From a virus (taxonomy: Duplodnaviria; Caudoviricetes): a stretch of DNA of 64,000 bases. Below, piece after piece: positions 1-64,000 of this stretch (position 1 is the first letter of the stretch; each line of letters opens with the position of its first letter). The notes beneath the pieces are model-generated. The model saw nothing but the letters and a program-made list of their open reading frames with translations, was not told the origin of the DNA and ran no database searches. Location of the stretch: the IMG/VR virus record IMGVR_UViG_3300033076_000691, positions 1-64,000 of that record; one strand, given 5' to 3'. Made by a program: the position numbers and the translations under genes.

Positions 1-810
1 AAAGAAATCAAGATGAATAAGAGAAAACAAGCTCAGCTTCTTGGTATCTTGTTTGCAGAATATCAGATCTTAACTACCGAGCAAGCTAGTATGATTAGAT
101 CTGAAATGAATAAACCTACACATGTATTTGAAGACTCAAGTAGTTTGTGGGCTTTCTATAATTATGTAACTGGTGCACTACAAGCATCACATCCTAAGAC
201 TTGGATGGAAGATCAACGTGTCTTACATTATTTTATATCAAGTGTTAATAACTTTAGCACACCGCAGGTTGGACCTCAAGTTCAAACAGTTGTAGAAGCT
301 ACAGTAGATCCATTAACTACAAATTATGGTCAACCAGAGAATCAGCTTAATATTTTGACAGAAATTGAGAAAACAGAAGCTGAGGAAACTTCATTAGAAT
401 TAGAAGCTAAGGAAGATTTAGATGTACTTAAGGAAGATTTAGACATTAAAGATTCTAATTTAGACTCATACCTTGAGACCCTTGAGACCCTTGATGAAAC
501 ATCTAATGAAGTTATAGAAGAGACAGTAAGTTATACTGATCCTATGGGTAATACATTTGAAGCACCAGTCCTTTTTGATACTGTAGAACTCAACAAAGAA
601 ACTAAAATGGCTGTAGTAATTAGCCCATGTGCTGCACATGATTTAGAAGATGATTCTTTTATGGATGCTGTTGATGAAACAGTAGAAGAGCCATCTGTTA
701 CAATACAAACTGAGGAAAATGAGGATGTCTTTGCTAGTGAAGACAATTTTGATTTTGATTTCAGTGACGATTCTGAGGAAGATCCGGATTCAGTTCCTGA
801 TTTTTTTTAG
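1..810 (+). CDS. DUF932-like protein with long acidic C-terminal tail (5'-truncated)
   Basis: Frame is open from base 1 (KEIKM...). Motif SLWAFYNYVTGALQASHPKTWMEDQRVLH resembles the end of phage DUF932 domains. The last ~150 aa are D/E-rich. Confidence 0.55.
   Translation, partial: KEIKMNKRKQAQLLGILFAEYQILTTEQASMIRSEMNKPTHVFEDSSSLWAFYNYVTGALQASHPKTWMEDQRVLHYFISSVNNFSTPQVGPQVQTVVEATVDPLTTNYGQPENQLNILTEIEKTEAEETSLELEAKEDLDVLKEDLDIKDSNLDSYLETLETLDETSNEVIEETVSYTDPMGNTFEAPVLFDTVELNKETKMAVVISPCAAHDLEDDSFMDAVDETVEEPSVTIQTEENEDVFASEDNFDFDFSDDSEEDPDSVPDFF
408..494 (+). repeat. Short in-frame tandem duplications in the acidic tail
   Basis: taaggaagatttaga at 408-422 and 429-443 (21-bp period, KEDLD x2). 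cttgagacc repeated about 2.5 times at 472-494 (LET-LET-LDET). Confidence 0.8.
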
Positions 811-830
811 TAAATGAATAATTATCAATT

Positions 831-862
831 AAGGGGGTAGCTTAGGCTATCCCCTTTTTTTT
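831..862 (+). terminator. Rho-independent terminator
   Basis: ggggtagc-ttag-gctatcccc hairpin followed by a T-run, 20 nt after the stop at 810. Confidence 0.85.
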
Positions 863-869
863 ACCTTTG
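862..869 (+). promoter_or_regulatory. Possible Bacteroidetes primary-sigma -7 element
   Basis: TACCTTTG matches TAnnTTTG. It lies directly after the terminator and 4 nt before the ATG at 874. No convincing -33 TTTG was seen. Confidence 0.4.
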
Positions 870-873
870 AGAT

Positions 874-1260
874 ATGAAAAAACAGATAGAAGCAGTAGAA
901 AAATTCCATAATGCATTTGGACAAGAAAATGGTAAATGGCCACAACCTTTAAGTGAGCATGAGTTTAATCTCAGACACTCTCTTATGAAAGAAGAGAACG
1001 ATGAATATCTTGAAGCATGCTTTAAAAATTCATTAGTAGAAATAGCTGATGCACTTGGTGATCAGTTATATATTCTATGTGGCACAATTCTTAAACATGG
1101 TATGCAACATATTATAGAAGATGTATTTGATGAAATACAAGCAAGTAATATGAGTAAGTTAGGAGATGATGGTAAACCTGTTCTCCGTGAAGATGGTAAA
1201 ATTTTGAAAGGACCTGGTTATTTTAGACCAGATCTTAGTAAATTTATAGAAATCAAGTAG
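874..1260 (+). CDS. MazG-like / PRA-PH family nucleoside triphosphate pyrophosphohydrolase
   Basis: All-alpha NTP-PPase motifs EENDEY...EIADALGD, plus SNMSK and REDGKILKGP. Confidence 0.9.
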   Translation: MKKQIEAVEKFHNAFGQENGKWPQPLSEHEFNLRHSLMKEENDEYLEACFKNSLVEIADALGDQLYILCGTILKHGMQHIIEDVFDEIQASNMSKLGDDGKPVLREDGKILKGPGYFRPDLSKFIEIK

Positions 1261-1262
1261 TT

Positions 1263-1892
1263 ATGTTTAACATTAATCCAAACCAAAGCAAAAGATTCTT
1301 TGTAGTAGATGACTTCTATGAAGATCCTATGGCTGTAAGAGAGCATGCATTATCTCAAGTATACTTTCCAGGGGAAGGAGCTGTGGGTGAAAGGACCCGT
1401 CAGCAATTTTTATTTGAAGGTCTCAAGGAAAGATTTGAAGAAATCATGCAGATTAAAATTGCAGACCATACTGATGATGGTTATGGATGGTATGATGTAG
1501 GCATTAATGGTAGATATCAATCCTGTATAGCAGGAGTACCACAAGTATTCCATTGTGATGCACAACAATGGGCTGCTGTTATATTTCTAACACCGGATGC
1601 ACCTCCTCAGTCAGGAACTAGTTTTTATAGAAACAAGAAATCTAAAGTGTTTCATAACTCTCAGATAGATTGGTCAGTAGGAGAAAATGGTAATGCATTT
1701 TCTAAAGATACATTTCTAGACCCAACTCCATTTGAGAGACAAGACACTGTAGGTAATGTATTTAATAGACTAGTTATTTTTGATGGTGGTTTAATCCACT
1801 CAGGTAATGATTATTTTGGTCACAACAGAGAGACAGGAAGACTGTTTCAAATATTCTTTTTCAATGAATTAAAAAAAGAAGGGGAGAATTAA
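1263..1892 (+). CDS. 2OG-Fe(II) oxygenase superfamily protein (DUF6445-like)
   Basis: VVDDFYEDP start, HxD (FHCD), GTSFY, FNRLVIFDGGLIHS (distal His) and RLFQIFF (2OG-binding Arg). Confidence 0.8.
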   Translation: MFNINPNQSKRFFVVDDFYEDPMAVREHALSQVYFPGEGAVGERTRQQFLFEGLKERFEEIMQIKIADHTDDGYGWYDVGINGRYQSCIAGVPQVFHCDAQQWAAVIFLTPDAPPQSGTSFYRNKKSKVFHNSQIDWSVGENGNAFSKDTFLDPTPFERQDTVGNVFNRLVIFDGGLIHSGNDYFGHNRETGRLFQIFFFNELKKEGEN

Positions 1893-1905
1893 CTCCCCTT
1901 TTTTT
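1871..1905. terminator. Bidirectional intrinsic terminator between converging modules
   Basis: aaggggag-aattaa-ctcccctt perfect stem flanked by an A-run on the left and a T-run on the right. It overlaps the stops at 1890-1892 and 1904-1906. Confidence 0.9.
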
Positions 1906-4900
1906 ATCCTCCTGATTTAGATTGGTTCTTAATCATATTTTCAAACTGAGTAACAGGATCACCTGTAGATCCACTGAAACCAAAAGTTTTACCAAGTTTG
2001 CTCCAAATTTTTAACGATCCTTTTTCTTTCCAAGAATATGGACCAGTATCTCGTTTATATCTATCCATCTCAGAGAATGTTAAAAAGTCTAATACATCTC
2101 CAAATATATCAATGTAAAGCACAACTGTATTATACCAAGCACTTGTTGTTTGGGTCATCATCTTAACATAGTCATCTGCACCAAAGTTTACTCCTTTTAC
2201 TTGTGGTAGTGGAATAAATGCAGATGTCTCACCTTGTACACCCATCATTAACAATAACATATGGTTAGATAAGAATCCGTATGTGTTAAATGTATCCTGA
2301 TTAATTGCTCCTGATTTTGCTCTGAGTTTTTTCCATTTTTCATCATCATCCGGATCAAATCCAAATACCATTAGACCCAATAATGCAAAACCTATTGCAA
2401 AGAATGCTTCTGAAGATGCTTTTCTTACAGCAGTTTTTTCTGAATCTGTTAAATAGTTATAGTCTCTGAATCCAGATTTTAAAACTTTTAACATTGTCTG
2501 GAATGCTGTGATATAGAAACCTTTACCATATGATGTTGTGGCCCAATCATATCTTTCACCACCTCTTGTCCATGTAATAGTTTTAGAATCAAATCCAAAT
2601 CTGTTCATAAACATAGGAGTAAACCATTTTCTCATAAAGAAGAACATTCTATACAGTAATAACTTATTACCTTCAGGTTGTCCCATCTCATCATATGCAC
2701 CAAATAGTTTTCTTGATGTACCTTGGATTCTATTCTTAAGCATCATGAATAGCTCTGACTTAGCAATAACTAGTTCTTGACCATCTTCCAACTGCACTTC
2801 TGACTTAATTCTATTTTTAGCTTTAAGTTCTTCTACAGTAATATGATATTTCTTAGCAATTGACTCAAGGCTTTCACCTTTAACATATTCGTGGTATACT
2901 GGGAGATTACTCCAACCTGGGTGTATCCCTGCTTTTAGTCTAATGATACCATCAGCATCTTTTTCCCATGCTTCAACATATCTCATTGACTTTTTAGTAC
3001 CATCACTAAGAATTTGATCAACCTTTTGACCATACATAAATGCACCAAACAATGAAACAGCAACTTGCATCTCACCAAATTTTCTGTGCATATACATCCA
3101 TTCCATATTGACAAGATCCTTAACTAAAGATCTCTCAACTTCTCTACCAAATTCATCTTTTGATTTAAAGACAGGGTCAAAGATTTGGATTAGCTGTGTT
3201 GATACTGCTCCAGGACCAGTTGAATAAATACCTTTAGTGCTCCATTCTAACATAGACTTTTCTGCCCATGGTCTTGCTAATGCAATATCTTTAAGATTGA
3301 TAAACTCAGCTCCGGCACCTTCAATAATTAACTGTACATATGCACCATATTTGTTTTTCAAATCTGATGGAATGTTTATAGCCAAGGATCCTCTAGCTGA
3401 TAGACCTTGTAAAGTTTGCACCCACTTACCAAATCCTGGGTGAGTTTCCTCAATACCTTCTACCATTTTACCATGGTATTCTCTTTCAATCAATGACTTA
3501 ACTTGTCCTGCACGGTTATTAGTTGCAAACTTTTTGTTAGCCATTTTTAGAATACCCTTGACATTATAGATATTCTTATCAAATTTCTCTAAGTCTTTTG
3601 GTGCATTCTCTGGATCTTCAAGAGTATCTAAGATTGAGTTTACAAGTGGTAAACTTTCTAATAGTTTACCTTGTGTACGTACAGACAAAGCATATCTAAA
3701 TAAACCTTGGAAGATGTCAGCATCCTGTAAATTGATATCAAGATTGTATATACCTGATACAGGAATATAAGTTATCTGATCTCCATTTAGATCTGTATTT
3801 ACAAGGTTGTTTTCCGGGTCATAGTTCAAATCATTCTCAGCATCTACTACAGACTTACCAAGTGCTTGTCTATACCATTCTTTAATGTTAGCACCTAGTT
3901 CAGAGAATCTCTGACCATAAGCACCTTTTTGAATAGCTTGATATATGTCTCCTTTTTTAAGAGCATATCTTGGCATGTCAAGATATAACTTACTATAGTT
4001 ACTCTGACCTTTCTGATTTTCTAAATGATATTCTTTAATTGCTTCTAGTAACTGAAACTCATTACTATTAGCAGCTTTCATTTGAAAGTATCTATCATTT
4101 ATAAATCTAGAATCTTTGGCACTGTATTTATCATTGTTATCAAACATCCTAGGTAACCATTGATTTTTATTATCAATAAATTTACCTACGTAATCTTCTT
4201 TAGATGCTCCAAATGGTATTGTTCTATACTTGTCTTTTACTTCATATCTAGAATGTCTTGCATTAGGAGTACCTAATAACAATACTTCATTACCTTCCCT
4301 GTCTAAGATCTTAGTATACTTTACATAACTCTCATCTTTTGGAACTGCAACAGAGTTTGCTTTGGTTCTTTTATATTTAGTTACGTATGATTTAGACTTC
4401 TTATCATAAGCTTCAATAGTGTAGTGGTTTAAATTAAACCATTCTTTAAATGCTTCATCTGCATCTAAGATATCCTGGAACTCTTCACCATTGATATACT
4501 CATCAAGCTCATCTTCATCTACCTCTTTAATATTTTGCTTAGATAAATTATAGTTTAATGCCTCTATGTAATGTCTAGTAGGTATACTTTGAGTTAATTC
4601 AGAGAGTTCACTAAAAATTTCTTGGATTCTTGCAGCATCTTCAGGTGTAATACCTTCTTGAGCTTGTCTATCAAGTAATTCAAAATATCTTTTAGACTCT
4701 GGAGAACCAGCTTTTAACAAACCTTTACTTGCCTTGTACTGTAAGTCTCTCAATTCATCAGCATCATCTCTTGATAAACCTGACTTTGAATCAAACTCAT
4801 ACTTATAATCTGCAATAGCTTGTTCTAACTCTTTGATTTTTTGTAGTCTTGTTTTACCCATGATAGAACTATCAGGTTCCCCTTGTTCATCACGGTAGCT

Positions 4901-7831
4901 ATAGATCAAATCATTTATTGTTTGGAATGCTTCAGAAATATTGAATCTAGCATTTACTGCTTTATTCATTTTTTCCTGTAACTCCTTTAACTCAGTAATA
5001 AGTTTAATTCTAGAATCCCAATATGATTGATCATATTCTATTCTAAGATTTTGTTTTCTCCATTTTTCTATCTCTCTATTGAAATCAGCAGATCCAGGGA
5101 AAATTTGTTTTGTACCAAGCAAATCTACAAACTCATTGTAGGCACTTTGCAACATACCTTCAATAGGTCTCCATTCATAGAAGTCTTTAGTAGCAGCTCT
5201 ATGTTCTAGTAGTAACTGAGCAATACTTAAATCATATACTCCCTTTTCTGGGTCATCAACTTTAGATGTACCATCTTCATAAGTAAGAGAATACAACTGT
5301 TGAAACTCTCTGAATGCAGCTTGAATAGTAGAGTATTTTTCTAATCTTTCAAGTTCATTCTCCATACTATTAACTAAGTTATTATAAGCTTGTAGCTTTT
5401 GTTTCCTTACATAGTATGCTAATTTACCTATCTCAGATTTTTTAAATATATCATCTTTTTCATAGAACTCAGGAACAAACTCTTGCCACATGTAATCTCT
5501 CTTAAATTCATCAAACTCCATCTGAGCTTGAGCAATTTGTGCAGGATCTTGTGTTTTTTTAGCTTCTTCTAAATTCCACTCTAATAAATCATAATGATAT
5601 CTGTAGTCTTTAAAAGCACCTAGGTAACTCCAGACTTCTTTTTCAACTGGTTTACCGGTCTCTTTATCGTACCACATAATCTTATCCTTGAACCCAACCT
5701 TTTCTCTCATAGCAATAGAATTCAATTTACTGAATCCTACTTTAGGTAAAAGCTTTTCAAGTTTACTTCTAAATTTCATAGACTGTTCCCAGACTAAGTT
5801 CTGTACTTGGGTCTTCTCATTCTGGATAAACATAGCTAATGGTCCTACTATAACATCATTACTAGAGCTATAGCTTTCTAACCATCTGTTAAACCAAGTA
5901 ACATCATGAGCCCCACCAGTAAGTGCAGCTTTGATTTTATCTTCATCAACAACTAAGTCTTTATATTCTTTTAAGAATCCTTTCAGGATATCCGCGGGAA
6001 CACCTTTTTGTACAAGAGCATCTATGTCAGCATCAGTAAGGGTCTGTTGAACAACTTTATTGTATAAGTTATCTACTTCTCTTTCTAACTCTTGATCATT
6101 AAACGTTCTACGTAAAGCAACACCAAGGTTACTTTTTAATCTATCCTGTACATACTTAGACATAAACCCTGTCATCTCTACATAGAACTGTACATTGTTA
6201 TTCTTAAGTATGTTTGCGATATTAGTATTGATACGGGTAATGTTTAATACAATTTCATTCAATGTTTTATAGAATGGATTATTAGTATCAATCATATCAC
6301 CTTCTAATGAAAGCACCTGGTCAATTTCTTGTACCATCTTTAACCATGCTTTAGAGTTTGATTTGTAAAGCATGAGTAAAGCAATAGTACTCCTGTTGTT
6401 AATGTTTGATGCTCCAATCTTTGAGATATCACCCAACATGTTTTTGGTCATGCTGTTGATATTATCCAAACTATTTACCAATGCTGTTGCTCTTTGAAGA
6501 TCTACATCTAGTTCTTTTTTAGCAGCATCTAATGCATTCTGAATAATTTCATTCTCAGATAAACCTTCTGTGTCTGTATTTAGGTTGTCTTTCAATGTAC
6601 GTACCACATCTTTTAGATATCTGTTGGTACCTTTTTCAAACAAAGATTCTCTCAAGAATTGTCTTGCAACCTTGTCACCCTTGAAGTTTTCAGCTTCATT
6701 AAGAATAGCTCTACTTGCTTCATAAGTTGTCCGAAGAGCTTTATTTAGTGTTTCTTTATTGGAGAATCTATCTAGTTCTTTTGCTCTTTCAAGTACTTCT
6801 CTGGAGAACATTGCAAGATCATCTTCAGTTACCAGGTCAGTTTTAAACTCAAACTGTTTGTCCAAAAGCATATCTGCTAATTCCCCTAACGTAGTGTCCA
6901 CATCCAACTTGGCAACATTTACTTTAGGACCAAAGAGTTTTCTAAGTAATTGCTTAAGTGCAGCGAAGAGTTTATTCATAAAACTTTGGTACCCTTCTGT
7001 CTCAATCTCATTGTTAATTCTGTTGAGTGCCTTTAACTGCATTGCATAAGCAAGTACTTCTTCTTTGAATAGGTCTGAACTATCCTCTAATTCCGGATAG
7101 TTGGTTTTTACATAGTAGTAAATACCTTGGCCTTCTTCTGTAGCTAGTGCTTGGTTGTATAGGTTTTGGAATAAGATGTTGTTAGTCTTTCTCAGTGCGT
7201 TTAATACCGGGTGAGAGAACTCATGTAATACAGTTCTCACGTTAACATTTTCCCCTACCGTATAGACCGTTCCTGCATAGTAAAATGCTGGTTCTCCATT
7301 GTATTGAACAGGTCTGTTCTTTAAGATATCTGCGGCCTCTTCTTTGGTGATGTTTTGGTATTGTGTGTTTGTACCGAGAGCAAGTCTTTGTGCTAGTATC
7401 TCTGCTATCTCTCTTGATCTTTCATTTTGTAGTTCGTCAATATTGACATCCATGAAAACTACTCCATTGATTTCTTGAAAAGGATTTTCTACAACTTCAA
7501 TTGGTAAATCCCTCATCATCATAGGTTCATCAGACTTTGCGTTGTATAGCTCTTGAAGTCTTTCAAATAGCTGCTCATTAGGGACTGCTCTGTATACTTT
7601 ATACTTAGCATCTCTGTAGTAAGTTGATCTACTTGGATCAACATGTTCAGACATGTTAACACTGAATAGTTTACCTCCGTTTGTTTTTAAACCGTATTTA
7701 GTTTCAGCCAATAAAGTAAGCTGATCATTAAGTTTATCAAACTTATCTTGATCAATGATTCTTCTTACATCATCAGTAGCACCGTATTTTTCAAGATGCT
7801 TGATTGAATTTAATTTTACCTGGCAAACCAT
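1904..7831 (-). CDS. Giant virion/ejection protein (1975 aa) with N-terminal zincin-like domain, LysM domain and C-terminal hydrophobic segment
   Basis: HEFSH...EEVLA (7211-7225). LysM-like YVKGESLESIAKKYHITVEELKAKN...LEDGQELVI (~2765-2896). Hydrophobic AFFAIGFALLGLMVFGF. Located next to the RNAP gene. Confidence 0.75.
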   Translation of the reverse strand: MVCQVKLNSIKHLEKYGATDDVRRIIDQDKFDKLNDQLTLLAETKYGLKTNGGKLFSVNMSEHVDPSRSTYYRDAKYKVYRAVPNEQLFERLQELYNAKSDEPMMMRDLPIEVVENPFQEINGVVFMDVNIDELQNERSREIAEILAQRLALGTNTQYQNITKEEAADILKNRPVQYNGEPAFYYAGTVYTVGENVNVRTVLHEFSHPVLNALRKTNNILFQNLYNQALATEEGQGIYYYVKTNYPELEDSSDLFKEEVLAYAMQLKALNRINNEIETEGYQSFMNKLFAALKQLLRKLFGPKVNVAKLDVDTTLGELADMLLDKQFEFKTDLVTEDDLAMFSREVLERAKELDRFSNKETLNKALRTTYEASRAILNEAENFKGDKVARQFLRESLFEKGTNRYLKDVVRTLKDNLNTDTEGLSENEIIQNALDAAKKELDVDLQRATALVNSLDNINSMTKNMLGDISKIGASNINNRSTIALLMLYKSNSKAWLKMVQEIDQVLSLEGDMIDTNNPFYKTLNEIVLNITRINTNIANILKNNNVQFYVEMTGFMSKYVQDRLKSNLGVALRRTFNDQELEREVDNLYNKVVQQTLTDADIDALVQKGVPADILKGFLKEYKDLVVDEDKIKAALTGGAHDVTWFNRWLESYSSSNDVIVGPLAMFIQNEKTQVQNLVWEQSMKFRSKLEKLLPKVGFSKLNSIAMREKVGFKDKIMWYDKETGKPVEKEVWSYLGAFKDYRYHYDLLEWNLEEAKKTQDPAQIAQAQMEFDEFKRDYMWQEFVPEFYEKDDIFKKSEIGKLAYYVRKQKLQAYNNLVNSMENELERLEKYSTIQAAFREFQQLYSLTYEDGTSKVDDPEKGVYDLSIAQLLLEHRAATKDFYEWRPIEGMLQSAYNEFVDLLGTKQIFPGSADFNREIEKWRKQNLRIEYDQSYWDSRIKLITELKELQEKMNKAVNARFNISEAFQTINDLIYSYRDEQGEPDSSIMGKTRLQKIKELEQAIADYKYEFDSKSGLSRDDADELRDLQYKASKGLLKAGSPESKRYFELLDRQAQEGITPEDAARIQEIFSELSELTQSIPTRHYIEALNYNLSKQNIKEVDEDELDEYINGEEFQDILDADEAFKEWFNLNHYTIEAYDKKSKSYVTKYKRTKANSVAVPKDESYVKYTKILDREGNEVLLLGTPNARHSRYEVKDKYRTIPFGASKEDYVGKFIDNKNQWLPRMFDNNDKYSAKDSRFINDRYFQMKAANSNEFQLLEAIKEYHLENQKGQSNYSKLYLDMPRYALKKGDIYQAIQKGAYGQRFSELGANIKEWYRQALGKSVVDAENDLNYDPENNLVNTDLNGDQITYIPVSGIYNLDINLQDADIFQGLFRYALSVRTQGKLLESLPLVNSILDTLEDPENAPKDLEKFDKNIYNVKGILKMANKKFATNNRAGQVKSLIEREYHGKMVEGIEETHPGFGKWVQTLQGLSARGSLAINIPSDLKNKYGAYVQLIIEGAGAEFINLKDIALARPWAEKSMLEWSTKGIYSTGPGAVSTQLIQIFDPVFKSKDEFGREVERSLVKDLVNMEWMYMHRKFGEMQVAVSLFGAFMYGQKVDQILSDGTKKSMRYVEAWEKDADGIIRLKAGIHPGWSNLPVYHEYVKGESLESIAKKYHITVEELKAKNRIKSEVQLEDGQELVIAKSELFMMLKNRIQGTSRKLFGAYDEMGQPEGNKLLLYRMFFFMRKWFTPMFMNRFGFDSKTITWTRGGERYDWATTSYGKGFYITAFQTMLKVLKSGFRDYNYLTDSEKTAVRKASSEAFFAIGFALLGLMVFGFDPDDDEKWKKLRAKSGAINQDTFNTYGFLSNHMLLLMMGVQGETSAFIPLPQVKGVNFGADDYVKMMTQTTSAWYNTVVLYIDIFGDVLDFLTFSEMDRYKRDTGPYSWKEKGSLKIWSKLGKTFGFSGSTGDPVTQFENMIKNQSKSGG

Positions 7832-7832
7832 A

Positions 7833-10800
7833 TTACGAGCATTTAAATGGATCTTCCTCCAATTCTAATTGTGTTAATATTTCTTCATCTGTAATTCCTT
7901 GAGATACACCTACCATATCACGAATCTCATTGTATTTTGTTGATCCTGGATTGATGTATTGGAACTCTTCAAAAAGTCTCTTACTTAAATATACAAATAA
8001 TTCTTGTGGCATTGTTTTTGGATCCCCAAAACCGTATGATGGGAATGCAATTTTACCACCTTTTTCTTGAAGTTGTTTAATCAGATGAATTCTTTTTTCC
8101 CAAATGTTTTTAAGTGTTTGGTATTGTTCTGGATTGAGCATAACTCTTTGACCATTTACAACACTTGTAAACAAGTTTGTAGGAATATTTACTGACATAT
8201 CAGGTACCTCAGTCATAAAGTATGATGAACCTCCTAGATTTCTACCAGCTTCTTTTTGTTCTGGCTTAATTTCATAGATACTTGTATTATGTATAAATAC
8301 TATATCCGGGTTATTCTTACCAAGATTTAAATAGTAATATGCATTTTTTGCATTAGTATCATTGTACATAAATACATTAGGATCATCTGTAGATTTAAGA
8401 CCTAATCTTACTGGTTCTTCAACTATATCTATGTTGGTAGAGTCAATAATTGCTTCTTCTGTTTCAGCATTTCTATCTTTCTTTTTAGTAGGATTTTCTA
8501 CCGGAACAATTCTCTCTACATTTTCATAATCAATATCTGATAGATAGTCTTTGAATCTGTTTTTGTTTTCGTTAGTTGCAAGATTTTGTCTGATAAATAC
8601 ATCATAGAAGTTATCTAATAAAGTCATTCCTTTTTTATCCAATGCATCCGTAAACTTATCAGCCTCACTTTCTACAATAGTTAAGAAGTCAGTAAAGTCA
8701 GCAATGTTTGTAAAGTTTAACTTCGTCTTATTCAATCCGGTCTGTAAGAATGCATAAGTATTCAAGTGTTTAAACATTGCACTTATTCTAGCATTTTCTG
8801 CGGGATCATCTACCTTACTAACTGATGGGTCAGCAAGTTTCTTTAAGTCATTAGTGTATAGGTTAGACTTATCTGTATCGTAATCCTTATCTGCTATGTA
8901 TAAGTTAAATGCATTCTCATCTTTATTAGAATCTAATTTCAATTTACCCAATACTGGGAAATCTCTCTTAAGTTCCGGATAGTTTTGAATCAACTTGCTG
9001 ACTCTGATAGCAAATGCATTTTCATTATCCTGGAACATGTTAAAGAAGTTATATGAGTTATCTAGAGCTTGAATTGCTAAAAGTTTCTCATATGTATATC
9101 TTACAGCCTTTTCATTAGATAAGTCTTCAAATAATTCTTTAGTGTTTTTAAGTTCTTCTTTGAATGCAAATGAATTAGTTAGCTCTACAGTTAAAGGAGT
9201 AATAGACCTTAAATATTCTCTTTGGGATACAAATTTTACATACTCATTGAAGTTAACTTCAGAGTTGTTCATAAATGTAGATGGGTGTAAAGGAAACAAA
9301 CCTCTATCTTCATAACTATTTGTAGCATCAGAGTTTGCAATCCAAGCATCAGAATTAAATTCTCTCTTGAGCTGCTTCATGTCCATGTACAAAGTACCAT
9401 CTTTTACAAAAGCACCTCTCTTGAGTTCTTTTGCCATTGAAGTTGGTATTGTAGTCTCCATATTCAAAGACATGAATCCGTCCTCTTTCTTGTATTTTCT
9501 GATGGCATTCTGTAAAATAAAACTTACGATGTCATTTCTGAATACATTGCTAAACATCTCAATGTTTTGACCAGGGAAAGTTACTTCAAGATCTTTTCTG
9601 ATTTGATCTTTTCTAGCAATTAAGTAATCACTAACTTCTTTGTGGTATCTTAATTTAAACAAAGGTCTACTTACAGCTAAAGCTAATGGACCATTAAAGA
9701 ATGATTTTAGAATTGAATCATCCATCATAGACTCAACAATATCCCTAGGTACTCTTGAATCAAAGAATAGATCCTCTATGTTAGCTTCAGTTTGTTCTAC
9801 ATCTGATAGAGTAGACTTAGTAGCTGTATCAGGGTTAGAAGACATTTTAAGTGCAGTATAACCAGCAATCTGTTGTTCTAACTCTAGATAGTGCAAGAAC
9901 ATAGATTTTGCAAGATCACTTGAAGTATCATTACTCTTAATAAGAGATCTCATTTCATCCTTAGTAAAAGTCTTTTGTTTTTTATCTTTAAAGTAATCAT
10001 CTAAAAGTTCCTGAGCTTTTTCATATCTCTCATCATTTTTAGAGTTTTTCTTAAGCTCATCTTTTGAAAAATGTTTTGCAATTACATTAGATGCTGCTTG
10101 GTATTTAGCAAGACCTGGACTCTTAGGTTTTTTATTAAGTACATCTGCAAATGTAGACTTAGCTAAACGTTGTTCATCTACATACTCTCTAACTAATGGG
10201 TTAGATACAAAGTAAATTGCTTCTTCTACAGGTACACCAGCTTTAATAAGATATAATAATGTTGGAGCCACTTCATAGTTACCCTGAATAAAGAAGATCC
10301 ATGCATCTTTTTCAACGTCCACCCATCCGTTAATCATTTGAGAAATAACATCTGAAATTTTATTGGTGCCATCAACATCATAAAGATCTGACATAGAGAT
10401 AACCTCTTTACCATTTTTATTCATTTTGTTATGTCTCAATCTCATGTTACTTTTTCTAAGCATTTTATTGATGGTGTATTCATCAGGCATATATGCTCCT
10501 AAAGTATTCATGATTACATTGAAGGTATTCTCAATTGCACCAAGACCTAAAGTTTTCTTACCTACAATATTAGACTCGTGTTTGTATACATTATACAATG
10601 CTTCTAATACTCTTGTAGGACTGATCTCTCCAGTTTCCTCAGTCATTTTATTCTTCTTAGGGTTGTACTCCATAACATCTTGAGACAAGTCTTCAGATAT
10701 TTCTTTAAGAATAAATGTACCGTTAGGCATAATTAAAGATGCATAGTTTTCTGGAAGCTCAAGAATGTTTTTGATATCATCTATGAGTTCATTTTCTAAA

Positions 10801-13800
10801 GCAGCTTTTTGAATTTTAACAGCTGCTGCAAATTCATCAGACCCTCTAAGATCCTTTATAGAATTATTGTCTTTATATTTTCTAGAAACAACTTTACCAT
10901 TTTCATCTAATGTGTTCATGAAAATTGTAAGTTTATCAATATCAAAGTCACCACCTGACTTAGCAACGATCTCTGCTGGAGGAATAATAATGTTACCAGC
11001 TTGTGGTGGTAAGAATTCAAATACCTCAGCAAACTCCATAGAGTTAAGACCTTGTACAGGAATACGTACCCCAACCAAAGTTATTGCCTTTCTGTTAGCA
11101 CCATCATTAGAATCTAACCAAGCATCATCTTTAATTTTCTCGTTAAGTCTTTCTAATGACTTATCCATGTCTAGTTTACCATTTTCTAAATAAACACCTA
11201 TAGTCTCACCATTATCATACTCTAGATTGAATAGATTATAGTAAGTTCCCTGCATTGCAATCATAACTTTTGCAGCAGCAGTATATCCATTAGATTTTCT
11301 ATGATATGTAGGTAATAAATATGTAGTAGAAGCCCATTTCTTGATTTCATCTTTTGTTGCTTTTCTTAAATCAGGCTTAGCAAATTGATTTGCAGTTAAA
11401 CCAACAGACATTTGTACCAATGGTTCACCGGTAACTTTCTGTTTGATGATTCTCTTATTAATCATAGAGAGTAATAACTTCTCTATTTTACCGGCCTCAG
11501 GATGGAATGATAAGTCATGTTGTAACTGATCAGAATTATCAAAGACATCAATAAAGTCAATAAGGTCATCACTTAGAACATCTTCTCTTTCAAGATTTGT
11601 TCTAATCATATTTAAAAGCTTAGCAGTACTAGATTTATCTTTTGCTTTGTAAACTCCTGGGCTAGTTTCTTCATAACCCATTTCTTCTAAAAGCTCAAGT
11701 TTTAATAAATTAGTATACTCCTCAACGTGGTCTATGTATTTTTTTACTCTTTCATTAGTGATCTCTGCATACTTAGTAGACTTAATCTTACCTTGTTCAT
11801 AAAGACCTTCAAGGATTAATTTTCTCAACTGTGTAGAGAATATTGATTTTCCTTTATAACTTGGATTAACCTCTGTCTGATTCTTTAAGAACTCAGCATA
11901 TACTGTGTTTACAGTAAATGTACTATCATTATTAAAAGAACCATCGGGATTTAATATAACGTCCCCATTTCCAATATGTGCAACTTTAGATCCAGATTCA
12001 AAAAGAACATAGTCCATTTGGTCTTTCATCATTTTTTGATGTAGATCATAAATTGGTGTACCTTCTTTCCATACTCCTGGAATAATTGGAGCAAGTGAAA
12101 ACTTATGGAATGAATTAACAGGAAGACCTTCAGCTTTTATATTACCAAAGTATTGTAATTTATATGGAGGGAAAAACTCTACTATATCTTCTGCAGTTAC
12201 ATTTTCCCCTAGAGATACTTTTCTATACAACAACTCTTGTGGATCACTCCAGTTACCTTCTGCTTTCTTAAGAATTCTATATGATTCAAAGCTAATTAAA
12301 CCTTGACCATCAGCAATCTTCATCTGTGCTTTATCAGCTGAGAAGTATTCAGATGCAGCTTTGTCAGCAATTTCTTTTGCTTTTGTTCTATCTTTAGTTC
12401 TTTCATATGCAGCATCTTCAATCTGATCTCTGTATTCTTTATACATAACAGAGTTGAATTGCATTTCTTTAATGATAGCAGTTCTAAGAGTACCGTCATA
12501 ATTTCTTACTGTATATCCAAATCTTTCAGCATAATAGTTCTTTAATGAACTTAAGTATATCTGTGCTCTTTGATCAGCACGGAATCCTCTACCTCCAGAA
12601 CCTAGACCAGCATTTCTTTTATGGAACTCTTCCTTAGCATGGTTATATTGAGCTAGATCACCATATGCTAAAATTACAGTCTCCATCTTATGGATGAAAG
12701 AGTTATATGTATAAGCCTTCATTAATGAAAGTTCTACATCTTCATCTGTAAGTTGATCATTAGAAATCTTAATTCTATCAATTAATCCCTGGTCAACATA
12801 CTTAGCTTTTTGTAATCTTTCTAAGTTACTTTGAGCATCTAAATCAAAGTACTTAATTACATCCTTTCTTATTTCGTCTCTAAGGTTTGGATTGTTATTT
12901 AGTATATCAGTAAAATTAAAGTCTTCATTTTTAGATACAGCATCCAGAATATCATATATTTTTTGCTGAACATTTTGAGACAAGACATCATCAAATGCTG
13001 TAAATGCTTGACCAGCCATTACAGGAGTTTTTCTGTTGTCTTTTCTTTTTACTTTTCTATTATATCCCGCGTAGTTTTTAAATTTGTCTATATCTTGTTG
13101 GAATCTAACAATTCTATTTGCCTCAGCAGTAATGTAACCTTCAACGATATCATATCCTTTAAGTTCTCCATCAGAGTAAGGTAAGAATGATTCAACATCA
13201 ATGTAAAGTTTAGTAGCCTTTTTACCATTGTAAGTTTTTATTTCACCATCAAGAGACATACCCATTGCAGTATTCTTAGATGCGTGTCTCATAAACTCTT
13301 CAACACCACTTAATAACATTGTATGGAACTCTTGAAGAAACTTACTTGTAGCATCCATTGATGCTGTAGAAGTACCACCTTCATTTCTTTTACTAACTAA
13401 CTGAGTACCAGCTACATTCTGTAATGTAATTTTAGTATCAGTAATTTTATCTCCATAATTTGGAGACATTGGATCAAGATCAAAAATTGAATTAAGAAGT
13501 TTTGAGAAAGGACTAAATGTATTGTTAGCTTCATTTAACCATCTCATATGTTTAAATCTTCCAGCAGGATCAGCTTCATCAGTTGTTAACTCTTGCCAGT
13601 TCTCTGCATAGTTAATTGCAGCAACAATTCTTGTTATTGTATTGTCAACCATGTGTTCCCAAACTCTATTTCCTTCTGGAGTTTGTACACTAAAGTTTGA
13701 GTAACCATCTGAAAAAGCATTTTGAATTTCAGCAAGAGCTCTAATTCTACCTCTTACATCATCACTTTCTTCTTCACTATCTCTTAGACTTGTAGGAAGA

Positions 13801-16800
13801 CCACCCATTAAATACGTAAGTGGATCTCTTTTAAATAAGAATGCATCAGAAGAAGTGCTTTTGTTTACCTTCTTGATTACCTCATACATTCTATCAACAC
13901 CAAATGTTGTACTAAATGGTTCAGCAGTACTATTAATGATAGAGTTAATTGCAGTACTAGATTGATCTAATACAATACCAATTGCTCTTAAGAACTCATT
14001 AGCTTTTTTGTAATTAAAGTTCCCGTTAACACCAAACTCTTTTACAATCTTAGCAGTATTCAGAATGTTTCTGTCATACTTATCCTTTGTAATATAAGGA
14101 TTGATGGTTGAATCTGCAGTTGTAAAATTAGATTTCCAATCCTGGATTACCTGATATACATCAAAGTTTGCTTTTGCAACACGAGCTTCAAAAGACTTTA
14201 CTGTTACAGTTGTCTCACCTTCTTCTTTAGTAATTGTTTTATTCAGGTTAAGCTGAATATAAGGAATCCTAGGTTTTTTAAAGTCTTGCCAGAAATTTGT
14301 CTCTGAATCAAATTCCATTGGTGAGTATTCACCTCTAGCAGTTTTATCATTAAAGAATGGATTTGGTAAAAGAGTTTGTAACTGTTGTAGTTCTGGATAG
14401 TTTTCTGACTGATCAAAAATTCTAGAATACATATCCATTTCATCAAACGAACCTTCTAAGATTTTAGCAAGTCTGTTCCACGTAATGTCAATGTCTTGTA
14501 ACTCAGGAAGACCAAAAAGACCCTCTCTATTGTATACAATTTCTCCATTCTTTCTAGTTGCTTTAAAAATACTAGCTAATAGCATCATAGTATCTTCACT
14601 AGCAAGTTCTTTAGATGATACAGTATTACCGTCATTTAACTTAAACAAGTTACTCTTCTCAAGATTTGTAGGATCTTCGATTTCAACATACTGATCTCTA
14701 AGTACTCGGTACCTTGATTTTTCTGTATGATATGCAATTACACTGTTCTTCTCTTTACCATCAAGTGAATCAGTAAGATTACCAAAATTCTCAATGATTT
14801 TAGTTAACAACTCATACTCTGATACAAACTTTGGATCAACTAGTAAGTCATCATTATTCTCAAGTTCTTCTGTGTATGCAATTCTTAATCTTTCAAATCT
14901 GTCATACATGTCTCTATAAAGATCTTTTTTATTTTCTGGATCTTTAAGGAGTTTTAAGGCTGCAGCTGTAGTGTTAAAGTCTCTGTTATAGTTTTGGAAT
15001 ATAACAGACATCATACTATCCATTACATTTGCAACTTGTTTTGATTCTTCTAATGTAAAATTATCATTGATGATTTTGCTTCTGTTTAGTTTCCCAAACA
15101 TAACGTTATCCATAGAAGGTTTTAGATTAGATAGAATCTCCGGATTTTCAGAAGCTCTATATAATTTGTCAAATAATTCTTTGACAGTTTCAATATCTTG
15201 GAGATTAGTAGCAACTTCTTTTTTAGTTACTTTACCAAAAATCTTTTGTAAGAATTGATAAATCTTATCAAAAATCTTACCTAAGATACCACGTTTTGCT
15301 TTCTTACCTTTAGACTTAGCATAGTCTCTAAATTCTTCAGCAAGATCTTCTTCTATATCAAAGAAAGTTTTGTCTTTATATTTTGGAAGTTTTTGAAGCT
15401 CCTCATAAAGTTTTACTTTTTCATCCTTAGTTAATAGTAACTGAGAGAATCCATGCCATGCTTCATGGTATAAATCTACAGAAGTACCACCGTCAGCTTC
15501 ATATAATGTAATACCATATCCTGACCAGGTTGCAAATGCATCAGAGTTAACTATTTCAGTAATTCTCTCAAGTGAAATAAATTTACTTAAAGGTGAATTA
15601 TTCCACCATCTGGTTGCAGCCTCTCTATCAGACTTAGATGTAAATACTTTATCAAGATATTTGCTACGAAGTTTATCTCTATTAAGACCTTTCTTTTTGT
15701 ATAGTGCAGGGTTTGATGCACCATTAATTATGTCATCAAATAAACTAACTCTAGTAGCTGGATTATTATCAATGTTTGTTTGTTTAGCTTCAGCTTCTGT
15801 TAAAGGTACTGGTTTGATATCTGTTTTAACATCAGGAGTAGCAGCTAATGCATTAGCTCTAAACTCAGTTATCTGTTCTTCAGATAGACCAACTGTTTCA
15901 GCTAACTCAGCTACTTTTAAACCAGATTGATACTTTTCAAATTTCCCACCAGCATCTTTGATCTGTTGTTTCATTGAAATAGTATACGGAGTCTCTTGTC
16001 TTGGTGCACCTGCAGCAACTGGTTTAGTTTTTGCTTGTTTCTTAGGAACAGGTTTAGATTCCTCCTTGTCTTTTTTAGTTTTAACCTCAGGTTTTGATTG
16101 AACAGGTTTAGGTCTTCCAATTGGAATCACACCATCATATTCAATTGTACCTTCAGGAATAACATAATTTAGATAAGCATTAAGACCTTCTTCATATGCT
16201 AAAGTATCATCTGTGTAAGTTACTTTAACATAAGGTTTAATCATATCAAAGTAATTTTTTGAAGTCTCAATAACCTTACCATTCTCTACAGTGTAATCAG
16301 TAAATGTAGTATTTCTGTATTTATTATTATACTGAACATTTGCTGGCCAGTATCCTCCAGAACCTTCTTCTTGTCCGGCTTTTACTTTTTTAGGTCTTGC
16401 TGCAAGTAAGTGATCTAGAATAAGTTTTTTACCTTCAGGAGTGTAAAGTACTTCTTGTGGAATAGCTGCACCGTTGATCTCAACTACTAATATCTTTTGA
16501 TTATTAATAGTAAGATTTTTTGCTTGTATCCTATCACGGTTTGTGTTAGAACCTTCAGCTCTTGCATTATTAATAAAGATTTCAAAATATGCTTTTCTTT
16601 CTTCAGGAGTAAGTTGTCTTCCTTTAAAATCTGCTGTTGTAGTTAATACTGTTGCAATCTTATCAGCTAGTTCTGGATCAATATCAGATCTTTGTAAAAA
16701 TATTTGTTGGTCAACTGTAAGTCCACCTGCTTTTGTTTTTTGTACAATGATATATTGACTACCTTTTAATTTACCTGTAGTAATTGGTTTGTAATTTTTA

Positions 16801-17987
16801 AGATCTTTTTCAGTAATACCGGCTTCTTGCAAAGTTACCTCCTTAACAGATTTACCAGGTATACCTAAAGTACCACCAGTGATTGGCAGTATAACTTGTA
16901 AATTACCTTCACCAGATTCAATTAACTTTCGTAACTGATACAGATCATTCATTTCTTTTTCTTGACGATCTCTAATATCTTTTACAAGTTGATTGTATTG
17001 TTCTTTAGTAACTTTTACTTTACCCTTACTCTCTTCTTCAATCTTATTTTTTTGTCTCGTAGCAAGTACTTCTGGTTCAACAAGATTATACTTTCTACTG
17101 GCCCGGTTACTAAGTAGTAACTTACCATCTACTAAGTTTACTTTTCTTAAGTATTGATATACTATTCTACCTTCTTCCGGGTTATCCGTTAACCTACCAT
17201 CTTCTTTAAAATATAAGAAGTTACCTTTAGCATCAGTTAAAACACCAAGAATGCCATTATTGTTAGGATTTTTTTCTAAAAAAGCTCTGTCATCTGCAGT
17301 AAGTAACTCTAATGGTATAGATCTTGTCAACTGTGCTGATAAAGCAATAGTTGAACCATCGTATTCTAGTTCTTCAGTTCCAACTCTATCTCTCGATCTT
17401 TGAGCAATAGACTTAATTACTTCTGAGAACAGTTTCTTTTCTAAGTCAATCTTGTTTCTATCTTCTTCAGATACTTCTTCTGGGTTCTCAGCATAAGCAA
17501 CTTGTAAGGATGTAGTCCAAGCACTTGTAACTTTAGCACCATTGTTCTCATTGTATGACCAAAGAATTTCTGTGTCAACATCAATGTTAGGAGCAAAGTC
17601 TTTTTTAGTCTTGTTAGTATTCTTGATTTCAGAATCTATCTCCTGCTTACTCTTTTTTTTAGTTGCAATATCTTTTCCTACCTCAGCAAGATCAGCATAT
17701 CTTTTTCTCATTCTTGCAAGACCTGTAAAGTCAAAATTATTATCAACTAGATAATCATTTACTTCATCATCTTGAGTAACCAAATGAAATACATCAGGAA
17801 TAGCTTGGGCATAAAACATTGCTTTAACTTGATCTCCTGAACCTTGTTTTACAACATCATAGGTTTCTTTAATCAATTGATTGATGTCAATAGAGGGTAG
17901 TTTAGAATCATTTATTCTATCTATTATCTCACCATAAATTACTTCATAAAGGTCTAATACCTGTTCTCTATTTAAACTACATGCCAT
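7833..17987 (-). CDS. Virion-packaged single-chain DNA-dependent RNA polymerase (crAss-like, 3384 aa) with zincin-like domain
   Basis: Catalytic GGDFDIDKL (DFDIDKL at 10929-10949) preceded by RIPVQG..SM, matching the DFDID motif of crAss-like virion RNAPs such as phi14:2 gp66. HEAWH...EEDLAEEF zincin motif at 15453-15467. Confidence 0.9.
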   Translation of the reverse strand: MACSLNREQVLDLYEVIYGEIIDRINDSKLPSIDINQLIKETYDVVKQGSGDQVKAMFYAQAIPDVFHLVTQDDEVNDYLVDNNFDFTGLARMRKRYADLAEVGKDIATKKKSKQEIDSEIKNTNKTKKDFAPNIDVDTEILWSYNENNGAKVTSAWTTSLQVAYAENPEEVSEEDRNKIDLEKKLFSEVIKSIAQRSRDRVGTEELEYDGSTIALSAQLTRSIPLELLTADDRAFLEKNPNNNGILGVLTDAKGNFLYFKEDGRLTDNPEEGRIVYQYLRKVNLVDGKLLLSNRASRKYNLVEPEVLATRQKNKIEEESKGKVKVTKEQYNQLVKDIRDRQEKEMNDLYQLRKLIESGEGNLQVILPITGGTLGIPGKSVKEVTLQEAGITEKDLKNYKPITTGKLKGSQYIIVQKTKAGGLTVDQQIFLQRSDIDPELADKIATVLTTTADFKGRQLTPEERKAYFEIFINNARAEGSNTNRDRIQAKNLTINNQKILVVEINGAAIPQEVLYTPEGKKLILDHLLAARPKKVKAGQEEGSGGYWPANVQYNNKYRNTTFTDYTVENGKVIETSKNYFDMIKPYVKVTYTDDTLAYEEGLNAYLNYVIPEGTIEYDGVIPIGRPKPVQSKPEVKTKKDKEESKPVPKKQAKTKPVAAGAPRQETPYTISMKQQIKDAGGKFEKYQSGLKVAELAETVGLSEEQITEFRANALAATPDVKTDIKPVPLTEAEAKQTNIDNNPATRVSLFDDIINGASNPALYKKKGLNRDKLRSKYLDKVFTSKSDREAATRWWNNSPLSKFISLERITEIVNSDAFATWSGYGITLYEADGGTSVDLYHEAWHGFSQLLLTKDEKVKLYEELQKLPKYKDKTFFDIEEDLAEEFRDYAKSKGKKAKRGILGKIFDKIYQFLQKIFGKVTKKEVATNLQDIETVKELFDKLYRASENPEILSNLKPSMDNVMFGKLNRSKIINDNFTLEESKQVANVMDSMMSVIFQNYNRDFNTTAAALKLLKDPENKKDLYRDMYDRFERLRIAYTEELENNDDLLVDPKFVSEYELLTKIIENFGNLTDSLDGKEKNSVIAYHTEKSRYRVLRDQYVEIEDPTNLEKSNLFKLNDGNTVSSKELASEDTMMLLASIFKATRKNGEIVYNREGLFGLPELQDIDITWNRLAKILEGSFDEMDMYSRIFDQSENYPELQQLQTLLPNPFFNDKTARGEYSPMEFDSETNFWQDFKKPRIPYIQLNLNKTITKEEGETTVTVKSFEARVAKANFDVYQVIQDWKSNFTTADSTINPYITKDKYDRNILNTAKIVKEFGVNGNFNYKKANEFLRAIGIVLDQSSTAINSIINSTAEPFSTTFGVDRMYEVIKKVNKSTSSDAFLFKRDPLTYLMGGLPTSLRDSEEESDDVRGRIRALAEIQNAFSDGYSNFSVQTPEGNRVWEHMVDNTITRIVAAINYAENWQELTTDEADPAGRFKHMRWLNEANNTFSPFSKLLNSIFDLDPMSPNYGDKITDTKITLQNVAGTQLVSKRNEGGTSTASMDATSKFLQEFHTMLLSGVEEFMRHASKNTAMGMSLDGEIKTYNGKKATKLYIDVESFLPYSDGELKGYDIVEGYITAEANRIVRFQQDIDKFKNYAGYNRKVKRKDNRKTPVMAGQAFTAFDDVLSQNVQQKIYDILDAVSKNEDFNFTDILNNNPNLRDEIRKDVIKYFDLDAQSNLERLQKAKYVDQGLIDRIKISNDQLTDEDVELSLMKAYTYNSFIHKMETVILAYGDLAQYNHAKEEFHKRNAGLGSGGRGFRADQRAQIYLSSLKNYYAERFGYTVRNYDGTLRTAIIKEMQFNSVMYKEYRDQIEDAAYERTKDRTKAKEIADKAASEYFSADKAQMKIADGQGLISFESYRILKKAEGNWSDPQELLYRKVSLGENVTAEDIVEFFPPYKLQYFGNIKAEGLPVNSFHKFSLAPIIPGVWKEGTPIYDLHQKMMKDQMDYVLFESGSKVAHIGNGDVILNPDGSFNNDSTFTVNTVYAEFLKNQTEVNPSYKGKSIFSTQLRKLILEGLYEQGKIKSTKYAEITNERVKKYIDHVEEYTNLLKLELLEEMGYEETSPGVYKAKDKSSTAKLLNMIRTNLEREDVLSDDLIDFIDVFDNSDQLQHDLSFHPEAGKIEKLLLSMINKRIIKQKVTGEPLVQMSVGLTANQFAKPDLRKATKDEIKKWASTTYLLPTYHRKSNGYTAAAKVMIAMQGTYYNLFNLEYDNGETIGVYLENGKLDMDKSLERLNEKIKDDAWLDSNDGANRKAITLVGVRIPVQGLNSMEFAEVFEFLPPQAGNIIIPPAEIVAKSGGDFDIDKLTIFMNTLDENGKVVSRKYKDNNSIKDLRGSDEFAAAVKIQKAALENELIDDIKNILELPENYASLIMPNGTFILKEISEDLSQDVMEYNPKKNKMTEETGEISPTRVLEALYNVYKHESNIVGKKTLGLGAIENTFNVIMNTLGAYMPDEYTINKMLRKSNMRLRHNKMNKNGKEVISMSDLYDVDGTNKISDVISQMINGWVDVEKDAWIFFIQGNYEVAPTLLYLIKAGVPVEEAIYFVSNPLVREYVDEQRLAKSTFADVLNKKPKSPGLAKYQAASNVIAKHFSKDELKKNSKNDERYEKAQELLDDYFKDKKQKTFTKDEMRSLIKSNDTSSDLAKSMFLHYLELEQQIAGYTALKMSSNPDTATKSTLSDVEQTEANIEDLFFDSRVPRDIVESMMDDSILKSFFNGPLALAVSRPLFKLRYHKEVSDYLIARKDQIRKDLEVTFPGQNIEMFSNVFRNDIVSFILQNAIRKYKKEDGFMSLNMETTIPTSMAKELKRGAFVKDGTLYMDMKQLKREFNSDAWIANSDATNSYEDRGLFPLHPSTFMNNSEVNFNEYVKFVSQREYLRSITPLTVELTNSFAFKEELKNTKELFEDLSNEKAVRYTYEKLLAIQALDNSYNFFNMFQDNENAFAIRVSKLIQNYPELKRDFPVLGKLKLDSNKDENAFNLYIADKDYDTDKSNLYTNDLKKLADPSVSKVDDPAENARISAMFKHLNTYAFLQTGLNKTKLNFTNIADFTDFLTIVESEADKFTDALDKKGMTLLDNFYDVFIRQNLATNENKNRFKDYLSDIDYENVERIVPVENPTKKKDRNAETEEAIIDSTNIDIVEEPVRLGLKSTDDPNVFMYNDTNAKNAYYYLNLGKNNPDIVFIHNTSIYEIKPEQKEAGRNLGGSSYFMTEVPDMSVNIPTNLFTSVVNGQRVMLNPEQYQTLKNIWEKRIHLIKQLQEKGGKIAFPSYGFGDPKTMPQELFVYLSKRLFEEFQYINPGSTKYNEIRDMVGVSQGITDEEILTQLELEEDPFKCS

Positions 17988-17988
17988 T

Positions 17989-20900
17989 TTAACAAAGTTT
18001 TGAGTTGTCTCCTAATTTACCCCATCTTTTACTTCTGTCATTTGCTTTAGCTTTTTCTTTAGCTTCAGCAATTGCAGTTTCATCATTCTGAATCTCTTTG
18101 ATTGTGTCTTTTGATTCTTTTGAATCTTCAACATCTACTGGAGTTAATTCTACTTCTGGTGTTGGTTGTGTTGCTTCCATAGTTGTTTTTTCAAAGTTTT
18201 CTGTGAGTTCGTTTTCATTAAAAGTTCTAGTTTCATCAGTCTTAATGTTTTTTAAAGTAACTGACTTACCAGTTTTTTTAACTACAATTACGATTTCTCC
18301 AGAGAGATCAGTAAAGATAGGATTTTTACTTATAAGATACTCATTTACTCCGACATTTGCAATAGAGGTAATTGTTTGTAATTCAACAATTCTATTTACA
18401 TAAGCATCTCTAATTGGAGCAAGACTTTCTCCATTTTTCATTGCCTCTAAAAATAGTCTTTCTCTGACAAGTTCAATTGTATCTAATGTAGCATTATTTA
18501 TTTCATCTATTGCATTACTTACTTCTTCAAACTCTACAGGTTCTTCAAATACATCATCTAAGACTTCTTCTCTTGCTTGTTTGACAAGTTCTTTAAGTTC
18601 CTCTCTTGTAGCTGGTCCAAGAACTCTTTCTGCTGGTTTTCTGGTAACCCCTTCATTCTGAGGTACACTAGTCCCTTCCTGTACTTCTTGTTCTCCGAAG
18701 ACTTTTGCAACTTGCTTGTAGTTTTTGATTTTTCCATCTTTGGTAAGTTTAATTAATTGTAAGTTATTACTTAATTCATTTAACGCATTGATCTGATTGG
18801 TAATATCATCAACAAGATCTCCACGATTAATAACAGTATAACCTAATTGATTTAATTTTTCAATAGAATCTTCAACCCATAATTGAATGTTCAATAAGTC
18901 TTTTGAATTTACTGATTTAGTATCTCCATCAAGTAATCTGTCTAATGCATCTGGATATTGAGCAGACAATATTTCTGTAATTGTATCTGCTAAAGTTCTG
19001 CTAATTGAAAGATTACTGATTGACTTAAGATCTTGAGTTTCTTGTGCAGCAGTTGCATCCTTAGTAAGTCTTTGGAAGTTATTAGGAAGTCTGTTTAAAG
19101 CAAAGATATAGTTATTGGCATTTTCACCATATACATATAATTTTTTGTTTGAATCAAACAATGACTTTCTTTTACCGGCAAGTTCACGAACTTGAGTTTG
19201 TAACTGAGCAATTCTAGTAATTATTGCATCTCTACTGTTAACATCAGCATCAGCTAACTTAACACGTAGATTACCAATCTTTTGAGATGTCTCACCAATT
19301 TGTTTGTCAAGTTGACTAATCATCTCATCATTAACCATATAGCTTAAAGCTGTGATGTTACCACTACTATCACGGAGTACATTATATTTAACTCCATTGA
19401 TACTTGCAATACTTTCATCTTTGTTAGAGAAAGATGCATTTATAACTTCATTGTTAATAGTAGATAGTTGACCAACACCTTCAATTGGAATTACTAACTG
19501 AAGACCTGCTTTATCTAACGTAAGAGTACCATCACTTACATTCTCAGCACCACTTTGTAATGGGAAAATTTCTGTAAGACCTTTTGTAGAATCAATTGCA
19601 TTTGAGATTTTTTTAATATTATCCTCAAGTTCTTTTATTGTTTCTTCTGTACCATACTCTTTTTCAATATCTAAGTTAGCTTGTAATGCATCTAATGTGA
19701 GTTGTAAAGTGGTTATATCAGAGTTTACTGTAACCTCTACAGCAAAATTACCATCAGATGTTCTTACAAGTCTTCCAGTACGACCATTATAAATAACAGC
19801 TTTATCTAGATTATCTTCTAACTTATTTTTTGTAGGATCTGATTCTGGTAAACCTTCACCCATTTTTTGTTCAGTACCTTTTTCTTTTCTAACAGGAGCT
19901 TTAATCTCTGGTTGTATTTTAACAATACCAAAGTTTTCAATCTCTGGTAAGTACTCTAGGTCATATGTATCTTGATTATCTGGTACAATATCAGCTAGAT
20001 CAATGTCTTCAATGTATCCTACTTTCTCTTTACTAAGTTCCATATCAAATGGTAACAGTTTAAGATCCGGTGTTATACCTGTACTATTGAATAACTGATA
20101 ACCGTATATAGATTGTTGAGCTCTAAAGTAAATTGAACTTTCATATTTAGCATCTGGATTACCAAAGTCTTTCCATCCACTAACAAGTTTACCTTTTCTT
20201 TCTTTAAGTGATTTTGTTTTAATGTCCACAATAGCTACTGATCCATCCTCTCTTACAAGTAATAAATCCACTTCACCTGTAACACCTTTACCATCTCTTA
20301 AAGATTTGTCAAATACTTTTACGTTCTCAGAAAGAATTGTGTATGATCCATCAACTACTCCTAATCTAAATTTAGTAACAATACCACCTGTACTTGAAGG
20401 TGTAACTGGTGCAAACAATTTATCAAAAGCTTTTCTTGACATTATATCTGAAATCTTAATGTCTCGACCTTTTAACTGAACTGTAGAATTGTATGAGAAC
20501 TCACTAAATTTAGATTCTGTAGCAGCATTAGGTGTTAAGAATATTCTGATTAAACCATCAATATAATCTCCGGCATCAGATGATTCTTTAAATGCATACT
20601 TTTGAATTGTGTTTTTTAAATCTTCATAAGTACCTACAGTCTTTAAAGAATTTTCAATAGCATCCAATTTCTCTTGGTATCTAAATTCTTTCCAGTTACT
20701 GAATGCTTGTCTTTTGAATGCATCCATAAATAGTCTTATTCTATCTTCAGGAGCAACTTCAGGATCATTGAAGAATTGATTATACATGTTCTCAACACGA
20801 GACGGCAATGTATTTCCTTCTTCATCCACTACTGGTTTAATAGGACTATATGTAAATGAATCTTTATTCTTTACACTGTTCTCAACTTCTTCAGCAACTT

Positions 20901-23900
20901 TTGTAGTACGATCTGGAACAGGATCACCAGGACCTCTATCTCTAAATGTTCTACCAATTACATTACCATTCTCATCAGTTAAATCAACTAGTTCATCCTG
21001 TTTATTGATAACATATTCTTGTAGAATATTTATTGTCTCTTCAGCAATATTTCTTGGTTGAGCAGCAGTAACTCTTGCATTAAGATATCCATTTAATGCT
21101 TCTATGTCAGAGTTAATATTTGCAATATCTTCTGGAGTTAATTGTATTTTTTCCTTAACATTTTTAGGATTTGGATATTCTCCTTCTTTTAGATATTTCT
21201 TAAATGCTTCAATCAACTTAGAAATAGACTGAGTACTATTTTGTGCAGTTATCTGTAGATCAATAAACTTTAATTGTGGTGGTTCAGCAAGTTTTCTAGC
21301 TTTTTCTAAAGCATTTTGTTTTGCTTCTTCATTGAACCTATCAATCATTTCAGTTTGTCTCTCTAGCCAATTAGCACGGAGTCTTTCATACTCTAGTGGA
21401 TTCTTAGTTTTGATATCAATTGACTCAAGTAAAACATCAACCAAGTATTTATCGAACTCTTGAGTTATCTCATCTTGGAATTGACTATCAAAGTCTTGAA
21501 ACTCTGTTTTAGTAGTATACTGATCCGGTGTATTTTCATCAATACCTTTTTCCTTAAACTCATCTTTTACTTCAGCAATCAAGGCATCATACTTATCATT
21601 GATAGATTGAACAGCTTCTTGATATGCAAGATATTCTCTAGAATTCTCAATATCAATAGTTGGGGTTGCTGGTACCTTATTTAACTCTTCTTCAATTTGA
21701 GCTAATCTTGATGTTGCAAACTGACCAAAGATTTGAGAGTTCAATGCTGCAGATACTTTTGTATCAATTGCTTCTTGTGCATCATCAATATCTGAAGTAT
21801 CATATGTTTGAGCTAATTCAAATATTACTTTCTTTTTCTCAGGATCATTTTTATATATCTCAGTTTGCTCTTCAAAATATTGTTGTGGGTTCTCTCCTTG
21901 ATTAGCAAATATTTCAGATACTATTTCTGCTGCAGCTAATACTTCAACATAATTATCAGACTGAAGTCTATCAATTGCTTTTGTAAGAACAGTTTTTTCT
22001 TTTTCAAGAGCTTCTCTTTCTTCTGAACTAAGTTCATTTTCCGCTACTCTTGCTGCTTCTTGCTCCCGGTATTCTTGTTCAGTCATACCATATCTTGCAA
22101 GAAACTCATTCTCATATTTTTCTTTCTCAGTATCAAGAGCTTTACCCCTGTCTTCTTCAAGACTTGCAATTCTTTTATCTAAGATTTGTTTTTGAGTAAG
22201 GGGGTCACCAGCAGGTTTTTTTTCTGCAAGTTGTGCAGCTCTATAGAATATACCAATTAAATCCTCATAGAGTACAGAACCTTTATTAATAATTCTGTTA
22301 TTAGTAACATCAATAAACTGTTCTGGTAAATAATTTTTATTCTCAACCCATTTTGCAAACTCATCAAGATCAATATAAATACCTTGATCAGCCAATGTAT
22401 TAAGTAAAGTATTATTTTCAATAGCTTCTATTTCTTTATTAACAATATCTTTTACAAGTTCTTCTCTATTGTTATAGAGATCTTTCATGAACTTAAAGTT
22501 TCTCATCAAGTGCTCATAAAACTCTCTTGGATTAGCAAGGAGATTTACATATTCAATTAACTTAGCATTCTCATTTTTTAAAATATGAGTATCAAGTAGT
22601 TTATCAAATAAACCATCAATACCACCGCTCATATTTTGAAGCTCTTGTTCTAGCTTCATTCTATTCTCATTACTACCAGCTAAAGAATATAATAAGTTGC
22701 TAAATGCATCTTTGTATTCTGAAAATTCAGATGATTCTCCTTTATCATATTGCTCAACTATTTTATTAATAGCTTTTACAGATGCTTGATTATCAGTAAG
22801 TTCTGGATCTTCTTTTAAGATTTCATTCTTAATATTATCTAAGAATGTTTTATTTACAAACAACTCAACAAGATTTTCTTGTTTCTCTTGGAAGTTTGTA
22901 TATGTCTCAATAAGTTCTCTCTTTCTTGCTGCTTCTTCAAATGCTTCAGGACTACCAAAACTTTGTAGATTTTCTACTTCAGTTTTAAGCATTTCAATTT
23001 CTTTTGTCAATCTATTAGGATCAGTAAATCCTACAAAATCAGCAAAGTTTGAATTCTTTATGGCAGATAAAGATGACAAGTCACCATAAATAGATGTAAG
23101 TCTCTTAGCGTTATCATCAAAAGAATTGTGTAAGAAAACATAGTTATATAGTGACTGATTATATGCTTTGTTATAAATTTCAGCCAATCTGTATTCTTCA
23201 GAATCTTTTTCATAGTCATCAAGGTTAGCCATGAACTTCATTTTGTCTTTAGCTTCAGTCCATCTGTCACGGATTTTTTCTGCATTTTCTAATGCTTTAT
23301 CAAATCTTTCTAGTGCTTTTTCTCCTTGTCCTGGTGCTAAGTTCCATGCTTGTTCAATATCTTGTGGGGAAGCTTGTTTATATCCTTGGTAATGTTTCAA
23401 GAACATATCAAAGGTTCCATTTTGAAGTGAACTTAATACAGCAGATTGAAATGCAGCAAACTCTGCATCTCTAATTTCTTTTGTAGTATGTTCATCTGGA
23501 TTATCTACAACATTTGCAACCAATGCTTGGTTTGCATAGTTGTTAATTCTTGGGTCTAAAAAGAATTGACCATTTTTATACATGGTATTCAACTCATTTA
23601 CCACATCATCAGCAAGCTGTTCTCTATTTTCAATGTATTGTTTGTAGCTAGGATCTTTTTTGAAGTAATCGTTAAAACCAATTGTAGCATACTTCTTCAT
23701 CATTCCTGGTGCTTGAAGTATAGTTCCCATTAAGAAACCTGATAAGAATGTTTCAAGACCTTGCTTATTCCATTGTTTTGAAATTGCATCTCCAACTAAT
23801 CCAGTACCATATCTAAAGTTTCTGGCATCAGGATTTTTAAATGATTGTACATAATAGTTTTGAGTGGCTTCTTGTAATACATCTTGTGCTACCTCTTGGA

Positions 23901-25386
23901 TACCTTCTACAACATTTGCTTTAAAATAGTTAAGACCTACTTTACCATATGTTGCTGGTTTAGCTAATGATTTGATTGCATTTCCTAAACTTATTCTTTG
24001 TTTTGCAAATGCACCTTCTAAAGCTTTTTTACCAGGATTAAATACTATTTGAAATTCTTTTCCAACATTAGTAATTGTTGTTCCAAAATTAAACTTAGGA
24101 ACACCCTTTAAGAAACTAGCATTTGTAATAGATGGAAAAACAAGTTTATTACTATAATAGATAAGAGCTGTATTATTAAGAGTATTCCAGAAAGCACCTT
24201 TAGATGCTTGTCTCATCATAGACTCTTGCTCATCCAATGTAGGTGGTTTACCGGTTTTCTTAAAGTGATCATTATATAATCTATCATAGGTTTGATATCT
24301 TGTAAATCCTCCTTCAAGTTTACCTTCTGATAATGCCATGTTCATTGCCATCATATCATGCCACAATGCACCAGCAGTTACAGAGTTTCTTGCAAGGTTG
24401 GTTAAGTTATCAGTATTCTTTAGTTCATTATATGCAGTAAGTGTATTATGTAAAGGATTTACAAAGTTCCCAAAATGGGATCCTGCTGATTTAAATAATT
24501 CTTTTGCTTTTGATAAGTTAGAATAGTTTTTTACACTAGAAAGTAATTTAGCTGTTCCTTTACCTGCATCAACAAGTGCTCTTGGTAAACTACCAAGTTT
24601 ACTTGCAAATGTTCCTGCACCTTCTACAGCTCCTGTAGCAGCATTACCACCACCAAAAGTTGCACCAATCAATGTACCTTCAACAGCACCTTCTAATAAG
24701 ATACCCATTGAGTATGATGCAGAGTTTAAAAGGTTAAGTGCAAATCCACCTGCACCACCTTTTGTTGAAGCTCCAATAGCATTATAGTATTCATAGTCTC
24801 TTGCACTTTGTGGATCTGCATCAAAAAGACCATTACCATCCATCATACTTTTATATGATCTAATAGGATCCATAAATCCTTTAGATAACATTGGCCATGC
24901 AGCATGTGTTGCCCATCTACTTAGGTCATCACCAAAAGTTGTATTTTGATTAAACCAAGTTTCATTATCCATAAGTGGATGAAAACCAACTTTATTAAAT
25001 GTATCTTGACCATATGCTTTGTATCTTTCTCTAAAGGTTCCTTTAGGAGATGCATCATATGCATAAGGTTCAGCATAAGACCCCATGTCAGAAGTACCAT
25101 TGATCTTTGCCATACCACCATTTAGTACAGCATCAAAACTACTTACACTTGATCCATTTACTCTTGCTGATCTTACATCAGATGGTGCAAAATGAGGAGT
25201 TACTCCAGCTGTATTATCTTTAATATAATTAGTTGGGTTAGCGAAGTTATCTTGCCAATTAACCTTTGGAGCTAATGGTTGTTCTACTCTTGCTGGATTT
25301 AAAAAATCACTCTTTGCTAGTAATTCATCAAATGCTGATGGTTGACTATCTAAGTTTTCTGCACTGTTGATTGATTGTTCAGCCAT
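17989..25386 (-). CDS. Giant virion/ejection protein (2465 aa) with PD-(D/E)xK nuclease-like domain
   Basis: E...GVTGEVDLLLV...AIVDIKT...QQSIY (~20098-20328). N-terminal Gly/Ala-rich hydrophobic region and coiled-coil stretches. Position in the RNAP block. Confidence 0.7.
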   Translation of the reverse strand: MAEQSINSAENLDSQPSAFDELLAKSDFLNPARVEQPLAPKVNWQDNFANPTNYIKDNTAGVTPHFAPSDVRSARVNGSSVSSFDAVLNGGMAKINGTSDMGSYAEPYAYDASPKGTFRERYKAYGQDTFNKVGFHPLMDNETWFNQNTTFGDDLSRWATHAAWPMLSKGFMDPIRSYKSMMDGNGLFDADPQSARDYEYYNAIGASTKGGAGGFALNLLNSASYSMGILLEGAVEGTLIGATFGGGNAATGAVEGAGTFASKLGSLPRALVDAGKGTAKLLSSVKNYSNLSKAKELFKSAGSHFGNFVNPLHNTLTAYNELKNTDNLTNLARNSVTAGALWHDMMAMNMALSEGKLEGGFTRYQTYDRLYNDHFKKTGKPPTLDEQESMMRQASKGAFWNTLNNTALIYYSNKLVFPSITNASFLKGVPKFNFGTTITNVGKEFQIVFNPGKKALEGAFAKQRISLGNAIKSLAKPATYGKVGLNYFKANVVEGIQEVAQDVLQEATQNYYVQSFKNPDARNFRYGTGLVGDAISKQWNKQGLETFLSGFLMGTILQAPGMMKKYATIGFNDYFKKDPSYKQYIENREQLADDVVNELNTMYKNGQFFLDPRINNYANQALVANVVDNPDEHTTKEIRDAEFAAFQSAVLSSLQNGTFDMFLKHYQGYKQASPQDIEQAWNLAPGQGEKALERFDKALENAEKIRDRWTEAKDKMKFMANLDDYEKDSEEYRLAEIYNKAYNQSLYNYVFLHNSFDDNAKRLTSIYGDLSSLSAIKNSNFADFVGFTDPNRLTKEIEMLKTEVENLQSFGSPEAFEEAARKRELIETYTNFQEKQENLVELFVNKTFLDNIKNEILKEDPELTDNQASVKAINKIVEQYDKGESSEFSEYKDAFSNLLYSLAGSNENRMKLEQELQNMSGGIDGLFDKLLDTHILKNENAKLIEYVNLLANPREFYEHLMRNFKFMKDLYNNREELVKDIVNKEIEAIENNTLLNTLADQGIYIDLDEFAKWVENKNYLPEQFIDVTNNRIINKGSVLYEDLIGIFYRAAQLAEKKPAGDPLTQKQILDKRIASLEEDRGKALDTEKEKYENEFLARYGMTEQEYREQEAARVAENELSSEEREALEKEKTVLTKAIDRLQSDNYVEVLAAAEIVSEIFANQGENPQQYFEEQTEIYKNDPEKKKVIFELAQTYDTSDIDDAQEAIDTKVSAALNSQIFGQFATSRLAQIEEELNKVPATPTIDIENSREYLAYQEAVQSINDKYDALIAEVKDEFKEKGIDENTPDQYTTKTEFQDFDSQFQDEITQEFDKYLVDVLLESIDIKTKNPLEYERLRANWLERQTEMIDRFNEEAKQNALEKARKLAEPPQLKFIDLQITAQNSTQSISKLIEAFKKYLKEGEYPNPKNVKEKIQLTPEDIANINSDIEALNGYLNARVTAAQPRNIAEETINILQEYVINKQDELVDLTDENGNVIGRTFRDRGPGDPVPDRTTKVAEEVENSVKNKDSFTYSPIKPVVDEEGNTLPSRVENMYNQFFNDPEVAPEDRIRLFMDAFKRQAFSNWKEFRYQEKLDAIENSLKTVGTYEDLKNTIQKYAFKESSDAGDYIDGLIRIFLTPNAATESKFSEFSYNSTVQLKGRDIKISDIMSRKAFDKLFAPVTPSSTGGIVTKFRLGVVDGSYTILSENVKVFDKSLRDGKGVTGEVDLLLVREDGSVAIVDIKTKSLKERKGKLVSGWKDFGNPDAKYESSIYFRAQQSIYGYQLFNSTGITPDLKLLPFDMELSKEKVGYIEDIDLADIVPDNQDTYDLEYLPEIENFGIVKIQPEIKAPVRKEKGTEQKMGEGLPESDPTKNKLEDNLDKAVIYNGRTGRLVRTSDGNFAVEVTVNSDITTLQLTLDALQANLDIEKEYGTEETIKELEDNIKKISNAIDSTKGLTEIFPLQSGAENVSDGTLTLDKAGLQLVIPIEGVGQLSTINNEVINASFSNKDESIASINGVKYNVLRDSSGNITALSYMVNDEMISQLDKQIGETSQKIGNLRVKLADADVNSRDAIITRIAQLQTQVRELAGKRKSLFDSNKKLYVYGENANNYIFALNRLPNNFQRLTKDATAAQETQDLKSISNLSISRTLADTITEILSAQYPDALDRLLDGDTKSVNSKDLLNIQLWVEDSIEKLNQLGYTVINRGDLVDDITNQINALNELSNNLQLIKLTKDGKIKNYKQVAKVFGEQEVQEGTSVPQNEGVTRKPAERVLGPATREELKELVKQAREEVLDDVFEEPVEFEEVSNAIDEINNATLDTIELVRERLFLEAMKNGESLAPIRDAYVNRIVELQTITSIANVGVNEYLISKNPIFTDLSGEIVIVVKKTGKSVTLKNIKTDETRTFNENELTENFEKTTMEATQPTPEVELTPVDVEDSKESKDTIKEIQNDETAIAEAKEKAKANDRSKRWGKLGDNSKLC

Positions 25387-25391
25387 TGTAA

Positions 25392-28300
25392 TTATTTATT
25401 ATAATTCCAGAAAGGATTTGTAGGACTAATACCAAAATTTTCTTGAGCTTTTTGAATTGCTTTTTGATCACCAGATTGATGGATCTTTCTATACATATCA
25501 AAGTTTAATTGACGTAAACTTTGTATCATATTAAATGATTCCATTTCTTTTTGATCAATAGTTTTACCACTTCTGACATTAACATCCCAATATCTTTCAT
25601 GTTGTTTTTTAGAACCATCTGGTAACATTTCATATGCTACTACAGAACCAATATAGTCACTTCCTCCTGGAGTTCTTTGAATAGTATATTTACCTGTACC
25701 TGCAGGATCAGTAAAGTTAATAGGGCCTTGTCTTAATAAAGCTTCTGTTGCAGTTGGGAACTGATTACCATATAGTTTATTTGATGACCAAGTATTTGAT
25801 GGTGCAATAAATGTAATACCATTTTGATAGATGTGATCTATTTTTGCTTTAACATCACTTTCTTTAGCATCTGCACCCACCATACCTTTAATTACTTTCT
25901 CAATGATTTCTCTTGGTGCCATAAGTTTCATGGAACCTTGATTTTGATTTTCCATTGATATAGTAGTTGCACCAATATAGAAAGGATTAAGATCTTTATT
26001 TGTATTTAATTGTGCTTGTAACTCAGCAACAATTGCAAGAGCTTCATTTTTATTGACACCTGTGTTTTCCCATTCTTCTTCTGAACCAGGAAGTATATTA
26101 CCTCCAGTAGTAATTCTGTATTTATTTCTGTCTTGATTCCAATTGGTAGCTAAGATAGTTGTAAACATAGAACTTGCTGACTGATTTCCTGGATCCCATT
26201 GCACACCTGGTGCAACTTTCATCATACCAGTTTCAGTAGCTAACCCATATTCATTACCTGATCCACGTTTTTGAACAGTAGATGGGAAGTATGATTGTAA
26301 CCCACCTTTTTCTGGAGGAAGATTTGTAAGCTCGTCAAATGAATTATCAAATACATCTGCTACCCATGATGCTCCAGCTTCAACATCTTCTCTACCATTT
26401 ATCATTCCTGGTATATTAGTTAAAGGGAATACATAGTTGTACCAACTTTTTTCTTTAGGTTGATTTGTTTTTTTACCAATATTAAATCCAAGAATAGCTG
26501 AAATTTGATCATCAACTTGTGCAGCAATTTTATTAAACTCTTCTGTATGACCTTTACCATCTAAGACATATCTGTTCATCACAAGATTAACAGCTTGATC
26601 AATTTTATCTTGAGTTACATTAGCATATTTTCCAGGATCTTTAGATTTAACTTCTTTTACAATATAATTAAGATCTTGTCTAAATTTATTTCTAATGTTA
26701 TCATAATTTTGATTACGAACCATATTTAGAGCATCATCAACTCTTGACATTTGTTGTAATTGCAAAATAGATTTATCACCAAAATAAGATTGAGCTAATG
26801 TACTTGCAGAGTGTTGGGATGCCCATGCTTGTAAACTTGCATTTAAGTTATAGATCTGACCCGATTCTGTAGTTCTTCTTGTAAAAGAAGTTGGATCATT
26901 TGAGTATGATTCCCATACATTAGACCATACTTTTAAAATTGCAGCTTTGTTTTTTGCATTACTTCCTTCTTTAAGGATTCTTTTTGCTGTAGGGTCACTA
27001 GGATTTAATTTAACAACCATAGCAGCTAATTGAGCTGCAGTAAATGAATCACTGTTAACACCATTTTGAATAGTTTTCATTAAATGATCAACACCATCTG
27101 TAGCATTTTGATCAATCATTTTTTCTCTACTCATTTTTTGAAGTTCATCAAAAGTAAATTTACCTTCTGTATTAGAACCCGGTGATGGCATTAAGAAATT
27201 TAAATTAAACCCATTTACTTGAGGATTAGTATTTAATGTACCGTCTGCATTAAATGACCAATAGTTTTTTGAAACATTGTAATCAACAGCTTTTTGAAAC
27301 ATTTTTGCTTCATTCTGTTTATCAATTTCTGCTAATCTATCATTATGTGCTTGAGTTTGTCTTGCTCTTGCATTCTTATCTCTTAAAAATTCTAACCCAA
27401 CTGCATTAGGTTTATATTCTACACTTGCATCAGTACTAGCATAATTATTAGCAGCCTTCATGATGTCTTGTTCTGCTCTAACAGATGCAAAACCAGCATC
27501 AACTTTAAGTCTGGCCAATTCCATGTCACTTAAAATATCTTCATCATAACCTTTTACAGTAGATGTTGATTGTTTATCATTGATTTGATTATTTAAGTTT
27601 GATGCAGTTTGTGCTACAGCAGAGTTTACAGCAAACATTTCTTCTAATGATTTACCGTAGTTATTTTGTTGAGGATTTACATTTCCGGCTTTAATATCTT
27701 TTTCAAGATTACCCATTAAATTCTCTGTAGTATTTAACTCATCTTTAGCTTTTGTATTTTGGTCAGATGCATAGTTCTTTAACCAGTCATACTTTGTTCT
27801 TATATAATCTTTTTCTGCTTCTAATGTGCTACCAAATTTTTCTTTGTTTTGATATGCATAGTTCATTCTTTCTACAAAAGCAGCTTCTCTATACATATCT
27901 TGAATATCTGGTCTATTAGAGTATTCAGCTAAGAACATGTTCTGAAGAGTAGGTAATATCAACTCACCATTCTTTTTTCTTACAAGATATAATCCAGATT
28001 GATCAGGCAATTGCTCTACCTTACTAATATTATACTTCTTAGCAAGATCCATATACTCTTGAGTTGCATTAACAAAAGGAGTATATTTTGCATTACCCAT
28101 GTTTAAAGTTTCATCTAATGTTGCATCTTTAAACATTTGTCTTCTTAACTCAAGACCTTGAATACCTTCTGACCACCATTGTTTTCTTTGTTTATCATCT
28201 TGTGATGTCTTCAAAGCATTTGCAGATTCATATGTATTCATCCAATTTTTAGTCCAAGCCATATCTTTCATCAAGTACTTATCCTCATAGAAAGGTCTAA

Positions 28301-28586
28301 ATACTTGCATAGCTTGATCTACATTCTGTTCTAAAGAAAGATCTAATCCGGAAACCCTTTTTAAATTAAAGTCAATTTGCTTTAACAACTCATCTTTTTT
28401 CTTAACATTTAAGTCATGAGTTAAATCAGAATTATACAACTGACCATATACATTATTCAGTTGTTTCCAGTTAGTATCATACTGTGTTTGTTTTGCCTGA
28501 AGTAGATTAGAATAGAAATTAAAGTCAGGCTGAAACGGCTGATAATCTGGTATATAATCTGTGACTCCTTGTAAGTACGTTGCCAT
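25392..28586 (-). CDS. Putative internal virion/ejection protein (1064 aa)
   Basis: Long helical ORF starting MATY...YQPFQPDFNFY. Lies between the cargo genes and the RNAP block as in crAss-like phages. Confidence 0.6.
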   Translation of the reverse strand: MATYLQGVTDYIPDYQPFQPDFNFYSNLLQAKQTQYDTNWKQLNNVYGQLYNSDLTHDLNVKKKDELLKQIDFNLKRVSGLDLSLEQNVDQAMQVFRPFYEDKYLMKDMAWTKNWMNTYESANALKTSQDDKQRKQWWSEGIQGLELRRQMFKDATLDETLNMGNAKYTPFVNATQEYMDLAKKYNISKVEQLPDQSGLYLVRKKNGELILPTLQNMFLAEYSNRPDIQDMYREAAFVERMNYAYQNKEKFGSTLEAEKDYIRTKYDWLKNYASDQNTKAKDELNTTENLMGNLEKDIKAGNVNPQQNNYGKSLEEMFAVNSAVAQTASNLNNQINDKQSTSTVKGYDEDILSDMELARLKVDAGFASVRAEQDIMKAANNYASTDASVEYKPNAVGLEFLRDKNARARQTQAHNDRLAEIDKQNEAKMFQKAVDYNVSKNYWSFNADGTLNTNPQVNGFNLNFLMPSPGSNTEGKFTFDELQKMSREKMIDQNATDGVDHLMKTIQNGVNSDSFTAAQLAAMVVKLNPSDPTAKRILKEGSNAKNKAAILKVWSNVWESYSNDPTSFTRRTTESGQIYNLNASLQAWASQHSASTLAQSYFGDKSILQLQQMSRVDDALNMVRNQNYDNIRNKFRQDLNYIVKEVKSKDPGKYANVTQDKIDQAVNLVMNRYVLDGKGHTEEFNKIAAQVDDQISAILGFNIGKKTNQPKEKSWYNYVFPLTNIPGMINGREDVEAGASWVADVFDNSFDELTNLPPEKGGLQSYFPSTVQKRGSGNEYGLATETGMMKVAPGVQWDPGNQSASSMFTTILATNWNQDRNKYRITTGGNILPGSEEEWENTGVNKNEALAIVAELQAQLNTNKDLNPFYIGATTISMENQNQGSMKLMAPREIIEKVIKGMVGADAKESDVKAKIDHIYQNGITFIAPSNTWSSNKLYGNQFPTATEALLRQGPINFTDPAGTGKYTIQRTPGGSDYIGSVVAYEMLPDGSKKQHERYWDVNVRSGKTIDQKEMESFNMIQSLRQLNFDMYRKIHQSGDQKAIQKAQENFGISPTNPFWNYNK

Positions 28587-28620
28587 AATTTATCTTTACG
28601 TAAAACTATTAAAATTTTTT

Positions 28621-28645
28621 AAGTTTAATAAACTTGTTAAGTTTA
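28621..28645. promoter_or_regulatory. Palindromic site TAAACTT-N3-AAGTTTA (copy 1, with an extra half-site)
   Basis: taaactt-gtt-aagttta at 28629-28645, plus aagttta at 28621-28627. The same palindrome occurs at 36192-36208. Confidence 0.5.
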
Positions 28646-31600
28646 CATGATGAATGGTGTCCATGTATCAATATAAATAAAACCACCATCTGCATATACA
28701 GGTCCACCATCTTTACTCATCCCAGGATACATTGTATTTACCATACTTCCTTGAGCTTGTGCTGTAGTTGTATTACCAGATAACTTAGCAGCATTGATAG
28801 CATTTCTTGCACACTCATCTGGATTTGATGCACCAGATGCTTTACATTTTTCTCTTTGTGCAAAGTAATCACTTTGTGTTCCTGTGGTTGTACCAGTAAC
28901 AGTTTTTTCAGTAGGTCTAAAATCCATTCTACCACCTACTCCTGGAGCAACTGCATAGTTAGGGAACATCTGATTTAGTGCATCAGTCTTCCATCTATTA
29001 GTAATAGCATTAGTATAGTAGTTTCTAACATTGTTTCTCATTGCTAACTTAGCATTATCAAACTGTTGGTTAGCAACTGTATTTTGATCATATACTCTTT
29101 GTGCTGTTGCTTGTTTCAACATACTCTCTTGGTTTCTAATATCATTTGCTTTCATTTCAAATTGATTAGCAATGTTGACATTAGCATTGTTATATCTACC
29201 TAATATGTCTGCAGCATTTTTAGCAGCTTGACCTTGAATACTTGCTGATCTTGAAGACAATGCTTGAGGACCTGCAAACTGTGCCATACCTTGAGTTTGT
29301 ATATTTGCTTGTTCTGCATTAGCAGCAAGTTCTCTGGTAGGGTCAATAAAGGTAGGTCTTGGTACTCCAAGTTCAACAGGAGCTGCCCATGGCATTCTTT
29401 TCTTAAGACCCATTAGATCTCCAAATGCACCAGTAGTTTTAATAGTATCTTGTAACCACCATTCAGAAGGAGGACCTGGTATATCAATACTACTATCTTC
29501 TTTACATGGAGGACAGTTACCGTTTTGATCAGCAGTCATTTCTATTACTGTACCATCTGATTTTTGACAAGGACATTTTTTAGGTTCAGTTGGTTCACAT
29601 GTACAATTTCCTTGAGCATCTTTTGGTTTATAATTAGGTTTACTTTGATCTTCACATTGACACGGTTCTTCACCAGGGACATCTTCAAATTTCAATCCAT
29701 GATGAGCTTGTTTTTCATCTTGTGTTGTATTTGTATAGTATGCATCAATAGGAGAGATGTTAGTAATTGCTTGACCCGTTTCATCATTATATCCAGTTTG
29801 TTTACCATAAGGATTAAATCCAGCAAAACTTGTAATACCTAGTAATGCTAATTGTGTGTCTTCATCATATTTACCAGGATTAGCATCAAGATCTTTCATT
29901 AATCTATCTGCAGCAATAAATCCAGCTTGTTGGATATATGCTTCTTCATCATAAGGACTAGCAGCTCTACCACTTCCTGTAGCTCTTTTCATTGGTAAAC
30001 CCATATCATCAGAAACTTTTTCTAATGATGTGTATCCGCTACTTTTAATTTTATTATACATTGCCTGTATATCGGCATCAGAAAGATTTGGATTAGCATC
30101 TTTTACAACATCTTTAAAACCTCTTCTATCTCCTTTTGCATCACCAGAACTATCAAAATTTCTTAAGTCACCATTACCATCTTTATACATCCAAGATCCA
30201 AATGCAGGAATACCTAACTTATCTTTATAAGTTGTAGTCTTTAAATTCCTTTCTTGCATTCTTAGATAATTTTTTACAATTTCATCGTCTGTAAGTGTAG
30301 AAGGATCTTTACCAAATTGAGCTTGATATGTAGTAGAATATTTACCACTTTTACCTTTATATGCTTGTTGATCTGCTAAAGTTGCTCTTACTTGATTTGC
30401 AAATGCAGCTTTAGCTTTTGGATCATTAAAGGTTTGTGACATTGCTTCAAATGTTGCAGCAGCTACCACATTACCGTTCCATTTATCTAGATCAGTACCT
30501 GAGTATTTATCATGACCTGTAGCAGTAACTTTTTGTTCTACCTTTTTACCATCAGGTTGGATTACATATATTTTTTGTTTACCTCTTCCTGATTGCACAT
30601 AAGCTCTTCTTAATGCATTTTGATATTCTTCTTCAGTTTTATAGTCTGCACGTTTAACTATAATACCATCATCTGCTTTAACTAATGGGAACATAGGACT
30701 AGATGCCGGAATTCTTTTTGTTCTACCTTGATAGTTATTAGAATTAGCACCCATTGCCATACCATATTCTGCTTCTGGTAAGTCATAGAAAGGCATATCA
30801 TAACCACCCATAGACATACCATATTGTGCCATAGGAGGTGCAGGTTGTTCCTGACCACCTTGTGCTTGACCCATTGCTTGTTGTACTAATCCAGCAGCCT
30901 CTTCTTGAGATGCACCTAGTTGTGTAAAGATTTGTACAATAGCTTCTGGAGGTAATCCATTCTGCAACAGACTCATTACAACTTCTTGTGGTTGTGCACC
31001 ATTCTGTAATGCTCCTTGAACTTCTTGAATGATTTCCATCATTTGATCTTGACCACCAGCTTGTGGTTGACCTTGTTGTTGCATCATTGCCATTTCTTCA
31101 GGAGATGGTTGTTGCATACCTTCTTGAGCTCTTCTTAATCTTCTCATACCACCACCATACATCATCATTTCTTCCATGCTTGGTTGTTGAGATGGTTGTG
31201 CAACAGGTTGTCCTTGGTTCATATCTACAGCTTGTTGAAGCTGATCATCACCACCACCTTGTTGTTCTTCCATTTGTTTCTTAAGTTGATCATTAAGAAC
31301 TTTAATTTCTTTACTTGGAAGTATATCTTCTTCTGTCAATCCTCTTGCTTCCATACATGGTTTAGCAACAACAGGAATTCCTTGTGGGAATCCCTTTTTA
31401 GATTCTTGAGCTAATGCAAGACAACCTAACTTAACAACATATTTTTTAATCATTAACTCAGCAGTCTTTCTATCAATCTCATCTGTCTCAGGATCTTCTA
31501 GAATTTTTCTGTATTTCTGAATGTCATATTGTTTTGCAAGTTCAGCAGGAGTATAAGATTTACCTGCACTTTTTCCAAACATAGCAAGTAACTCAGGATC

Positions 31601-31936
31601 TTTTATTTTCATACCTCTAGTATCACTGAAAATAAAAGTATCTTCTGGAAGACTTAATGGAACTCCACCTTGTGCATGTCTTGGTCCTTTGATAATTTGA
31701 TGTTCTGGCATCCCATCACCATTGATGTCTCCATATACTGTTTCTCCACCTTCTGCTTCTAAGTTAGCTTCATCTCTTGGAACAGCAGTAATATATCTAC
31801 TTTCTCTAAGTTTAGGTTGACCAATGTATGCATTGTAATCTGCACCACCCATTGCTGGTACATCATTTACTAAAGCACCTTGTACTTGATACCCTGTTCT
31901 AGCTTTAGGAATTTTTTTAATTCTAACTTTTATCAT
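28643..31936 (-). CDS. Putative cargo/internal virion protein (1097 aa)
   Basis: N-terminal domain with NLEAEGGETV, GPRHAQGGV and FIFSD motifs recalled from crAss-like cargo proteins. Q/M-rich region, A/Q/N-rich coiled C-terminal half, several AxxG/xxGG motifs. Confidence 0.6.
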   Translation of the reverse strand: MIKVRIKKIPKARTGYQVQGALVNDVPAMGGADYNAYIGQPKLRESRYITAVPRDEANLEAEGGETVYGDINGDGMPEHQIIKGPRHAQGGVPLSLPEDTFIFSDTRGMKIKDPELLAMFGKSAGKSYTPAELAKQYDIQKYRKILEDPETDEIDRKTAELMIKKYVVKLGCLALAQESKKGFPQGIPVVAKPCMEARGLTEEDILPSKEIKVLNDQLKKQMEEQQGGGDDQLQQAVDMNQGQPVAQPSQQPSMEEMMMYGGGMRRLRRAQEGMQQPSPEEMAMMQQQGQPQAGGQDQMMEIIQEVQGALQNGAQPQEVVMSLLQNGLPPEAIVQIFTQLGASQEEAAGLVQQAMGQAQGGQEQPAPPMAQYGMSMGGYDMPFYDLPEAEYGMAMGANSNNYQGRTKRIPASSPMFPLVKADDGIIVKRADYKTEEEYQNALRRAYVQSGRGKQKIYVIQPDGKKVEQKVTATGHDKYSGTDLDKWNGNVVAAATFEAMSQTFNDPKAKAAFANQVRATLADQQAYKGKSGKYSTTYQAQFGKDPSTLTDDEIVKNYLRMQERNLKTTTYKDKLGIPAFGSWMYKDGNGDLRNFDSSGDAKGDRRGFKDVVKDANPNLSDADIQAMYNKIKSSGYTSLEKVSDDMGLPMKRATGSGRAASPYDEEAYIQQAGFIAADRLMKDLDANPGKYDEDTQLALLGITSFAGFNPYGKQTGYNDETGQAITNISPIDAYYTNTTQDEKQAHHGLKFEDVPGEEPCQCEDQSKPNYKPKDAQGNCTCEPTEPKKCPCQKSDGTVIEMTADQNGNCPPCKEDSSIDIPGPPSEWWLQDTIKTTGAFGDLMGLKKRMPWAAPVELGVPRPTFIDPTRELAANAEQANIQTQGMAQFAGPQALSSRSASIQGQAAKNAADILGRYNNANVNIANQFEMKANDIRNQESMLKQATAQRVYDQNTVANQQFDNAKLAMRNNVRNYYTNAITNRWKTDALNQMFPNYAVAPGVGGRMDFRPTEKTVTGTTTGTQSDYFAQREKCKASGASNPDECARNAINAAKLSGNTTTAQAQGSMVNTMYPGMSKDGGPVYADGGFIYIDTWTPFIM

Positions 31937-31944
31937 TGGTTCCG

Positions 31945-34900
31945 TTATAAATATTCAACTTGTCCTCCGGCTGCTAAGAATTGTTGTAATTCTTCAGGAG
32001 TCATATATACTTCTTCATCTTCTTCATATGGTGCAGTAAACCCTCCGGCTTGCATATAACCACCATATCTACCGATAGCGTAGTTACCATAGGTAGCTCT
32101 ACTACTTCTATCTTGACCTTGCTCAGGAGTTCTATATCCTATATAACTTCCATAATCTACTTGATCTCCTCTATCTTTTTCAGTAGATGAACCCATTAAA
32201 TTATATACATCTGCTGTATCTAAAAGGAAGTTTTTTTCTTTTTTAGCATTTCGGAATCTATCAATACCACCCAAGATACCTCTTGCTCCTGCATTAAATA
32301 CATTTACACCAGCTTCAGGATCAATAGATCTCATTTTTTTCCTTTTATTTTCTACACCTACATATTGATTTGGTGTAGGTGGTTCTTTTTCAGGAATAAT
32401 CTCTTGACCTTGTGCTCCTAAAGTATGTCCGGTATTTGCTGTTTCTGTATATGATCCAGTACCTGTTGCATTAATATAAGCAAAAGGATTTTGATCTTGA
32501 TTGATTGAAGACCCTCTTGGTGATCCAAACAAAGTATTTTCAAATTGAGCATCAGCAGAATGTGGTCCAAATGCAGACATGTCTTGTCCTATACCATTAC
32601 TAAAACCTGTACCTAATTCAAATGGATTAACTCCACCATAACGGTATTCCATTTGAGGGCCACCATATTGCTTTTGATCTTTTACACGTTTTGTAGATTT
32701 ATCTTCATAGTATCTAGAACCCTGTGCCCCAAATCTTACCTTATCTCTGAAACGTCTTGCATCTTCATTTTCAAAAGCATATGTAGTTCTAGCATGTCTT
32801 TTTTCTGCATTAGATAATTCATCCCAATGTTTCTTATTCCATGCATCTTCTTGAAGCTTTGAATCTATATATTCATTTCTACTTACTCTATCAGGTTTTT
32901 CTGAACGTTGTCTTCTTTCTTTTTCAGGATCTACCATCCCTTTAAGTTGAGCAACATCAATAGGATTGTCTCCTGCAACTTTATAAATGTCTAACCATTC
33001 TTTTTCTTTACCAAGTAAACCTTTTTTAGTAACATATCTTGCAGCAACTTCTGGTGGTAATTGACCCATAAAAGCATTCTTAGTACCTAAGTAATAAGGT
33101 TTACCCATTGGTTGTGCATATGATCCCATGTTAGCCATAATAGGATTCCAAGGTAAGAGTGTATTTGCAATTGAACCTTGACCTCTTACTATTCTAGGAA
33201 CATAGTTCACCTGTGCTACTGGAATACAAGCTTTATATTTTTCATTCCAAATAGTACCCGGACCACATTTTGTTTTAGCAGGAGTTTGTAAAAATGGATT
33301 ATCTACAGGTTTACCATAGTTCATATACTCATCAAGACTTTTATTATAAAAATCTTCATACTGTTTGTACTCTGCTTCTCTTTTAGATTTATTATCTTCA
33401 GAAGTAAAGTCACTATACCAGGTATCATAATCTCCTTCTGGATTTGCAGCTTCATAATCTTCTTGATTTGTTTCACCTGCTAACCAATCTTCATATCCTA
33501 ATTTATCTCCTACTACTCTTTTTTCACCAGCTTGGTTCATAATATTGATACCATATTGTGCTTCAGGTAAACCATAAGGTTCATAGTATTCAGATTCATT
33601 ACCACCATAAATAAATCTAGTGAGTGGATTTTTAGAATCCATGTCAACAAAACCACCAATTTCTGCTTGTGGTTGCATTGACATATCATCAGCTAAGTTT
33701 TCTTTATAACCATTTTGCATCAAAAGATTCATGATCTGTGGGTTATACTTAGCATTATCATAGATTTCTCCAGTAAGAGCTTTATTAGAATTATTTTTAA
33801 GAGTATTCTTAAACATATTCTTTTTATTCTCAATAGTGTTAGTTAAGTCATCTGTTCTTTTACCTTTACCAATAGTTTGTTCTTGACCACCTTCTTGAAA
33901 TCTTGCTGTTACAGCTTTAATAAAGTTAGATTTAGATGTACCACCAAATTTAAAATCATCTGCGGGCATCACAATGTTAACATTAGGATTGTTAACACTA
34001 GAGTCTTTATATCTATAATAGTTATATGTTGATGGATAAATTCCTTTTTGAATTAGGAATTGCATACTATCTGGATAAGTTAAGTCTCTTTGATCAATTT
34101 GTTTATTAAACTCAACTCCTGTAGGATCTAGTGTTCTAATAGGTCCTACATCAGTACCACATGGACAGTTGCCATATTTATCTTTTGGTTGATAATTATT
34201 ACCAGATGGGTCTTCACATTGACATTGATTATACAATGAATCCCATGTTTTATAACCAGCATATCCCAGAGCTCCTGCACCAAGTAAAGTATTACGACCT
34301 ATTCTATACTTATAGTTTAATGCATTATTGATATCATTTGCATATGAACCTTCAGCAGCAGGATTAATTACATTAGGACCTAATGCTGGATTTACATATC
34401 CAAATGTAGGTAATTCAACATTTTGAATATTTTTAGCTTTAGTTCTAAATAACTGATTTAAACCTGTAGTAGCATAAGTTTCTAAACCTCTACCAACTTT
34501 ACCTCTATTACTTAATTGTGCATAAGGTGTAGGTGGTTGTTCAGTAATATATGAATATAAACCTTTTAAAGGAGTATTTTTGGGAATATTTAAACCTCCT
34601 GCAAATGGAAACTCTGTTGTGTGAGGAAATGGTGTTACCTGATCTCTTAAAAGTAAATCACCAAAATTCTGTTTTATACCAGAAAGAGCTGGTGGAGTAA
34701 CAATACTTTTTGATTTTACACCTTGTGAAAGAGGATTACCCATTTGGTCAAATACCATTGGGGCACCTGTTTCAGGATCAATATTATAATAGAATCTATT
34801 TTTAAATGTAAGTTCTTTTGCTTTAGATGATGTAGACCCAAATGGTAATTTTTGATTAGGTCCAAACTTATGTGTTATCTCAAAAAATTTATTTCCAGAA

Positions 34901-36147
34901 TCATCTGTACCACCAATAATTTTAGAGTCAAGTGGATAAACCCCACCAAGTAAACCATCTGTTTCAGCTACTGTATTTAAGTCAGATAATTTAAATGATG
35001 ATGCACCTCTGTCCAATTGATTAATAATCTTAAATACATCATCTTGGTATAATTGCAGTCTATCTACACCTAAACTTCCATCACCACCACCGGTAATACT
35101 ACCATTATAACTAAAGACTCCTGGTTTAGGAGTAACATCCCCATGTAAAACTTTCCAAAGCTCATCTCTGTTTTGAGTAAAAGTTGTCTTTAACTGAGGT
35201 GTAAGTTTAGCTCCAACATAAGGTAACTTAGTCATTGCTTGACCTGTCATTGTTGCTAACGGTACCATCTTACGAATAGTACTCAAGTTAGTCATAGGTG
35301 TCAATGCTTTGGTATAACCAGGACCCTGAGTTAATAAGGGATACTGTTTTAATAATCTTGCAAGTACACCACCATCTTGTGCTTGTGGTAAATATTGCTG
35401 TGGTTGAAATGAATCAGATACTGGTCTATAGTCTCCAATGTAATATGAAAGATCAGGAAATGCTTCTTGATTTTGCATACCTGGAGTAATAGCCATCAAG
35501 TCTTCTAGTGAAAATGGTTTTTTATTTTTAAGATTTCCTGCTGTTCCATACTGATCTATTACATTTTTTTGAGTACTGTCAGCTTGATCATTTATAAATT
35601 CTTCATTTTCACCACCATCTTCCATGTAACCACCGTATCTACCAAATGCTTGTTCTTGTTCATCTTGTTCTGTTTCTAGATGACTAGTATCATTATTGGC
35701 AGCTTCTTCTTGATCATAATAACCCTCACTTGAATTTGCTAATTCTTCATCTTCAGCATCATCAGAAGCTCTTTGTTCTTCTTCATCAATTTGTTGTTGA
35801 GTTTGAGGATTGTTATTAGGAGCTTGTTCTTCTTGTTTTTGTACTGCTGATGGATCAAAATAACCTTCTTCAGAAAGTTGAGTAATAGCAGATTGAATAA
35901 TACTCAATGCTGTTGTTTGATCTAATGCATATGATGTAATCAGTTCATTATAAACTAGATCCGGAGTAATTGAGTTCTTTAAAGAAAGATATGCGTTCTC
36001 ATATATCTTATTTAATCTTGCAGGATCTTTACTTACAGAACCAACTTCCATACCCATCTGAGCTTTCTTTAGAAACTTGGCTGTATTATTATAGTATCCT
36101 GGTGTTTCTCCTGGACCTGCTTTTCTTATTCTAACTGATTTCTTCAT
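31945..36147 (-). CDS. Modular putative cargo protein (1400 aa) with many xxGG motifs
   Basis: Long ORF between muzzle and RNAP block. GRYGGYMxxGG occurs twice, with about 14 motif copies in total. Confidence 0.6.
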   Translation of the reverse strand: MKKSVRIRKAGPGETPGYYNNTAKFLKKAQMGMEVGSVSKDPARLNKIYENAYLSLKNSITPDLVYNELITSYALDQTTALSIIQSAITQLSEEGYFDPSAVQKQEEQAPNNNPQTQQQIDEEEQRASDDAEDEELANSSEGYYDQEEAANNDTSHLETEQDEQEQAFGRYGGYMEDGGENEEFINDQADSTQKNVIDQYGTAGNLKNKKPFSLEDLMAITPGMQNQEAFPDLSYYIGDYRPVSDSFQPQQYLPQAQDGGVLARLLKQYPLLTQGPGYTKALTPMTNLSTIRKMVPLATMTGQAMTKLPYVGAKLTPQLKTTFTQNRDELWKVLHGDVTPKPGVFSYNGSITGGGDGSLGVDRLQLYQDDVFKIINQLDRGASSFKLSDLNTVAETDGLLGGVYPLDSKIIGGTDDSGNKFFEITHKFGPNQKLPFGSTSSKAKELTFKNRFYYNIDPETGAPMVFDQMGNPLSQGVKSKSIVTPPALSGIKQNFGDLLLRDQVTPFPHTTEFPFAGGLNIPKNTPLKGLYSYITEQPPTPYAQLSNRGKVGRGLETYATTGLNQLFRTKAKNIQNVELPTFGYVNPALGPNVINPAAEGSYANDINNALNYKYRIGRNTLLGAGALGYAGYKTWDSLYNQCQCEDPSGNNYQPKDKYGNCPCGTDVGPIRTLDPTGVEFNKQIDQRDLTYPDSMQFLIQKGIYPSTYNYYRYKDSSVNNPNVNIVMPADDFKFGGTSKSNFIKAVTARFQEGGQEQTIGKGKRTDDLTNTIENKKNMFKNTLKNNSNKALTGEIYDNAKYNPQIMNLLMQNGYKENLADDMSMQPQAEIGGFVDMDSKNPLTRFIYGGNESEYYEPYGLPEAQYGINIMNQAGEKRVVGDKLGYEDWLAGETNQEDYEAANPEGDYDTWYSDFTSEDNKSKREAEYKQYEDFYNKSLDEYMNYGKPVDNPFLQTPAKTKCGPGTIWNEKYKACIPVAQVNYVPRIVRGQGSIANTLLPWNPIMANMGSYAQPMGKPYYLGTKNAFMGQLPPEVAARYVTKKGLLGKEKEWLDIYKVAGDNPIDVAQLKGMVDPEKERRQRSEKPDRVSRNEYIDSKLQEDAWNKKHWDELSNAEKRHARTTYAFENEDARRFRDKVRFGAQGSRYYEDKSTKRVKDQKQYGGPQMEYRYGGVNPFELGTGFSNGIGQDMSAFGPHSADAQFENTLFGSPRGSSINQDQNPFAYINATGTGSYTETANTGHTLGAQGQEIIPEKEPPTPNQYVGVENKRKKMRSIDPEAGVNVFNAGARGILGGIDRFRNAKKEKNFLLDTADVYNLMGSSTEKDRGDQVDYGSYIGYRTPEQGQDRSSRATYGNYAIGRYGGYMQAGGFTAPYEEDEEVYMTPEELQQFLAAGGQVEYL

Positions 36148-36160
36148 AACGTATGTTATA

Positions 36161-36180
36161 TACTAAATATACTAAATTTT
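36161..36180 (-). promoter_or_regulatory. Putative phage late-promoter motif (TTTAGTATATT)
   Basis: Minus strand reads aaatttAGTATATTtagta upstream of the ATG at 36147. The same motif occurs at 52041-52055, 54069-54086 and 58161-58178. Confidence 0.55.
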
Positions 36181-36191
36181 AATTTAATCAA

Positions 36192-36208
36192 TAAACTTAT
36201 AAAGTTTA
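36192..36208. promoter_or_regulatory. Palindromic site TAAACTT-N3-AAGTTTA (copy 2)
   Basis: taaactt-ata-aagttta, overlapping the TAA of the upstream gene exactly as copy 1 does. Confidence 0.5.
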
Positions 36209-39200
36209 TTCATCCTCAACTATATAACCATCTTTAACATACTGGTCTATTTCTTTTTGAGTAAGTTCTAATGCTACTCCTCCATTTTTATGAAGCATAT
36301 AGAAATGTTTATGTAACTGTGTAGCATGTCCTTTTTTAGTCAGATCATCCCATCTCTTTCGTCCTTCTTGAGTATGCATTCCACTTGAAACTAATGGATT
36401 TAAACCTACTTGCTGTAATGAATTTGTTATAGCTTTATTAAACTCACCTGATACTCCAGTACCCATTAGGTTAAATCTATCAGATAAACCAAATGGATAA
36501 TCTCTTTCTTTCATAAATATGAGTTGATCTTCTAATGTAGGAATACCATGTTGTCCTTTATCAAATCTTGTTATACCAATATCTCCCGTCAAATTATTAC
36601 CAACATAAGTAGACATATCTAATCTAAGTAACGGGTTTCCTGATAAATCAAATGAAGATTCTGTTACAGGATTAATTTTAACTTTTAATTGATCGTCAAT
36701 TTTTTTAATACCTAATCCTTTAGCAAGGTTTTCATTAACTAAAGACTCAAACTCTGGAACAGTAACTCTAAGTCCTGGAGATTCCATTAAGTAAATGGCT
36801 GGTTTTGCAGCCTTAGTAAGTTTAGTTCCTGCTTTAACAATTTGTCCAAGACTAGCCTTTTGTAATATTCCACCTTTTTCTTTTATTTGAGTAGAATTTT
36901 TTTGCCAAGGATTAGTTAATAATTCCTCAGCTTTACTGTAAACTTTTTTAACAGGTTCTTCAACATATTCATCAAGATACTCTTGAGGTGCGGTCATACC
37001 CATACCAGCAAGAGCAGCAGCATAAGCAGCAGCATATCCATATCTTTCTAAAAGACTTTGAAGATTACCCCCCATGGTTGCAGGATCAAATTGATCATTT
37101 CTAAGGGCTTCCATATTAACAGGAATATACCTATTAGAAAATGGCAGTCTTCTGTGAAAAGATAAACCAGGATCTGATATAGGAATGCTAGGTTTTATAC
37201 CACCTTGATTATCAGTAATTAAAACTCCATTTCTTTTTGATAAACTTCTATAACCTAAATTAGTTCCCGGAGCCTTAGTATCTAAACGTACCCCAAATAC
37301 TCCCGGATAACTTTCATTTGGATTACCTGGTTCTGCCCAATTTCCTTCTTTTTTAATTTGAGATTTACCCATTCTTAATAAAGGGCCATGTGAAGGATCT
37401 AATTGACCAGTTAATTTTACATAATCTAAACTATCTCCAAATTTTCTAAATGCAGTATTATCTACATACTCAGATAAATCTTTACCATAGAAAGGAAGAT
37501 AATTTAAAGGACTTCCTATAAATGGTCCTAATCCATCATACCCAGCTCCAAAAGTTAAAATTTTTATAGGGTTCATCATTACAGGAGCTAATGTTTTTGC
37601 TAAACTATTAGCTGTTCCAATAGTTCCAACATTTGCTATTCTTCCTAGATTTTTACCAGTTTTAACAATTTGTCCAAGATTAGCTTTTGGTAAAGTACCA
37701 CCTTTACTATATCCTAACAACTTTCTTGCATCAAGTGCATTTTGAGTTTGTTGAGTTGGCATAGTAAAATCTGAAAAGTTTGTATAATTTGTAGGGACAG
37801 ATTTTATACCTTTTGCAAATCTATATGCTGGAAGTGCACTAAGACCTGCCATTGATGCATCCCAGGCTGCTTCCCCATAATTACCTTTATTAAAAGATTC
37901 TTTTGCATCAGCAAGATTTTGATCTAATCCTAGTAATACACTTGCATCAACAAATGGATTGCCCAACATATTTGAAACAACTGGTTTAACAAATCCAGTA
38001 CCTTTTCCAATAGCATTGAGTCCTTTTATTCCTCCATAAGTAGTACCAATATCCCAAAGTTCATTTCCAAGTGCTTCTGTAAACTTTCCTTCATTATACC
38101 CTTCTCTTAAATTCATTCCAATTTTAAATGGATTAAATGCATTTAGAGTTTGATCTAAAACACCTGTAGGTGTCAATTTTGACATAGTTCCTAAATCAGT
38201 ACCAAATTTATCTTCAGCTTTTAATCTATCATCATAGCTTCTATTCCAATCACCCCACATTTCTTCTCTTGGGTTTAATGCATAATATGCAGAATGAAAT
38301 GGATGTTTTAATACATCTTTTACTTTATCTTCTGTAGTTAGTTCTCTATTTGGATCACCTTGTTTTATCTGTTGACCACTGTGTATAATAGCAGCATTGT
38401 ATATGTCTCCTTGTTGTTCCTGTAATAAATCTTGGTAAGTTTTTTTTGAACCAGAAACCTTTTTTCCTAAAATTGATTGAACAGCTGCATTAGGATCAGT
38501 TTGATATAAGTTGATAAAAGAAGATTTTTCTTTATCATTTAATTCTGAAATAGCTTTTTTAAGAACATCTCTTTGAGCTGGTACAACTAAATTACCTAGG
38601 TATTCTGAAACAGCTTTGTTATAATCTTGGTTTTCTGCTGAAGTTCTTTTAGCTTCTGCATCACGTAGAATAACTGCATCCCTAGACAATTGATTGGCAT
38701 TTCTTTGCATTGCCATTTGATCATCTTGAGAATATCTTATATCAGAATTATCAATATCACCATACTTATCCATCCATTCATTAAATGCTTTTTGACCACG
38801 TTCAATTTTATCAGAATGGTATTTTAAATCTGTTTCTGCAGGGTGATATCTTTTTTCCCAAGCAGCTTGAGGATCATTTGAAAAGAATACATCTTGATCT
38901 TTAGCAAGTTTAGAGTTATCAGTTTGCATACTATCTAAACCTTGAGTAATATTACCCAATGCATCGTTTAATATCTTTTGAGTAGGTTGTATAAATTTTT
39001 TTAACTCAGTTTGATTACCTAAAGAACTAGGTAAAGATTTTACAACTTCTGCCGGAGACTTTCCTTCTTCAAGAGCTTTGGTAATAATTTTATTTGTCAC
39101 CGTAGCATCATACTGTTCTTTTGCAGCATCCATTAAAGAACCTAGTTGTTCTTTAACTTGTTTAGGATCCAGCCCCCAATAGTTTTTAAATTGATCTGCT

Positions 39201-39799
39201 TGATAACCATTATTAACAATCCTATTATATGCAAGATCTAAAGGATATAGTTGTGCAAATCCTGTTTCTGAATTTTTATTAATTAAAAATGTTTTTTTTA
39301 ATTCTTCTTCAGTATCTTTAGTTAAATTAGATAAAGGTATAACATCAAATGGTTCAATTTTATCAGACTTCTTTGAAGCATCAAATGTTTTATAATATCC
39401 ACTAACTTTATTATCATAATTTCTTCTCTGTTCTTCTAATAATTTTTGTTGCCCTTCTTCCCGTATACTTTGCATCTTTTGTTCATGTGCAAGTTTTCTA
39501 TCAGACATTTGTTTTTCAAAACCCTTTTGTTCTTCAGCCCATGCAGCACGTAACTCAGATTCAGTTAAACATTGACCATTATAATCATACTTACCTGGAG
39601 GACATTGTTTACCTGTCATTACAGGAGATTGCATCTCATTCCAATATGAAGGTTGTGCTACATTCTCTACTTCAACCATTGGCTGTTCTTGATCAGTAGA
39701 AGACTCATTGTCTTTTCTACCTTTCATTATTTTTGTAGTCTTATTAAATACACCACCATATCTAGCTTGTGGTATGCTTGTAATTCTATACTTTGCCAT
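36206..39799 (-). CDS. Modular putative cargo protein (1197 aa) with C-terminal GNAT-like module
   Basis: Modules separated by KGG-x-L-x-KA-x-LGQIVK linkers (two copies). The last module has MGTGVSGEF...LVSSGMHTQEGRKRWDDL. Confidence 0.6.
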   Translation of the reverse strand: MAKYRITSIPQARYGGVFNKTTKIMKGRKDNESSTDQEQPMVEVENVAQPSYWNEMQSPVMTGKQCPPGKYDYNGQCLTESELRAAWAEEQKGFEKQMSDRKLAHEQKMQSIREEGQQKLLEEQRRNYDNKVSGYYKTFDASKKSDKIEPFDVIPLSNLTKDTEEELKKTFLINKNSETGFAQLYPLDLAYNRIVNNGYQADQFKNYWGLDPKQVKEQLGSLMDAAKEQYDATVTNKIITKALEEGKSPAEVVKSLPSSLGNQTELKKFIQPTQKILNDALGNITQGLDSMQTDNSKLAKDQDVFFSNDPQAAWEKRYHPAETDLKYHSDKIERGQKAFNEWMDKYGDIDNSDIRYSQDDQMAMQRNANQLSRDAVILRDAEAKRTSAENQDYNKAVSEYLGNLVVPAQRDVLKKAISELNDKEKSSFINLYQTDPNAAVQSILGKKVSGSKKTYQDLLQEQQGDIYNAAIIHSGQQIKQGDPNRELTTEDKVKDVLKHPFHSAYYALNPREEMWGDWNRSYDDRLKAEDKFGTDLGTMSKLTPTGVLDQTLNAFNPFKIGMNLREGYNEGKFTEALGNELWDIGTTYGGIKGLNAIGKGTGFVKPVVSNMLGNPFVDASVLLGLDQNLADAKESFNKGNYGEAAWDASMAGLSALPAYRFAKGIKSVPTNYTNFSDFTMPTQQTQNALDARKLLGYSKGGTLPKANLGQIVKTGKNLGRIANVGTIGTANSLAKTLAPVMMNPIKILTFGAGYDGLGPFIGSPLNYLPFYGKDLSEYVDNTAFRKFGDSLDYVKLTGQLDPSHGPLLRMGKSQIKKEGNWAEPGNPNESYPGVFGVRLDTKAPGTNLGYRSLSKRNGVLITDNQGGIKPSIPISDPGLSFHRRLPFSNRYIPVNMEALRNDQFDPATMGGNLQSLLERYGYAAAYAAALAGMGMTAPQEYLDEYVEEPVKKVYSKAEELLTNPWQKNSTQIKEKGGILQKASLGQIVKAGTKLTKAAKPAIYLMESPGLRVTVPEFESLVNENLAKGLGIKKIDDQLKVKINPVTESSFDLSGNPLLRLDMSTYVGNNLTGDIGITRFDKGQHGIPTLEDQLIFMKERDYPFGLSDRFNLMGTGVSGEFNKAITNSLQQVGLNPLVSSGMHTQEGRKRWDDLTKKGHATQLHKHFYMLHKNGGVALELTQKEIDQYVKDGYIVEDE

Positions 39800-39801
39800 G
39801 G

Positions 39802-42800
39802 TTAGATTTTTTCAAATGTATATCCAAGTTTTTCTAATTCTCTCATAGTAGCTTCATCTACTTCATCTCCTAAAGTATAATCAACATTACCACCTTCTTC
39901 CCAGCTATCTAATGTTTTATATGTTTTAGGATCTACAACAAAGTTGTTTTCAATTAAGAATGGTTTACCACCAACTAATTTTAAAGCTTCTACGTTCTGC
40001 AATGGTTTAAAAAATGAACTTGCTGCAATTTGTTTTGCTGCATCTGTTGGATTTAAATAGGCATGTCCTCTTTTTTCCCAAGGATTAAGATCCCAAATAT
40101 CATTTGTTGTAAATTGTAAACCTTGTGGATGATCATTTATATCCCATCCAAATCCACCCATTACACCAAACTGATCATTATCCCAAACTTTACCTGTTGA
40201 AACACCTGAGAATGGTTGTAAATCATTTAATTTTGCATGTCTTGATCTTACCCATGGATTCCATCCAGCAATTCTCATTGCATCTTGTTGTCTCATCCAA
40301 TCATCAAGCTCTTGTTCATTTCCATAATTTGCTTGTCTTTTTATTCTATAATGCTCTCTAGTTAAATCTTCTAAAGGATTATGTCCAAAAGATAAACCCT
40401 GTTCATATCCTGATGCTCTTAAATCATTATACAAATCATTAAAGTAATCCGGACTATATGCAGTATTTAACATGCGGAACTTATTATCTCCAATTTGTTC
40501 TAATGTACCATATTCTTGTGGTAATCCTAAACCAACTGCCCAAGCATCTAATCTTCTTTGACCAATATCATTTAATTTACTTAAAGTAGACTGATCAAAA
40601 ACTTGCATTCTATCTTTATCAGACATTTTTTTAAACTCCTCTAATGGAATTCTTTTTATTTTTAATAATGTTTCAAGATGTGGTTGATGTCCATACTTTA
40701 AAGACATTCCTACTCTAAACGGTCTAGTTTCATTACTAACAGTATTTTTATATAACTCAGTAGGTAATGCTTTTACTTTATCTAAAATAGCATACCCAGC
40801 TGGATTTATTGATTTATATAATCCAGCTCTTCCTAACTTTCCTAATTCTGATAAACCTACCGGTAATCCATTTGCAGCTTTAGGTAAAAAACCACCATTA
40901 GCATATTGTCTTGTTAATCTATAATTTGGTACTTGTATTTCTTTTAAAGAGCTTCCTGGCACATTAAAGACTCTAGCTTGTTCTGTCATTCCTTTTTGCA
41001 ATAACATATCATTAAGTCTTTTGACCATTTCATCAGCAGTTTCTTGTTTTAATGATCTACCCGTACGAATACCTCTAGGAACTTCTAATCCTTCAAATAA
41101 GTTATGATTTACAGACATATAATTTAAAGGTATATGATTTTCATAAGTCATTTGCCAATCAGGTCTTTTACCCATATTAAGCAACATATTATATGAATCT
41201 AAACTTAAACTATATGGTTCTAGAATAGATGGGTTAGGTTTTGTAAATGCTTGATTCATTAACTGAAATGCTCTTCCAGCTTCAATTGAATTTGGCATCT
41301 TAGCAAGGAAATGAAAAGTATTATCATCTACACCTTTAACTTTTGGATTTGGATACAATGTTAAATAACCTGATTGATCTTTATTATAAATATCAAGAGG
41401 AAATGTTACATTAGCTGGAAAATCTGCAGGAATACTTCCTAAAGTTAATTTAGTTGGAGGTACTCTAGGTATTATTGAAGTTGTTCCTCGTACCCAACCT
41501 GATGGTGAAGGTACTTTAGATACTTTTGAAAGTGCATTACCAGCTTTAGTTATCATTCCATAACTAGCTTTAGTAAGTTCAGGAACAGATATATCTTCAA
41601 TAATGTAACCACCTTTAGCATATTCTTGAATCTCTTCTGGTGTAAGGTCTGCTTCAATATAATCTTCTTCAGTTGGTTTACCTTTTAAATAGTTACGGAT
41701 GTCTTTAGCAGCAGCTCTCATTTCAGGAGAGTCATACTTTCTTTCTATTCTATAATCTTTTCTACCCTTTGAAAACATACCAATACTACCTGGAGCAAGT
41801 TGTGCTCTTAACTGACCATCTATATAATTTTCATCAAATCTATCTCTACTTTGAGTGCTACCATTTTTTACTTGTCCTTCATACTCCCAAGTCATATCCT
41901 CACCTCTTGCATCTCTTACAGCTTTTTCAAAGTTTTGTAAAAGAGGTTGGTAGTTTGGATCATCCCGCATACCATGCATCATATCTAAGAATACATCTCC
42001 TCTATTAGCACCTCTTGGATTATATAAAGCAAGATACGTATTTGGTGATGGATTTGGATAAATATATTCAGGACCATTTTCTTCGATAAGATTATCATAT
42101 CTTATTTCAGGATTACCTTCTGGAAATTGAAATTCTATATCTCCGTAACCCACACTTCTAGCATCATAGTTAGGGTCTTTTACAATACTTAAATTCTCCC
42201 CTTCTGCACCATAGACACCCTGCATACCAGGATATCTTTTCATTAATCTTTTCTTGAACTTATCACCTGATTCACCACCATCTTGAAAATACTGAGAGTT
42301 AGGATCATAAATTTTATTTTTTCTAGATTTAGGTTGTGCAAAAAATGGATGCTCAGCAAGTAATCTATTTGTTGCTTCTAAACTTCTAGAGTATGCACGG
42401 GCATTTTTCTTTTTAGGTAACTTAGGAATACTACCACCTTTTTTAAAGTCTTCTGGTTTTTCTAAATCCGGAATACCTGATAGGTTATAATTAGAAGTAA
42501 GTTCCTCATTTGGTTTTATATCTCGTGTTGCAACCATAACAATATGGTCACCATTATCAACCTCTCTTACATTTGGTTCTTCACTATGATTATAATAACC
42601 TAATACAGTAGATGGGAATGGTGCTTGATATAATTCTCCATTTCTATTAAATACTTTTCTAATATGTGATATTCCAATAGGTTCTCCTGCTCTTATAGGT
42701 TCATTTGTAAACAAACCTTTACCTTGAATCTTAGATGGTTTTACACTTACTTGTTTGTAAATAGGAGTATCAACTCCTTCTTTAGCACTAACAAATTCTT

Positions 42801-44196
42801 TTGGTGATTCACCACCTTCTTTTTTAACAACTCCTCCATCTTTATTTCTTGCACCAGATCTATTCATAAGTTGATTATATGCATCAGATCCAGAAAGTTT
42901 ATTTGATGTTTCTTTTTGCCATCTTTCTAATGCAGAATTACGCAGTTTAATAATAACTTGTTTTCTCCAAGCTTCTAATTGTTCTGGTGTAGCATTATTA
43001 ATATCATCAAGTTTTAGTCCAAGTTGACCACGAAATTCACTAGCAATAAGTTTAGGGTCTCCTGTATACAACGGACTGTTAATATCATATGTATCAATAT
43101 ACTCTTTATATGTTCTTGGTAATGTATCTTCTCCTTTTGTTAAACTACTTAAAGAAGATTTATTAAGCATTTTTTTATTTGTAAAAGTTGGATTGTATAA
43201 GCCTTTATTAATTAATGCTTCAGTTTGCTCTGGTGAAAGTATCTTACTTCTAAAGTTTGGCATATAAACTCCAGGAAATAAATTAGAAAATAATTCATCT
43301 CTACTTGTATCTTGATTAAATGCGTTCCACATAGTCGTAGCTGGGTCTTCTGGATACATTTTATCAAATTGATTCCGAGCATTACGGTAATCAATTTCTT
43401 TTTGAAAAAGATTTATAATTTCTTTATCTGTAAAAAAATCTTCTTTTGACGGCATCCATTGAGGACCTGCTAGTTGGTGTAGAGCATTTTGAGATACTTG
43501 CCAACCAGGACTAAAATTTTTAAATTCATAATCTTTACCTTTAATTAAATTGGGATCATATCCATCAAGTTTACCAGAACCGTATAATGAAGAATATGCA
43601 TTTTTTAATCCTTCTTGTCTCCAATTAGGGTCTGTTTCTAATTGCTGAGTTGCTTCATTTAATATATTATAATCTTGTGGATCAATATAATATGCTTCTA
43701 ATCCTGCAGGTAAATAAGGATCTCCACCAAATCGTATTGGAAAGTAACTATCAATTGCAGGATTAGTTAATAAATTTTTAGTATCTTGAGTCATTATAGG
43801 AAACTTAGCAACAACTTTGGGTGCGGTATTTCCTAGTGTTGACATAATGGGTGGTAATCCCATCATTTTACCGGCTGATCCTGAAAATCTAGTAAGACCT
43901 CCCATTGATTTTTTAACCAATGATTTGTTATTTGTTGGAAATTCATCAACATAATCAGCATCTGGAAAATGATAATCTTGACCAGGATACATCATCCGTG
44001 GTTGACCAACATTTGGTTTTGCCATTACAGGATATGGTACTCCCTGCATGGTAATTGTATTAGAAGGGATACGAGTTATTTCTCCTGGATGTGCCCACTG
44101 ACCATTAGGATCTACAATAATATCTTTCTTAGCAGTTGGAGCTTTTGCATTACCAAGTTTTCTAAGAGCATCAATAAGTACTTTTTTATTATGCAT
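39802..44196 (-). CDS. Modular putative cargo protein (1464 aa) containing a SET-domain methyltransferase module
   Basis: SET signatures SKIQGKGLF, NHSEEPN and ATRDIKPNEELTSNY at ~42481-42760, bounded by KKEGG and FKKGG. Confidence 0.75.
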   Translation of the reverse strand: MHNKKVLIDALRKLGNAKAPTAKKDIIVDPNGQWAHPGEITRIPSNTITMQGVPYPVMAKPNVGQPRMMYPGQDYHFPDADYVDEFPTNNKSLVKKSMGGLTRFSGSAGKMMGLPPIMSTLGNTAPKVVAKFPIMTQDTKNLLTNPAIDSYFPIRFGGDPYLPAGLEAYYIDPQDYNILNEATQQLETDPNWRQEGLKNAYSSLYGSGKLDGYDPNLIKGKDYEFKNFSPGWQVSQNALHQLAGPQWMPSKEDFFTDKEIINLFQKEIDYRNARNQFDKMYPEDPATTMWNAFNQDTSRDELFSNLFPGVYMPNFRSKILSPEQTEALINKGLYNPTFTNKKMLNKSSLSSLTKGEDTLPRTYKEYIDTYDINSPLYTGDPKLIASEFRGQLGLKLDDINNATPEQLEAWRKQVIIKLRNSALERWQKETSNKLSGSDAYNQLMNRSGARNKDGGVVKKEGGESPKEFVSAKEGVDTPIYKQVSVKPSKIQGKGLFTNEPIRAGEPIGISHIRKVFNRNGELYQAPFPSTVLGYYNHSEEPNVREVDNGDHIVMVATRDIKPNEELTSNYNLSGIPDLEKPEDFKKGGSIPKLPKKKNARAYSRSLEATNRLLAEHPFFAQPKSRKNKIYDPNSQYFQDGGESGDKFKKRLMKRYPGMQGVYGAEGENLSIVKDPNYDARSVGYGDIEFQFPEGNPEIRYDNLIEENGPEYIYPNPSPNTYLALYNPRGANRGDVFLDMMHGMRDDPNYQPLLQNFEKAVRDARGEDMTWEYEGQVKNGSTQSRDRFDENYIDGQLRAQLAPGSIGMFSKGRKDYRIERKYDSPEMRAAAKDIRNYLKGKPTEEDYIEADLTPEEIQEYAKGGYIIEDISVPELTKASYGMITKAGNALSKVSKVPSPSGWVRGTTSIIPRVPPTKLTLGSIPADFPANVTFPLDIYNKDQSGYLTLYPNPKVKGVDDNTFHFLAKMPNSIEAGRAFQLMNQAFTKPNPSILEPYSLSLDSYNMLLNMGKRPDWQMTYENHIPLNYMSVNHNLFEGLEVPRGIRTGRSLKQETADEMVKRLNDMLLQKGMTEQARVFNVPGSSLKEIQVPNYRLTRQYANGGFLPKAANGLPVGLSELGKLGRAGLYKSINPAGYAILDKVKALPTELYKNTVSNETRPFRVGMSLKYGHQPHLETLLKIKRIPLEEFKKMSDKDRMQVFDQSTLSKLNDIGQRRLDAWAVGLGLPQEYGTLEQIGDNKFRMLNTAYSPDYFNDLYNDLRASGYEQGLSFGHNPLEDLTREHYRIKRQANYGNEQELDDWMRQQDAMRIAGWNPWVRSRHAKLNDLQPFSGVSTGKVWDNDQFGVMGGFGWDINDHPQGLQFTTNDIWDLNPWEKRGHAYLNPTDAAKQIAASSFFKPLQNVEALKLVGGKPFLIENNFVVDPKTYKTLDSWEEGGNVDYTLGDEVDEATMRELEKLGYTFEKI

Positions 44197-47100
44197 TATC
44201 TAGGGGAATACTGATTTTTACTATTGTTCATTTTAAGAATCATGTTTACATTATCACATTGTTTCTTTCTTAATGATACAAAATTAAGGTAGTGTCTGAA
44301 TTTTTTTCTTTGCATTTCAGGCTTACCATAATTCATATTATTAGGATTCAAAATTCTTGTGAATCCATCAGCTGCAGTAATCCATGTATTCTCACTAGAA
44401 TAATTACCAAGAAGAACAGTAGTTCCTGGAACCAATGGTCCTGTAGGAGGATAGTCTGATCCAATAGGAAACTCATCTCTATTTCTTGTTATATCCCAGA
44501 ATTGATTAAATCTATATTTATTTTCTTCTTTAGAGAAAAGTATATCATATGAAAACTGATTAGTACCAAGCTTTGGATACTGCAGTGATAAATTAACATC
44601 ATTCTTTGGATAAAGATTTAAGTTAAGATATCCAGATACTTGTTCTGAGTTATACACTACAGCTTCATCAAAGTTGTAATCAAGAACTTGGTGTTGATCA
44701 ATACAACTATTTCCATTTCTTCTATAACATTCAAGGATATATTCCATTGATCTAGTAGTCATTACTGACTGTCCAGTCATAATTGGAAACTCTATTTCCC
44801 ATCCTCTTTGTATACCATAGAAGTTACAGAATCCATCACAGATATAATTATGTTTCCAAAGCGTATTATTCTTAGTACTTAAGAAAATATCTTTAGTAGG
44901 AATAAGTAAATCCGGATGCCAGTCATGGAAACTTAACCAGTATTGATTTTTAGGGTCATAACTAATTGTCCATGATGCATCATCAAATAAGAATGGATCA
45001 CCTAACATATAAATGTTATTCTGATTATTATCTAGTATAAAATAATCACCTGACCCATCAGAATTGATTCCTATATATTTTACTCTACCTTTATACTCAT
45101 CTTTTAGATAATAGTCTTTTTTAGCAAAATACAATATAGTACTTGAGCTATCATATGTAGCTTGACATCCAATACCCGAAACCGGATTATCTTGATATGG
45201 GTAATTAGGGAAATCATCTGTCAGCCTGTATGGTAAGTATAAGATAAACCACCATTTCATACCAGCTTGAGAAATTTCCTGTAATCCATCTCCATAAGTA
45301 AAGATACGTCCTTGATTTTGAGACATATAGAAAATACCTACAGGTGTTGAAATAACAGCTAATCTATTTTGTGATGAACCAAACTCATATGATTTGTCTG
45401 CATTTGATACAGCTTGTTGTGGCTGTGAAAACAATCCACCATCTCCAATAGTAATCTTAGTATTTAAATCTGTCTCAAGTGTATCTACACCTTGGAACAT
45501 TAAAGGACTTTCATTTTTAAACGTAATGAATATACCTGATTTATTAATTGACTTTACACCAGATATTTGACCTTTAAACTCCTTATAGTTATTTACAAGA
45601 TAAATAAACCAACTATCTTTTGTTGCTTCAAATTGTTGCGGTAATGAATAGATGATCCTATCAGGATAATACGTATAACATAACTTAGCAATTTCAGGAT
45701 TGTAATATCTTGACTGAATACTTCCTGAAGAAAAATATTGATTGAATAGTTTAGAAACACTTAATGAATAGTCATAGATATATTCACTCAATCTTCCCAT
45801 TACATTAGGATTCATATCAAACATAGCAGGTAGATCTGTATATCTATATGGATCATAGTGTTTACCACCTTCTCGTGTGCTTTGTTTTCTAAAGTCAATA
45901 AGAACTTCAGACTCTACAAAGAAATCTCTAACACCAGAATTAGCTAAATAAAAGTACGCATCTCTTACAGAAAACATACCTTCATAAGCTTTACTAAGAT
46001 TTCCTGTACCAATACCTATACCCTCTTTTTGATCAGTAGCGTAGTTATAATATCTTTGAGTAATATTATTATTATTATAGTCTACATAATAATCTAGATT
46101 ATAGAATGCACCTGGTAAAGCTCCTGATCCAGGAACAGAAGGGCTACTTATACTTACAGCTTCTGATAAAAATGTTACATCATATAAAATGCTATTTACA
46201 TTAAATCTACTTTGAGGTATCATGTTATGTAAATAGTAATTGTATTCAAAGCCGTCCGGTTGACCATATAACCAATCATAGTAGAACATCATGTTGTTCT
46301 TCTCTGTATAACGGTTAATATAGGTATCTCCACCAAATAAAATAGGACTTCTTTGTATTACTGTAAAGTAATAAGTTTTACCATCTTTTGGACATGTCCA
46401 TGAAAGTGGTGGATTAGGTATGTTATAGTTAGCTAGTTGTTGCTCACATGGAGTAATTACAATTTGACTTTCACTTCCTAATTGACCATACTGATTTCTT
46501 ACTCTACCTTTTAATCCACCATAGTGACTTGCAATAGTTAAGCTAAAAGGTTTTGTTTTTTCATTTTCTTTAAAGACGGGTAAGTCTGTATTTAAAAATG
46601 CTGGGTCAGATGTATTTTGTGCAATTGTACCTAAGGTAACCAATGACTTATCCTGAACTCCAGAAGTAATTAAATTAGGTCCAATATTTACTCCATCAGA
46701 ATATATAGGATTATAGTATGGTCCTGACTTTGTTCTTACTGTAACTGCATCAGATCTTTTTAAGTTATTGATACTATAAGAATGATAGTTACCTAAATAG
46801 TCTTGATACTTTGTTACTTCTTGAAGATTGTCTCTTATGTAAAAACTATCTTCAATTCTAAATCTATTAAGATAAGTATTAGATAGTTTAGTCATATTAC
46901 TATAGTACCCATGACTTATTTGCTGTAATGCATACTGTCTATAAGGTGTAATAGTATAAAATAACTTAATTGCAATATCTGCACCTTCAGAAAAGTAATA
47001 TGAAATTTGATTAAATGCACCTAGTGTTCTAGATACAGGATCTAAATATGCAAATGAAGGTAATTCAATAGTCCCTCCAAGAGTTAACTTTGGTATTCCA

Positions 47101-49739
47101 GCATTATTTGCATTTGTATTTACTGTAGTAATTAAACTATCAACAGCACCAGCATATGCTGTACCCCCATAACCATTGGCTAACATTGCAAAAACATCTG
47201 CAGCGGCAGTACCTGAACTATAATAAGTATCTAAAAAACTATTAAAAGTACTAACTGCTGCACCAATACGACCTGGAGCACTACTTAATGCAAGATTTTG
47301 TGCACTTGAGTCTTCAATAGTACCACTACCAGAAGCAAATACAATTGGACCTGTACCACCAGGACCTCTATACTGTTCAGTATATGATTGTATTGTTGGT
47401 TGATTAATGATTCTTTTACCAATCATTGAAATAACTGCTTCAGCAAGTCCAGCAACAATAGCAGGTAAAACAGCAAGATTATTTAATAGTTTAAATTTAG
47501 GATGTCCGTTTGGTTCTTGAAATGCTAAGTCAGCATAACCATTCAATGTACCATATACTTTAAACTCTGTAGTTGACAAATACGGAGTTCTAAACATTGT
47601 ATCCGGAGAATGGAATGTAAAAATATCATTTGGTATTGATTGATTAATTACATTATCATCTTTGTCTACATTTTTAATATACGGATCGTTATATAAATAA
47701 TTATGATCTGAAGAAGTATTTGAATACCCAATTGGTTTAATTGTGTTGTATGGATAGTTAGCATAAAGTCCTGTTCTATTTTGAGCTAATGATCCTCTCA
47801 ATTGAAAAGTTCTAAAGTTATTAACCATACCTTTTGCAATAATGGTCTTATTACCTTCTCTTGAACCTCTTAAGATTTCATAACCTACAATGCCGGGAAT
47901 ATCATTACCATCTTGATCTTTAGGTGCAACAATGTTATCAAAGAACACACCCATCAATCTTATGTTATACTGATTACCTGAAGTTGCCGTATTAGTAGTA
48001 GGTCTAAAATGTAAAGCATCTGTGCTATTACTATTAGCAATAAAATTTTCTGGAAACTTATGATGTCTAATATGTTGCCCACAAAGATCATGTGGACCTA
48101 TTGTTTGACCAACAGGAATTTGAGCACCAGGACCAGTCCAACAATACGTGCTTGAATTCCATATATCGGGTCTATCATCAGGATAACTTTCTGTAGATTC
48201 CCAATAACCCATTTCTCCAATAGCCAATAAAACTCCACCATCATCTAATACCCACTTACCAGCATTATTTAATGTTGCTCCAGGTATTGGTGTTAATGTT
48301 GGATACATAAGTTGAGTTGCTGTGTTATAAACTTCAAATACTTTATCATCTGTAGATAAAGAATTTTTATCATTTATATCATCTGCTTCAAATACCGGTG
48401 TTCCATTTGGAAGAATAAAAGTTTTAGGTGCTCTTCCTGGAATATGATACGATGATGATTTATCTCCTGTATTATAAACCCATCTAATAAAAAAAGTATA
48501 AACTTCATCTCTTAGATAGTTTGTTTTGTTACCACCTTTCATGTAGTAATCAGCAGGATATTCAACACTTGCCCATCTTGTTTGAATAAGATTTGCTAAT
48601 GGTTGATAGTTAAAATCAAATTTAGATCTTGGACCTACTCTAAGTAAATAACTATTTACTTCTGTTATTTGATCTGATGTTTCAAATACAGGAGTTGTAA
48701 TAGGAAGCTGCTCAAGAGGAATTTTAACAAGACTTGGATTAATCTGATCAATAGCAATTTTTGTAGTCTTAGTTGAATAAAATCCTATTTGATTTGCAAC
48801 AGTCTGTTGATTTACAGCCTGGACAATAACTAATACAAACTCATCAAAGTTTACTGAATCAGCACTAACATCTAATGTTAATGAACCTTCTAAATCATTA
48901 GCTGAATATACAAACTGATAGTTACTTTGTGAAAAGTAATCTGTTACTTTTTGTCCTTTTATTGTATAAGCAATAAGTGCAAAGTATGTACCATTAGCTA
49001 GAGTACCTCCGGATTGTCCTAATGTTAAATTAAGACAAGGTGTTTCCATTAATCTTGCTAATCTTGTTGCTTCACAATTTAATGAATTAATAAATTCTAC
49101 AGTACTACATAAAACCTGATTTGGTTTTTCATTCCATACTACACCAGGCCACAATAAATTTGTAATTGTTCCGTTACTATAATAGTTCATAGTAGACGGT
49201 CCTCCACCTATCCATGTATAATCTAAACTTGGCCAAGTATTTGGATCACCAATATTAATATATCTATCAGGATTAAATCCATCTGCCCAATATACTTGCC
49301 AAGAACAATCTTCTTTTTCTCTTGCTGAACCAGAAATAAGATATCTTTTATCAAAGTTTAAACAAGGATCCTGAACTATTTCTCTATATCTACAAACATC
49401 TTCTTCTAATAAACCTATCTCAGATGTAATTCGTTTACCCAAAGAGTTATGTCCTGCAGTAAAGATTAGCCATTTATCTGAATATAAATAAATAGCACCA
49501 ATAATATATTTTTGTGTAACAGTAGAAGGCATAGTAGCTCCTGCAGTACCACATAAAATATTTGATGTTTCATTTGACAATGTACCAACATCTCCTTCAA
49601 TGGTGTTATTTACAACATTGATTGCATGAGTCCACATTCCTTCAGATACGAATGAAGGATCGGAGTCTTTATTTAATCCTTTTGTAAAAGAATTAGTAAT
49701 AGTCTGAGAAGTATCTTGCGGAGATTGTTTCTTTGCCAT
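44196..49739 (-). CDS. Tail muzzle / tail stabilization protein (crAss-like)
   Basis: N-terminal SFTKGLNKD motif, beta-rich composition, C-terminal WTISYD...WLSFHDW motif, position after the ring protein genes. Start moved to MAKKQ (49739) to avoid overlap with the upstream gene ending at 49744. Confidence 0.75.
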   Translation of the reverse strand: MAKKQSPQDTSQTITNSFTKGLNKDSDPSFVSEGMWTHAINVVNNTIEGDVGTLSNETSNILCGTAGATMPSTVTQKYIIGAIYLYSDKWLIFTAGHNSLGKRITSEIGLLEEDVCRYREIVQDPCLNFDKRYLISGSAREKEDCSWQVYWADGFNPDRYINIGDPNTWPSLDYTWIGGGPSTMNYYSNGTITNLLWPGVVWNEKPNQVLCSTVEFINSLNCEATRLARLMETPCLNLTLGQSGGTLANGTYFALIAYTIKGQKVTDYFSQSNYQFVYSANDLEGSLTLDVSADSVNFDEFVLVIVQAVNQQTVANQIGFYSTKTTKIAIDQINPSLVKIPLEQLPITTPVFETSDQITEVNSYLLRVGPRSKFDFNYQPLANLIQTRWASVEYPADYYMKGGNKTNYLRDEVYTFFIRWVYNTGDKSSSYHIPGRAPKTFILPNGTPVFEADDINDKNSLSTDDKVFEVYNTATQLMYPTLTPIPGATLNNAGKWVLDDGGVLLAIGEMGYWESTESYPDDRPDIWNSSTYCWTGPGAQIPVGQTIGPHDLCGQHIRHHKFPENFIANSNSTDALHFRPTTNTATSGNQYNIRLMGVFFDNIVAPKDQDGNDIPGIVGYEILRGSREGNKTIIAKGMVNNFRTFQLRGSLAQNRTGLYANYPYNTIKPIGYSNTSSDHNYLYNDPYIKNVDKDDNVINQSIPNDIFTFHSPDTMFRTPYLSTTEFKVYGTLNGYADLAFQEPNGHPKFKLLNNLAVLPAIVAGLAEAVISMIGKRIINQPTIQSYTEQYRGPGGTGPIVFASGSGTIEDSSAQNLALSSAPGRIGAAVSTFNSFLDTYYSSGTAAADVFAMLANGYGGTAYAGAVDSLITTVNTNANNAGIPKLTLGGTIELPSFAYLDPVSRTLGAFNQISYYFSEGADIAIKLFYTITPYRQYALQQISHGYYSNMTKLSNTYLNRFRIEDSFYIRDNLQEVTKYQDYLGNYHSYSINNLKRSDAVTVRTKSGPYYNPIYSDGVNIGPNLITSGVQDKSLVTLGTIAQNTSDPAFLNTDLPVFKENEKTKPFSLTIASHYGGLKGRVRNQYGQLGSESQIVITPCEQQLANYNIPNPPLSWTCPKDGKTYYFTVIQRSPILFGGDTYINRYTEKNNMMFYYDWLYGQPDGFEYNYYLHNMIPQSRFNVNSILYDVTFLSEAVSISSPSVPGSGALPGAFYNLDYYVDYNNNNITQRYYNYATDQKEGIGIGTGNLSKAYEGMFSVRDAYFYLANSGVRDFFVESEVLIDFRKQSTREGGKHYDPYRYTDLPAMFDMNPNVMGRLSEYIYDYSLSVSKLFNQYFSSGSIQSRYYNPEIAKLCYTYYPDRIIYSLPQQFEATKDSWFIYLVNNYKEFKGQISGVKSINKSGIFITFKNESPLMFQGVDTLETDLNTKITIGDGGLFSQPQQAVSNADKSYEFGSSQNRLAVISTPVGIFYMSQNQGRIFTYGDGLQEISQAGMKWWFILYLPYRLTDDFPNYPYQDNPVSGIGCQATYDSSSTILYFAKKDYYLKDEYKGRVKYIGINSDGSGDYFILDNNQNNIYMLGDPFLFDDASWTISYDPKNQYWLSFHDWHPDLLIPTKDIFLSTKNNTLWKHNYICDGFCNFYGIQRGWEIEFPIMTGQSVMTTRSMEYILECYRRNGNSCIDQHQVLDYNFDEAVVYNSEQVSGYLNLNLYPKNDVNLSLQYPKLGTNQFSYDILFSKEENKYRFNQFWDITRNRDEFPIGSDYPPTGPLVPGTTVLLGNYSSENTWITAADGFTRILNPNNMNYGKPEMQRKKFRHYLNFVSLRKKQCDNVNMILKMNNSKNQYSPR

Positions 49740-49743
49740 AATC

Positions 49744-50799
49744 TTAAATAACTCTATTACCCATACTTCCTCTATAGTATGGGTTATTTGGTGAATGACT
49801 TTCAAACATATAGTAGTACTTACCGTACTGTGCTTTTCTATTTGCCCACCAAAGTTGTTCCATCTCTTTAAAGTTTGGAGTATTAACCAAACTTAATGCA
49901 TTGTTTCTTGCAGCCTTTAATCTTTGTTCAAGTAACTGCATTCTTTGAGCAACATCTTCACCATTGAGATAAAGATTTTCCATTATCCTTGATTTCAATG
50001 CATATTCATAATACTCATTGAGTAAGTCATGATCTGGAACAAGTAAGTTATCATCATCATCAACAAGTTCACCTTGGTAGTTTAAATATACTTTACCAGT
50101 ATCAAATGTTGTAAACAAGAAGCCACCTTTTATCCAACCTTGATTTGGTGTATTATAATAAAGATTAGGGCAGTCACATTCTATTTCTTGACTAGCCTTC
50201 ATTCTTAATGGAGTTAAGACAGAATAAGTTCTTGTTACTCCAGTATTTAATACTTGAATAAGTTCCCACTTTTCTCCTTTACAATTAACAAATACTCTTG
50301 GCTTAATACAAGTATCACCATAGGGTGCTAAAGGATCATATGCATCAGGAATAACCGTTGGTGTACAAGTTGTAGGGCAGGTGTGATCTGGACATGCTGC
50401 AGTATGATTACATGGGTTAGCATTACATACTCTGCAGTTAACTGTTTCCGGTGCACATATATCTACAGTACTAGGTACTTCGGAATATGGTACTTCTTGA
50501 ATATTGGTTCCAGATGCATAACCATCATAACCAACACTTTCTGTATAGTGACCACATATAAAAGCGTAGTTAAATGTATAGAAATCATCTGGTAGTTTTA
50601 CTTTACCATGACAAACATCTAATACAACTTCCTTTGTTTGATTGATTCTTAAACCTAAATCATAGTTAATTTTTTTTACTAACTTAATTAACTGTTGAGG
50701 TTCAATCATGTTCTCTAAAGCAAAAGTATTTAGATCAACAGTAACATCTTCCAATAACTGGTCAAACGTTCTATATTTTAAAGTATAATTAAAGTCCAT
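49744..50799 (-). CDS. Tail ring / tubular protein with Cys-rich insertion
   Basis: GKVKLPDDF and GKVYLNYQG...LLVPD motifs and position directly upstream of the muzzle. Internal CRVCNANPCNHTAACPDHTCPTTC segment. Confidence 0.6.
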   Translation of the reverse strand: MDFNYTLKYRTFDQLLEDVTVDLNTFALENMIEPQQLIKLVKKINYDLGLRINQTKEVVLDVCHGKVKLPDDFYTFNYAFICGHYTESVGYDGYASGTNIQEVPYSEVPSTVDICAPETVNCRVCNANPCNHTAACPDHTCPTTCTPTVIPDAYDPLAPYGDTCIKPRVFVNCKGEKWELIQVLNTGVTRTYSVLTPLRMKASQEIECDCPNLYYNTPNQGWIKGGFLFTTFDTGKVYLNYQGELVDDDDNLLVPDHDLLNEYYEYALKSRIMENLYLNGEDVAQRMQLLEQRLKAARNNALSLVNTPNFKEMEQLWWANRKAQYGKYYYMFESHSPNNPYYRGSMGNRVI

Positions 50800-51461
50800 T
50801 ATCTAACTACATTTTGACTATCATCAGGACCATCTGTAGGAACTTGCATAGCCATGGTTAATTCTTTTACAACAAACTGCTCTATTTCAGAAAACAAATA
50901 CTCTGGAAAAGCTAAAGGTTGATCTTGCCTAACTAAACAATCATCAGTTGAACATGTATCAGCTTGTCCTTCAAAAATAGCTTCCATTCTTACAGCCTCC
51001 CAATCAATATTTGGAGAATATAAGTAACCGTTAAGATACCAGAAGTATTTTCTTTTATTGTATTTAAATGTTGTAGTTTTAGTCATAGAGACCCAAGTAC
51101 CTGGATCTGTACGGAACATTTCAATAGAACCATCTATTGAAGATACTGTACGTATAATAGGACCCATTGCTCCATCAAAAATAGTTGGAAGCTTTTCTTT
51201 TGATCTTTTAAAGTAACAGCCAGAGTATACACCTACACATCCAGCCTCTACTTTATCTACATCAATAAGTTCAATATAGGGAAGCACTTGAAAGATTGAA
51301 CTAATCTTCATTAACCTAAATTGATTATCCTCTCTCTTTAAAAGAGTTTGGCCATATTTAGTTATAGAATAATAAATAGTTCTGTCTGTAAGAAATGCAT
51401 CTTCCTTTACAGCTTTAAGGGTATTTCTTACTCTTGATATAGCTTCTCCTATTGTTGTCAT
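50799..51461 (-). CDS. Tail ring protein (crAss-like)
   Basis: 220 aa with TIGEAISRVR start, RSKEKLP and YFWYLNGYLY. Synteny. Overlapping stop/start codons with both neighbours. Confidence 0.55.
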   Translation of the reverse strand: MTTIGEAISRVRNTLKAVKEDAFLTDRTIYYSITKYGQTLLKREDNQFRLMKISSIFQVLPYIELIDVDKVEAGCVGVYSGCYFKRSKEKLPTIFDGAMGPIIRTVSSIDGSIEMFRTDPGTWVSMTKTTTFKYNKRKYFWYLNGYLYSPNIDWEAVRMEAIFEGQADTCSTDDCLVRQDQPLAFPEYLFSEIEQFVVKELTMAMQVPTDGPDDSQNVVR

Positions 51462-52039
51462 ATATCAAATTCATTATAGCTTTTCAAAGCATTGTTACTA
51501 ACTTTTGTAAGGTAATCTTTATAAACAGCACTATTATAAACTTTATCAATTTTTGCCTTTGATACTACTTGTAAATACATATTCCAGTTTTCTGGATAAG
51601 ATTTAGCAACAGCTCTTTTAAATTCCCTACATGCAGTAAACCCCCAAAATTCTCTATTCTTCATCTTATGTTTTGGAGCATAGTTTGTAAAAAATATTTT
51701 GGCTAACTTACCATCTGTTTCCCAATTTTTATTTGTTACTTTTACTCCATACTTTTTAGACTTGGCATAATCAATATTGTCTTTCTTACTTTGTTGACAA
51801 GTACCAATGAATAACCAACCTATTTGTTCAGGCAATTGAACACCATCTCTTGTATCAATAACTTTATGATATAACACTTGATTGAATCTCTTTACTATCT
51901 TTCTAAGCATTTTATCTTCTAAGTGTTTATACTTAGGATGTGTTTTTTTAAAATTATCAAAGAACTCTTTGTTTAAAATAGTGCTAACCTCTGGTCTATA
52001 CCTAGAAGCTTTTATGTCAGGTTTATTAAATTCCTTCAT
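51458..52039 (-). CDS. HU/IHF-like basic DNA-binding protein
   Basis: Basic protein with a helix followed by GVQLPEQIGWLFI and a distal FTACREFKR. Position matches the IHF-like gene of crAss-like tail modules. Confidence 0.5.
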   Translation of the reverse strand: MKEFNKPDIKASRYRPEVSTILNKEFFDNFKKTHPKYKHLEDKMLRKIVKRFNQVLYHKVIDTRDGVQLPEQIGWLFIGTCQQSKKDNIDYAKSKKYGVKVTNKNWETDGKLAKIFFTNYAPKHKMKNREFWGFTACREFKRAVAKSYPENWNMYLQVVSKAKIDKVYNSAVYKDYLTKVSNNALKSYNEFDI

Positions 52040-52040
52040 A

Positions 52041-52069
52041 TTAATATACTAAAAATATATGACTTAAAC
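52041..52069 (-). promoter_or_regulatory. Putative phage late-promoter motif
   Basis: Minus strand GTTTA-N14-AGTATATT just downstream of a terminator and 3 nt before the ATG at 52039. Confidence 0.55.
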
Positions 52070-52080
52070 AAATGTAATCA

Positions 52081-52111
52081 AAAAACAAAACCCCGCAAGT
52101 GCGGGGCTTTG
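52081..52111 (-). terminator. Rho-independent terminator
   Basis: ccccgc-aagt-gcgggg stem with an A-run on the left (U-tail on the minus strand), downstream of the ORF ending at 52148. Confidence 0.85.
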
Positions 52112-52147
52112 TCTTTGTTGTCACAGAAACCAACAAACTGTAACTTC

Positions 52148-52384
52148 TTATAATTGACAAAAATATGCTGCTAAAGCTTGTAGAGCATCATTGATATTAG
52201 TATTAGTAGGTACAATTACATTTTGACCACACATAATATCTGGTCCAGTATAAATTGTACACTGTGAATCAGTAACTGTATAACACGGTTCAGGAGTTGG
52301 ACATCCTGCTGGTGTAGGACATGGTGCAGGACTAGTTAAAAAACTATCCTCACACCCACAATTTGAACATTTTGTTGTTGACAT
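52148..52384 (-). CDS. Small Cys-rich protein, paralogous to the N-terminus of the adjacent fibre-like protein
   Basis: SQCTIYTGPDIMC...NINDALQALAAYFC aligns with SNCVIWQGPDIPC...TISDVVFKLATELC. Confidence 0.65.
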   Translation of the reverse strand: MSTTKCSNCGCEDSFLTSPAPCPTPAGCPTPEPCYTVTDSQCTIYTGPDIMCGQNVIVPTNTNINDALQALAAYFCQL

Positions 52385-52395
52385 GACTTATATTA

Positions 52396-54057
52396 TTAAG
52401 AACAAGTTGTTGAAAAACCTGTTTCAGTATTACATGGATCTAAGTATGCAATCATACCATCTAGACTAAATTCAAATCCACCAATTTGATCAGCTTGTGA
52501 AGCATCACAACTAAAATCCCATGTAGCTGCAAAAGCATCTGATACTAATGGAAAGTTAGCACTTGATGGAGCATTTTGAATGTCTGATGCTGCTGCAATA
52601 TAATTTGGTAAGTTTTCACCTATTCTAGTATTTGAAGTTAAAAATCTAAATGGACTATTACCAAATAAAGTAGTTGGTGCATTACCGTCTTCAATATCAT
52701 CTACTGTTTGAAGTTCTAATTGTTTATTTGCAGTAATAAAAATATTCACTACACTAGATAGTGCTGTACCATAACTTCCTTTTACAGTAAGTTGTCTTGC
52801 AATTACTTGTAAACCAGATCTATATAGTGCATCAAAATTACCAGTTGTTATAGAAGAAGGAACTACAGAAGCTCCATTATTAAATTGTATTCCACCTGCA
52901 CCAATAATAGTGCAACCACCGGTACCACTCCATGTTGTACAACCTTGTATTCCATTGTATGCATTTTGTGAAGTAAGAGGCACCACACTTCCGGGAGATG
53001 CTGGATTTTCAAGAGGAATATATACATTACCTCTAAAATGAACTTGATTACCAATTCTTCTACATTGCGGTTTAGTTACTCCAGAGTAATAAGCAAAACC
53101 ATCAAGATCAACCCAACCACTATCTGTAATGTTTGCAGTAATTACATTTGCAGTTTCAGTTAAATTTACAGTAGATGTATTTTGTACAGAAACTGAAGAT
53201 GTTTTTGAATAGTTATAAATATCACAAATTGCAATCCATAAATTATTAATAGTATCAGCAACTGTAACTGGACTATCTTGCCATGTTCCAAATCCTGTAT
53301 AAGGACCATATGCTGAACTAAAAGTTTGACCTGTATTTGCTAATGAAGAATCTGAACCTACAATACATTGTGTTGCAACAGCTGCTAGTAAATCAGCAGG
53401 TAAATCAGTTGCACCTACTAATGCACAATAACCTATTGTGGCATTATTAAGTAATGTATTTAAAACTAAATCAATTGTAGCTGAACTAGCAGAAGACATA
53501 TATGATGCCAAACAACCAGTACTAATACTTGGTAAAGTAAATGATGGTGCTGGAGCTGATTCTAATGCTGTTACTCTTATATCTAAATTGGTAAGGTTGT
53601 TATTAATAACTGAAATTTGTGAAATAAGAGAACATACTTTTTCTCCAATTGCTTGAGCATATTCTGATACAGTCATTACTGTTACACCTCCTACTACAAA
53701 ACAAGAAGCTACTGTTACTAGCTGATCACTTTTTGTAGTATTAACAACAGGGCTTGTTGCTGGATCAGATACATTAGTTATTTCTGTTTGTAATGCACAG
53801 ATTCTATCAATTAAAAATTGTATAAGTGCTTGAAAATCATTTGGTCCACAAGCAGTTAGATTGAAACATGTAAGATCATAGTTAGTTACATTTAATGTAT
53901 CTAACACAGTACACAATTCTGTTGCTAGTTTAAAAACAACATCTGAAATTGTATCACCTGTACATAGTTTAATGCAAGGAATGTCTGGTCCTTGCCAAAT
54001 CACACAATTAGATGAGATTGGGCTACAAGGTGAGTTATCATAATTTAGTGGCTTCAT
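52396..54057 (-). CDS. Putative tail/head fibre protein
   Basis: Cys-rich N-terminus, heptad coiled coil (NNLTNLDIRVTALE) and a C-terminal DSGWVDL...CRRIGNQVHFRG motif typical of fibre tip domains. Confidence 0.6.
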   Translation of the reverse strand: MKPLNYDNSPCSPISSNCVIWQGPDIPCIKLCTGDTISDVVFKLATELCTVLDTLNVTNYDLTCFNLTACGPNDFQALIQFLIDRICALQTEITNVSDPATSPVVNTTKSDQLVTVASCFVVGGVTVMTVSEYAQAIGEKVCSLISQISVINNNLTNLDIRVTALESAPAPSFTLPSISTGCLASYMSSASSATIDLVLNTLLNNATIGYCALVGATDLPADLLAAVATQCIVGSDSSLANTGQTFSSAYGPYTGFGTWQDSPVTVADTINNLWIAICDIYNYSKTSSVSVQNTSTVNLTETANVITANITDSGWVDLDGFAYYSGVTKPQCRRIGNQVHFRGNVYIPLENPASPGSVVPLTSQNAYNGIQGCTTWSGTGGCTIIGAGGIQFNNGASVVPSSITTGNFDALYRSGLQVIARQLTVKGSYGTALSSVVNIFITANKQLELQTVDDIEDGNAPTTLFGNSPFRFLTSNTRIGENLPNYIAAASDIQNAPSSANFPLVSDAFAATWDFSCDASQADQIGGFEFSLDGMIAYLDPCNTETGFSTTCS

Positions 54058-54068
54058 ATTTCTTCTAT

Positions 54069-54086
54069 TACTATAATATACAAAAA
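54069..54086 (-). promoter_or_regulatory. Putative phage late-promoter motif
   Basis: Minus strand TTTTTGTATATTATAGTA. The 13-mer tactataatatac (54069-54081) is identical to 58161-58173. Confidence 0.55.
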
Positions 54087-54090
54087 TTAA

Positions 54091-56007
54091 TTAAGACTGG
54101 CAAGTTCTACCGGTACTGCTGCAACCACAATCACCACCACATGATCCACTACAACCACATCCTGTATTACATCCACATGATGGAGTAGCACACACATAGT
54201 CTGGATTAACAAGAGCTTGTAAGTCTATTAGTTCTTTTTTAATAATGTACTGTTGGTCTTCTTCAGGGCAACAGTTAGTGATTCCATATCTAAGTTCAAG
54301 AACTTGTTTATAAAGTGCTTCTGCTGCTTTACAAGATATTTCTTCATATTTCCAAGTACTGCAATGTGGAGTATTATATCCTGGTTTTAATGATCTTTTT
54401 GGATATACAGGAGGAGGACATACTCCATCAACACAATTACCAAAATATTCTACATAGTCTGTATCAAATGAAGTTAACCAATGAGTTAAACAGATTCTAT
54501 CTGATCTTTCACCAGCTCCTATTGTAATTAACTGTACTTCTCCTGTACAATCTACATATCTATACTCATGTGATACATCATCATGATTTTTAATTCTTGA
54601 ACATACACATGGAAAACTTGTAAGACATTCTAAACAAGTTTCAAACTGACCAGATATATTTCCAATGTTTCCAGAATTAATACTTGTTGATGCTACTTCA
54701 ACTTTCCAACAAGTTGTTGGACACCAATCTAAAGTTATTACTAAATTAAGATATGTAGAAAGATCAGTATTTGTAATTGCTACATTACTAGAGTTTGTAC
54801 AATCAGTGAGTACATAGTAAATTGATTTACAAGCTTCACAATCATCAAAAGCTTCTGTAATTACAACAGGTGTGTCAGATGGAATATCTCCATTTACTTC
54901 TTCTATAATCCAGCATCCAGGACAGTCCGGTTCTCTTTGAATCACTTGTCCTACATAATCACTAAGATCTGATGATGTATAAACAATGGTTCCTAAATCA
55001 TCACAGTTAGTAAGTTTATAGTTTGGATTTGGATGACATGTTTCACAACTATCATATGCTTGTAATACTACAACATCAATAGCACAGTCACATGAAACAA
55101 CATTAGAAACTGTCCAACAGTTTGCATATCCTTCAATAATTATTGTTTGTCCTAAAGTTGCATATGGTGAAAGTGAATCTGCTGTTGTATAAATATTCTC
55201 TCTTATACCATCACAGTCAATAAGTTCATAACATTCAGAAGGACACTGACCATCTATACAGTCACCTTGTGATGTAATAATAAGATTAGGACCGGCTCCT
55301 GGACTTGTAAAAGGATATACTTGTGAACATCCTTTCCAGTAACCATCAACCATTGTATTAACTTCATTACCATCACAATCAATATAACTAAGTTTAGCTG
55401 TACCAATAATTTCATAGCATGTACAATCACATGAACATGGTATATCACCATCTACTACAACTTCAACTGCATTATTACAATCATTTGCTTCTACTATATA
55501 AAAACAGAAAAATCCAAAATCTGCATCTACTTCTATTTGAGCAAATCCATTAACATATGCTGAAAGATCTGTTGATGTAGTAATAGGAGGATATTGTCCT
55601 GTACAAGAATAAATTGTATAACACTGAGGTGTACATGATGGACATGTAATTACCTCACTACCACATGGAGTTTCTGCATTAGTTGTAGAATCCCATGTAT
55701 AGTTGTTTGTTGTATTTGTAGGAACTATTTGTAAATTACCATAATTAGTTCCATTAATACCACTTGGGTCTCCAGCTACTCCTCTAAATATTCTATAACA
55801 TTGATTTGTTAAAGGTGTATAACTATCAGTTAATGGATCATAACCAATTGCAGCCGGACCTTCATATATATTAATACCTTCATTAGGAGCTACTGTAGTT
55901 CCATCAAATTTAAAGTATAAAATATTTCCACCACAGCATGGTTCAAAACCAAAATAGGTTAATGAAAATGGTGGTGGTGGAGGAGGTGGTGGCGGTGGAT
56001 ATGACAT
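54091..56007 (-). CDS. Cys-rich repeat structural protein (possible tail hub/fibre-attachment protein)
   Basis: N-terminal P10, roughly 55 Cys in 638 aa, four ~65-aa repeats, C-terminal helical domain and CGC-rich tail. Function inferred from synteny only. Confidence 0.5.
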   Translation of the reverse strand: MSYPPPPPPPPPPFSLTYFGFEPCCGGNILYFKFDGTTVAPNEGINIYEGPAAIGYDPLTDSYTPLTNQCYRIFRGVAGDPSGINGTNYGNLQIVPTNTTNNYTWDSTTNAETPCGSEVITCPSCTPQCYTIYSCTGQYPPITTSTDLSAYVNGFAQIEVDADFGFFCFYIVEANDCNNAVEVVVDGDIPCSCDCTCYEIIGTAKLSYIDCDGNEVNTMVDGYWKGCSQVYPFTSPGAGPNLIITSQGDCIDGQCPSECYELIDCDGIRENIYTTADSLSPYATLGQTIIIEGYANCWTVSNVVSCDCAIDVVVLQAYDSCETCHPNPNYKLTNCDDLGTIVYTSSDLSDYVGQVIQREPDCPGCWIIEEVNGDIPSDTPVVITEAFDDCEACKSIYYVLTDCTNSSNVAITNTDLSTYLNLVITLDWCPTTCWKVEVASTSINSGNIGNISGQFETCLECLTSFPCVCSRIKNHDDVSHEYRYVDCTGEVQLITIGAGERSDRICLTHWLTSFDTDYVEYFGNCVDGVCPPPVYPKRSLKPGYNTPHCSTWKYEEISCKAAEALYKQVLELRYGITNCCPEEDQQYIIKKELIDLQALVNPDYVCATPSCGCNTGCGCSGSCGGDCGCSSTGRTCQS

Positions 56008-56014
56008 TACTTAG

Positions 56015-56197
56015 TTATTTATATCTATCTTTTCCCCAAACTGTATTTGTTTGAGTTGGTGCTATTACAGTTTTTGTTTGTTTTAATTTAGCCTCATAAG
56101 AGGTTTGACATTTTGTACATACTGACTTTCCATCTGATGCTGTTCTTTTCTGACATCCACATGAAAGGTTTGATTTGCAATTTGAACACATTGCCAT
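56015..56197 (-). CDS. Small zinc-finger-like protein
   Basis: CSNC...CGC...CTKC in 60 aa. Fills the gap between flanking co-oriented genes. Confidence 0.6.
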   Translation of the reverse strand: MAMCSNCKSNLSCGCQKRTASDGKSVCTKCQTSYEAKLKQTKTVIAPTQTNTVWGKDRYK

Positions 56198-56218
56198 AAT
56201 TAGTTGGTTTTTAAGGGT

Positions 56219-56761
56219 TTAACAATTAATACAATCCATTTTATTAAGTAACTTCCAAGCATAATTATAGAGAGTCATTCCTTTCTGAGGCTCATGACAA
56301 AACTCTACTTTAGACTTAGCAGCTTCTAAATACATTTTGATAAGATTAAGTTGCTCAAGTTTTTGTTTAATCTTAAATGGCGGATCACAATCTGCCACAT
56401 CTAATCTACAAAGAATATTGTAGTATCTGTTTAATGCTTTAGTAATTCTCATATGATTGTATTCTACATACACGACATCATTAGGAGAAACACTGTATTT
56501 AATAATATAAATTCCATCTGGAATATCTACATACTCTGTACCACAGTTTTCTGTTTGGAGATTAAGATCACAAGCTGTGATATTCATAATGAATCCAGCA
56601 GATACATCCATTTGTACTGAATACTGGAATCCCGGTACTGTGACATTTAATGTCTCACATACCACAGGAATAAGATCAGTATAAACACTAGTATCCATAA
56701 CTGTAAGGATACAAGGATTCATTACTGTAGGTACTTCTAAACTTAATACGTGATTAGCCAT
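56219..56761 (-). CDS. Putative tail hub/structural protein (180 aa)
   Basis: IPDGIYIIKYSV motif and C-terminal CINC. Position after the auxiliary capsid-like gene. Confidence 0.45.
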   Translation of the reverse strand: MANHVLSLEVPTVMNPCILTVMDTSVYTDLIPVVCETLNVTVPGFQYSVQMDVSAGFIMNITACDLNLQTENCGTEYVDIPDGIYIIKYSVSPNDVVYVEYNHMRITKALNRYYNILCRLDVADCDPPFKIKQKLEQLNLIKMYLEAAKSKVEFCHEPQKGMTLYNYAWKLLNKMDCINC

Positions 56762-56772
56762 AGGAATTTAAT

Positions 56773-56811
56773 AAAAAAAGGGAAGAGGAGTCTAAGCTCT
56801 CTCTCCCCTTT
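56773..56811 (-). terminator. Rho-independent terminator (imperfect stem)
   Basis: aaagggaagaggag...ctctctctccccttt with an A-run on the left, downstream of the 432-aa gene. Confidence 0.65.
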
Positions 56812-56833
56812 CTAGTTATTACTTTTTAAATAA

Positions 56834-58132
56834 TTAGTCCGCTGAAATTGGAACAAGTGGTACACAGTTAGTTAATCCTTCATAAGGATCCGCTGTAACA
56901 TTACAATCTGATGCACATGCTGCTAACCAATCAGCAAGATAACCAAATAAGTTATTTGCAATTGTATTACCACCTGCAGTTTGATCAGAATAGAATACTA
57001 ACAAATATTGATCGTTATCAAATACACCAGTTGGGTTATTGAAACGTGGAACATTGTGTTGTAAGTAAACTGCATTGTACAAGTGAGTTCTATCAATTAC
57101 ATCCAAGATTTGGTTACCTTGAGTAATTTCACGAATACGTAGGTCAGTAGCAAAGAATGATTGTCTGTAAGATTCTGACAAGATCATTTCACGTACAACT
57201 GATTCACCAAGACCATTTGGTTGAAGACCCAAACACTCATTAACTACACAGATACCTGTAAATGTACATGGATCACCGTTAAGGTCAACTTCAGATGCGT
57301 AAATTCTTACTGGCTCTTTTTCATAGAAGTCAGAAACTTGGAATGTACAATCACCAAATTTAGTATCTACATAAGCACCATTAAGCACAAGACCTGCACA
57401 TTCACCATCTGTGTGTCCTGGAGATACATAGTCATCCCAAGTACCACCAATTGTATATCCTGCAGGAGCAACATAACCAGTTGTATCAGTTCCTGGAGCA
57501 TACCACAAAGACAAGTCTTCAGCTACAACTACTGGAAGGATAAATGGAGAGATGATAGGTGAATTAACAATACCTTCAGCCCACTTGATCATTACTTCAG
57601 TTGAGTCAACTGCTACAGGAGCAATTGAACCTTCTGGACAACAACCAGTGTAAGCATCAACAGTAAGGTATGCATTGTGATCTAACAATCTCAAAGCAGG
57701 TGAACCTTTAACATCAATACGTAAGTAGTATGTTTCACCACATAAAAATTCTTTACAACAATTTGCAGAAGCTTCAGCTACAGTATATGGAGTAGAACCT
57801 ACGTTTACTACCATTGCTTGTGGAGCATTAGCAATTACTTCATAAAGATTAGAAACATACTTTGCATTGATTTCTTTAGACTTGTTTGATTCAAGGTAAC
57901 CTCCGTGGAATTTACCAATTTTATCATTTTGATAAAGTGAACCATTAGCAATTACAATGTTGCAGCAGTTGTCTGCAAGATCTCCCCAAGCAATACCTTG
58001 CCAAGTTTTTGCATTAAATACTGCTAACTCTCCAACAGTTAATGGAGCAGTAATTGGATTTAGTTGACCACTATAATTAGTTAGTGTGTCAACATAGAAG
58101 CTTTTTTGAAAAGCATGATTAAAATAAGCCAT
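56834..58132 (-). CDS. Putative auxiliary capsid / abundant structural protein (432 aa)
   Basis: Has its own promoter-like motif and terminator. By eye, codon use resembles the MCP gene (more C-ending codons and CGT). Synteny with the crAss-like auxiliary capsid gene. Confidence 0.5.
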   Translation of the reverse strand: MAYFNHAFQKSFYVDTLTNYSGQLNPITAPLTVGELAVFNAKTWQGIAWGDLADNCCNIVIANGSLYQNDKIGKFHGGYLESNKSKEINAKYVSNLYEVIANAPQAMVVNVGSTPYTVAEASANCCKEFLCGETYYLRIDVKGSPALRLLDHNAYLTVDAYTGCCPEGSIAPVAVDSTEVMIKWAEGIVNSPIISPFILPVVVAEDLSLWYAPGTDTTGYVAPAGYTIGGTWDDYVSPGHTDGECAGLVLNGAYVDTKFGDCTFQVSDFYEKEPVRIYASEVDLNGDPCTFTGICVVNECLGLQPNGLGESVVREMILSESYRQSFFATDLRIREITQGNQILDVIDRTHLYNAVYLQHNVPRFNNPTGVFDNDQYLLVFYSDQTAGGNTIANNLFGYLADWLAACASDCNVTADPYEGLTNCVPLVPISAD

Positions 58133-58160
58133 TTTTTCTAAGTTTTAATTTATAAATATA

Positions 58161-58192
58161 TACTATAATATACTAAAAGTTTTTGAATAAAC
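58161..58192 (-). promoter_or_regulatory. Putative phage late-promoter motif
   Basis: Minus strand GTTTA-N13-AGTATATTATAGTA upstream of the ATG at 58132. Confidence 0.6.
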
Positions 58193-58196
58193 AAAA

Positions 58197-58649
58197 TTAT
58201 TTCAAGAACTTTAGTTTGTACTTAGCAGAGTTAAGTGTAGACTTAACTGTATCAAGATCATTTACAATTTCTGAATAAGGCATTTTTGCTTGTAATGCAT
58301 TTACCATATTTGTAAGATCTCTAAGATATACTAATGCATCTTCTACTGTATCTAATGTTCTTGCACCTACTTCAGAGTATGTAAGTAATTTTTCTGATGC
58401 ACCTTGATATCCTTCTGCAAGATCATCTGCATGTCCAGGCATTGCATCATACAATTCATTCAATGCTTTGTGTGCAGCATAAGATCCAATACCTGTAATC
58501 TTAAGATGTAGTTTGTGAAAACTTGTTCCTGCATTCATTAACTCTGATACACAAGCAGCTGTCATTGTATCACAGTTTGCTGATGATCCAGCTGTTGCAT
58601 AACTTGCAACAGGTCCAGCATCTCTTTTTAACATTCTTTTTGTTTCCAT
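58197..58649 (-). CDS. Ferritin/Dps-like four-helix bundle protein (DUF5856-like)
   Basis: HKLHL...SYAAHKALNELYD...DDLAEGYQG matches the Dps-type H...H..L.ELY.....D.LAE pattern. Confidence 0.75.
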   Translation of the reverse strand: METKRMLKRDAGPVASYATAGSSANCDTMTAACVSELMNAGTSFHKLHLKITGIGSYAAHKALNELYDAMPGHADDLAEGYQGASEKLLTYSEVGARTLDTVEDALVYLRDLTNMVNALQAKMPYSEIVNDLDTVKSTLNSAKYKLKFLK

Positions 58650-58655
58650 TTTTTA

Positions 58656-59354
58656 TTAGTTGTTACGTTCAGCTGTTTCTGTACCTCTAGAGAATTGGTT
58701 TCCTGATTCAATATCTCCGGCAAGAATACTTACTGCCTCATCAATTATTACTTCTATAATATCATCTTTAAACTCACACTCTACATTTTGAGTAGAAGTA
58801 ATTCCTGTATATGGATCAGAACAACCTTCTATTTGTATTTTAACTGGTTGTCTGTAATAAGTTAACTCAGCTTCTGTAATCTCAAATTGATTGTTTGTAT
58901 AAATATGTACATTGTTATTTATCAATGTTGCAAATGTTTCTGCCCACTCAAAGTTTGGTTGTTTAGCTTTATCTCTTAAAAGTTGATTAAGGTTTCCTTC
59001 TTCACCAAGATATACTGTCATTCTTCTTTTATCACAACAGTCTTGTTTAGCATATACATCTACACGTTTCCATTGTAAATAATTTTCTGGAATATTACCT
59101 TGATAATAAAGATCTTTCTTTACAGTACTAAGAGGAACTTTAATCATTAATTTCTGTAAATCATCTTTACGTCTATTGGATTGTTCATCCCCTTCTTTTA
59201 ATACATTAATACTATGAAGTTGTCTTCTAGCCCATTCTACCTGAGCTTTATTAAAAGACTCAACTATTTGCCAGCAAGTTATGTTGTCATAATCTTGACT
59301 GTCAAGTTTATTAAGTCTTTGCTTAATCTTTATGGTAATTGTACTATTTAACAT
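58656..59354 (-). CDS. Head-tail ring/connector protein (crAss-like)
   Basis: LNKLDS, FNKAQ.EW, E...RRKDDLQKL, LTYYRQP and CEF...IIEVIIDEAV motifs. Position downstream of the MCP. Confidence 0.6.
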   Translation of the reverse strand: MLNSTITIKIKQRLNKLDSQDYDNITCWQIVESFNKAQVEWARRQLHSINVLKEGDEQSNRRKDDLQKLMIKVPLSTVKKDLYYQGNIPENYLQWKRVDVYAKQDCCDKRRMTVYLGEEGNLNQLLRDKAKQPNFEWAETFATLINNNVHIYTNNQFEITEAELTYYRQPVKIQIEGCSDPYTGITSTQNVECEFKDDIIEVIIDEAVSILAGDIESGNQFSRGTETAERNN

Positions 59355-59357
59355 TTG

Positions 59358-59858
59358 TTATTTTTTTCTTTTAACAGCTCCACCTTTTTTATATATACCC
59401 ATGGCTTTTAATTGTTCAGGTGTAAATTCCATGTTTTGCCCTCCAACAACTCCTTTAACAGTTTTTGGAATACTTGATGGACCAGGATAAGTTAAAGAAT
59501 CTCTATATGCTTTGTTGATTGCTTGAGCTCTACCGTTATCTTTTATATTTGCCATAGGAGGTAAAGAAGGTAGAGAACTTAAAGATGATAATTGTGTAGG
59601 TCTTGTTTTATTCAATGCATCCATATTTGCAATACGTACATTATTAGCATTTTCAGTAAGCATTTTTGTAGTATCAGATAACCACCATTTTTCTGGTGTT
59701 TTTTTATAACCACCAGTAGATCCAGATTTATTAATTAAATCATCATTCATTTCAATACCATCCTGAGCTTTTTTAATAGATGCTCTGATATTCTTCTGTC
59801 TAGTCTCATTAGCTTTTCTAAAAAAACTTAATGCATTTTCTTTATTAGTTTTTTTCAT
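59358..59858 (-). CDS. Small basic protein with KAQDG and YKKGG motifs
   Basis: 166-aa ORF in a tightly packed operon. Lys-rich termini. Confidence 0.65.
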   Translation of the reverse strand: MKKTNKENALSFFRKANETRQKNIRASIKKAQDGIEMNDDLINKSGSTGGYKKTPEKWWLSDTTKMLTENANNVRIANMDALNKTRPTQLSSLSSLPSLPPMANIKDNGRAQAINKAYRDSLTYPGPSSIPKTVKGVVGGQNMEFTPEQLKAMGIYKKGGAVKRKK

Positions 59859-59860
59859 GG

Positions 59861-60283
59861 TTATCTTTTTTTAGCCATTGCTTTAAAAGTACGTGCTAGA
59901 GCTTTTCTCTTTGGGGTACAAGTAGGTTTTGACATTGGAGTACAGTATCCTTTATGTTTAGGATTAACTGCTTTTTGTATCCATTTTTTATCTGTAGTAG
60001 ATCCACCTTTTTTCATCACTTTAGTAGTAACTTTTTTTACAGTCTCGTCTACAGTTTTTTTAATTTCATTTTTTGCTTTTCTTTTTTCAGCAATATTTTT
60101 TCCAAGTCTAGTACCAATAGCACTAACACCTGCACCAATTATTCCAGCACCAATTTTAGCACTAGTTGAACTAAAAGGACCTGGTTTTTTAGCTTGTGGT
60201 ACACATGTACCATTATTACACCAATATCCTGGAGGACAGTCATCCCCATAATTACAACTCTGATTTGCTTTTTTAACTGCCAT
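59861..60283 (-). CDS. Small basic bipartite protein (Cys hairpin, MKKGG, basic C-terminal module)
   Basis: CNYGDDCPPGYWCNNGTC, hydrophobic IGAGIIGAGVSAIG, then MKKGG followed by KKWIQKAV...ALARTFK. Confidence 0.65.
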   Translation of the reverse strand: MAVKKANQSCNYGDDCPPGYWCNNGTCVPQAKKPGPFSSTSAKIGAGIIGAGVSAIGTRLGKNIAEKRKAKNEIKKTVDETVKKVTTKVMKKGGSTTDKKWIQKAVNPKHKGYCTPMSKPTCTPKRKALARTFKAMAKKR

Positions 60284-60285
60284 GA

Positions 60286-60717
60286 TTACTTACTTTTTCT
60301 TTTATTCATTTTAGCACCAGCAATTCTATCTGCAGCAGTTTTTCCTGGATTTTTGTCAATACCAGCTTTTACTGAAAGCATACCAAATGCTGAACCACCA
60401 CTTTTAAATTTAGGTCTTTCCATCACACATTTTCCATCTGCTCCTCTTACCATACCTTTTTTACAAGATGCTTTTACTGGAGTAGATGCACCAAATTTAG
60501 CTGTACCAATTGCACCACCTTTTTTGTAGTCATAAGTTCCAGTTCTATTTGGGCCTGTAGGACCAGCATTAGGAACACCATAAATACCATCTTTAGTATT
60601 TGATCCACCCATTTGTGCTTTTGCAAAACCTTTAGGAGCATTTAATTTATTTGTAGTAGATCCACCTTTAGCATATTTCATGCTACCTCCACATTTCATA
60701 CATTTCTTAGTTGCCAT
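60286..60717 (-). CDS. Small basic protein with six motif copies
   Basis: MKCGG, YAKGG, AQMGG, YKKGG, AKFG and FKSGG in 143 aa. Confidence 0.65.
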   Translation of the reverse strand: MATKKCMKCGGSMKYAKGGSTTNKLNAPKGFAKAQMGGSNTKDGIYGVPNAGPTGPNRTGTYDYKKGGAIGTAKFGASTPVKASCKKGMVRGADGKCVMERPKFKSGGSAFGMLSVKAGIDKNPGKTAADRIAGAKMNKRKSK

Positions 60718-60729
60718 TATATATAAGTT

Positions 60730-60975
60730 TTAACATTTCCATTTTCTCAAAGACTTATTGATCCTTGAGTTAGGATCTTTAGCAGTCTTAGCACTTGTTA
60801 GTTTTTTCTTCATACCTTCCATGCGTGCACAGAAAGATTTCTTTCTAGGCCCACCACCTGGTTGAGGTGGTTTAATGTCATGACCAGCAGCTTTTAAAGA
60901 TGCTCTTCCCTTTGCATTAAGACCACCACTTGGGGACTTACCTTCTTTTCTTTGCCATGCTGGGGTCTTTGCCAT
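60730..60975 (-). CDS. Small basic phage protein (DUF6321-like)
   Basis: GGLNAKGRAS, RKKSFCARM and SRINKSLRKWKC motifs recalled from a widespread small phage protein family. Confidence 0.6.
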   Translation of the reverse strand: MAKTPAWQRKEGKSPSGGLNAKGRASLKAAGHDIKPPQPGGGPRKKSFCARMEGMKKKLTSAKTAKDPNSRINKSLRKWKC

Positions 60976-60977
60976 AA

Positions 60978-61130
60978 CTATTTCTTTTTAGAAGTTGCTC
61001 TTATTTTCTTTTCCTGCTTAAGCATTTCTTTAGTAGGTTTCTTTCCAGAACCTTTATTATCACGGATGTTATCCCAGAGACCTCTCTGGGAATAACTACC
61101 GTCTTTTCTTTTAAGTAATTGCTTACCCAT
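60978..61130 (-). CDS. Small basic protein, 50 aa (not in the ORF track)
   Basis: Hand translation MGKQLLKRKDGSYSQRGLWDNIRDNKGSGKKPTKEMLKQEKKIRATSKKK*. TAATG overlap with the upstream gene and a 2-nt gap to the downstream gene. Confidence 0.75.
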   Translation of the reverse strand: MGKQLLKRKDGSYSQRGLWDNIRDNKGSGKKPTKEMLKQEKKIRATSKKK

Positions 61131-61309
61131 TATCTGCTAGGTTCAGCACCTTTTGGTGCTTTACTAATTCCACCTACTCTTCCTTTAGCAACTGTTTGTA
61201 CTGTAGCTGCAGGATTAAGTCCTACAAATACTCCCTTACTACCAGGAACTTTTTGAACTTGTACGCTTGGATTTGGGTTATTAATTTTCCCAGTTGTGTA
61301 TTGTGCCAT
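61130..61309 (-). CDS. Small basic protein, 59 aa, paralog A (not in the ORF track)
   Basis: Hand translation MAQYTTGKINNPNPSVQVQKVPGSKGVFVGLNPAATVQTVAKGRVGGISKAPKGAEPSR*. Confidence 0.75.
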   Translation of the reverse strand: MAQYTTGKINNPNPSVQVQKVPGSKGVFVGLNPAATVQTVAKGRVGGISKAPKGAEPSR

Positions 61310-61314
61310 TATAT

Positions 61315-61494
61315 TTAATTTTTAGGATTTGCAGATTTAGGAGCTTTACTAATACCACCTACTTTACCTTTTGGTTTTTTAACCACAGATTTAGGTTCAG
61401 CAGATTTAGTTGGTCTACCTTTAGAAACTTTAGTAACTGAAACAGAAGCATTTGGATTTACCATTCCACCTGTTTTGTATTTCATTTTTTTCAT
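61315..61494 (-). CDS. Small basic protein, 59 aa, paralog B (not in the ORF track)
   Basis: Hand translation MKKMKYKTGGMVNPNASVSVTKVSKGRPTKSAEPKSVVKKPKGKVGGISKAPKSANPKN*. Confidence 0.75.
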   Translation of the reverse strand: MKKMKYKTGGMVNPNASVSVTKVSKGRPTKSAEPKSVVKKPKGKVGGISKAPKSANPKN

Positions 61495-61505
61495 TTTATC
61501 TTAAA

Positions 61506-62522
61506 TTAAGAATTCCAATACTTCTCACAGGCTTGGTTTAGATCTTTCAAAATATCCTCATTTAAAGGATTCTTCAAGTGCTCTACTACATCTGACACAT
61601 TTCTTCCAAGCATTGACCCGGATTTTGTGTGGTAGATATAACCATCTGCCTTATTAACAATATACTTAAAAAATACGGAATCACGAACAATTGATTTAAT
61701 TTTTAGTGTTTCCATATCCATGCTTACAGTTTCCATAAAGGATTTTGCAGCTCTTTCTTTGTTACTTTCTCCACCTAAACCATTGATGTAATTATCCATG
61801 TTCTCATAAATAACATCATTTGGTGTAGACTTCTTATACTGTGTACTATTGATATCTACAACTTTTGCAATGTAGAATAACTTAGTACTGTTTTTGTCAA
61901 ATAGTTTCTGAAGTTCAGAAAGTGCTTTGTTACGCAACTTCTTGTATTCAGTTCTTGCCATAACTGTTTCCTCTGTTTTATCTAAGTAAAACTTAGGAGC
62001 AACTGGTCTTGATCTGGCATCATCAAAACTTTTTGCAACAATTGCAAAACCTCCTGCTTCAATAGCATGAAGTTTAATTCTATCATATGGATCTTTTGGA
62101 TCCAAGAATAGAGGTTCATTACCACAAGCAATACTTATTCTATTCCAGAACTCAGCATTATCTGGTCTAAGTAACTTTACCTTATTCCAGAATTGTGGGT
62201 CATCAATTTCAATTACATTAGCAGCCAATTCTTTTTCTAATTCAGATACTGCTAATCTAATTTCTTTTATTCTTGCTTCTTTATCATCTCCGTTTAGAAG
62301 TCTTACATCTGGAGCAAACTCATTAAGTCCTGTAAGGTATCTTACTACTCCATTGTTTTCTAAACATGCCAATTGTTCATGGTGAACTACACCATCAAAA
62401 AGTGACATACCATAATCTTCTAAACCCATGTTAGAAGCATTTGCATCAAAAAAAGGTCTAACTGCAATTGCAGTTTGTTTAACGGTGCCTTTGCCCGTTT
62501 CTACCATTGTGAAATTTTCCAT
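61506..62522 (-). CDS. Conserved capsid-module protein downstream of the MCP (338 aa)
   Basis: Size and position match the gene that follows the MCP in crAss-like phages. YLTGL, FW and LFLD..DPYD motifs. Confidence 0.55.
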   Translation of the reverse strand: MENFTMVETGKGTVKQTAIAVRPFFDANASNMGLEDYGMSLFDGVVHHEQLACLENNGVVRYLTGLNEFAPDVRLLNGDDKEARIKEIRLAVSELEKELAANVIEIDDPQFWNKVKLLRPDNAEFWNRISIACGNEPLFLDPKDPYDRIKLHAIEAGGFAIVAKSFDDARSRPVAPKFYLDKTEETVMARTEYKKLRNKALSELQKLFDKNSTKLFYIAKVVDINSTQYKKSTPNDVIYENMDNYINGLGGESNKERAAKSFMETVSMDMETLKIKSIVRDSVFFKYIVNKADGYIYHTKSGSMLGRNVSDVVEHLKNPLNEDILKDLNQACEKYWNS

Positions 62523-62560
62523 TGTTTTGTTGGTTTTATTTTTGTTGGTTAAATTTAATT

Positions 62561-62588
62561 AAAAAAGGGAGGAGTTTCCCCCTCCCTT
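62561..62588 (-). terminator. Rho-independent terminator after the MCP gene
   Basis: aagggagg / cctccctt stem with an A-run on the left, 13 nt past the MCP stop. Confidence 0.8.
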
Positions 62589-62601
62589 AGTTTGTCTATG
62601 A

Positions 62602-64000
62602 TTAGAATGATCCACCAGTGATTGGGTTTCTCATAACAATTTTCAACACTTTAGTTGGGTCTTTAACCCAGATTGCTGGCATTGTTTGAGACATCATTAC
62701 ACGGTAACCATTGAATTGTCCAGAAGACTGGAAGCCTTGTGTACGACCCATATAGTCCATAGTACCATTTTGATACCACCATTTCAATTGATTATCCCAA
62801 GACAATTTCAACAAGAAGATGTTGTCATTTGTATTGTCAGTGATATCAAAGATAATGAATGAGTAAGAAGATAATGGGAAACCATCAATGATTGGGTTCT
62901 CAATATCATTTGTATGAACATTGTCAAATGCTGGGTTAAGAACAAACTTAACATTTGCCAAGAATGGGATTACATATGAAGTATATGCAAATCCAAAGTT
63001 CAAGTCCATACCTTTACCAGTGATTGCACCGATATCAGCAGCCTGGATAAGAAGACCAGAAGAGATTGCTTCTTGCTTAATAGCCTCATTAACCATTCTC
63101 ATACCACCCATACCAGTTTGTACAATCAAGCTACGTTTTGGATCTGGACCTTGGAACTCAACCTTACCATTGAAGAAGTTGTAGATCTCAGAACGGAACA
63201 AGTCAAGTGTGAAGTTATTTTTGTTGTATATTCTTTTGAAAGAGTTATCCAACTGTTTCCAAAGACCCACAGACAATCTAAGATCATCTGGACCATCCTG
63301 ACGTACTCTACCACCTTGACCCCACATGAGGTAAGTTTCAATGTCAGTTGCAATTTTAGACAAGTGAGCAGCTTCCATTGATGTCAAGAATGTTCTTGAT
63401 AAGTCACCATTGTCAAATGCTTTTTTCACTTTGTCTTTACCCATAACTTTTACCATGTCTTCCAAAGAAGTGATAGATGGGTCATTAGTAGCACCGAAGT
63501 TTCTCCAGATCTCAGTTACAGGAACTGTACCATCTGCATTCATACCACCTTTGATCATCAAGTCAGCACGGCTAGAGATAGAATAGTGTACGTGAGCTTC
63601 TGCACCTCCTACAAAGTTGTAGAATTCACGGAAACCAGTTCTTGTAGTGATGTCAGAGAATCTTTCACCATACTCTCCACGAGCAGAACCTTTACGGAAT
63701 ACTTTAGTACCATTAGCCAAATACTTGTTGTCAAGATATTTGAAGTTGTCATTGTTTACCAACTGTACTGTATAGATGAAACCATCACCAATAGGAAGAA
63801 TATCTTCTGCAGTAATGTACATCTCAACACCGTTATATTTGTCATAAGTGATGATATCACCATGTCCAAACTCACGTCTGTTTAATTTGATACGGAAAGT
63901 AGTACCTTCAATACCTTTGAAATCATTAGATGGTTCAATGTCCTCTACAATGTAAGGAAGGTCAGTAGAAACCGGAGTTTGCCACTTGTACTCTCCACGA
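62602..64000 (-). CDS. Major capsid protein (crAss-like, HK97 fold; 5'-truncated)
   Basis: Frame stays open beyond 63822 to the window edge (RGEYKWQTPV...GTTFRIKL...FGHGDII). IETYLMWG, GLWKQL, TGMGG, GFAYTSY and IWVKDPT motifs. Followed by a terminator. Confidence 0.85.
   Translation of the reverse strand, partial: RGEYKWQTPVSTDLPYIVEDIEPSNDFKGIEGTTFRIKLNRREFGHGDIITYDKYNGVEMYITAEDILPIGDGFIYTVQLVNNDNFKYLDNKYLANGTKVFRKGSARGEYGERFSDITTRTGFREFYNFVGGAEAHVHYSISSRADLMIKGGMNADGTVPVTEIWRNFGATNDPSITSLEDMVKVMGKDKVKKAFDNGDLSRTFLTSMEAAHLSKIATDIETYLMWGQGGRVRQDGPDDLRLSVGLWKQLDNSFKRIYNKNNFTLDLFRSEIYNFFNGKVEFQGPDPKRSLIVQTGMGGMRMVNEAIKQEAISSGLLIQAADIGAITGKGMDLNFGFAYTSYVIPFLANVKFVLNPAFDNVHTNDIENPIIDGFPLSSYSFIIFDITDNTNDNIFLLKLSWDNQLKWWYQNGTMDYMGRTQGFQSSGQFNGYRVMMSQTMPAIWVKDPTKVLKIVMRNPITGGSF

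Follow-up and report, generated by a model that had tools for sequence, protein, structure and literature searches.

The window analysed here, a stretch of 64,000 nucleotides, is the start of the 103.8-kb record of an uncultured crAss-like phage (IMG/VR IMGVR_UViG_3300033076_000691), this record being 86% complete. Downstream of the muzzle gene it carries four large genes, all located on the minus strand like the muzzle gene, the small basic ORFs, the HExxH site, and the segments of A–D described below: A (1464 aa, 39802..44196), B (1197 aa, 36206..39799), C (1400 aa, 31945..36147), and D (1097 aa, 28643..31936). Gene A, the first after the muzzle gene, is the most modular of the four, with homology blocks shuffled in comparison with 14 relatives. 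Gene B combines a conserved helical N-domain (residues 60-655) with variable modules thereafter, and gene D is the best conserved. The muzzle protein gene (44196..49805; Pfam crAss_MUZ, E = 2.1e-19) provides the context that fixes the position of the array. In line with the initial annotation, A–D directly follow the muzzle and precede the RNA polymerase block, hence occupying the position of the crAss001 cargo proteins C1 (gp45) and C2 (gp46) (Bayfield et al. 2023, PMC10172136). The array adjoins structural genes, with the muzzle next door and the capsid gene at 62602-64218; the closest named capsid protein is only 28.6% identical to the one of this phage, which is without a cultured relative. 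Beside the capsid gene, small basic ORFs (59358..61494) carry phi-x-K-G-G and A-Q-x-G-G, as in A–D.

The initial annotation had read these four ORFs as polyproteins built around one short linker motif, and all ORFs and motif copies listed there were found in the sequence and its translations. The pattern [AYFMW]-x-x-G-G occurs 20 times in A–D versus 7.8 +/- 2.9 times in shuffles (z = 4.2), and K-A-x-x-G nine times versus 2.5 +/- 1.6 (z = 4.0), both tests being post hoc because the motif definition came from the same data, with independent support coming from the orthologues. The enrichment over shuffled controls, suggested as a check in the initial annotation, was thereby found for [AYFMW]-x-x-G-G; plain G-G in A–D was not significantly above the expectation from glycine content (49 versus 39.4 +/- 5.7; p = 0.06). 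In terms of density, A–D host 3.9 copies of [AYFMW]-x-x-G-G per 1000 aa in comparison to 1.1 in the remaining proteome. The four neighbouring large proteins (8,888 aa) contain five copies (~0.6 per 1000 aa), making A–D ~7 times denser and confirming the sparseness that had been noted by eye for these giants. When the whole genome was translated in six frames, strict patterns matched A–D almost exclusively. The copies are real, but the single loose motif merged what are actually three related conserved elements: phi-x-x-G-G, L-P-K-A-Q-x-G, and a unit of ~45 residues.

Alignments of 13-14 orthologues per gene revealed the motifs as conservation peaks amid otherwise variable sequence. At 28 of the 49 G-G sites the di-glycine is retained in at least half of the orthologues, and the best-kept sites (80-100% retained) have F, Y, M, or A at position -3. 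Families A and C show a 4-6 fold enrichment of F/Y at this position and family B one of 2.5 fold; the muzzle and other control proteins from the same loci show none. The residue following G-G is often hydrophobic or aromatic. Some of the copies listed initially, e.g., those at A 96 and A 1106, turned out to be poorly conserved. The motif is genuine and widespread.

Gene A contains a SET domain module (residues 493-571, 42484..42720; Pfam SET, E = 4.7e-11) within a SET homology block of residues 461-603. Its reported bracketing by the motif holds, one G-G ending at residue 462 and another starting at 584. Residues 584-641 (42274..42447) form a conserved block with phi-x-x-G-G at both ends (the two G-G being retained by 80% and 93% of the orthologues), which is mobile among relatives independently of the SET module. 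An internal copy of the unit (residues 846-880, 41557..41661) consists, in order, of a strand, a helix with L-T-x-x-E-I-x-x-Y-x-K-G-G, a strand Y-I-phi-E, and I-S-V-P-x-L-x-K-A-x-x-G. At residues 1098-1110 (40867..40905), Y-x-x-G-G coincides exactly with the C-terminal end of a folded alpha/beta module and is followed by an L-P-K-A element. The structural model shows pLDDT values of 70-92 up to approximately residue 1098 and below 50 beyond, and six of six HSPs end at A 1102. The protein closes (residues 1432-1464, 39805..39903) with a G-G motif and a C-terminal tail composed of helix, G-Y, and strand.

Gene B starts with a near-invariant motif (residues 1-16, 39752..39799), in which a basic strand and I-P are followed by Q-A-x-x-G-G; in the AlphaFold model this region has pLDDT below 50 and a short strand at residues 4-7. 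Further downstream, a first junction (residues 697-720, 37640..37711; pLDDT below 50) with phi-x-K-G-G-x-L-P-K-A-x-x-G-x-I-V is repeated by a second one (residues 973-991, 36827..36883). Both correspond to a 59-nt direct repeat, an 80%-identical pair, and the module between them is exactly deleted in one relative. The C-terminal region (residues 1170-1197, 36209..36292) again presents G-G followed by a tail, modelled as a helix (1181-1189) and a strand (1193-1196), which is 60-77% identical in homologues otherwise sharing 24-45% identity. Gene C combines a conserved basic N-terminal motif and K-A-Q-x-G (residues 1-35, 36043..36147) with a stretch of five motifs (residues 732-866, 33550..33954), whose G-G occurs in all aligned orthologues and which is a site of insertions in relatives, and a double G-G motif followed by the C-terminal tail (residues 1359-1400, 31948..32073). 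In gene D, the basic N-terminal motif with K-A-x-x-G is present (residues 1-20, 31877..31936) and the C-terminal tail is absent; a Q/M-rich low-complexity linker (residues 257-395, 30752..31168) harbours Y-G-G and A-x-Y-G motifs.

The ~45-residue unit is present in full within gene A, and at the A|B, B|C, and C|D boundaries it is divided between two neighbouring genes, the internal version being a B-type C-terminal tail joined to a B-type N-terminal motif. The elements thus coincide with fusions or fissions of genes in addition to module swaps. Throughout 14 loci, tail and basic N-terminal strand are paired at every A|B, B|C, and C|D junction; no such pairing was detected at the muzzle|A, D|next, and giant|giant junctions of these loci. 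The natural stop/start boundaries of the four genes fall inside the conserved unit and not at G-G. In B, C, and D, G-G is found at a distance of 12-35 residues from the N-terminus; it also precedes 97% of the C-terminal tails by 4-12 residues and borders the internal unit at either end. A profile search with the unit retrieved 827 protein clusters, 415 of them at E <= 1e-10, usually with 2-4 copies per protein. Among the best 150 matches, ~120 carry it at the extreme C-terminus. In some stand-alone relatives the motif begins only 3-5 residues after the start Met and would make little sense there as a mere cutting site.

AlphaFold models were available for gene B and for A 800-1110. Every motif covered by them lies in a linker with pLDDT < 50 or occupies the final residues of a folded module, in agreement with the predicted linker location. 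The internal unit itself does not form a confident mini-domain, only its helix reaching pLDDT ~55-60. Among relatives, modules are gained, lost, and shuffled with breakpoints at the motifs: internal HSP ends are found within 3 residues of a motif G in 16 of 40 cases for family A (1.6 expected) and in 4 of 12 for family C (0.9 expected). Direct repeats at DNA level coincide with motifs as well. Together with the module deletion in B, these HSP ends bear out the expected gain and loss of modules at motifs across orthologous loci, and the description of the four proteins as unrelated, exchangeable modules delimited by the motif stands.

Several known systems share single aspects of this architecture. 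Di-glycine-directed polyprotein processing is known for the adenovirus protease and ASFV pS273R, with cleavage following the consensus (M/I/L)-x-G-G. The likeness comprises a di-glycine with an upstream hydrophobic residue in several proteins, including small basic ones, which would likewise be packaged. However, the adenovirus consensus has its hydrophobic residue at -2 from the first G and the A–D motif at -3, and a clan-CE protease was not detectable in the six-frame search of the 86%-complete record. Polymorphic toxins possess pre-toxin junction motifs (VENN of CdiA, the Rhs core end motif), some of these seams being proven self-cleavage sites. There as here, exchangeable modules are set off from a constant part by a short conserved peptide at the seam, which coincides with recombinational swapping; in contrast, those proteins belong to bacterial secretion systems and have one seam each, whereas A–D are phage proteins with many. 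T4 internal proteins and giant-phage head proteins are cut by a prohead protease at (L/I)-x-E or (S/A/G)-x-E. The T4 capsid-targeting sequences resemble our elements in being short terminal peptides common to otherwise unrelated packaged proteins, but the A–D motif differs.

Release by cleavage had been one of two models put forward initially, with a search of the genome for a maturation protease as a means of evaluation. This search retrieved no candidate in the 86%-complete record: neither clan-CE enzymes of the adenain (C5) and Ulp/pS273R-like (C48) types (PF00770, PF02902; six-frame search), nor the C39 peptidase (PF03412), nor the prohead proteases S77 and S78 (PF03420, PF04586), nor MPTase-PolyVal (PF18818) was matched, and at this completeness a protease could be missing from the record. 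The sole candidate protease site found is an HExxH at residues 841-845 (15453..15467) of a 3384-aa giant, which also carries the RNA polymerase D-F-D-I-D motif. The surrounding region has a homologue in the HExxH region of crAss001 gp47; neither of the two has a Pfam peptidase match. No HExxH occurs within A–D, and the G-G motif is scarce in the RNA polymerase giants.

The general idea of injected, possibly processed multi-effector proteins is already published, for polyvalent proteins (PMC5512222) and for the crAss RNA polymerase block (bioRxiv 10.1101/2020.03.07.982082), processing by zincin-like domains having been suggested in both cases. Polyvalent proteins combine several unrelated effector or enzyme domains per chain, are encoded beside structural genes, and have been proposed to reach the host cell along with the DNA (Iyer, Burroughs, Anand, de Souza, and Aravind 2017, PMC5512222). 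Accordingly, gene A combines SET with unrelated modules in one chain, and 27 relatives host Amidase_2, SLT, lysozyme, YkuD, VanY, LysM, and ART-PolyVal modules; SET also occurs in gene-A relatives. These cell-wall hydrolase, SET, and ADP-ribosyltransferase modules in relatives, along with a genomic position beside structural genes, let A–D fit the concept of injected polyvalent proteins. The frequent but not obligatory hub domain of that class, the zincin-like MPTase, is absent from A–D, and A–D differ in joints that carry a conserved peptide code and in a unit split across gene boundaries. The words "linker" and "crAss" do not appear in the polyvalent paper (PMC5512222), and the literature searched contained no description of the motif system, congruent with the initial annotation. 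The effector part of the earlier proposal agrees with the published concept; as to its packaging part, one line of evidence, synteny with crAss001 C1 and C2, suggests that the A–D products are virion components.

Comparison with crAss001 revealed further parallels and differences. Its gp45 contains three F-x-x-G-G at residues 17, 260, and 559, the latter two following the virion-resolved segments 214-245 and 425-552 (PMC10172136). It carries PF25725, the cargo protein 1 family, for which A–D gave no match at E <= 0.01. A tblastn search with gene D likewise retrieved nothing from the GenBank phages, so that sequence similarity to the crAss001 cargo proteins was not detectable. In contrast to A–D, crAss001 has two smaller cargo proteins, which lack the ~45-residue unit and have a basic C-terminus. 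Virion gel bands of 150, 270, and >300 kDa fit uncut giants, and the structure paper reports no processing (PMC10172136); since crAss001 is distant and without the unit, these bands are weak evidence for A–D.

Considering these data, we tentatively favour, with somewhat less than even confidence, that the motif elements work uncut, as handle or hinge elements. We counted in favour of this reading the enrichment, the conservation, the linker location, the swap breakpoints, the wide distribution of the unit and its split form, relatives starting with the motif, the negative protease search, the crAss001 bands, and the modules of relatives, which are those expected of injected proteins. Counted against it were that no partner was identified, that the internal unit was not modelled as a confident mini-domain, that the record is incomplete, that a conserved HExxH region lies next door, that crAss001 is distant, and that a cut after G-G would explain the stand-alone motifs, those next to the terminal peptides, and those in small basic proteins more economically. 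According to this competing explanation, which we regard as rather unlikely, a phage protease would cut after G-G, thereby freeing the modules and clipping off the N-terminal peptide, the tail, and the internal unit as assembly signals. The RNA polymerase giant, itself packaged, would supply the best candidate enzyme with its zincin-like HExxH region, which is conserved next door to A–D and shared with crAss001 gp47. A conserved core as short as phi at -3, G, G, placed in the disordered stretches that separate modules and frequently followed by a hydrophobic or aromatic residue, would suit a protease, as would the proximity of G-G to the N-termini of B, C, and D, to the tails, and to both flanks of the internal unit; small basic motif proteins by the capsid gene recall processed core proteins of other viruses, and processing has been suggested in the literature. 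However, none of the C5, C48, C39, S77, S78, and MPTase-PolyVal families was matched in the 86%-complete record and HExxH has no Pfam peptidase counterpart, the natural gene boundaries lie inside the unit, a mid-unit G-G would be cut too, some relatives begin with the motif itself, the RNA polymerase giants, suspected of processing in the literature, are motif-poor, and the crAss001 bands are full-size.

Quite improbable in our estimation are partnerless caps or hinges, in which an aromatic residue anchors the module end next to a flexible G-G. The motif would then persist because modules travel as cassettes with their flanks, the flanks thus also being recombination seams. Motifs placed exactly at module edges, DNA direct repeats (including the 59-nt pair of gene B with its module deleted in one relative), and the shuffled module order agree with this. 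Yet the same short motif closes unrelated folds, the unit and the terminal peptides are conserved far beyond the needs of a hinge, and the motif survives in relatives so diverged (24-45% protein identity) that their DNA has reached saturation, indicative of selection acting on the peptide. Almost certainly wrong is that the motif is a by-product of glycine-rich low complexity and a loose initial definition. Plain G-G does occur at the frequency expected from composition, the only preferences around glycines taken together, weak ones, are for A at -3 and -2 and Q at -2, and an unsupervised motif search gravitated towards the Q/M-rich stretch in gene D; site-by-site conservation in orthologues, the F/Y preference absent from controls, the genome-wide strict patterns, and the unit profile contradict this reading.

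Under the favoured reading of uncut handles, A–D would encode polyvalent-type proteins of modular build that serve as cargo or for ejection; they would probably be carried inside the virion and leave it before the DNA does. Each would represent a string of independently folding, exchangeable modules with conserved short linear elements in flexible linkers at every joint and at most chain ends. Therein, phi-x-x-G-G would close a module, L-P-K-A-Q-x-G(G) would be a second element, and the unit would bring the two together, arranged about an amphipathic helix and a short strand of acidic character. Acting as hinges and recognition handles, the elements may recruit the flanked modules into the particle and keep them in order; through the split unit, the acidic tail and the basic N-terminal strand of the next product possibly dock the proteins head to tail as A, B, C, D. 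Carried further, to a point we consider unlikely, this would amount to a "cargo code", in which phi-x-x-G-G admits modules and the whole or split unit couples A–D into one ordered train passing through the tail, its members perhaps being separated from each other only once inside the host, by a zincin-like protease packaged along with them.

The IMG/VR record is linear, 103,767 bp in length and 86% complete according to CheckV, and the window represents its first 64 kb. Pfam matches located the genes of a crassvirus muzzle protein (44196-49805) and a crassvirus major capsid protein (62602-64218). Together with the match of an RNA polymerase giant, a protein of 3384 aa, these similarities place the source virus among the crAss-like phages. 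Judged by sequence comparison, the lineage is far from cultured phages, with Leptolyngbya phage Lbo-JY46 as the nearest named relative of its capsid protein (28.6% identical). Behind the muzzle gene, four large genes are encoded on the minus strand: A (39802-44196, 1464 aa), B (36206-39799, 1197 aa), C (31945-36147, 1400 aa), and D (28643-31936, 1097 aa). Neither megablast of this region nor tblastn of gene D gave a match among GenBank phages. A scan of IMG/VR with a single protein found nothing, and an alignment-based scan retrieved 23 related loci with the four-gene array in the same order. Genes B, C, and D had no Pfam or PHROGs match except for one sub-threshold FDX-ACB match in D, and a PDB sequence search returned only weak SET-type matches for gene A (E of at least 0.14) and one chance-level match for gene D. 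Outside the window, the record holds a 2809-aa ORF with 24% glycine (77562-85991), which may be a collagen-like fiber or may have arisen artificially from the reading frame or genetic code used. Under table 11, a simple ORF list of 86000-103767 contained small ORFs only, with no replication module apparent; an incomplete record, or another code in part of it, may be the cause.

All motif copies listed in the initial annotation were recovered from the A-D translations, and the pattern [AYFMW]-x-x-G-G was found 20 times compared with 7.8 ± 2.9 expected. K-A-x-x-G was likewise frequent (9 observed, 2.5 ± 1.6 expected), while plain G-G was not above expectation (49 vs 39.4 ± 5.7). The predicted scarcity in neighboring proteins also held, with five copies in the 8,888 aa of four large proteins against 20 in the 5,158 aa of A-D. 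As this pattern had been defined on the very data tested, more weight was given to independent sequences, i.e., the orthologs. In alignments of 13-14 orthologs per gene, the motifs appear as conservation peaks amid variable sequence. At 28 of the 49 G-G sites the G-G is kept in at least half of the orthologs, and sites with F, Y, M, or A at position -3 keep it in 80-100%. Families A and C show a 4-6 fold excess of F or Y at -3, and family B a 2.5 fold excess; the muzzle and other control proteins of the same loci show none. Searched against the entire genome translated in all six frames, strict patterns matched almost only in A-D; an unsupervised EM motif search converged on a Q/M-rich tract of gene D.

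The single loose motif originally proposed is thus present, but it merges three conserved elements. The first is phi-x-x-G-G, phi being a hydrophobic or aromatic residue, and the second is L-P-K-A-Q-x-G(G). The third is a unit of ~45 residues consisting of G-G, a short strand, and the helix L-T-x-x-E-I-x-x-Y-x-K-G-G, followed by the strand Y-I-V-E and then (D)-I-S-V-P-x-L-x-K-A-Q-x-G-G.

Comparison of the orthologs bore out the expectation that modules are gained and lost at the motifs, with breaks falling there in families A, B, and C. From these alignments, gene A is a mosaic: blocks covering SET (461-603), 584-641, the unit at 846-880, 913-1102, and 1101-1436 each turn up in a different set of relatives, at varying positions, and are lacking in others. 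The ends of its high-scoring segment pairs (HSPs) cluster at 641-643, 880-885, and 1102, each being the last G of a motif. Of the 40 internal HSP ends in family A, 16 are at most three residues from a motif G (1.6 expected), as are 4 of 12 in family C (0.9 expected), the associated p-values being optimistic because the subjects are related to one another. More widely in the family, the first 100 residues of A run straight into the 603-641 block; in the window phage, ~500 residues including SET separate the two, inserted at a G-G. In gene B, one relative (P0002) is devoid of exactly the segment between two junction repeats, which form a 59-nt direct DNA repeat of 80% identity. Separately, C (~641-663, window 34158-34224) and D (~759-781, window 29596-29662) have a Cys-rich mini-module in common, with C-x-C ... 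C-x-C spacing and a 67-nt DNA repeat of 73% identity, which could be a small metal-binding knuckle.

Among 70 homologs of gene B, which are 24-90% identical, residues 1-10 and the next Q-A-x-x-G-G are nearly invariant, and an N-terminal domain of ~660 residues is common to them. The middle hosts a variable set of modules joined by the first and second elements. The last 28 residues, G-G followed by a C-terminal peptide (the tail), are 60-77% identical irrespective of the intervening modules. An AlphaFold2 model of B, built on a 60-sequence alignment (mean pLDDT 56), contained a confident helical domain at 60-655, with pLDDT below 50 at the N-terminal motif, at the junctions 697-720 and 973-991, and at the G-G before the tail. 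A short strand was modeled at 4-7 of the N-terminus, and the tail as a helix (1181-1189) and a strand (1193-1196). Residues 800-1110 of A were modeled as a folded alpha/beta module (pLDDT 70-92) whose end is no more than two residues away from the Y-x-x-G-G at 1098-1102, past which confidence collapses; of the internal unit at 846-880 only the helix was modeled, at moderate confidence, with disorder on to residue 910. Both models thereby predict the motifs in linkers or at domain edges, in agreement with the initial annotation. Foldseek matched neither model to a solved structure at E <= 0.001.

The internal unit corresponds to a B-type C-terminal tail and a B-type N-terminal motif joined together. 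Each A|B, B|C, and C|D junction in 14 loci pairs a tail with a basic N-terminal strand: the C-terminus reads helix, G-(Y/G), x, hydrophobic, E, and the N-terminus that follows reads Met, few residues, basic strand (K/R)-I, then P. Neither tail nor basic N-terminus was present at the junctions muzzle|A, D|next, and giant|giant. Scored by regular expression, this pairing gave a table of 25/1/15/29 (Fisher p = 1.6e-7), the rows of which are non-independent and the expression missing the shorter A-type tail. Gene A is without the basic N-terminal motif and gene D without the tail. Natural stops and starts thereby lie past the acidic strand and ahead of the I-(S/T)-x-P element rather than at a G-G. 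Head-to-tail docking of each protein to the next would be expected to produce such regularity, as would binding of the two halves to a shared partner. The gene after D (25392-28586, 1064 aa), whose N-terminus is conserved between the window phage and locus L023 (15354-18467), lacks both the basic N-terminal motif and the tail and thus marks the end of the motif-bearing array.

The B-C spacer (window 36148-36205), with matching spacers in loci L001-L016 and L023, is 57-58 nt long and nearly identical in nucleotides among 12 related phages, the flanking proteins being only 25-45% identical. It contains a small hairpin directly after the stop codon and then an AT-rich promoter-like stretch, and is probably a conserved terminator/promoter or another RNA signal within the cargo operon. 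Stop-codon read-through from B into C was considered and rejected: at 57 nt in some phages and 58 nt in others, the spacer does not keep the reading frame throughout.

A profile of the 57-residue unit region was searched against 1.84 billion representative proteins and matched 827 clusters at E <= 0.001 (415 at E <= 1e-10), usually with two to four copies per protein. Among the best 150 of these 827 matches, most start like gene A and in ~120 the tail forms the very C-terminus. Of the C-terminal tails 97%, and of the internal units 73%, are preceded by a G-G at a distance of 4-12 residues, half of them with F/Y at -3. Pfam annotation of 27 unit-bearing proteins yielded SET (4), Amidase_2 (3), SLT (2), tail lysozyme (2), and YkuD (2), as well as VanY, LysM, phage lysozyme, and ART-PolyVal. 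Ejection proteins and polyvalent proteins (PMC5512222) carry domains of these types.

Genes A-D occupy the position at which Bacteroides phage crAss001 encodes its cargo proteins C1 (gp45) and C2 (gp46), both found in virions, with parts of their structure resolved at the portal and inside the tail barrel (PMC10172136). A homolog search with gp45 gave at least 96% identity for all of the best 120 matches. The 3384-aa giant (window 7833-17987) is homologous to crAss001 gp50 and gp47, and carries a gp47-like HExxH region (~841) and the gp50-type RNA polymerase catalytic motif D-F-D-I-D (2347); two separate crAss001 proteins are thus fused here. The 1975-aa giant (1904-7831) has a LysM domain at 1651-1689 and an HExxH of its own at residue 203, features that suggest the cell wall as the target of part of the packaged block. 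Beside the capsid gene, a cluster of small, very basic ORFs (59358-61494) carries phi-x-K-G-G and A-Q-x-G-G, and one of them closes with a helix resembling the tail and then Y-K-K-G-G. The cluster may encode proteins of the head interior or proteins associated with DNA.

Taken together, A-D are modular, motif-delimited and, by their position in the genome, probably cargo proteins. For the role of the motifs, our tentative preference is an uncut element combining a hinge with a handle. Release of the modules by proteolysis, one of the two roles proposed initially, appears less likely, even though several observations fit it. HExxH is present in both giants, that of the 3384-aa protein being homologous to the gp47 region, and a zincin-like domain of the RNA polymerase block might, as suggested by Drobysheva et al., process a fused polyprotein; processing via zincin-like peptidases was also proposed for polyvalent proteins (PMC5512222, in which neither "linker" nor "crAss" occurs). 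A rule of cutting after G-G would suit the minimal conserved core, the linker position, the flanking of terminal peptides, and the motif in the small basic proteins beside the capsid gene. In crAss001 gp45, one F-x-x-G-G (260) separates the segment located in the tail from that located in the capsid, and another (559) directly follows the portal-bound domain.

Against cleavage, natural gene boundaries do not coincide with G-G, the G-G within the unit would be cut as well, and some relatives start with the motif a few residues past Met. The anticipated maturation protease was not detected: C48, C5, C39, S78, S77, and MPTase-PolyVal, covering Gly-Gly-directed and prohead families, were all without a match in this 86%-complete record, for which family matches exist for part of the proteome. 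Virion bands of crAss001 at 150, 270, and >300 kDa correspond to uncut giants and its structure paper (PMC10172136) does not mention processing, crAss001 being distant and without the unit. A hinge or recombination seam without any partner is improbable, and beside the conservation among orthologs a compositional artefact is scarcely credible.

Polyvalent or cargo proteins are a known kind of protein; we found no earlier description of either the conserved junction code or the split unit. A peptide code at joints and ends bears on how crAss-like phages select megadaltons of protein cargo, package it, and eject it, and makes this question open to simple experiment. If the hinge-plus-handle reading is true, the motif could serve for loading foreign proteins into phage particles. 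The code provides a sequence signature for spotting cargo genes in uncultured phages, for which the unit profile already gives 827 clusters, and explains the swapping of effector modules such as cell-wall enzymes, SET, and ADP-ribosyltransferase among phages.

Follow-up and report, generated by a model that had tools for sequence, protein, structure and literature searches.

Matched terminal motifs at the borders of putative cargo genes in a crAss-like phage, and a proposal for head-to-tail docking

In the present study, a stretch of phage DNA of 64,000 nucleotides (the window) was analysed, and four putative cargo genes, A to D, were found to carry matched motifs at their shared borders: an acidic tail at the end of the upstream protein and a basic head at the start of the next. 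Herein, we propose that the cargo genes behind the muzzle gene may specify variable domains strung together by a conserved connector module of about 40 aa. At each of the three borders (A|B, B|C and C|D), the protein upstream stops right after the acidic first half of this module, and the next protein opens with a basic head resembling the second half. Tail and head would bind non-covalently, replacing the missing peptide bond, and the four proteins might then be kept together, packaged or ejected in gene order as a single head-to-tail train. We regard head-to-tail docking of the cargo proteins as the best reading of the sequence data, with about an even chance of being correct. The more specific version, in which the split module halves re-associate and A to D load in fixed stoichiometry and are pulled through the portal and tail in gene order, is possible and is put forward tentatively.

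Cargo genes and their terminal motifs

Pfam matches to ring proteins, muzzle and capsid, found in the order CrAss_Ring_1, CrAss_Ring_2, crAss_MUZ and Crass_capsid, identify a crAss-like phage as the source of the window. The cargo block begins at the muzzle gene, which shows 56-76% identity to the muzzle genes of related contigs, and A to D follow directly after the ring and muzzle genes, the position of the cargo genes in crAss001 (Table 1). The synteny of gene A, which encodes a SET domain at aa 493-571, is kept in 21 + 38 loci. The middle of gene B varies, and in other phages domains are exchanged between it and A. Among GenBank phages there was no DNA or protein match to B or D, and a scan of IMG/VR with the single B protein as query also returned no match.

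Table 1. Positions of the muzzle gene, putative cargo genes, motifs and hairpins in the window
Feature	Position	Strand	Remarks
Muzzle protein gene	44196..49736	-	1846 aa from ATG; Pfam PF25731 crAss_MUZ, E 1.5e-19
Cargo gene A	39802..44196	-	1464 aa; starts MHNKKVLID, without N-motif; ends in A-type C-motif
Uninterrupted internal module in gene A	41551..41670	-	aa 843-882; C-motif, then directly ISVPELTKASYG
A-type C-terminal motif	39805..39870	-	last 22 aa of A, GDEVDEATMRELEKLGYTFEKI; stop codon 39802-39804; conserved in 16 loci
Cargo gene B	36206..39799	-	1197 aa
B N-terminal motif	39752..39799	-	MAKYRITSIPQARYGG; begins 2 nt past stop of A
B-type C-terminal motif	36209..36274	-	ALELTQKEIDQYVKDGYIVEDE; module cut after first half; 46 bits in own-genome search
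Palindromic hairpin AAACTT-ATA-AAGTTT	36193..36207	.	over B stop codon; then conserved 58-nt spacer with TTAGTATAT
Cargo gene C	31945..36147	-	1400 aa
C N-terminal motif	36097..36147	-	MKKSVRIRKAGPGETPG
C-type C-terminal motif	31948..32013	-	EVYMTPEELQQFLAAGGQVEYL
Cargo gene D	28643..31936	-	1097 aa; final link
D N-terminal motif	31889..31936	-	MIKVRIKKIPKARTGY; begins 8 nt past stop of C
Palindromic hairpin AAACTT-ATA-AAGTTT	28630..28644	.	over D stop codon; then conserved 56-nt spacer

All six termini quoted in the initial annotation were present in the sequence letter for letter, and the likeness that it had seen among the C-termini of A, B and C was beyond chance in HMM and profile-profile comparisons. 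First, the C-terminus of B matched an HMM built only from the internal copies of other phages (i-E 2e-13, HMM positions 2-27). Second, the A-type and C-type tails both matched the B-type tail in the same register to the C-terminus (profile-profile, 88%, E 2.8e-6 and 92%, E 5e-7, respectively). Third, the related basic x-[VY]-R-I heads reported at the starts of B, C and D were borne out by significant profile-profile matches of B with D (82%, E 1e-5) and of C with D (90%, E 1.9e-6), the direct comparison of the B and C heads being not significant. By sequence, the tails carry a net negative charge and the heads a net positive charge. Gene D, without the C-motif, has another conserved tail at its end, GGFIYIDTWTPFIM. 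In B (70 homologues, identity as low as 24%) and in C (at least 110 of 120), conservation is highest at the two ends; at the protein level, the termini are conserved far more strongly than the rest of the proteins, which speaks for docking. The pairing of motifs, which had been described as complete, is complete for the termini only, as gene A holds an extra internal copy; in the window as a whole, there are four C-motifs versus three N-motifs. The beta-alpha-beta shape suggested for the C-motif was not reproduced, as AlphaFold2 on the module alone gave only a helix at residues 20-28, at low confidence, in two runs with 16 and then 32 sequences (mean pLDDT 68 and 61).

The connector module across related phages

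The C-motif makes up the first half of a module of about 40 aa that also occurs uninterrupted inside cargo proteins. The module consensus consists of GG, a short extended stretch, L-T-x-x-E-I-x-x-Y-x-K-G-G-Y-I-V-E-D and then I-S-V-P-x-L-x-K-A-Q-x-G-G. The internal module of gene A scored 68.1 bits against an HMM of the internal copies of other phages (i-E 2.5e-21, hmmsearch) and 83 bits in the search of its own genome. In the downstream heads, the x-[VY]-R-I strand is followed by an L-P-x-A-x-x-G stretch resembling the second half of the module, and the B head matches that half in hhalign (91%, E 1.2e-6), the match of the heads being weak, at most 2.6 bits, with a single-sequence HMM. The module profile matched 786 representative proteins (clusters) at E<=1e-3 and 384 at E<=1e-10. 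Among the top 150 matches, a copy ended within 6 aa of the C-terminus in 120, and 117 of these 120 C-terminal copies were cut at HMM positions 25-29, i.e. at one fixed module position; most internal copies extended to HMM positions 40-42. The module had no Pfam match at E<=10 and no PDB profile match below E 0.2, no match was obtained in an ESM Atlas search or in the literature, and it was absent from the nearest muzzle relatives, Cellulophaga phi17:2 and Flavobacterium Fpv1. On the evidence of these profile searches, the module is a previously undescribed family with hundreds of members.

The position of each motif was counted in 577 proteins comprising 661,398 residues. The A-type tail (20 terminal copies), the C-type tail (135 terminal copies) and the heads of B, C and D (83, 137 and 28 N-terminal copies, respectively) were never internal. 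The B-type copies were more often internal (213 cases) than terminal (188), so that the tail motif must also have a role independent of any head after it.

The junctions between genes were surveyed in 59 related contigs and the window. The succession of C-motif and N-motif that docking predicts was found at 69 distinct junctions (65 by regular expression and four that the expression missed), and there were no tail-only exceptions: every gene in the census that ended in a C-motif was followed by a gene with an N-motif. This adjacency is mostly inherited synteny and therefore does not represent a set of independent events. Two apparent exceptions (L010 and L013) were rejected, as in both the reading frame is broken and the tail is still encoded further downstream. 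The first gene was without a head and the last gene without a tail in every lineage, and the motifs were conserved even in phages that share only about 56% identity in their muzzle proteins. In three lineages, the N-motif was kept with the C-motif absent upstream. In L029/32/33 and L030/31, GGDLSKLNKFI[HY] stands at the end of the upstream gene and the next head is the same as in the tail-bearing sisters; in L017/L047, there is no tail upstream and the head is unchanged. Within each type, the cores of tail and head are near-invariant, so that their covariation carries no information. The frequent internal B-type copies, the heads kept without an upstream tail and a module that does not fold alone speak against a simple one-to-one docking code.

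A natural comparison of split and unsplit genes was provided by one sister pair. The single 2383-aa gene of L054 is colinear with the A (542 aa) and B (2542 aa) genes of L046/L048, and the split form differs from it by a 47-aa insert comprising tail, stop/start and head, which sits right behind a full module and is present only in the split form. The strictly terminal position of the A-type and C-type tails and of all heads, and a tail and head that co-occur only where the gene is split, speak for docking. This was the only clean split/unsplit pair found, and on the muzzle tree, the A|B split state switches at least four times. No fused B+C or C+D forms were found that would act as a Rosetta stone for the B|C and C|D borders, a regular expression for a tail followed by an in-frame basic head gave no match, and no further unsplit proteins with the N-proximal domain of B were found. 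Longer, fused forms of C were likewise looked for and not found, which is weak evidence.

Alternative readings and known systems

The alternative that survives best is that tail and head are independent handles for a shared third partner, serving as a packaging or positioning signal, which we consider rather unlikely; shared packaging signals had already been raised as an alternative in the initial annotation. The candidate partners would be the portal, the tail-barrel ring, the muzzle, the capsid interior or an assembly chaperone, and the borders would lie at a flexible connector since breaks are tolerated there. The 213 copies of the B-type module inside proteins are as expected of a multivalent handle, the module alone is predicted as a short helix only, and the N-heads stay the same in phages with a different upstream tail or none. 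The crAss001 structure has short helical segments of C1 on ring proteins and a 14-residue helix without assignment on the muzzle (PMC10172136). However, independent handles would leave unexplained why the head is always missing from the first gene and the tail from the last, why tail and head arrive as one insert in the split form only, and why neither motif is found in the other packaged-type giant proteins, namely E and three genes of 1975-3384 aa.

The motifs might also be pro-peptides or processing sites, at which a protease would cut the flanking GG, free the internal domains and trim the tails and heads. Parallels exist in the capsid-targeting sequences of T4 and in viral polyproteins cut at GG-X. 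Nearly every tail has GG or G just ahead of it and most heads have it just behind, with the GG columns invariant amid otherwise variable sequence, and the natural C-termini lie at one fixed module position, as for cleavage products. Double-glycine leaders have the profile LSxxELxxIxGG and are cleaved by a C39 peptidase; we take the module to resemble this pattern, with the register off by one residue, although Pfam showed no match or similarity to double-glycine leader families. For cleavage alone, free termini would have no need of 20 or more conserved residues, and we judge processing to be improbable.

Synonymous divergence in the motif codons was 0.16-0.42 versus a baseline of 0.33-0.37. 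The A-type tail codons, which lie just ahead of the start of B, had a low value (0.16); the other motif stretches (0.20-0.42) diverge at the pace of the baseline with their amino acids fixed, and this pattern points to selection on the protein, not the DNA, at the motifs. The border spacings differ (-1, 2, 8-10 and 57-58 nt), and joining by read-through or frameshift was therefore rejected. The reading of the borders as DNA-level recombination linkers or translation-coupling signals for cassette exchange, with the peptide motifs as a by-product, would fit the movement of middle domains between A and B among phages, the switching of the A|B split state and the low synonymous divergence of the A-type tail, but it was rejected as highly improbable on the baseline-like divergence of the other stretches and on the conservation of the motifs between phages with such distant muzzle proteins.

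Head-to-tail docking has its closest likeness in the docking or COM domains of PKS/NRPS systems. In both cases, short matched elements lie at the upstream C-terminus and the downstream N-terminus in gene order, are absent where the units are covalently joined (here L054 vs L046, one sister pair), and are missing as a head from the first subunit and as a tail from the last. In contrast, the phage elements are much shorter, about 22 and 16 aa; they belong to putative virion cargo, not enzymes, and their binding we infer; and the tail repeats an internal linker module in truncated form. No homology to known docking-domain families was detected (Pfam at E<=10; PDB below E 0.2). The split inteins are similar in that a matched pair lies on either side of the break between genes and is missing where the gene is whole. 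They have intein blocks and a catalytic nucleophile both at residue 1 of the N-part and at +1 following a His-Asn end. A split intein was rejected because the heads start MAKY, MKKS and MIKV without a nucleophile, there are no intein blocks, no His-Asn/nucleophile end in the head and no intein match in Pfam, and 47 aa in total is far too small.

The capsid-targeting sequence of T4 internal proteins and the loading leaders of contractile injection systems are short conserved N-terminal peptides common to several packaged proteins. A leader of this kind would be expected on every packaged internal protein and would be taken off by a maturation protease. The head described here differs in being coupled to the tail of the preceding gene and in being absent from A, E and the three giant downstream proteins. 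Like A to D, the cargo proteins C1 (gp45) and C2 (gp46) of crAss001 (PMC10172136) are encoded directly behind the muzzle gene of a crassvirus, are rich in Gly-Gly, and are presumed to be stored in capsid and tail until extrusion, which would run N to C. In the window, there are four genes of 1100-1460 aa, versus two smaller ones in crAss001. There was no sequence similarity to gp45/gp46 (blastp E>0.1), the module was not found in the structurally solved gp45-47 of crAss001 or in cultured relatives, and gp45-47 have no tail or head motif.

Implications for ordered cargo ejection

A wider question is how podovirus-like phages, especially crassviruses, load megadaltons of large cargo proteins and pass them through a narrow tail in order. 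C1 of crAss001 leaves N to C, and the order of extrusion probably depends on packing and on interactions among the cargo proteins (Bayfield et al. 2023, PMC10172136). The present finding offers a testable handle on this question, as there is a peptide pair for each cargo gene border and a natural fused control (L054 vs L046), and the module family is now open to profile building. If docking fails, the module still marks domain borders in very variable injected effectors, including a SET-domain methyltransferase. If docking is true, the pairs could serve as small orthogonal connectors for protein engineering. Moreover, if the cargo proteins do travel as one train, ordered protein ejection would have a physical mechanism not yet described in any phage.

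Tails and heads of consecutive cargo proteins

The six termini of the cargo proteins A to D, encoded consecutively behind the muzzle gene, are present in the window sequence exactly as given in the initial annotation. The likeness of the acidic C-terminal tails of A, B and C exceeds chance, since an HMM made only from internal copies of the tail-containing module in other phages matched the C-terminus of B (i-E 2e-13). In profile-profile comparisons, the A-type and C-type tails matched the B-type tail with probabilities of 88% and 92%, respectively, in the same register to the C-terminus, and the basic heads of B, C and D were connected via D (B-D 82%, C-D 90%). Tails and heads carry opposite net charges. 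The most conserved parts of B (70 homologues) and C (120 homologues) are both ends, which persist where overall identity drops to about 25%. No internal occurrence of the A-type tail, the C-type tail or any of the three heads was seen in 577 distinct proteins, which total 661,398 residues, and the B-type tail was observed 213 times internally and 188 times terminally. The asymmetry described earlier, i.e. a first gene without a head and a last gene without a tail, is present and is conserved in relatives.

The expected adjacency of tail and head genes was borne out in 59 related loci from two IMG/VR scans, in which the order muzzle-A-(B)-C-D-E is preserved, with a conserved spacing characteristic of each border type (muzzle/A, -1 nt; A/B, 2 nt or -1; B/C, 57-58 nt; C/D, 8-10 nt; D/E, about 56 nt). 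A tail was followed by a head at 69 distinct junctions (65 detected by regular expression and four missed by it), which are not independent events because the adjacency is mostly inherited synteny, and no terminal tail without a following head was found among the distinct junctions of these loci. A head without an upstream tail was observed in three real cases: in L029/32/33 and L030/31, GGDLSKLNKFI[HY] ends the upstream gene in place of the tail, and in L017/L047 the upstream gene has no tail at all. Two candidate exceptions, L010 and L013, were rejected because the reading frame is broken there and the tail is encoded further downstream.

Several variants of the links were also observed. In one clade (L013, L014, P0183 and P0188), gene C lies in two reading frames, with KPFTKKK ending the first piece and the C-type tail kept on the second, of about 250 aa; several independent sequences share this arrangement, which may thus represent a genuine split or a programmed shift. 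In the lineage of L041, L042 and L043, gene D begins with a doubled head (MQYRIKIVEEPEIYKVRVTDVPKA), in which an acidic IVEE stretch separates two basic strands of the same chain; this may be a cis version of a tail-head pairing. Moreover, the middle domains of gene A of the window (aa 92-459) were found in gene B of other phages. Thus, cargo domains shuffle between links, and the termini remain position-specific.

The connector module and the break between A and B

The tail is the first half of a module of about 40 aa, uninterrupted copies of which inside cargo proteins had been overlooked in the initial annotation. In internal copies, the first half is directly followed by I-S-V-P-x-L-x-K-A-Q-x-G-G; such a copy lies in window gene A at aa 843-882 (68 bits, HMM). 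The internal-module profile matched 786 representative proteins among 1.84 billion (E<=1e-3), usually with two to four copies each. Among the best 150 of these 786 matches, a copy ended at most 6 residues from the C-terminus in 120, and in 117 of these 120 the near-terminal copy ended between profile positions 25 and 29, whereas most of the internal copies reached positions 40-42. Gene ends thus lie at a single fixed place, directly behind the first half of the module. The B head resembled the second half (profile-profile, 91%, E 1.2e-6); a simple HMM search with the heads gave weak matches to this half, and the likeness of the C and D heads to it is one of pattern only (L-P-x-A-x-x-G).

No match to the module was found in Pfam, PDB, ESM-Atlas or the literature, and neither this family of modules nor the tail/head pairs have been described so far. 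The beta-alpha-beta-like shape initially ascribed to the motif was not recovered, as AlphaFold2 on the uninterrupted module alone (mean pLDDT 68 with 16 sequences and 61 with 32) predicted a helix over E-E-I-Q-E-Y-A-K-G as the sole element, without strands. From this low-confidence prediction, the module looks like a linear motif in need of a partner, rather than an autonomous mini-domain.

More distant lineages have three links only (A'-C-D), and the split state of A and B requires at least four changes on the muzzle-protein tree. In one clean sister pair, A (542 aa) and B (2542 aa) are separate proteins in L046/L048, and L054 encodes one protein of 2383 aa that is colinear with the two together. 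In the alignment, the split form carries a 47-aa insert directly behind a full module. This insert comprises the A-type tail, a stop codon, a start codon and the B head, and both motifs are absent from the unsplit protein. Thus, the A/B tail and head come and go together with the polypeptide break.

Proposed docking and alternative explanations

Based on these sequence comparisons, we rank head-to-tail docking of the cargo proteins first and give it an even chance, because docking alone would explain together why the heads and both diverged tail types (A and C) are strictly terminal, why the first gene consistently lacks a head and the last a tail, and why tail and head occur jointly in the split form only. 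Docking is also consistent with the opposite net charges and with the published N-to-C exit of crassvirus cargo, the order of which probably arises from packing and interactions among cargo proteins (PMC10172136). The many internal copies of the generic module and the constancy of the head in loci with a replaced or lost tail argue against docking. Alternatively, each tail and head might act on its own as a handle that binds a common partner in the virion, a reading that we consider unlikely, although the second most probable, and that does not explain the three features together. The same shortfall applies to pro-peptides or processing sites, to which the Gly-Gly on either side of internal copies might point and which we regard as improbable. 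Signals for recombination or coupling at the DNA level are very improbable and are disfavoured by synonymous sites: for codons with identical amino acids, the synonymous-difference fraction was 0.16-0.42 in the motif stretches, against a baseline of 0.33-0.37 for the columns conserved in the muzzle, D and E proteins, indicating that conservation acts at the protein level. The sole low value (0.16), in the A-type tail just upstream of the B start, could stem from an initiation signal that overlaps it or from the use of an ungapped alignment.

In polyketide and non-ribosomal peptide synthases, matched terminal connectors are known to take the place of a covalent linker. To our knowledge, such connectors are not known in phage cargo proteins, for which the mechanism proposed herein is putative.

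The gene block and its borders

The window belongs to an IMG/VR-type virus record of 103,767 bp, in which Pfam identified, in this order ahead of A, the major capsid protein of crassviruses, tail ring protein 2, ring protein 1 and the muzzle protein. Three giant genes (2465, 3384 and 1975 aa) follow E. [quoted passage not shown] The SET-domain methyltransferase cassette within gene A is a candidate injected effector.

Coordinates of the features in the window and in related loci
Feature	Sequence	Coordinates	Strand	Remarks
Muzzle gene	window	44196-49736	-	Pfam; directly ahead of A
Gene A	window	39802-44196	-	1464 aa, with SET domain
SET-domain cassette	window	42433-42846		aa 493-571; PF00856, E 4.7e-11
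Gene B	window	36206-39799	-	1197 aa
Gene C	window	31945-36147	-	1400 aa
Gene D	window	28643-31936	-	1097 aa
Gene E	window	25392-28586	-	1064 aa
Last giant gene	window	1904-7831	-	1975 aa; LysM domain, aa 1651-1689 (Pfam E 1.8e-8)
Palindrome, stop codon of B	window	36193-36207		
Palindrome, stop codon of D	window	28630-28644		
B/C spacer	window	36148-36205		TTAGTATAT
D/E spacer	window	28587-28642		TTTTAATAG...TTTAC
Muzzle end	window	44196-44240		...KMSNSKNQ[FY]SPR
A start	window	44137-44196		MYNKKVLID..L..LG.AKAP
D end	window	28643-28690		GG[FY][IV]Y[IV]D.W.PF[IL][LM]
E start	window	28545-28586		MATYLQGVTDYIPDYQPFQPD
Gene C in two frames	L013	14298-19006		
Gene D, doubled head	L041	12198-14888		
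Gene B with A middle domains	L006	10001-16252		
Gene B with A middle domains	L020	4283-10087		
GIY-YIG-like ORF	L038	7841-8482		
GIY-YIG-like ORF	L039	14148-14789		

The termini adjoining at the muzzle/A and D/E borders are likewise strongly conserved, of different kinds, and may be further contact points. In L038, L039 and L009, gene E is directly preceded by an ORF that has a GIY-YIG-like start (MATYLQSSPGIYKITN...), encodes about 213 aa and repeats the first six residues of E, which suggests a homing endonuclease inserted at the start of gene E. The palindrome AAACTT-NNN-AAGTTT has exactly two copies in the window, spanning the stop codons of B and D, and behind each lies a spacer of 56-58 nt with a conserved motif, the length of which is kept in about 30 related contigs. 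Judged by sequence, palindrome and spacer look like a terminator-plus-promoter unit border. If the B/C and D/E spacers are unit borders, A-B and C-D would be tightly coupled pairs.

What the first reader, a model, noticed from the sequence alone, without database searches (positions are those of the whole stretch)
42433..42846. SET-domain methyltransferase embedded as a cassette in a phage virion-module protein
Seen in sequence: the three SET signatures (SKIQGKGLF, YYNHSEEPN, ATRDIKPNEELTSNY) occur in ~95 aa, bracketed by NKDGG/KKEGG and FKKGG. Established: SET domains are SAM-dependent protein-lysine methyltransferases, used as effectors by chlorovirus vSET and some intracellular bacteria. 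Inference: this could be a packaged or injected methyltransferase acting on host proteins, or on the phage's own Lys-rich small proteins and HU-like protein encoded in this window.
Basis: partly seen in the sequence, partly recalled or inferred. Interest (0 to 1): 0.78.

Follow-up and report, generated by a model that had tools for sequence, protein, structure and literature searches.

The report
SET methyltransferase cassette on crAss-like cargo
An uncultured crAss-like phage carries a real but cut-down SET (protein-lysine methyltransferase) domain as a swappable module inside the large protein encoded right after its tail "muzzle" gene. The phage probably packs this enzyme into its particle and injects it into the host, but neither packaging, activity nor target has been shown.

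Summary
Residues 451-588 of a 1464-aa ORF (39802-44196, minus strand) hold a SET domain:
- Pfam PF00856 scores 43.5 bits against a cut-off of 22.4.
- The AlphaFold model matches only SET structures (EZH2 Z 12.7, vSET Z 10.6).
- GxG, NHS and the ELxxxY tyrosine are kept in 154-155 of 155 related domains.

About 25 of the 105 Pfam positions (the EYxG strand and SET-I) are missing, so the core is shorter than chlorovirus vSET.

The ORF follows the crAss muzzle gene, where PhiCrAss001 has cargo protein gp45. It has no cysteine. Relatives carry lysozyme or amidase modules in the same protein.

The SET is a true cassette:
- It is inserted or missing exactly at xxGG junctions.
- It is present in 18 of 68 muzzle-anchored relatives.
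- It is usually the first module; here it lies behind an extra ~360-aa module.

Stand-alone 99-102-aa SET genes exist in cultured phages (P-SSM7, Pelagibacter phage Kolga), labelled "hypothetical".

Best reading: an injected, polyvalent-type lysine methyltransferase whose target is unknown. No HU-like gene lies in the window.

This scan found the same theme in at least six other phage genomes. I found no paper describing it.

The parts
39802..44196 (-). 1464-aa modular post-muzzle protein (P0002) that carries the SET cassette. It has no cysteine and no predicted TM helix. Its ATG overlaps the muzzle stop codon (TAATG).
44122..44196 (-). N-terminal leader (aa 1-25, MHNKKVLIDALRKLG...). 64 of the 130 long SET-bearing relatives share it.
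43903..44121 (-). Conserved 'DPNGQWAHPG' N-domain (aa 26-98), ending at KKSMGG. Relatives share it at 52-74% identity. In some it sits in the middle of the protein.
42811..43902 (-). Unknown module of ~360 aa (aa 99-462), ending in NKDGG..KKEGG. It is absent from L002-type relatives and from P0004. Part of it (aa 141-359) lies in a different ORF in L020.
42433..42810 (-). SET cassette (aa 463-588): pre-SET flank, trimmed SET core and the post-SET segment ending in PEDFKKGG.
42484..42720 (-). Pfam SET match (aa 493-571). 79 residues cover 104 model positions.
42715..42723 (-). GxG SAM-binding motif (G492, G494), kept in 155 of 155 related domains.
42664..42666 (-). His511, conserved in 153 of 155 domains. 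HMMER aligns it with the Tyr of MLL1 'YMF'.
42583..42591 (-). NHS motif (N536, H537, S538). N and H are kept in 155 of 155 domains. The canonical Cys that follows is Glu here.
42487..42489 (-). Tyr570 of ELTSNY, the catalytic Tyr position, kept in 154 of 155 domains. The F/Y-switch position (S568) is always a small residue.
42274..42432 (-). Lys/Arg-rich connector 'tail' (aa 589-641, containing SRSLEATN and KPKSRKNK, ending in YFQDGG). It is predicted disordered and is also present in relatives without SET.
42805..42821 (.). 17-nt direct repeat, copy 1 (codons K459-S464, KEGGES), at the upstream edge of the SET cassette.
42268..42284 (.). [quoted passage not shown]
44196..49805 (-). crAss-type muzzle protein (1869 aa), immediately upstream.
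36206..39799 (-). Next cargo-block gene (1197 aa), starting 2 nt after the stop codon of the SET-bearing ORF.

Best explanation
Residues 463-588 of the post-muzzle protein form a genuine, probably active, minimal SET-type SAM-dependent protein-lysine methyltransferase. It sits as one exchangeable, GG-delimited module in a multi-module ('polyvalent') cargo protein of a crAss-like phage.

The proposed mechanism runs in four steps:
1. The protein is made late and stored in the virion like PhiCrAss001 cargo protein gp45.
2. It is extruded partly unfolded through the tail at infection.
3. The SET module refolds in the host cell and uses host SAM.
4. It methylates lysine(s) on a host protein or on a co-delivered phage protein during takeover.

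Shown here: the SET fold, the intact cofactor and catalytic motifs, strong purifying selection, cassette behaviour, and the gene's position in the cargo block. Inferred: packaging, ejection, activity and the compartment. The substrate is unknown.
For: SET identity:
- Pfam scores 43.5 bits against a cut-off of 22.4.
- A family profile hits the MLL1 SET at E 3e-15 and vSET at 7.7e-9.
- The AlphaFold model (core pLDDT about 90) has 282 Foldseek PDB hits at E<=1e-3, and every hit listed is a SET or PR domain.
- VIA-align gives Z 12.7 for EZH2 and Z 10.6 (rmsd 2.7 A over 88 residues) for vSET.

Catalytic competence, from 155 domains of clusters that are <=50% identical to each other:
- GxG and NH are kept in 155 of 155.
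- The catalytic Tyr and the Glu of ELxxxY are kept in 154 of 155.
- His511 is kept in 153 of 155.
- The post-SET Phe is kept in 125 of 125.

Cargo context:
- Pfam CrAss_Ring_2, CrAss_Ring_1 and crAss_MUZ lie directly upstream.
- In PhiCrAss001 the gene after the muzzle gene encodes cargo protein C1, found in virions by mass spectrometry and modelled as ejected N to C (PMC10172136).
- The protein has 0 Cys in 1464 aa, like the neighbouring giant ORFs. The Cys-rich ORFs at 49.7-58.1 kb, probably external structural proteins, have 3-8%.
- Relatives of the same protein carry Phage_lysozyme and Amidase_2 modules. One 458-aa relative is SET plus lysozyme.

Action in the cytoplasm:
- Stand-alone SET genes of 99-102 aa occur in cultured phages.
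- In P-SSM7 the gene lies beside nrdAB and talC, not among structural genes.

Precedents:
- PBCV-1 packages vSET (PMC7019647).
- Phage polyvalent proteins deliver enzymes together with the DNA (PMC5512222).
Against: - No biochemical or proteomic data exist for this phage or for any relative.
- No sequence similarity to PhiCrAss001 gp45 was found, and no N-terminal TM helix like the one in gp45. The cargo assignment therefore rests on gene position.
- About 25 Pfam positions are absent, including the EYxG strand (which supplies a channel Tyr in SET7/9-type enzymes) and SET-I. The lysine channel may be incomplete without a partner or a dimer.
- Lysozyme and amidase modules in relatives point to the periplasm, where there is no SAM.
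- The SET is dispensable. 50 of 68 relatives lack it, including two records that are 98-99% complete.
Confidence: 0.55

Rival explanations
1. The SET module works in the producing cell, not the newly infected one. It would methylate lysines of the phage's own virion components before or during packaging, for example to tune charge, DNA binding or protease resistance. Candidates are the four small Lys-rich proteins at 59358-60975, or the Lys-rich GG connectors of the cargo proteins themselves.
For: - The window encodes four small proteins with 14-20% Lys that carry the same aromatic-x-K-G-G motifs.
- The SET is followed by a disordered connector with 21% Lys+Arg.
- SAM is certainly available in the producer cytoplasm.
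- There are prokaryotic precedents of SET enzymes methylating Lys-rich chromatin proteins of their own cell: cpnSET on Hc1 and Go1-SET on MC1-alpha (PMC3980110).
Against: - The connector and the small basic proteins do not depend on SET. The connector follows the leader or N-domain directly in SET-less relatives.
- Stand-alone phage SETs occur in myo-, podo- and siphovirus-type genomes with quite different virions.
- The structure model gives no docking of the tail onto the SET.
Confidence: 0.2
2. The protein is a late non-virion or tail-associated protein that is not ejected. The SET would then act like the stand-alone phage SETs, in the cytoplasm after expression.
For: There is no homology to gp45 and no TM helix. 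Stand-alone homologues are expressed from non-structural regions.
Against: - The gene sits between the muzzle gene and about 42 kb of giant, mostly Cys-poor genes, in the position of the crAss cargo and RNAP block. It overlaps the muzzle stop codon.
- Relatives fuse peptidoglycan hydrolases to the same scaffold, which makes sense only at entry.
Confidence: 0.12
3. The SET fold is kept as a non-catalytic scaffold or binding module (a pseudo-enzyme) of the cargo protein.
For: The EYxG strand and SET-I are deleted. Inactive SET and PR domains are known in eukaryotes (own knowledge).
Against: The residues that contact SAM and carry out catalysis are the ones that stay invariant across 155 divergent copies. 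The rest of the domain drifts to 35-50% identity.
Confidence: 0.08

Closest known systems
vSET (A612L) of Paramecium bursaria chlorella virus 1 (PDB 1N3J, 3KMA)
   Same: It is a minimal viral SET domain without pre- or post-SET Cys clusters. It is packaged in the virion and acts on the host right after entry (PMC7019647). The fold matches at Z 10.6, rmsd 2.7 A over 88 residues, and the profile E-value is 7.7e-9.
   Different: - vSET is a free 119-aa protein that methylates H3K27 of a eukaryotic host.
- The SET here is one module of a 1464-aa phage protein whose presumed bacterial host is not expected to have histones.
- The core is about 18 residues shorter than vSET: 85 profile positions align to 103 vSET residues.
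- The target is unknown.
Cargo protein C1 (gp45) of Bacteroides phage PhiCrAss001 (PMC10172136)
   Same: The gene lies immediately downstream of the muzzle gene on the same strand, at the head of the cargo and RNAP gene block.
   Different: - No sequence similarity was detected.
- gp45 is 90.8 kDa with a predicted TM helix. This protein is about 165 kDa (estimated from its 1464 aa), has no TM helix and is built of swappable modules.
- No enzyme domain is mentioned for gp45 in the passages of PMC10172136 read here.
Polyvalent proteins of phages and conjugative elements (Iyer et al. 2017, PMC5512222)
   Same: These are large multi-domain proteins encoded next to packaging or structural genes. 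They are predicted to travel with the DNA and combine host-modifying enzymes with lysozymes. Zincin HExxH motifs occur in neighbouring giant ORFs here.
   Different: The words 'lysine' and 'protein methyl' do not occur in that paper's text, and I saw no SET domain among the passages shown. The GG-delimited junction syntax is not described there.
Prokaryotic SET enzymes acting on prokaryotic chromatin proteins (cpnSET on Hc1; Methanosarcina Go1-SET on MC1-alpha; PMC3980110)
   Same: They show that SET domains can methylate Lys-rich DNA-binding proteins in cells without nucleosomes.
   Different: Those are cellular, stand-alone proteins. This one is viral and fused into a virion-module protein.
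Stand-alone mini-SET genes of cultured phages (P-SSM7 PSSM7_204, Cyanophage P-RSM6, Pelagibacter phage Kolga gp27, Pseudoalteromonas phage PH1)
   Same: They show the same trimmed SET architecture and are 33-45% identical. P-SSM7 and Kolga score above the Pfam cut-off.
   Different: They are free 99-102-aa proteins in non-structural regions, annotated 'hypothetical protein'. In the tree they fall in clades separate from the cargo-borne copies.

Membership tests
SET domain protein-lysine methyltransferases (PF00856) | Match to the family HMM above the curated threshold | tested here: met
   43.5 bits for the whole protein and 51.1 bits for the piece, against a cut-off of 22.4. The whole-record search gives 42.9 bits.
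SET domain protein-lysine methyltransferases (PF00856) | SET fold | tested here: met
   The AF2 model has a core pLDDT of about 90. Foldseek finds 282 PDB hits at E<=1e-3, and every listed hit is a SET or PR domain. VIA-align gives Z 12.7 for EZH2, 11.4 for MLL1 and 10.6 for vSET. The pseudoknot itself was not inspected, because no coordinates were available.
SET domain protein-lysine methyltransferases (PF00856) | SAM-binding motifs GxG and (R/x)FxNHS | tested here: met
   GKG at 492-494 and YYNHS at 534-538 align with MLL1 GRG and FINHS. They are invariant in 155 of 155 relatives.
SET domain protein-lysine methyltransferases (PF00856) | Catalytic Tyr of the C-terminal ELxxxY motif | tested here: met
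   EELTSNY aligns with MLL1 EELTYDY. Tyr570 is kept in 154 of 155 domains.
SET domain protein-lysine methyltransferases (PF00856) | EYxG strand with its channel Tyr, and the SET-I insert | tested here: not met
   79 residues span 104 Pfam positions. HMMER joins GEPI directly to the strand aligned with MLL1 'IGSSYMFRI'. MLL1 has about 48 residues between the two matched blocks, against about 20 profile positions here.
SET domain protein-lysine methyltransferases (PF00856) | SAM binding and methyl transfer to lysine | not testable with these tools
   This needs biochemistry.
Crassvirus cargo protein C1 (PhiCrAss001 gp45) | Encoded directly after the muzzle gene in the tail and cargo operon | tested here: met
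   crAss_MUZ, CrAss_Ring_1 and CrAss_Ring_2 lie upstream. The start and stop codons overlap as TAATG. The synteny holds in 18 + 80 related loci.
Crassvirus cargo protein C1 (PhiCrAss001 gp45) | Sequence or structural homology to gp45 | tested here: inconclusive
   tblastn found no match in 50,697 phage records at E<=1e-5. phmmer found no gp45 chain in the PDB at E<=1. Remote homology was not excluded.
Crassvirus cargo protein C1 (PhiCrAss001 gp45) | Present in virions and ejected | not testable with these tools
   Only indirect support is available: 0 Cys, and lysozyme/amidase modules in relatives.
Crassvirus cargo protein C1 (PhiCrAss001 gp45) | N-terminal transmembrane helix | tested here: not met
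   The highest 19-residue Kyte-Doolittle mean is 0.75.
Phage polyvalent proteins (Iyer et al. 2017) | Several unrelated effector or enzyme domains in one polypeptide, next to packaging or structural genes | tested here: met
   The module map shows SET plus at least 5 other modules. Relatives carry SET+lysozyme or lysozyme+amidase.
Phage polyvalent proteins (Iyer et al. 2017) | Link to a zincin-like metallopeptidase hub domain | tested here: inconclusive
   HExxH motifs occur only in the neighbouring 3384-aa and 1975-aa ORFs, not in this protein. They were found by a motif search, not a domain match.

The most novel reading that the evidence does not exclude
The GG-delimited cargo protein acts as a delivery polyprotein. 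Within seconds of adsorption it would place a ~125-aa SET enzyme, the smallest SET type known and possibly released at the GG junctions, into the bacterial cytoplasm. There it would methylate a conserved host protein (nucleoid, transcription or translation machinery) as a takeover or anti-defence step. That would be the first virion-delivered protein-lysine methyltransferase of a bacterial virus, a prokaryotic counterpart of chlorovirus vSET. Free-standing homologues would do the same job in cyanophages and pelagiphages.
Probability: 0.3. Interest if true: 0.85.

Novelty: new variant of a known kind. Interest (0 to 1): 0.6.

Why it matters
The best-known protein modifications that phages impose on their hosts are ADP-ribosylation (T4 Alt/Mod), phosphorylation and acetylation (own knowledge and PMC5512222). 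Lysine methylation by a SET enzyme is not among them in the papers I could search. If the SET domain is active, several things follow:
- crAss-like phages, and the cyanophages and pelagiphages with free copies, add a new chemistry to host takeover.
- These would be the shortest SET catalytic cores known (about 95 residues), useful for understanding the minimum needs of the fold.
- The clean xxGG cassette junctions show how a phage swaps effector modules in an injected protein.

Cultured phages with stand-alone homologues make the question testable now.

Tried and rejected
- HU-like target in the window: rejected. No HU motif was found. ORF 58197-58649 is DUF5856. The only Bac_DNA_binding hit is weak and lies outside the window.
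- Homology of the whole protein to known phage proteins: tblastn found nothing in 50,697 phage records. In PDB phmmer at E<=1 the SET region gave nearly all the weak hits, apart from one chance-level hit to a peptide deformylase. PHROGs gave only an unnamed family over the SET.
- Tail (aa 589-641) as a docked post-SET or pseudosubstrate: the AF2 model of SET plus tail leaves it disordered, with pLDDT below 50. The tail also occurs without SET.
- A protease for the GG junctions: no Peptidase_C48, C39 or S78 match in the record. Only HExxH motifs were found, in two neighbouring giant ORFs. Whether the SET is cut free remains open.
- A phage-encoded SAM synthetase: none found.
- Close relatives in cellular genomes: a pattern scan of 185,579 species genomes found none. 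PF00856 hits only Methanosarcina among the 14 control genomes.
- The unknown 99-450 module: the ESM Atlas gave only unnamed viral clusters at scores of 0.84 or lower.
- Gene-content comparison between genomes with and without SET, to guess a substrate: not attempted, because SET presence is confounded with phylogeny.
- Literature: four full-text searches found no paper describing SET domains in crAss-like or other phages. Subscription journals were not covered.


Full report
**What is there.** It is residues 451-588 of an uninterrupted 1464-aa ORF at 39802-44196.
- Pfam SET (PF00856) matches residues 493-571 at 43.5 bits. The piece alone scores 51.1 bits. The curated cut-off is 22.4.
- It is the only SET match in the 103.8-kb IMG/VR virus record that holds the window.

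**Fold and active site.** I modelled the piece with AlphaFold2, using an alignment of the piece with 21 short homologues. The β-core has a pLDDT of about 90.
- Foldseek against the PDB returns 282 hits at E<=1e-3. Every hit listed is a SET or PR domain, including MLL4, EZH2, MLL1 and vSET.
- VIA-align gives Z 12.7 for EZH2, 11.4 for MLL1, and 10.6 for vSET with rmsd 2.7 A over 88 residues.
- A profile of the family hits the MLL1 SET at E 3e-15 and vSET (1N3J) at 7.7e-9.
- HMMER aligns GKGLF with MLL1 GRGLF, YYNHSEEPN with FINHSCEPN, and EELTSNY with EELTYDY.

I then checked conservation in 155 SET domains taken from the 150 best cluster representatives of an exhaustive phmmer search. That search scanned 1.84 billion proteins and found 603 hits at E<=1e-3 and 86 at E<=1e-10.
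- GxG and NH are invariant.
- The catalytic Tyr and the Glu of ELxxxY are kept in 154 of 155 domains.
- His511 is kept in 153 of 155.
- A post-SET Phe is kept in 125 of 125.
- The Phe/Tyr-switch position is always a small residue.

This pattern fits an enzyme, not a scaffold.

**The domain is trimmed.** 79 residues span 104 Pfam positions. HMMER joins the GEPI strand directly to the strand that aligns with MLL1 'IGSSYMFRI'. The EYxG strand and the SET-I insert are therefore missing, and His511 takes the place of the Tyr of 'YMF'.
- vSET, called the smallest histone methyltransferase (PMC7019647), aligns 103 residues to 85 profile positions. This family is shorter still.
- The SET domains of the family are almost Cys-free: 15 Cys in 15,062 residues. 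Here the canonical NHSC cysteine is Glu.

**Context.**
- Upstream lie genes with Pfam hits to CrAss_Ring_2, CrAss_Ring_1 and the crAss muzzle protein. A major head protein lies at 62602-63822.
- Downstream lie seven giant ORFs of 1064-3384 aa.
- The ATG of the SET-bearing ORF overlaps the muzzle stop codon as TAATG. The next gene starts 2 nt after its stop.
- In PhiCrAss001 the gene after the muzzle gene is gp45, cargo protein C1. It is found in virions, with its N-terminal part in the tail barrel, and is modelled as ejected first, N to C, partly unfolded (PMC10172136).
- I found no sequence similarity to gp45 and no TM helix. The cargo assignment therefore rests on three lines of evidence:
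  - gene position;
  - cysteine content, with 0 Cys in 1464 aa, compared with 0.04-0.06% in the three largest ORFs and 3-8% in the Cys-rich ORFs at 49.7-58.1 kb, probably external structural proteins;
  - the modules of relatives, which include Phage_lysozyme and Amidase_2 in L002 and L008, and SET plus Phage_lysozyme in a 458-aa post-muzzle protein in L020.

**Cassette behaviour.** Eighteen IMG/VR relatives found with the whole protein keep the muzzle protein at 24-62% identity. In the next protein they share only residues 1-98 and patches after residue 584. None has a SET. Ten of their records, two of them 98-99% complete, have no SET anywhere.

The junctions are exact:
- L002 type: N-domain ...QMKKGG | tail.
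- P0004: N-domain ...YKDGG | SET ...FKKGG | tail.
- The window: N-domain ...KKSMGG | ~360-aa module ...KKEGG | SET ...FKKGG | tail ...YFQDGG.
- L074 (muzzle C-terminal region 83% identical, no SET): leader ...FKRGG | tail.

I also anchored a search on the muzzle C-terminus.
- Of 68 loci with at least 1.5 kb downstream, 18 carry a SET, always in the post-muzzle ORF.
- In the nearest clade, 12 of 14 carry one.

Among the 130 long hits, the SET is usually the first module.
- 70 have it behind the ~20-aa MYNKKVLIDAL-type leader or a short N-terminal stretch.
- 40 have it at the very N-terminus.
- 20 have it internally, as here.
- Four proteins carry two SET copies, which fall in different clades of the tree.

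A tree of 182 domains needs at least 9 changes between first and internal position.

At the DNA level, a 17-nt direct repeat (16 of 17 identical), coding for (E/D)GGES, lies at 42805-42821 and 42268-42284. It brackets the SET plus tail. A second such pair lies on two YA(K/N)GG junctions. In all there are three pairs at 16 of 17 or better, against 0.2-0.3 expected from shuffles.

**Wider family.**
- Stand-alone ORFs of 95-125 aa with the same trimmed SET occur in many other viral contigs. They also occur in cultured phages: Cyanophage P-RSM6, Prochlorococcus phage P-SSM7, Pelagibacter phage Kolga and Pseudoalteromonas phage PH1. All are annotated as hypothetical proteins.
- P-SSM7 PSSM7_204 and Kolga gp27 pass the Pfam cut-off.
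- The P-SSM7 gene lies next to nrdA/nrdB and talC, not among structural genes.
- BFVD holds automatically named 'SET domain-containing protein' entries of uncultured viruses, including a 971-aa one. Databases have therefore flagged the domain.
- I found no paper that describes it in phages.
- The concept of polyvalent, DNA-co-delivered multi-enzyme proteins (PMC5512222) fits well. That paper's text does not contain 'lysine' or 'protein methyl'.

**Mechanism.** The most likely reading (about 0.55) is that a SAM-dependent lysine methyltransferase module is carried into the host on an ejected cargo protein. It would use host SAM, since the record has no phage SAM synthetase.

The target is open. 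Precedents exist for SET enzymes acting on Lys-rich DNA-binding proteins of prokaryotes: cpnSET on Hc1 and Go1-SET on MC1-alpha (PMC3980110). The occurrence of homologues in phages of cyanobacteria, SAR11 and gammaproteobacteria argues for either a widely conserved host protein or a phage-borne one.

Rival readings:
- Action in the producer cell on the phage's own Lys-rich proteins or connectors (0.2).
- A protein that is not packaged at all (0.12).
- A non-catalytic module (0.08).

Open points:
- The tail after the SET is predicted disordered and is not SET-specific.
- Whether modules are cut at the GG junctions is unknown. No C48, C39 or S78 peptidase was found. Only HExxH motifs were found, in two neighbouring giant ORFs.

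**Earlier notes of this scan.** After I had formed this reading I looked up earlier findings. At least six other phage genomes in this scan gave the same theme, a trimmed SET as a module of the post-muzzle cargo protein, with vSET as the closest known relative. My results agree with them independently.

This window adds:
- an internal rather than first-module position;
- exact presence/absence junctions at xxGG, including a SET-less relative whose muzzle C-terminal region is 83% identical;
- nucleotide repeats at the junctions;
- the frequency of 18 in 68;
- named cultured phages with free homologues.

**Verdict.** The HU-like protein is not in the window, and packaging and target are inferred. 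This is a new variant of known kinds (viral minimal SET; phage polyvalent or cargo effector). Interest is about 0.6.

Noticed in passing
window 39802-44196 (aa junctions at 98/99, 462/463, 588/589, 641/642, 862, 1101, 1436): Modules of the protein end in aromatic-x-x-G-G motifs (FKKGG, YFQDGG, YAKGG, YANGG, WEEGG). This ORF has 5 such motifs, against 0-2 in each of the neighbouring giant ORFs. Relatives gain or lose modules exactly at these points.
   Followed up: partly
window 42268-42284 / 42805-42821 and 40890-40906 / 41607-41623: Two pairs of 17-nt direct repeats (at least 16 of 17 identical) lie on GG-junction codons ((E/D)GGES and YA(K/N)GG). The gene has three such pairs in all, against 0.2-0.3 expected from shuffles. 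They could provide microhomology for module exchange.
   Followed up: partly
window 59358-60975 (four ORFs, minus strand): Four small proteins of 81-166 aa have 14-20% Lys. Three carry Y/F/M-x-K-G-G motifs like the cargo junctions, and one is DUF6321. They could be internal virion proteins and candidate SET substrates.
   Followed up: partly
window 15453-15467 (aa 841-845 of the 3384-aa ORF) and 7211-7225 (aa 203-207 of the 1975-aa ORF): HExxH motifs (YHEAWHG, LHEFSHP) occur in two giant ORFs. They recall the zincin-like peptidase hub of polyvalent and N4-type virion RNAP proteins. Neither gave a Pfam hit.
   Followed up: no
window 2765-2881 (aa 1651-1689 of the 1975-aa ORF): There is a LysM peptidoglycan-binding domain (Pfam, 34.6 bits) near the C-terminus of a giant cargo-block protein.
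   Followed up: no
window 49744-58132: Structural ORFs are very Cys-rich (up to 54 Cys, 8.5%, in the 638-aa protein at 54091-56007). The cargo-block proteins have 0-0.2% Cys, except the ORFs at 28643-31936 (1.1%) and 31945-36147 (0.4%).
   Followed up: partly
L073 4001-4300 (P-SSM7 PSSM7_204); L072 4986-5294 (Kolga gp27); also Cyanophage P-RSM6 and Pseudoalteromonas phage PH1: Cultured phages encode stand-alone SET proteins of 99-102 aa that are annotated 'hypothetical protein'. P-SSM7 and Kolga score above the Pfam SET cut-off. The P-SSM7 gene lies next to nrdAB and talC.
   Followed up: partly
P0025, P0030, P0032, P0036 (metagenome proteins): Some cargo proteins carry two SET domains that fall in different clades of the SET tree. 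One sits at residue 1, the other at about residues 110-430. This may mean two specificities.
   Followed up: no
L020 6893-8269 and 8247-14060: In a near relative the post-muzzle gene is only 458 aa (SET + tail + lysozyme). The window's aa 141-359 module sits at the C-terminal end of the following 1938-aa gene. Modules therefore move across gene borders.
   Followed up: partly
G000 record 72361-72531 (outside the window; L153): There is a weak Bac_DNA_binding (HU/IHF) match, 14.6 bits and below the cut-off, in a 136-aa frame. It is the only HU-like candidate in the record.
   Followed up: no
window 62602-63822: The best match of the major head protein among 50,697 phage records is Leptolyngbya phage Lbo-JY46, at only 28% identity. 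The phage is therefore far from any cultured relative.
   Followed up: no
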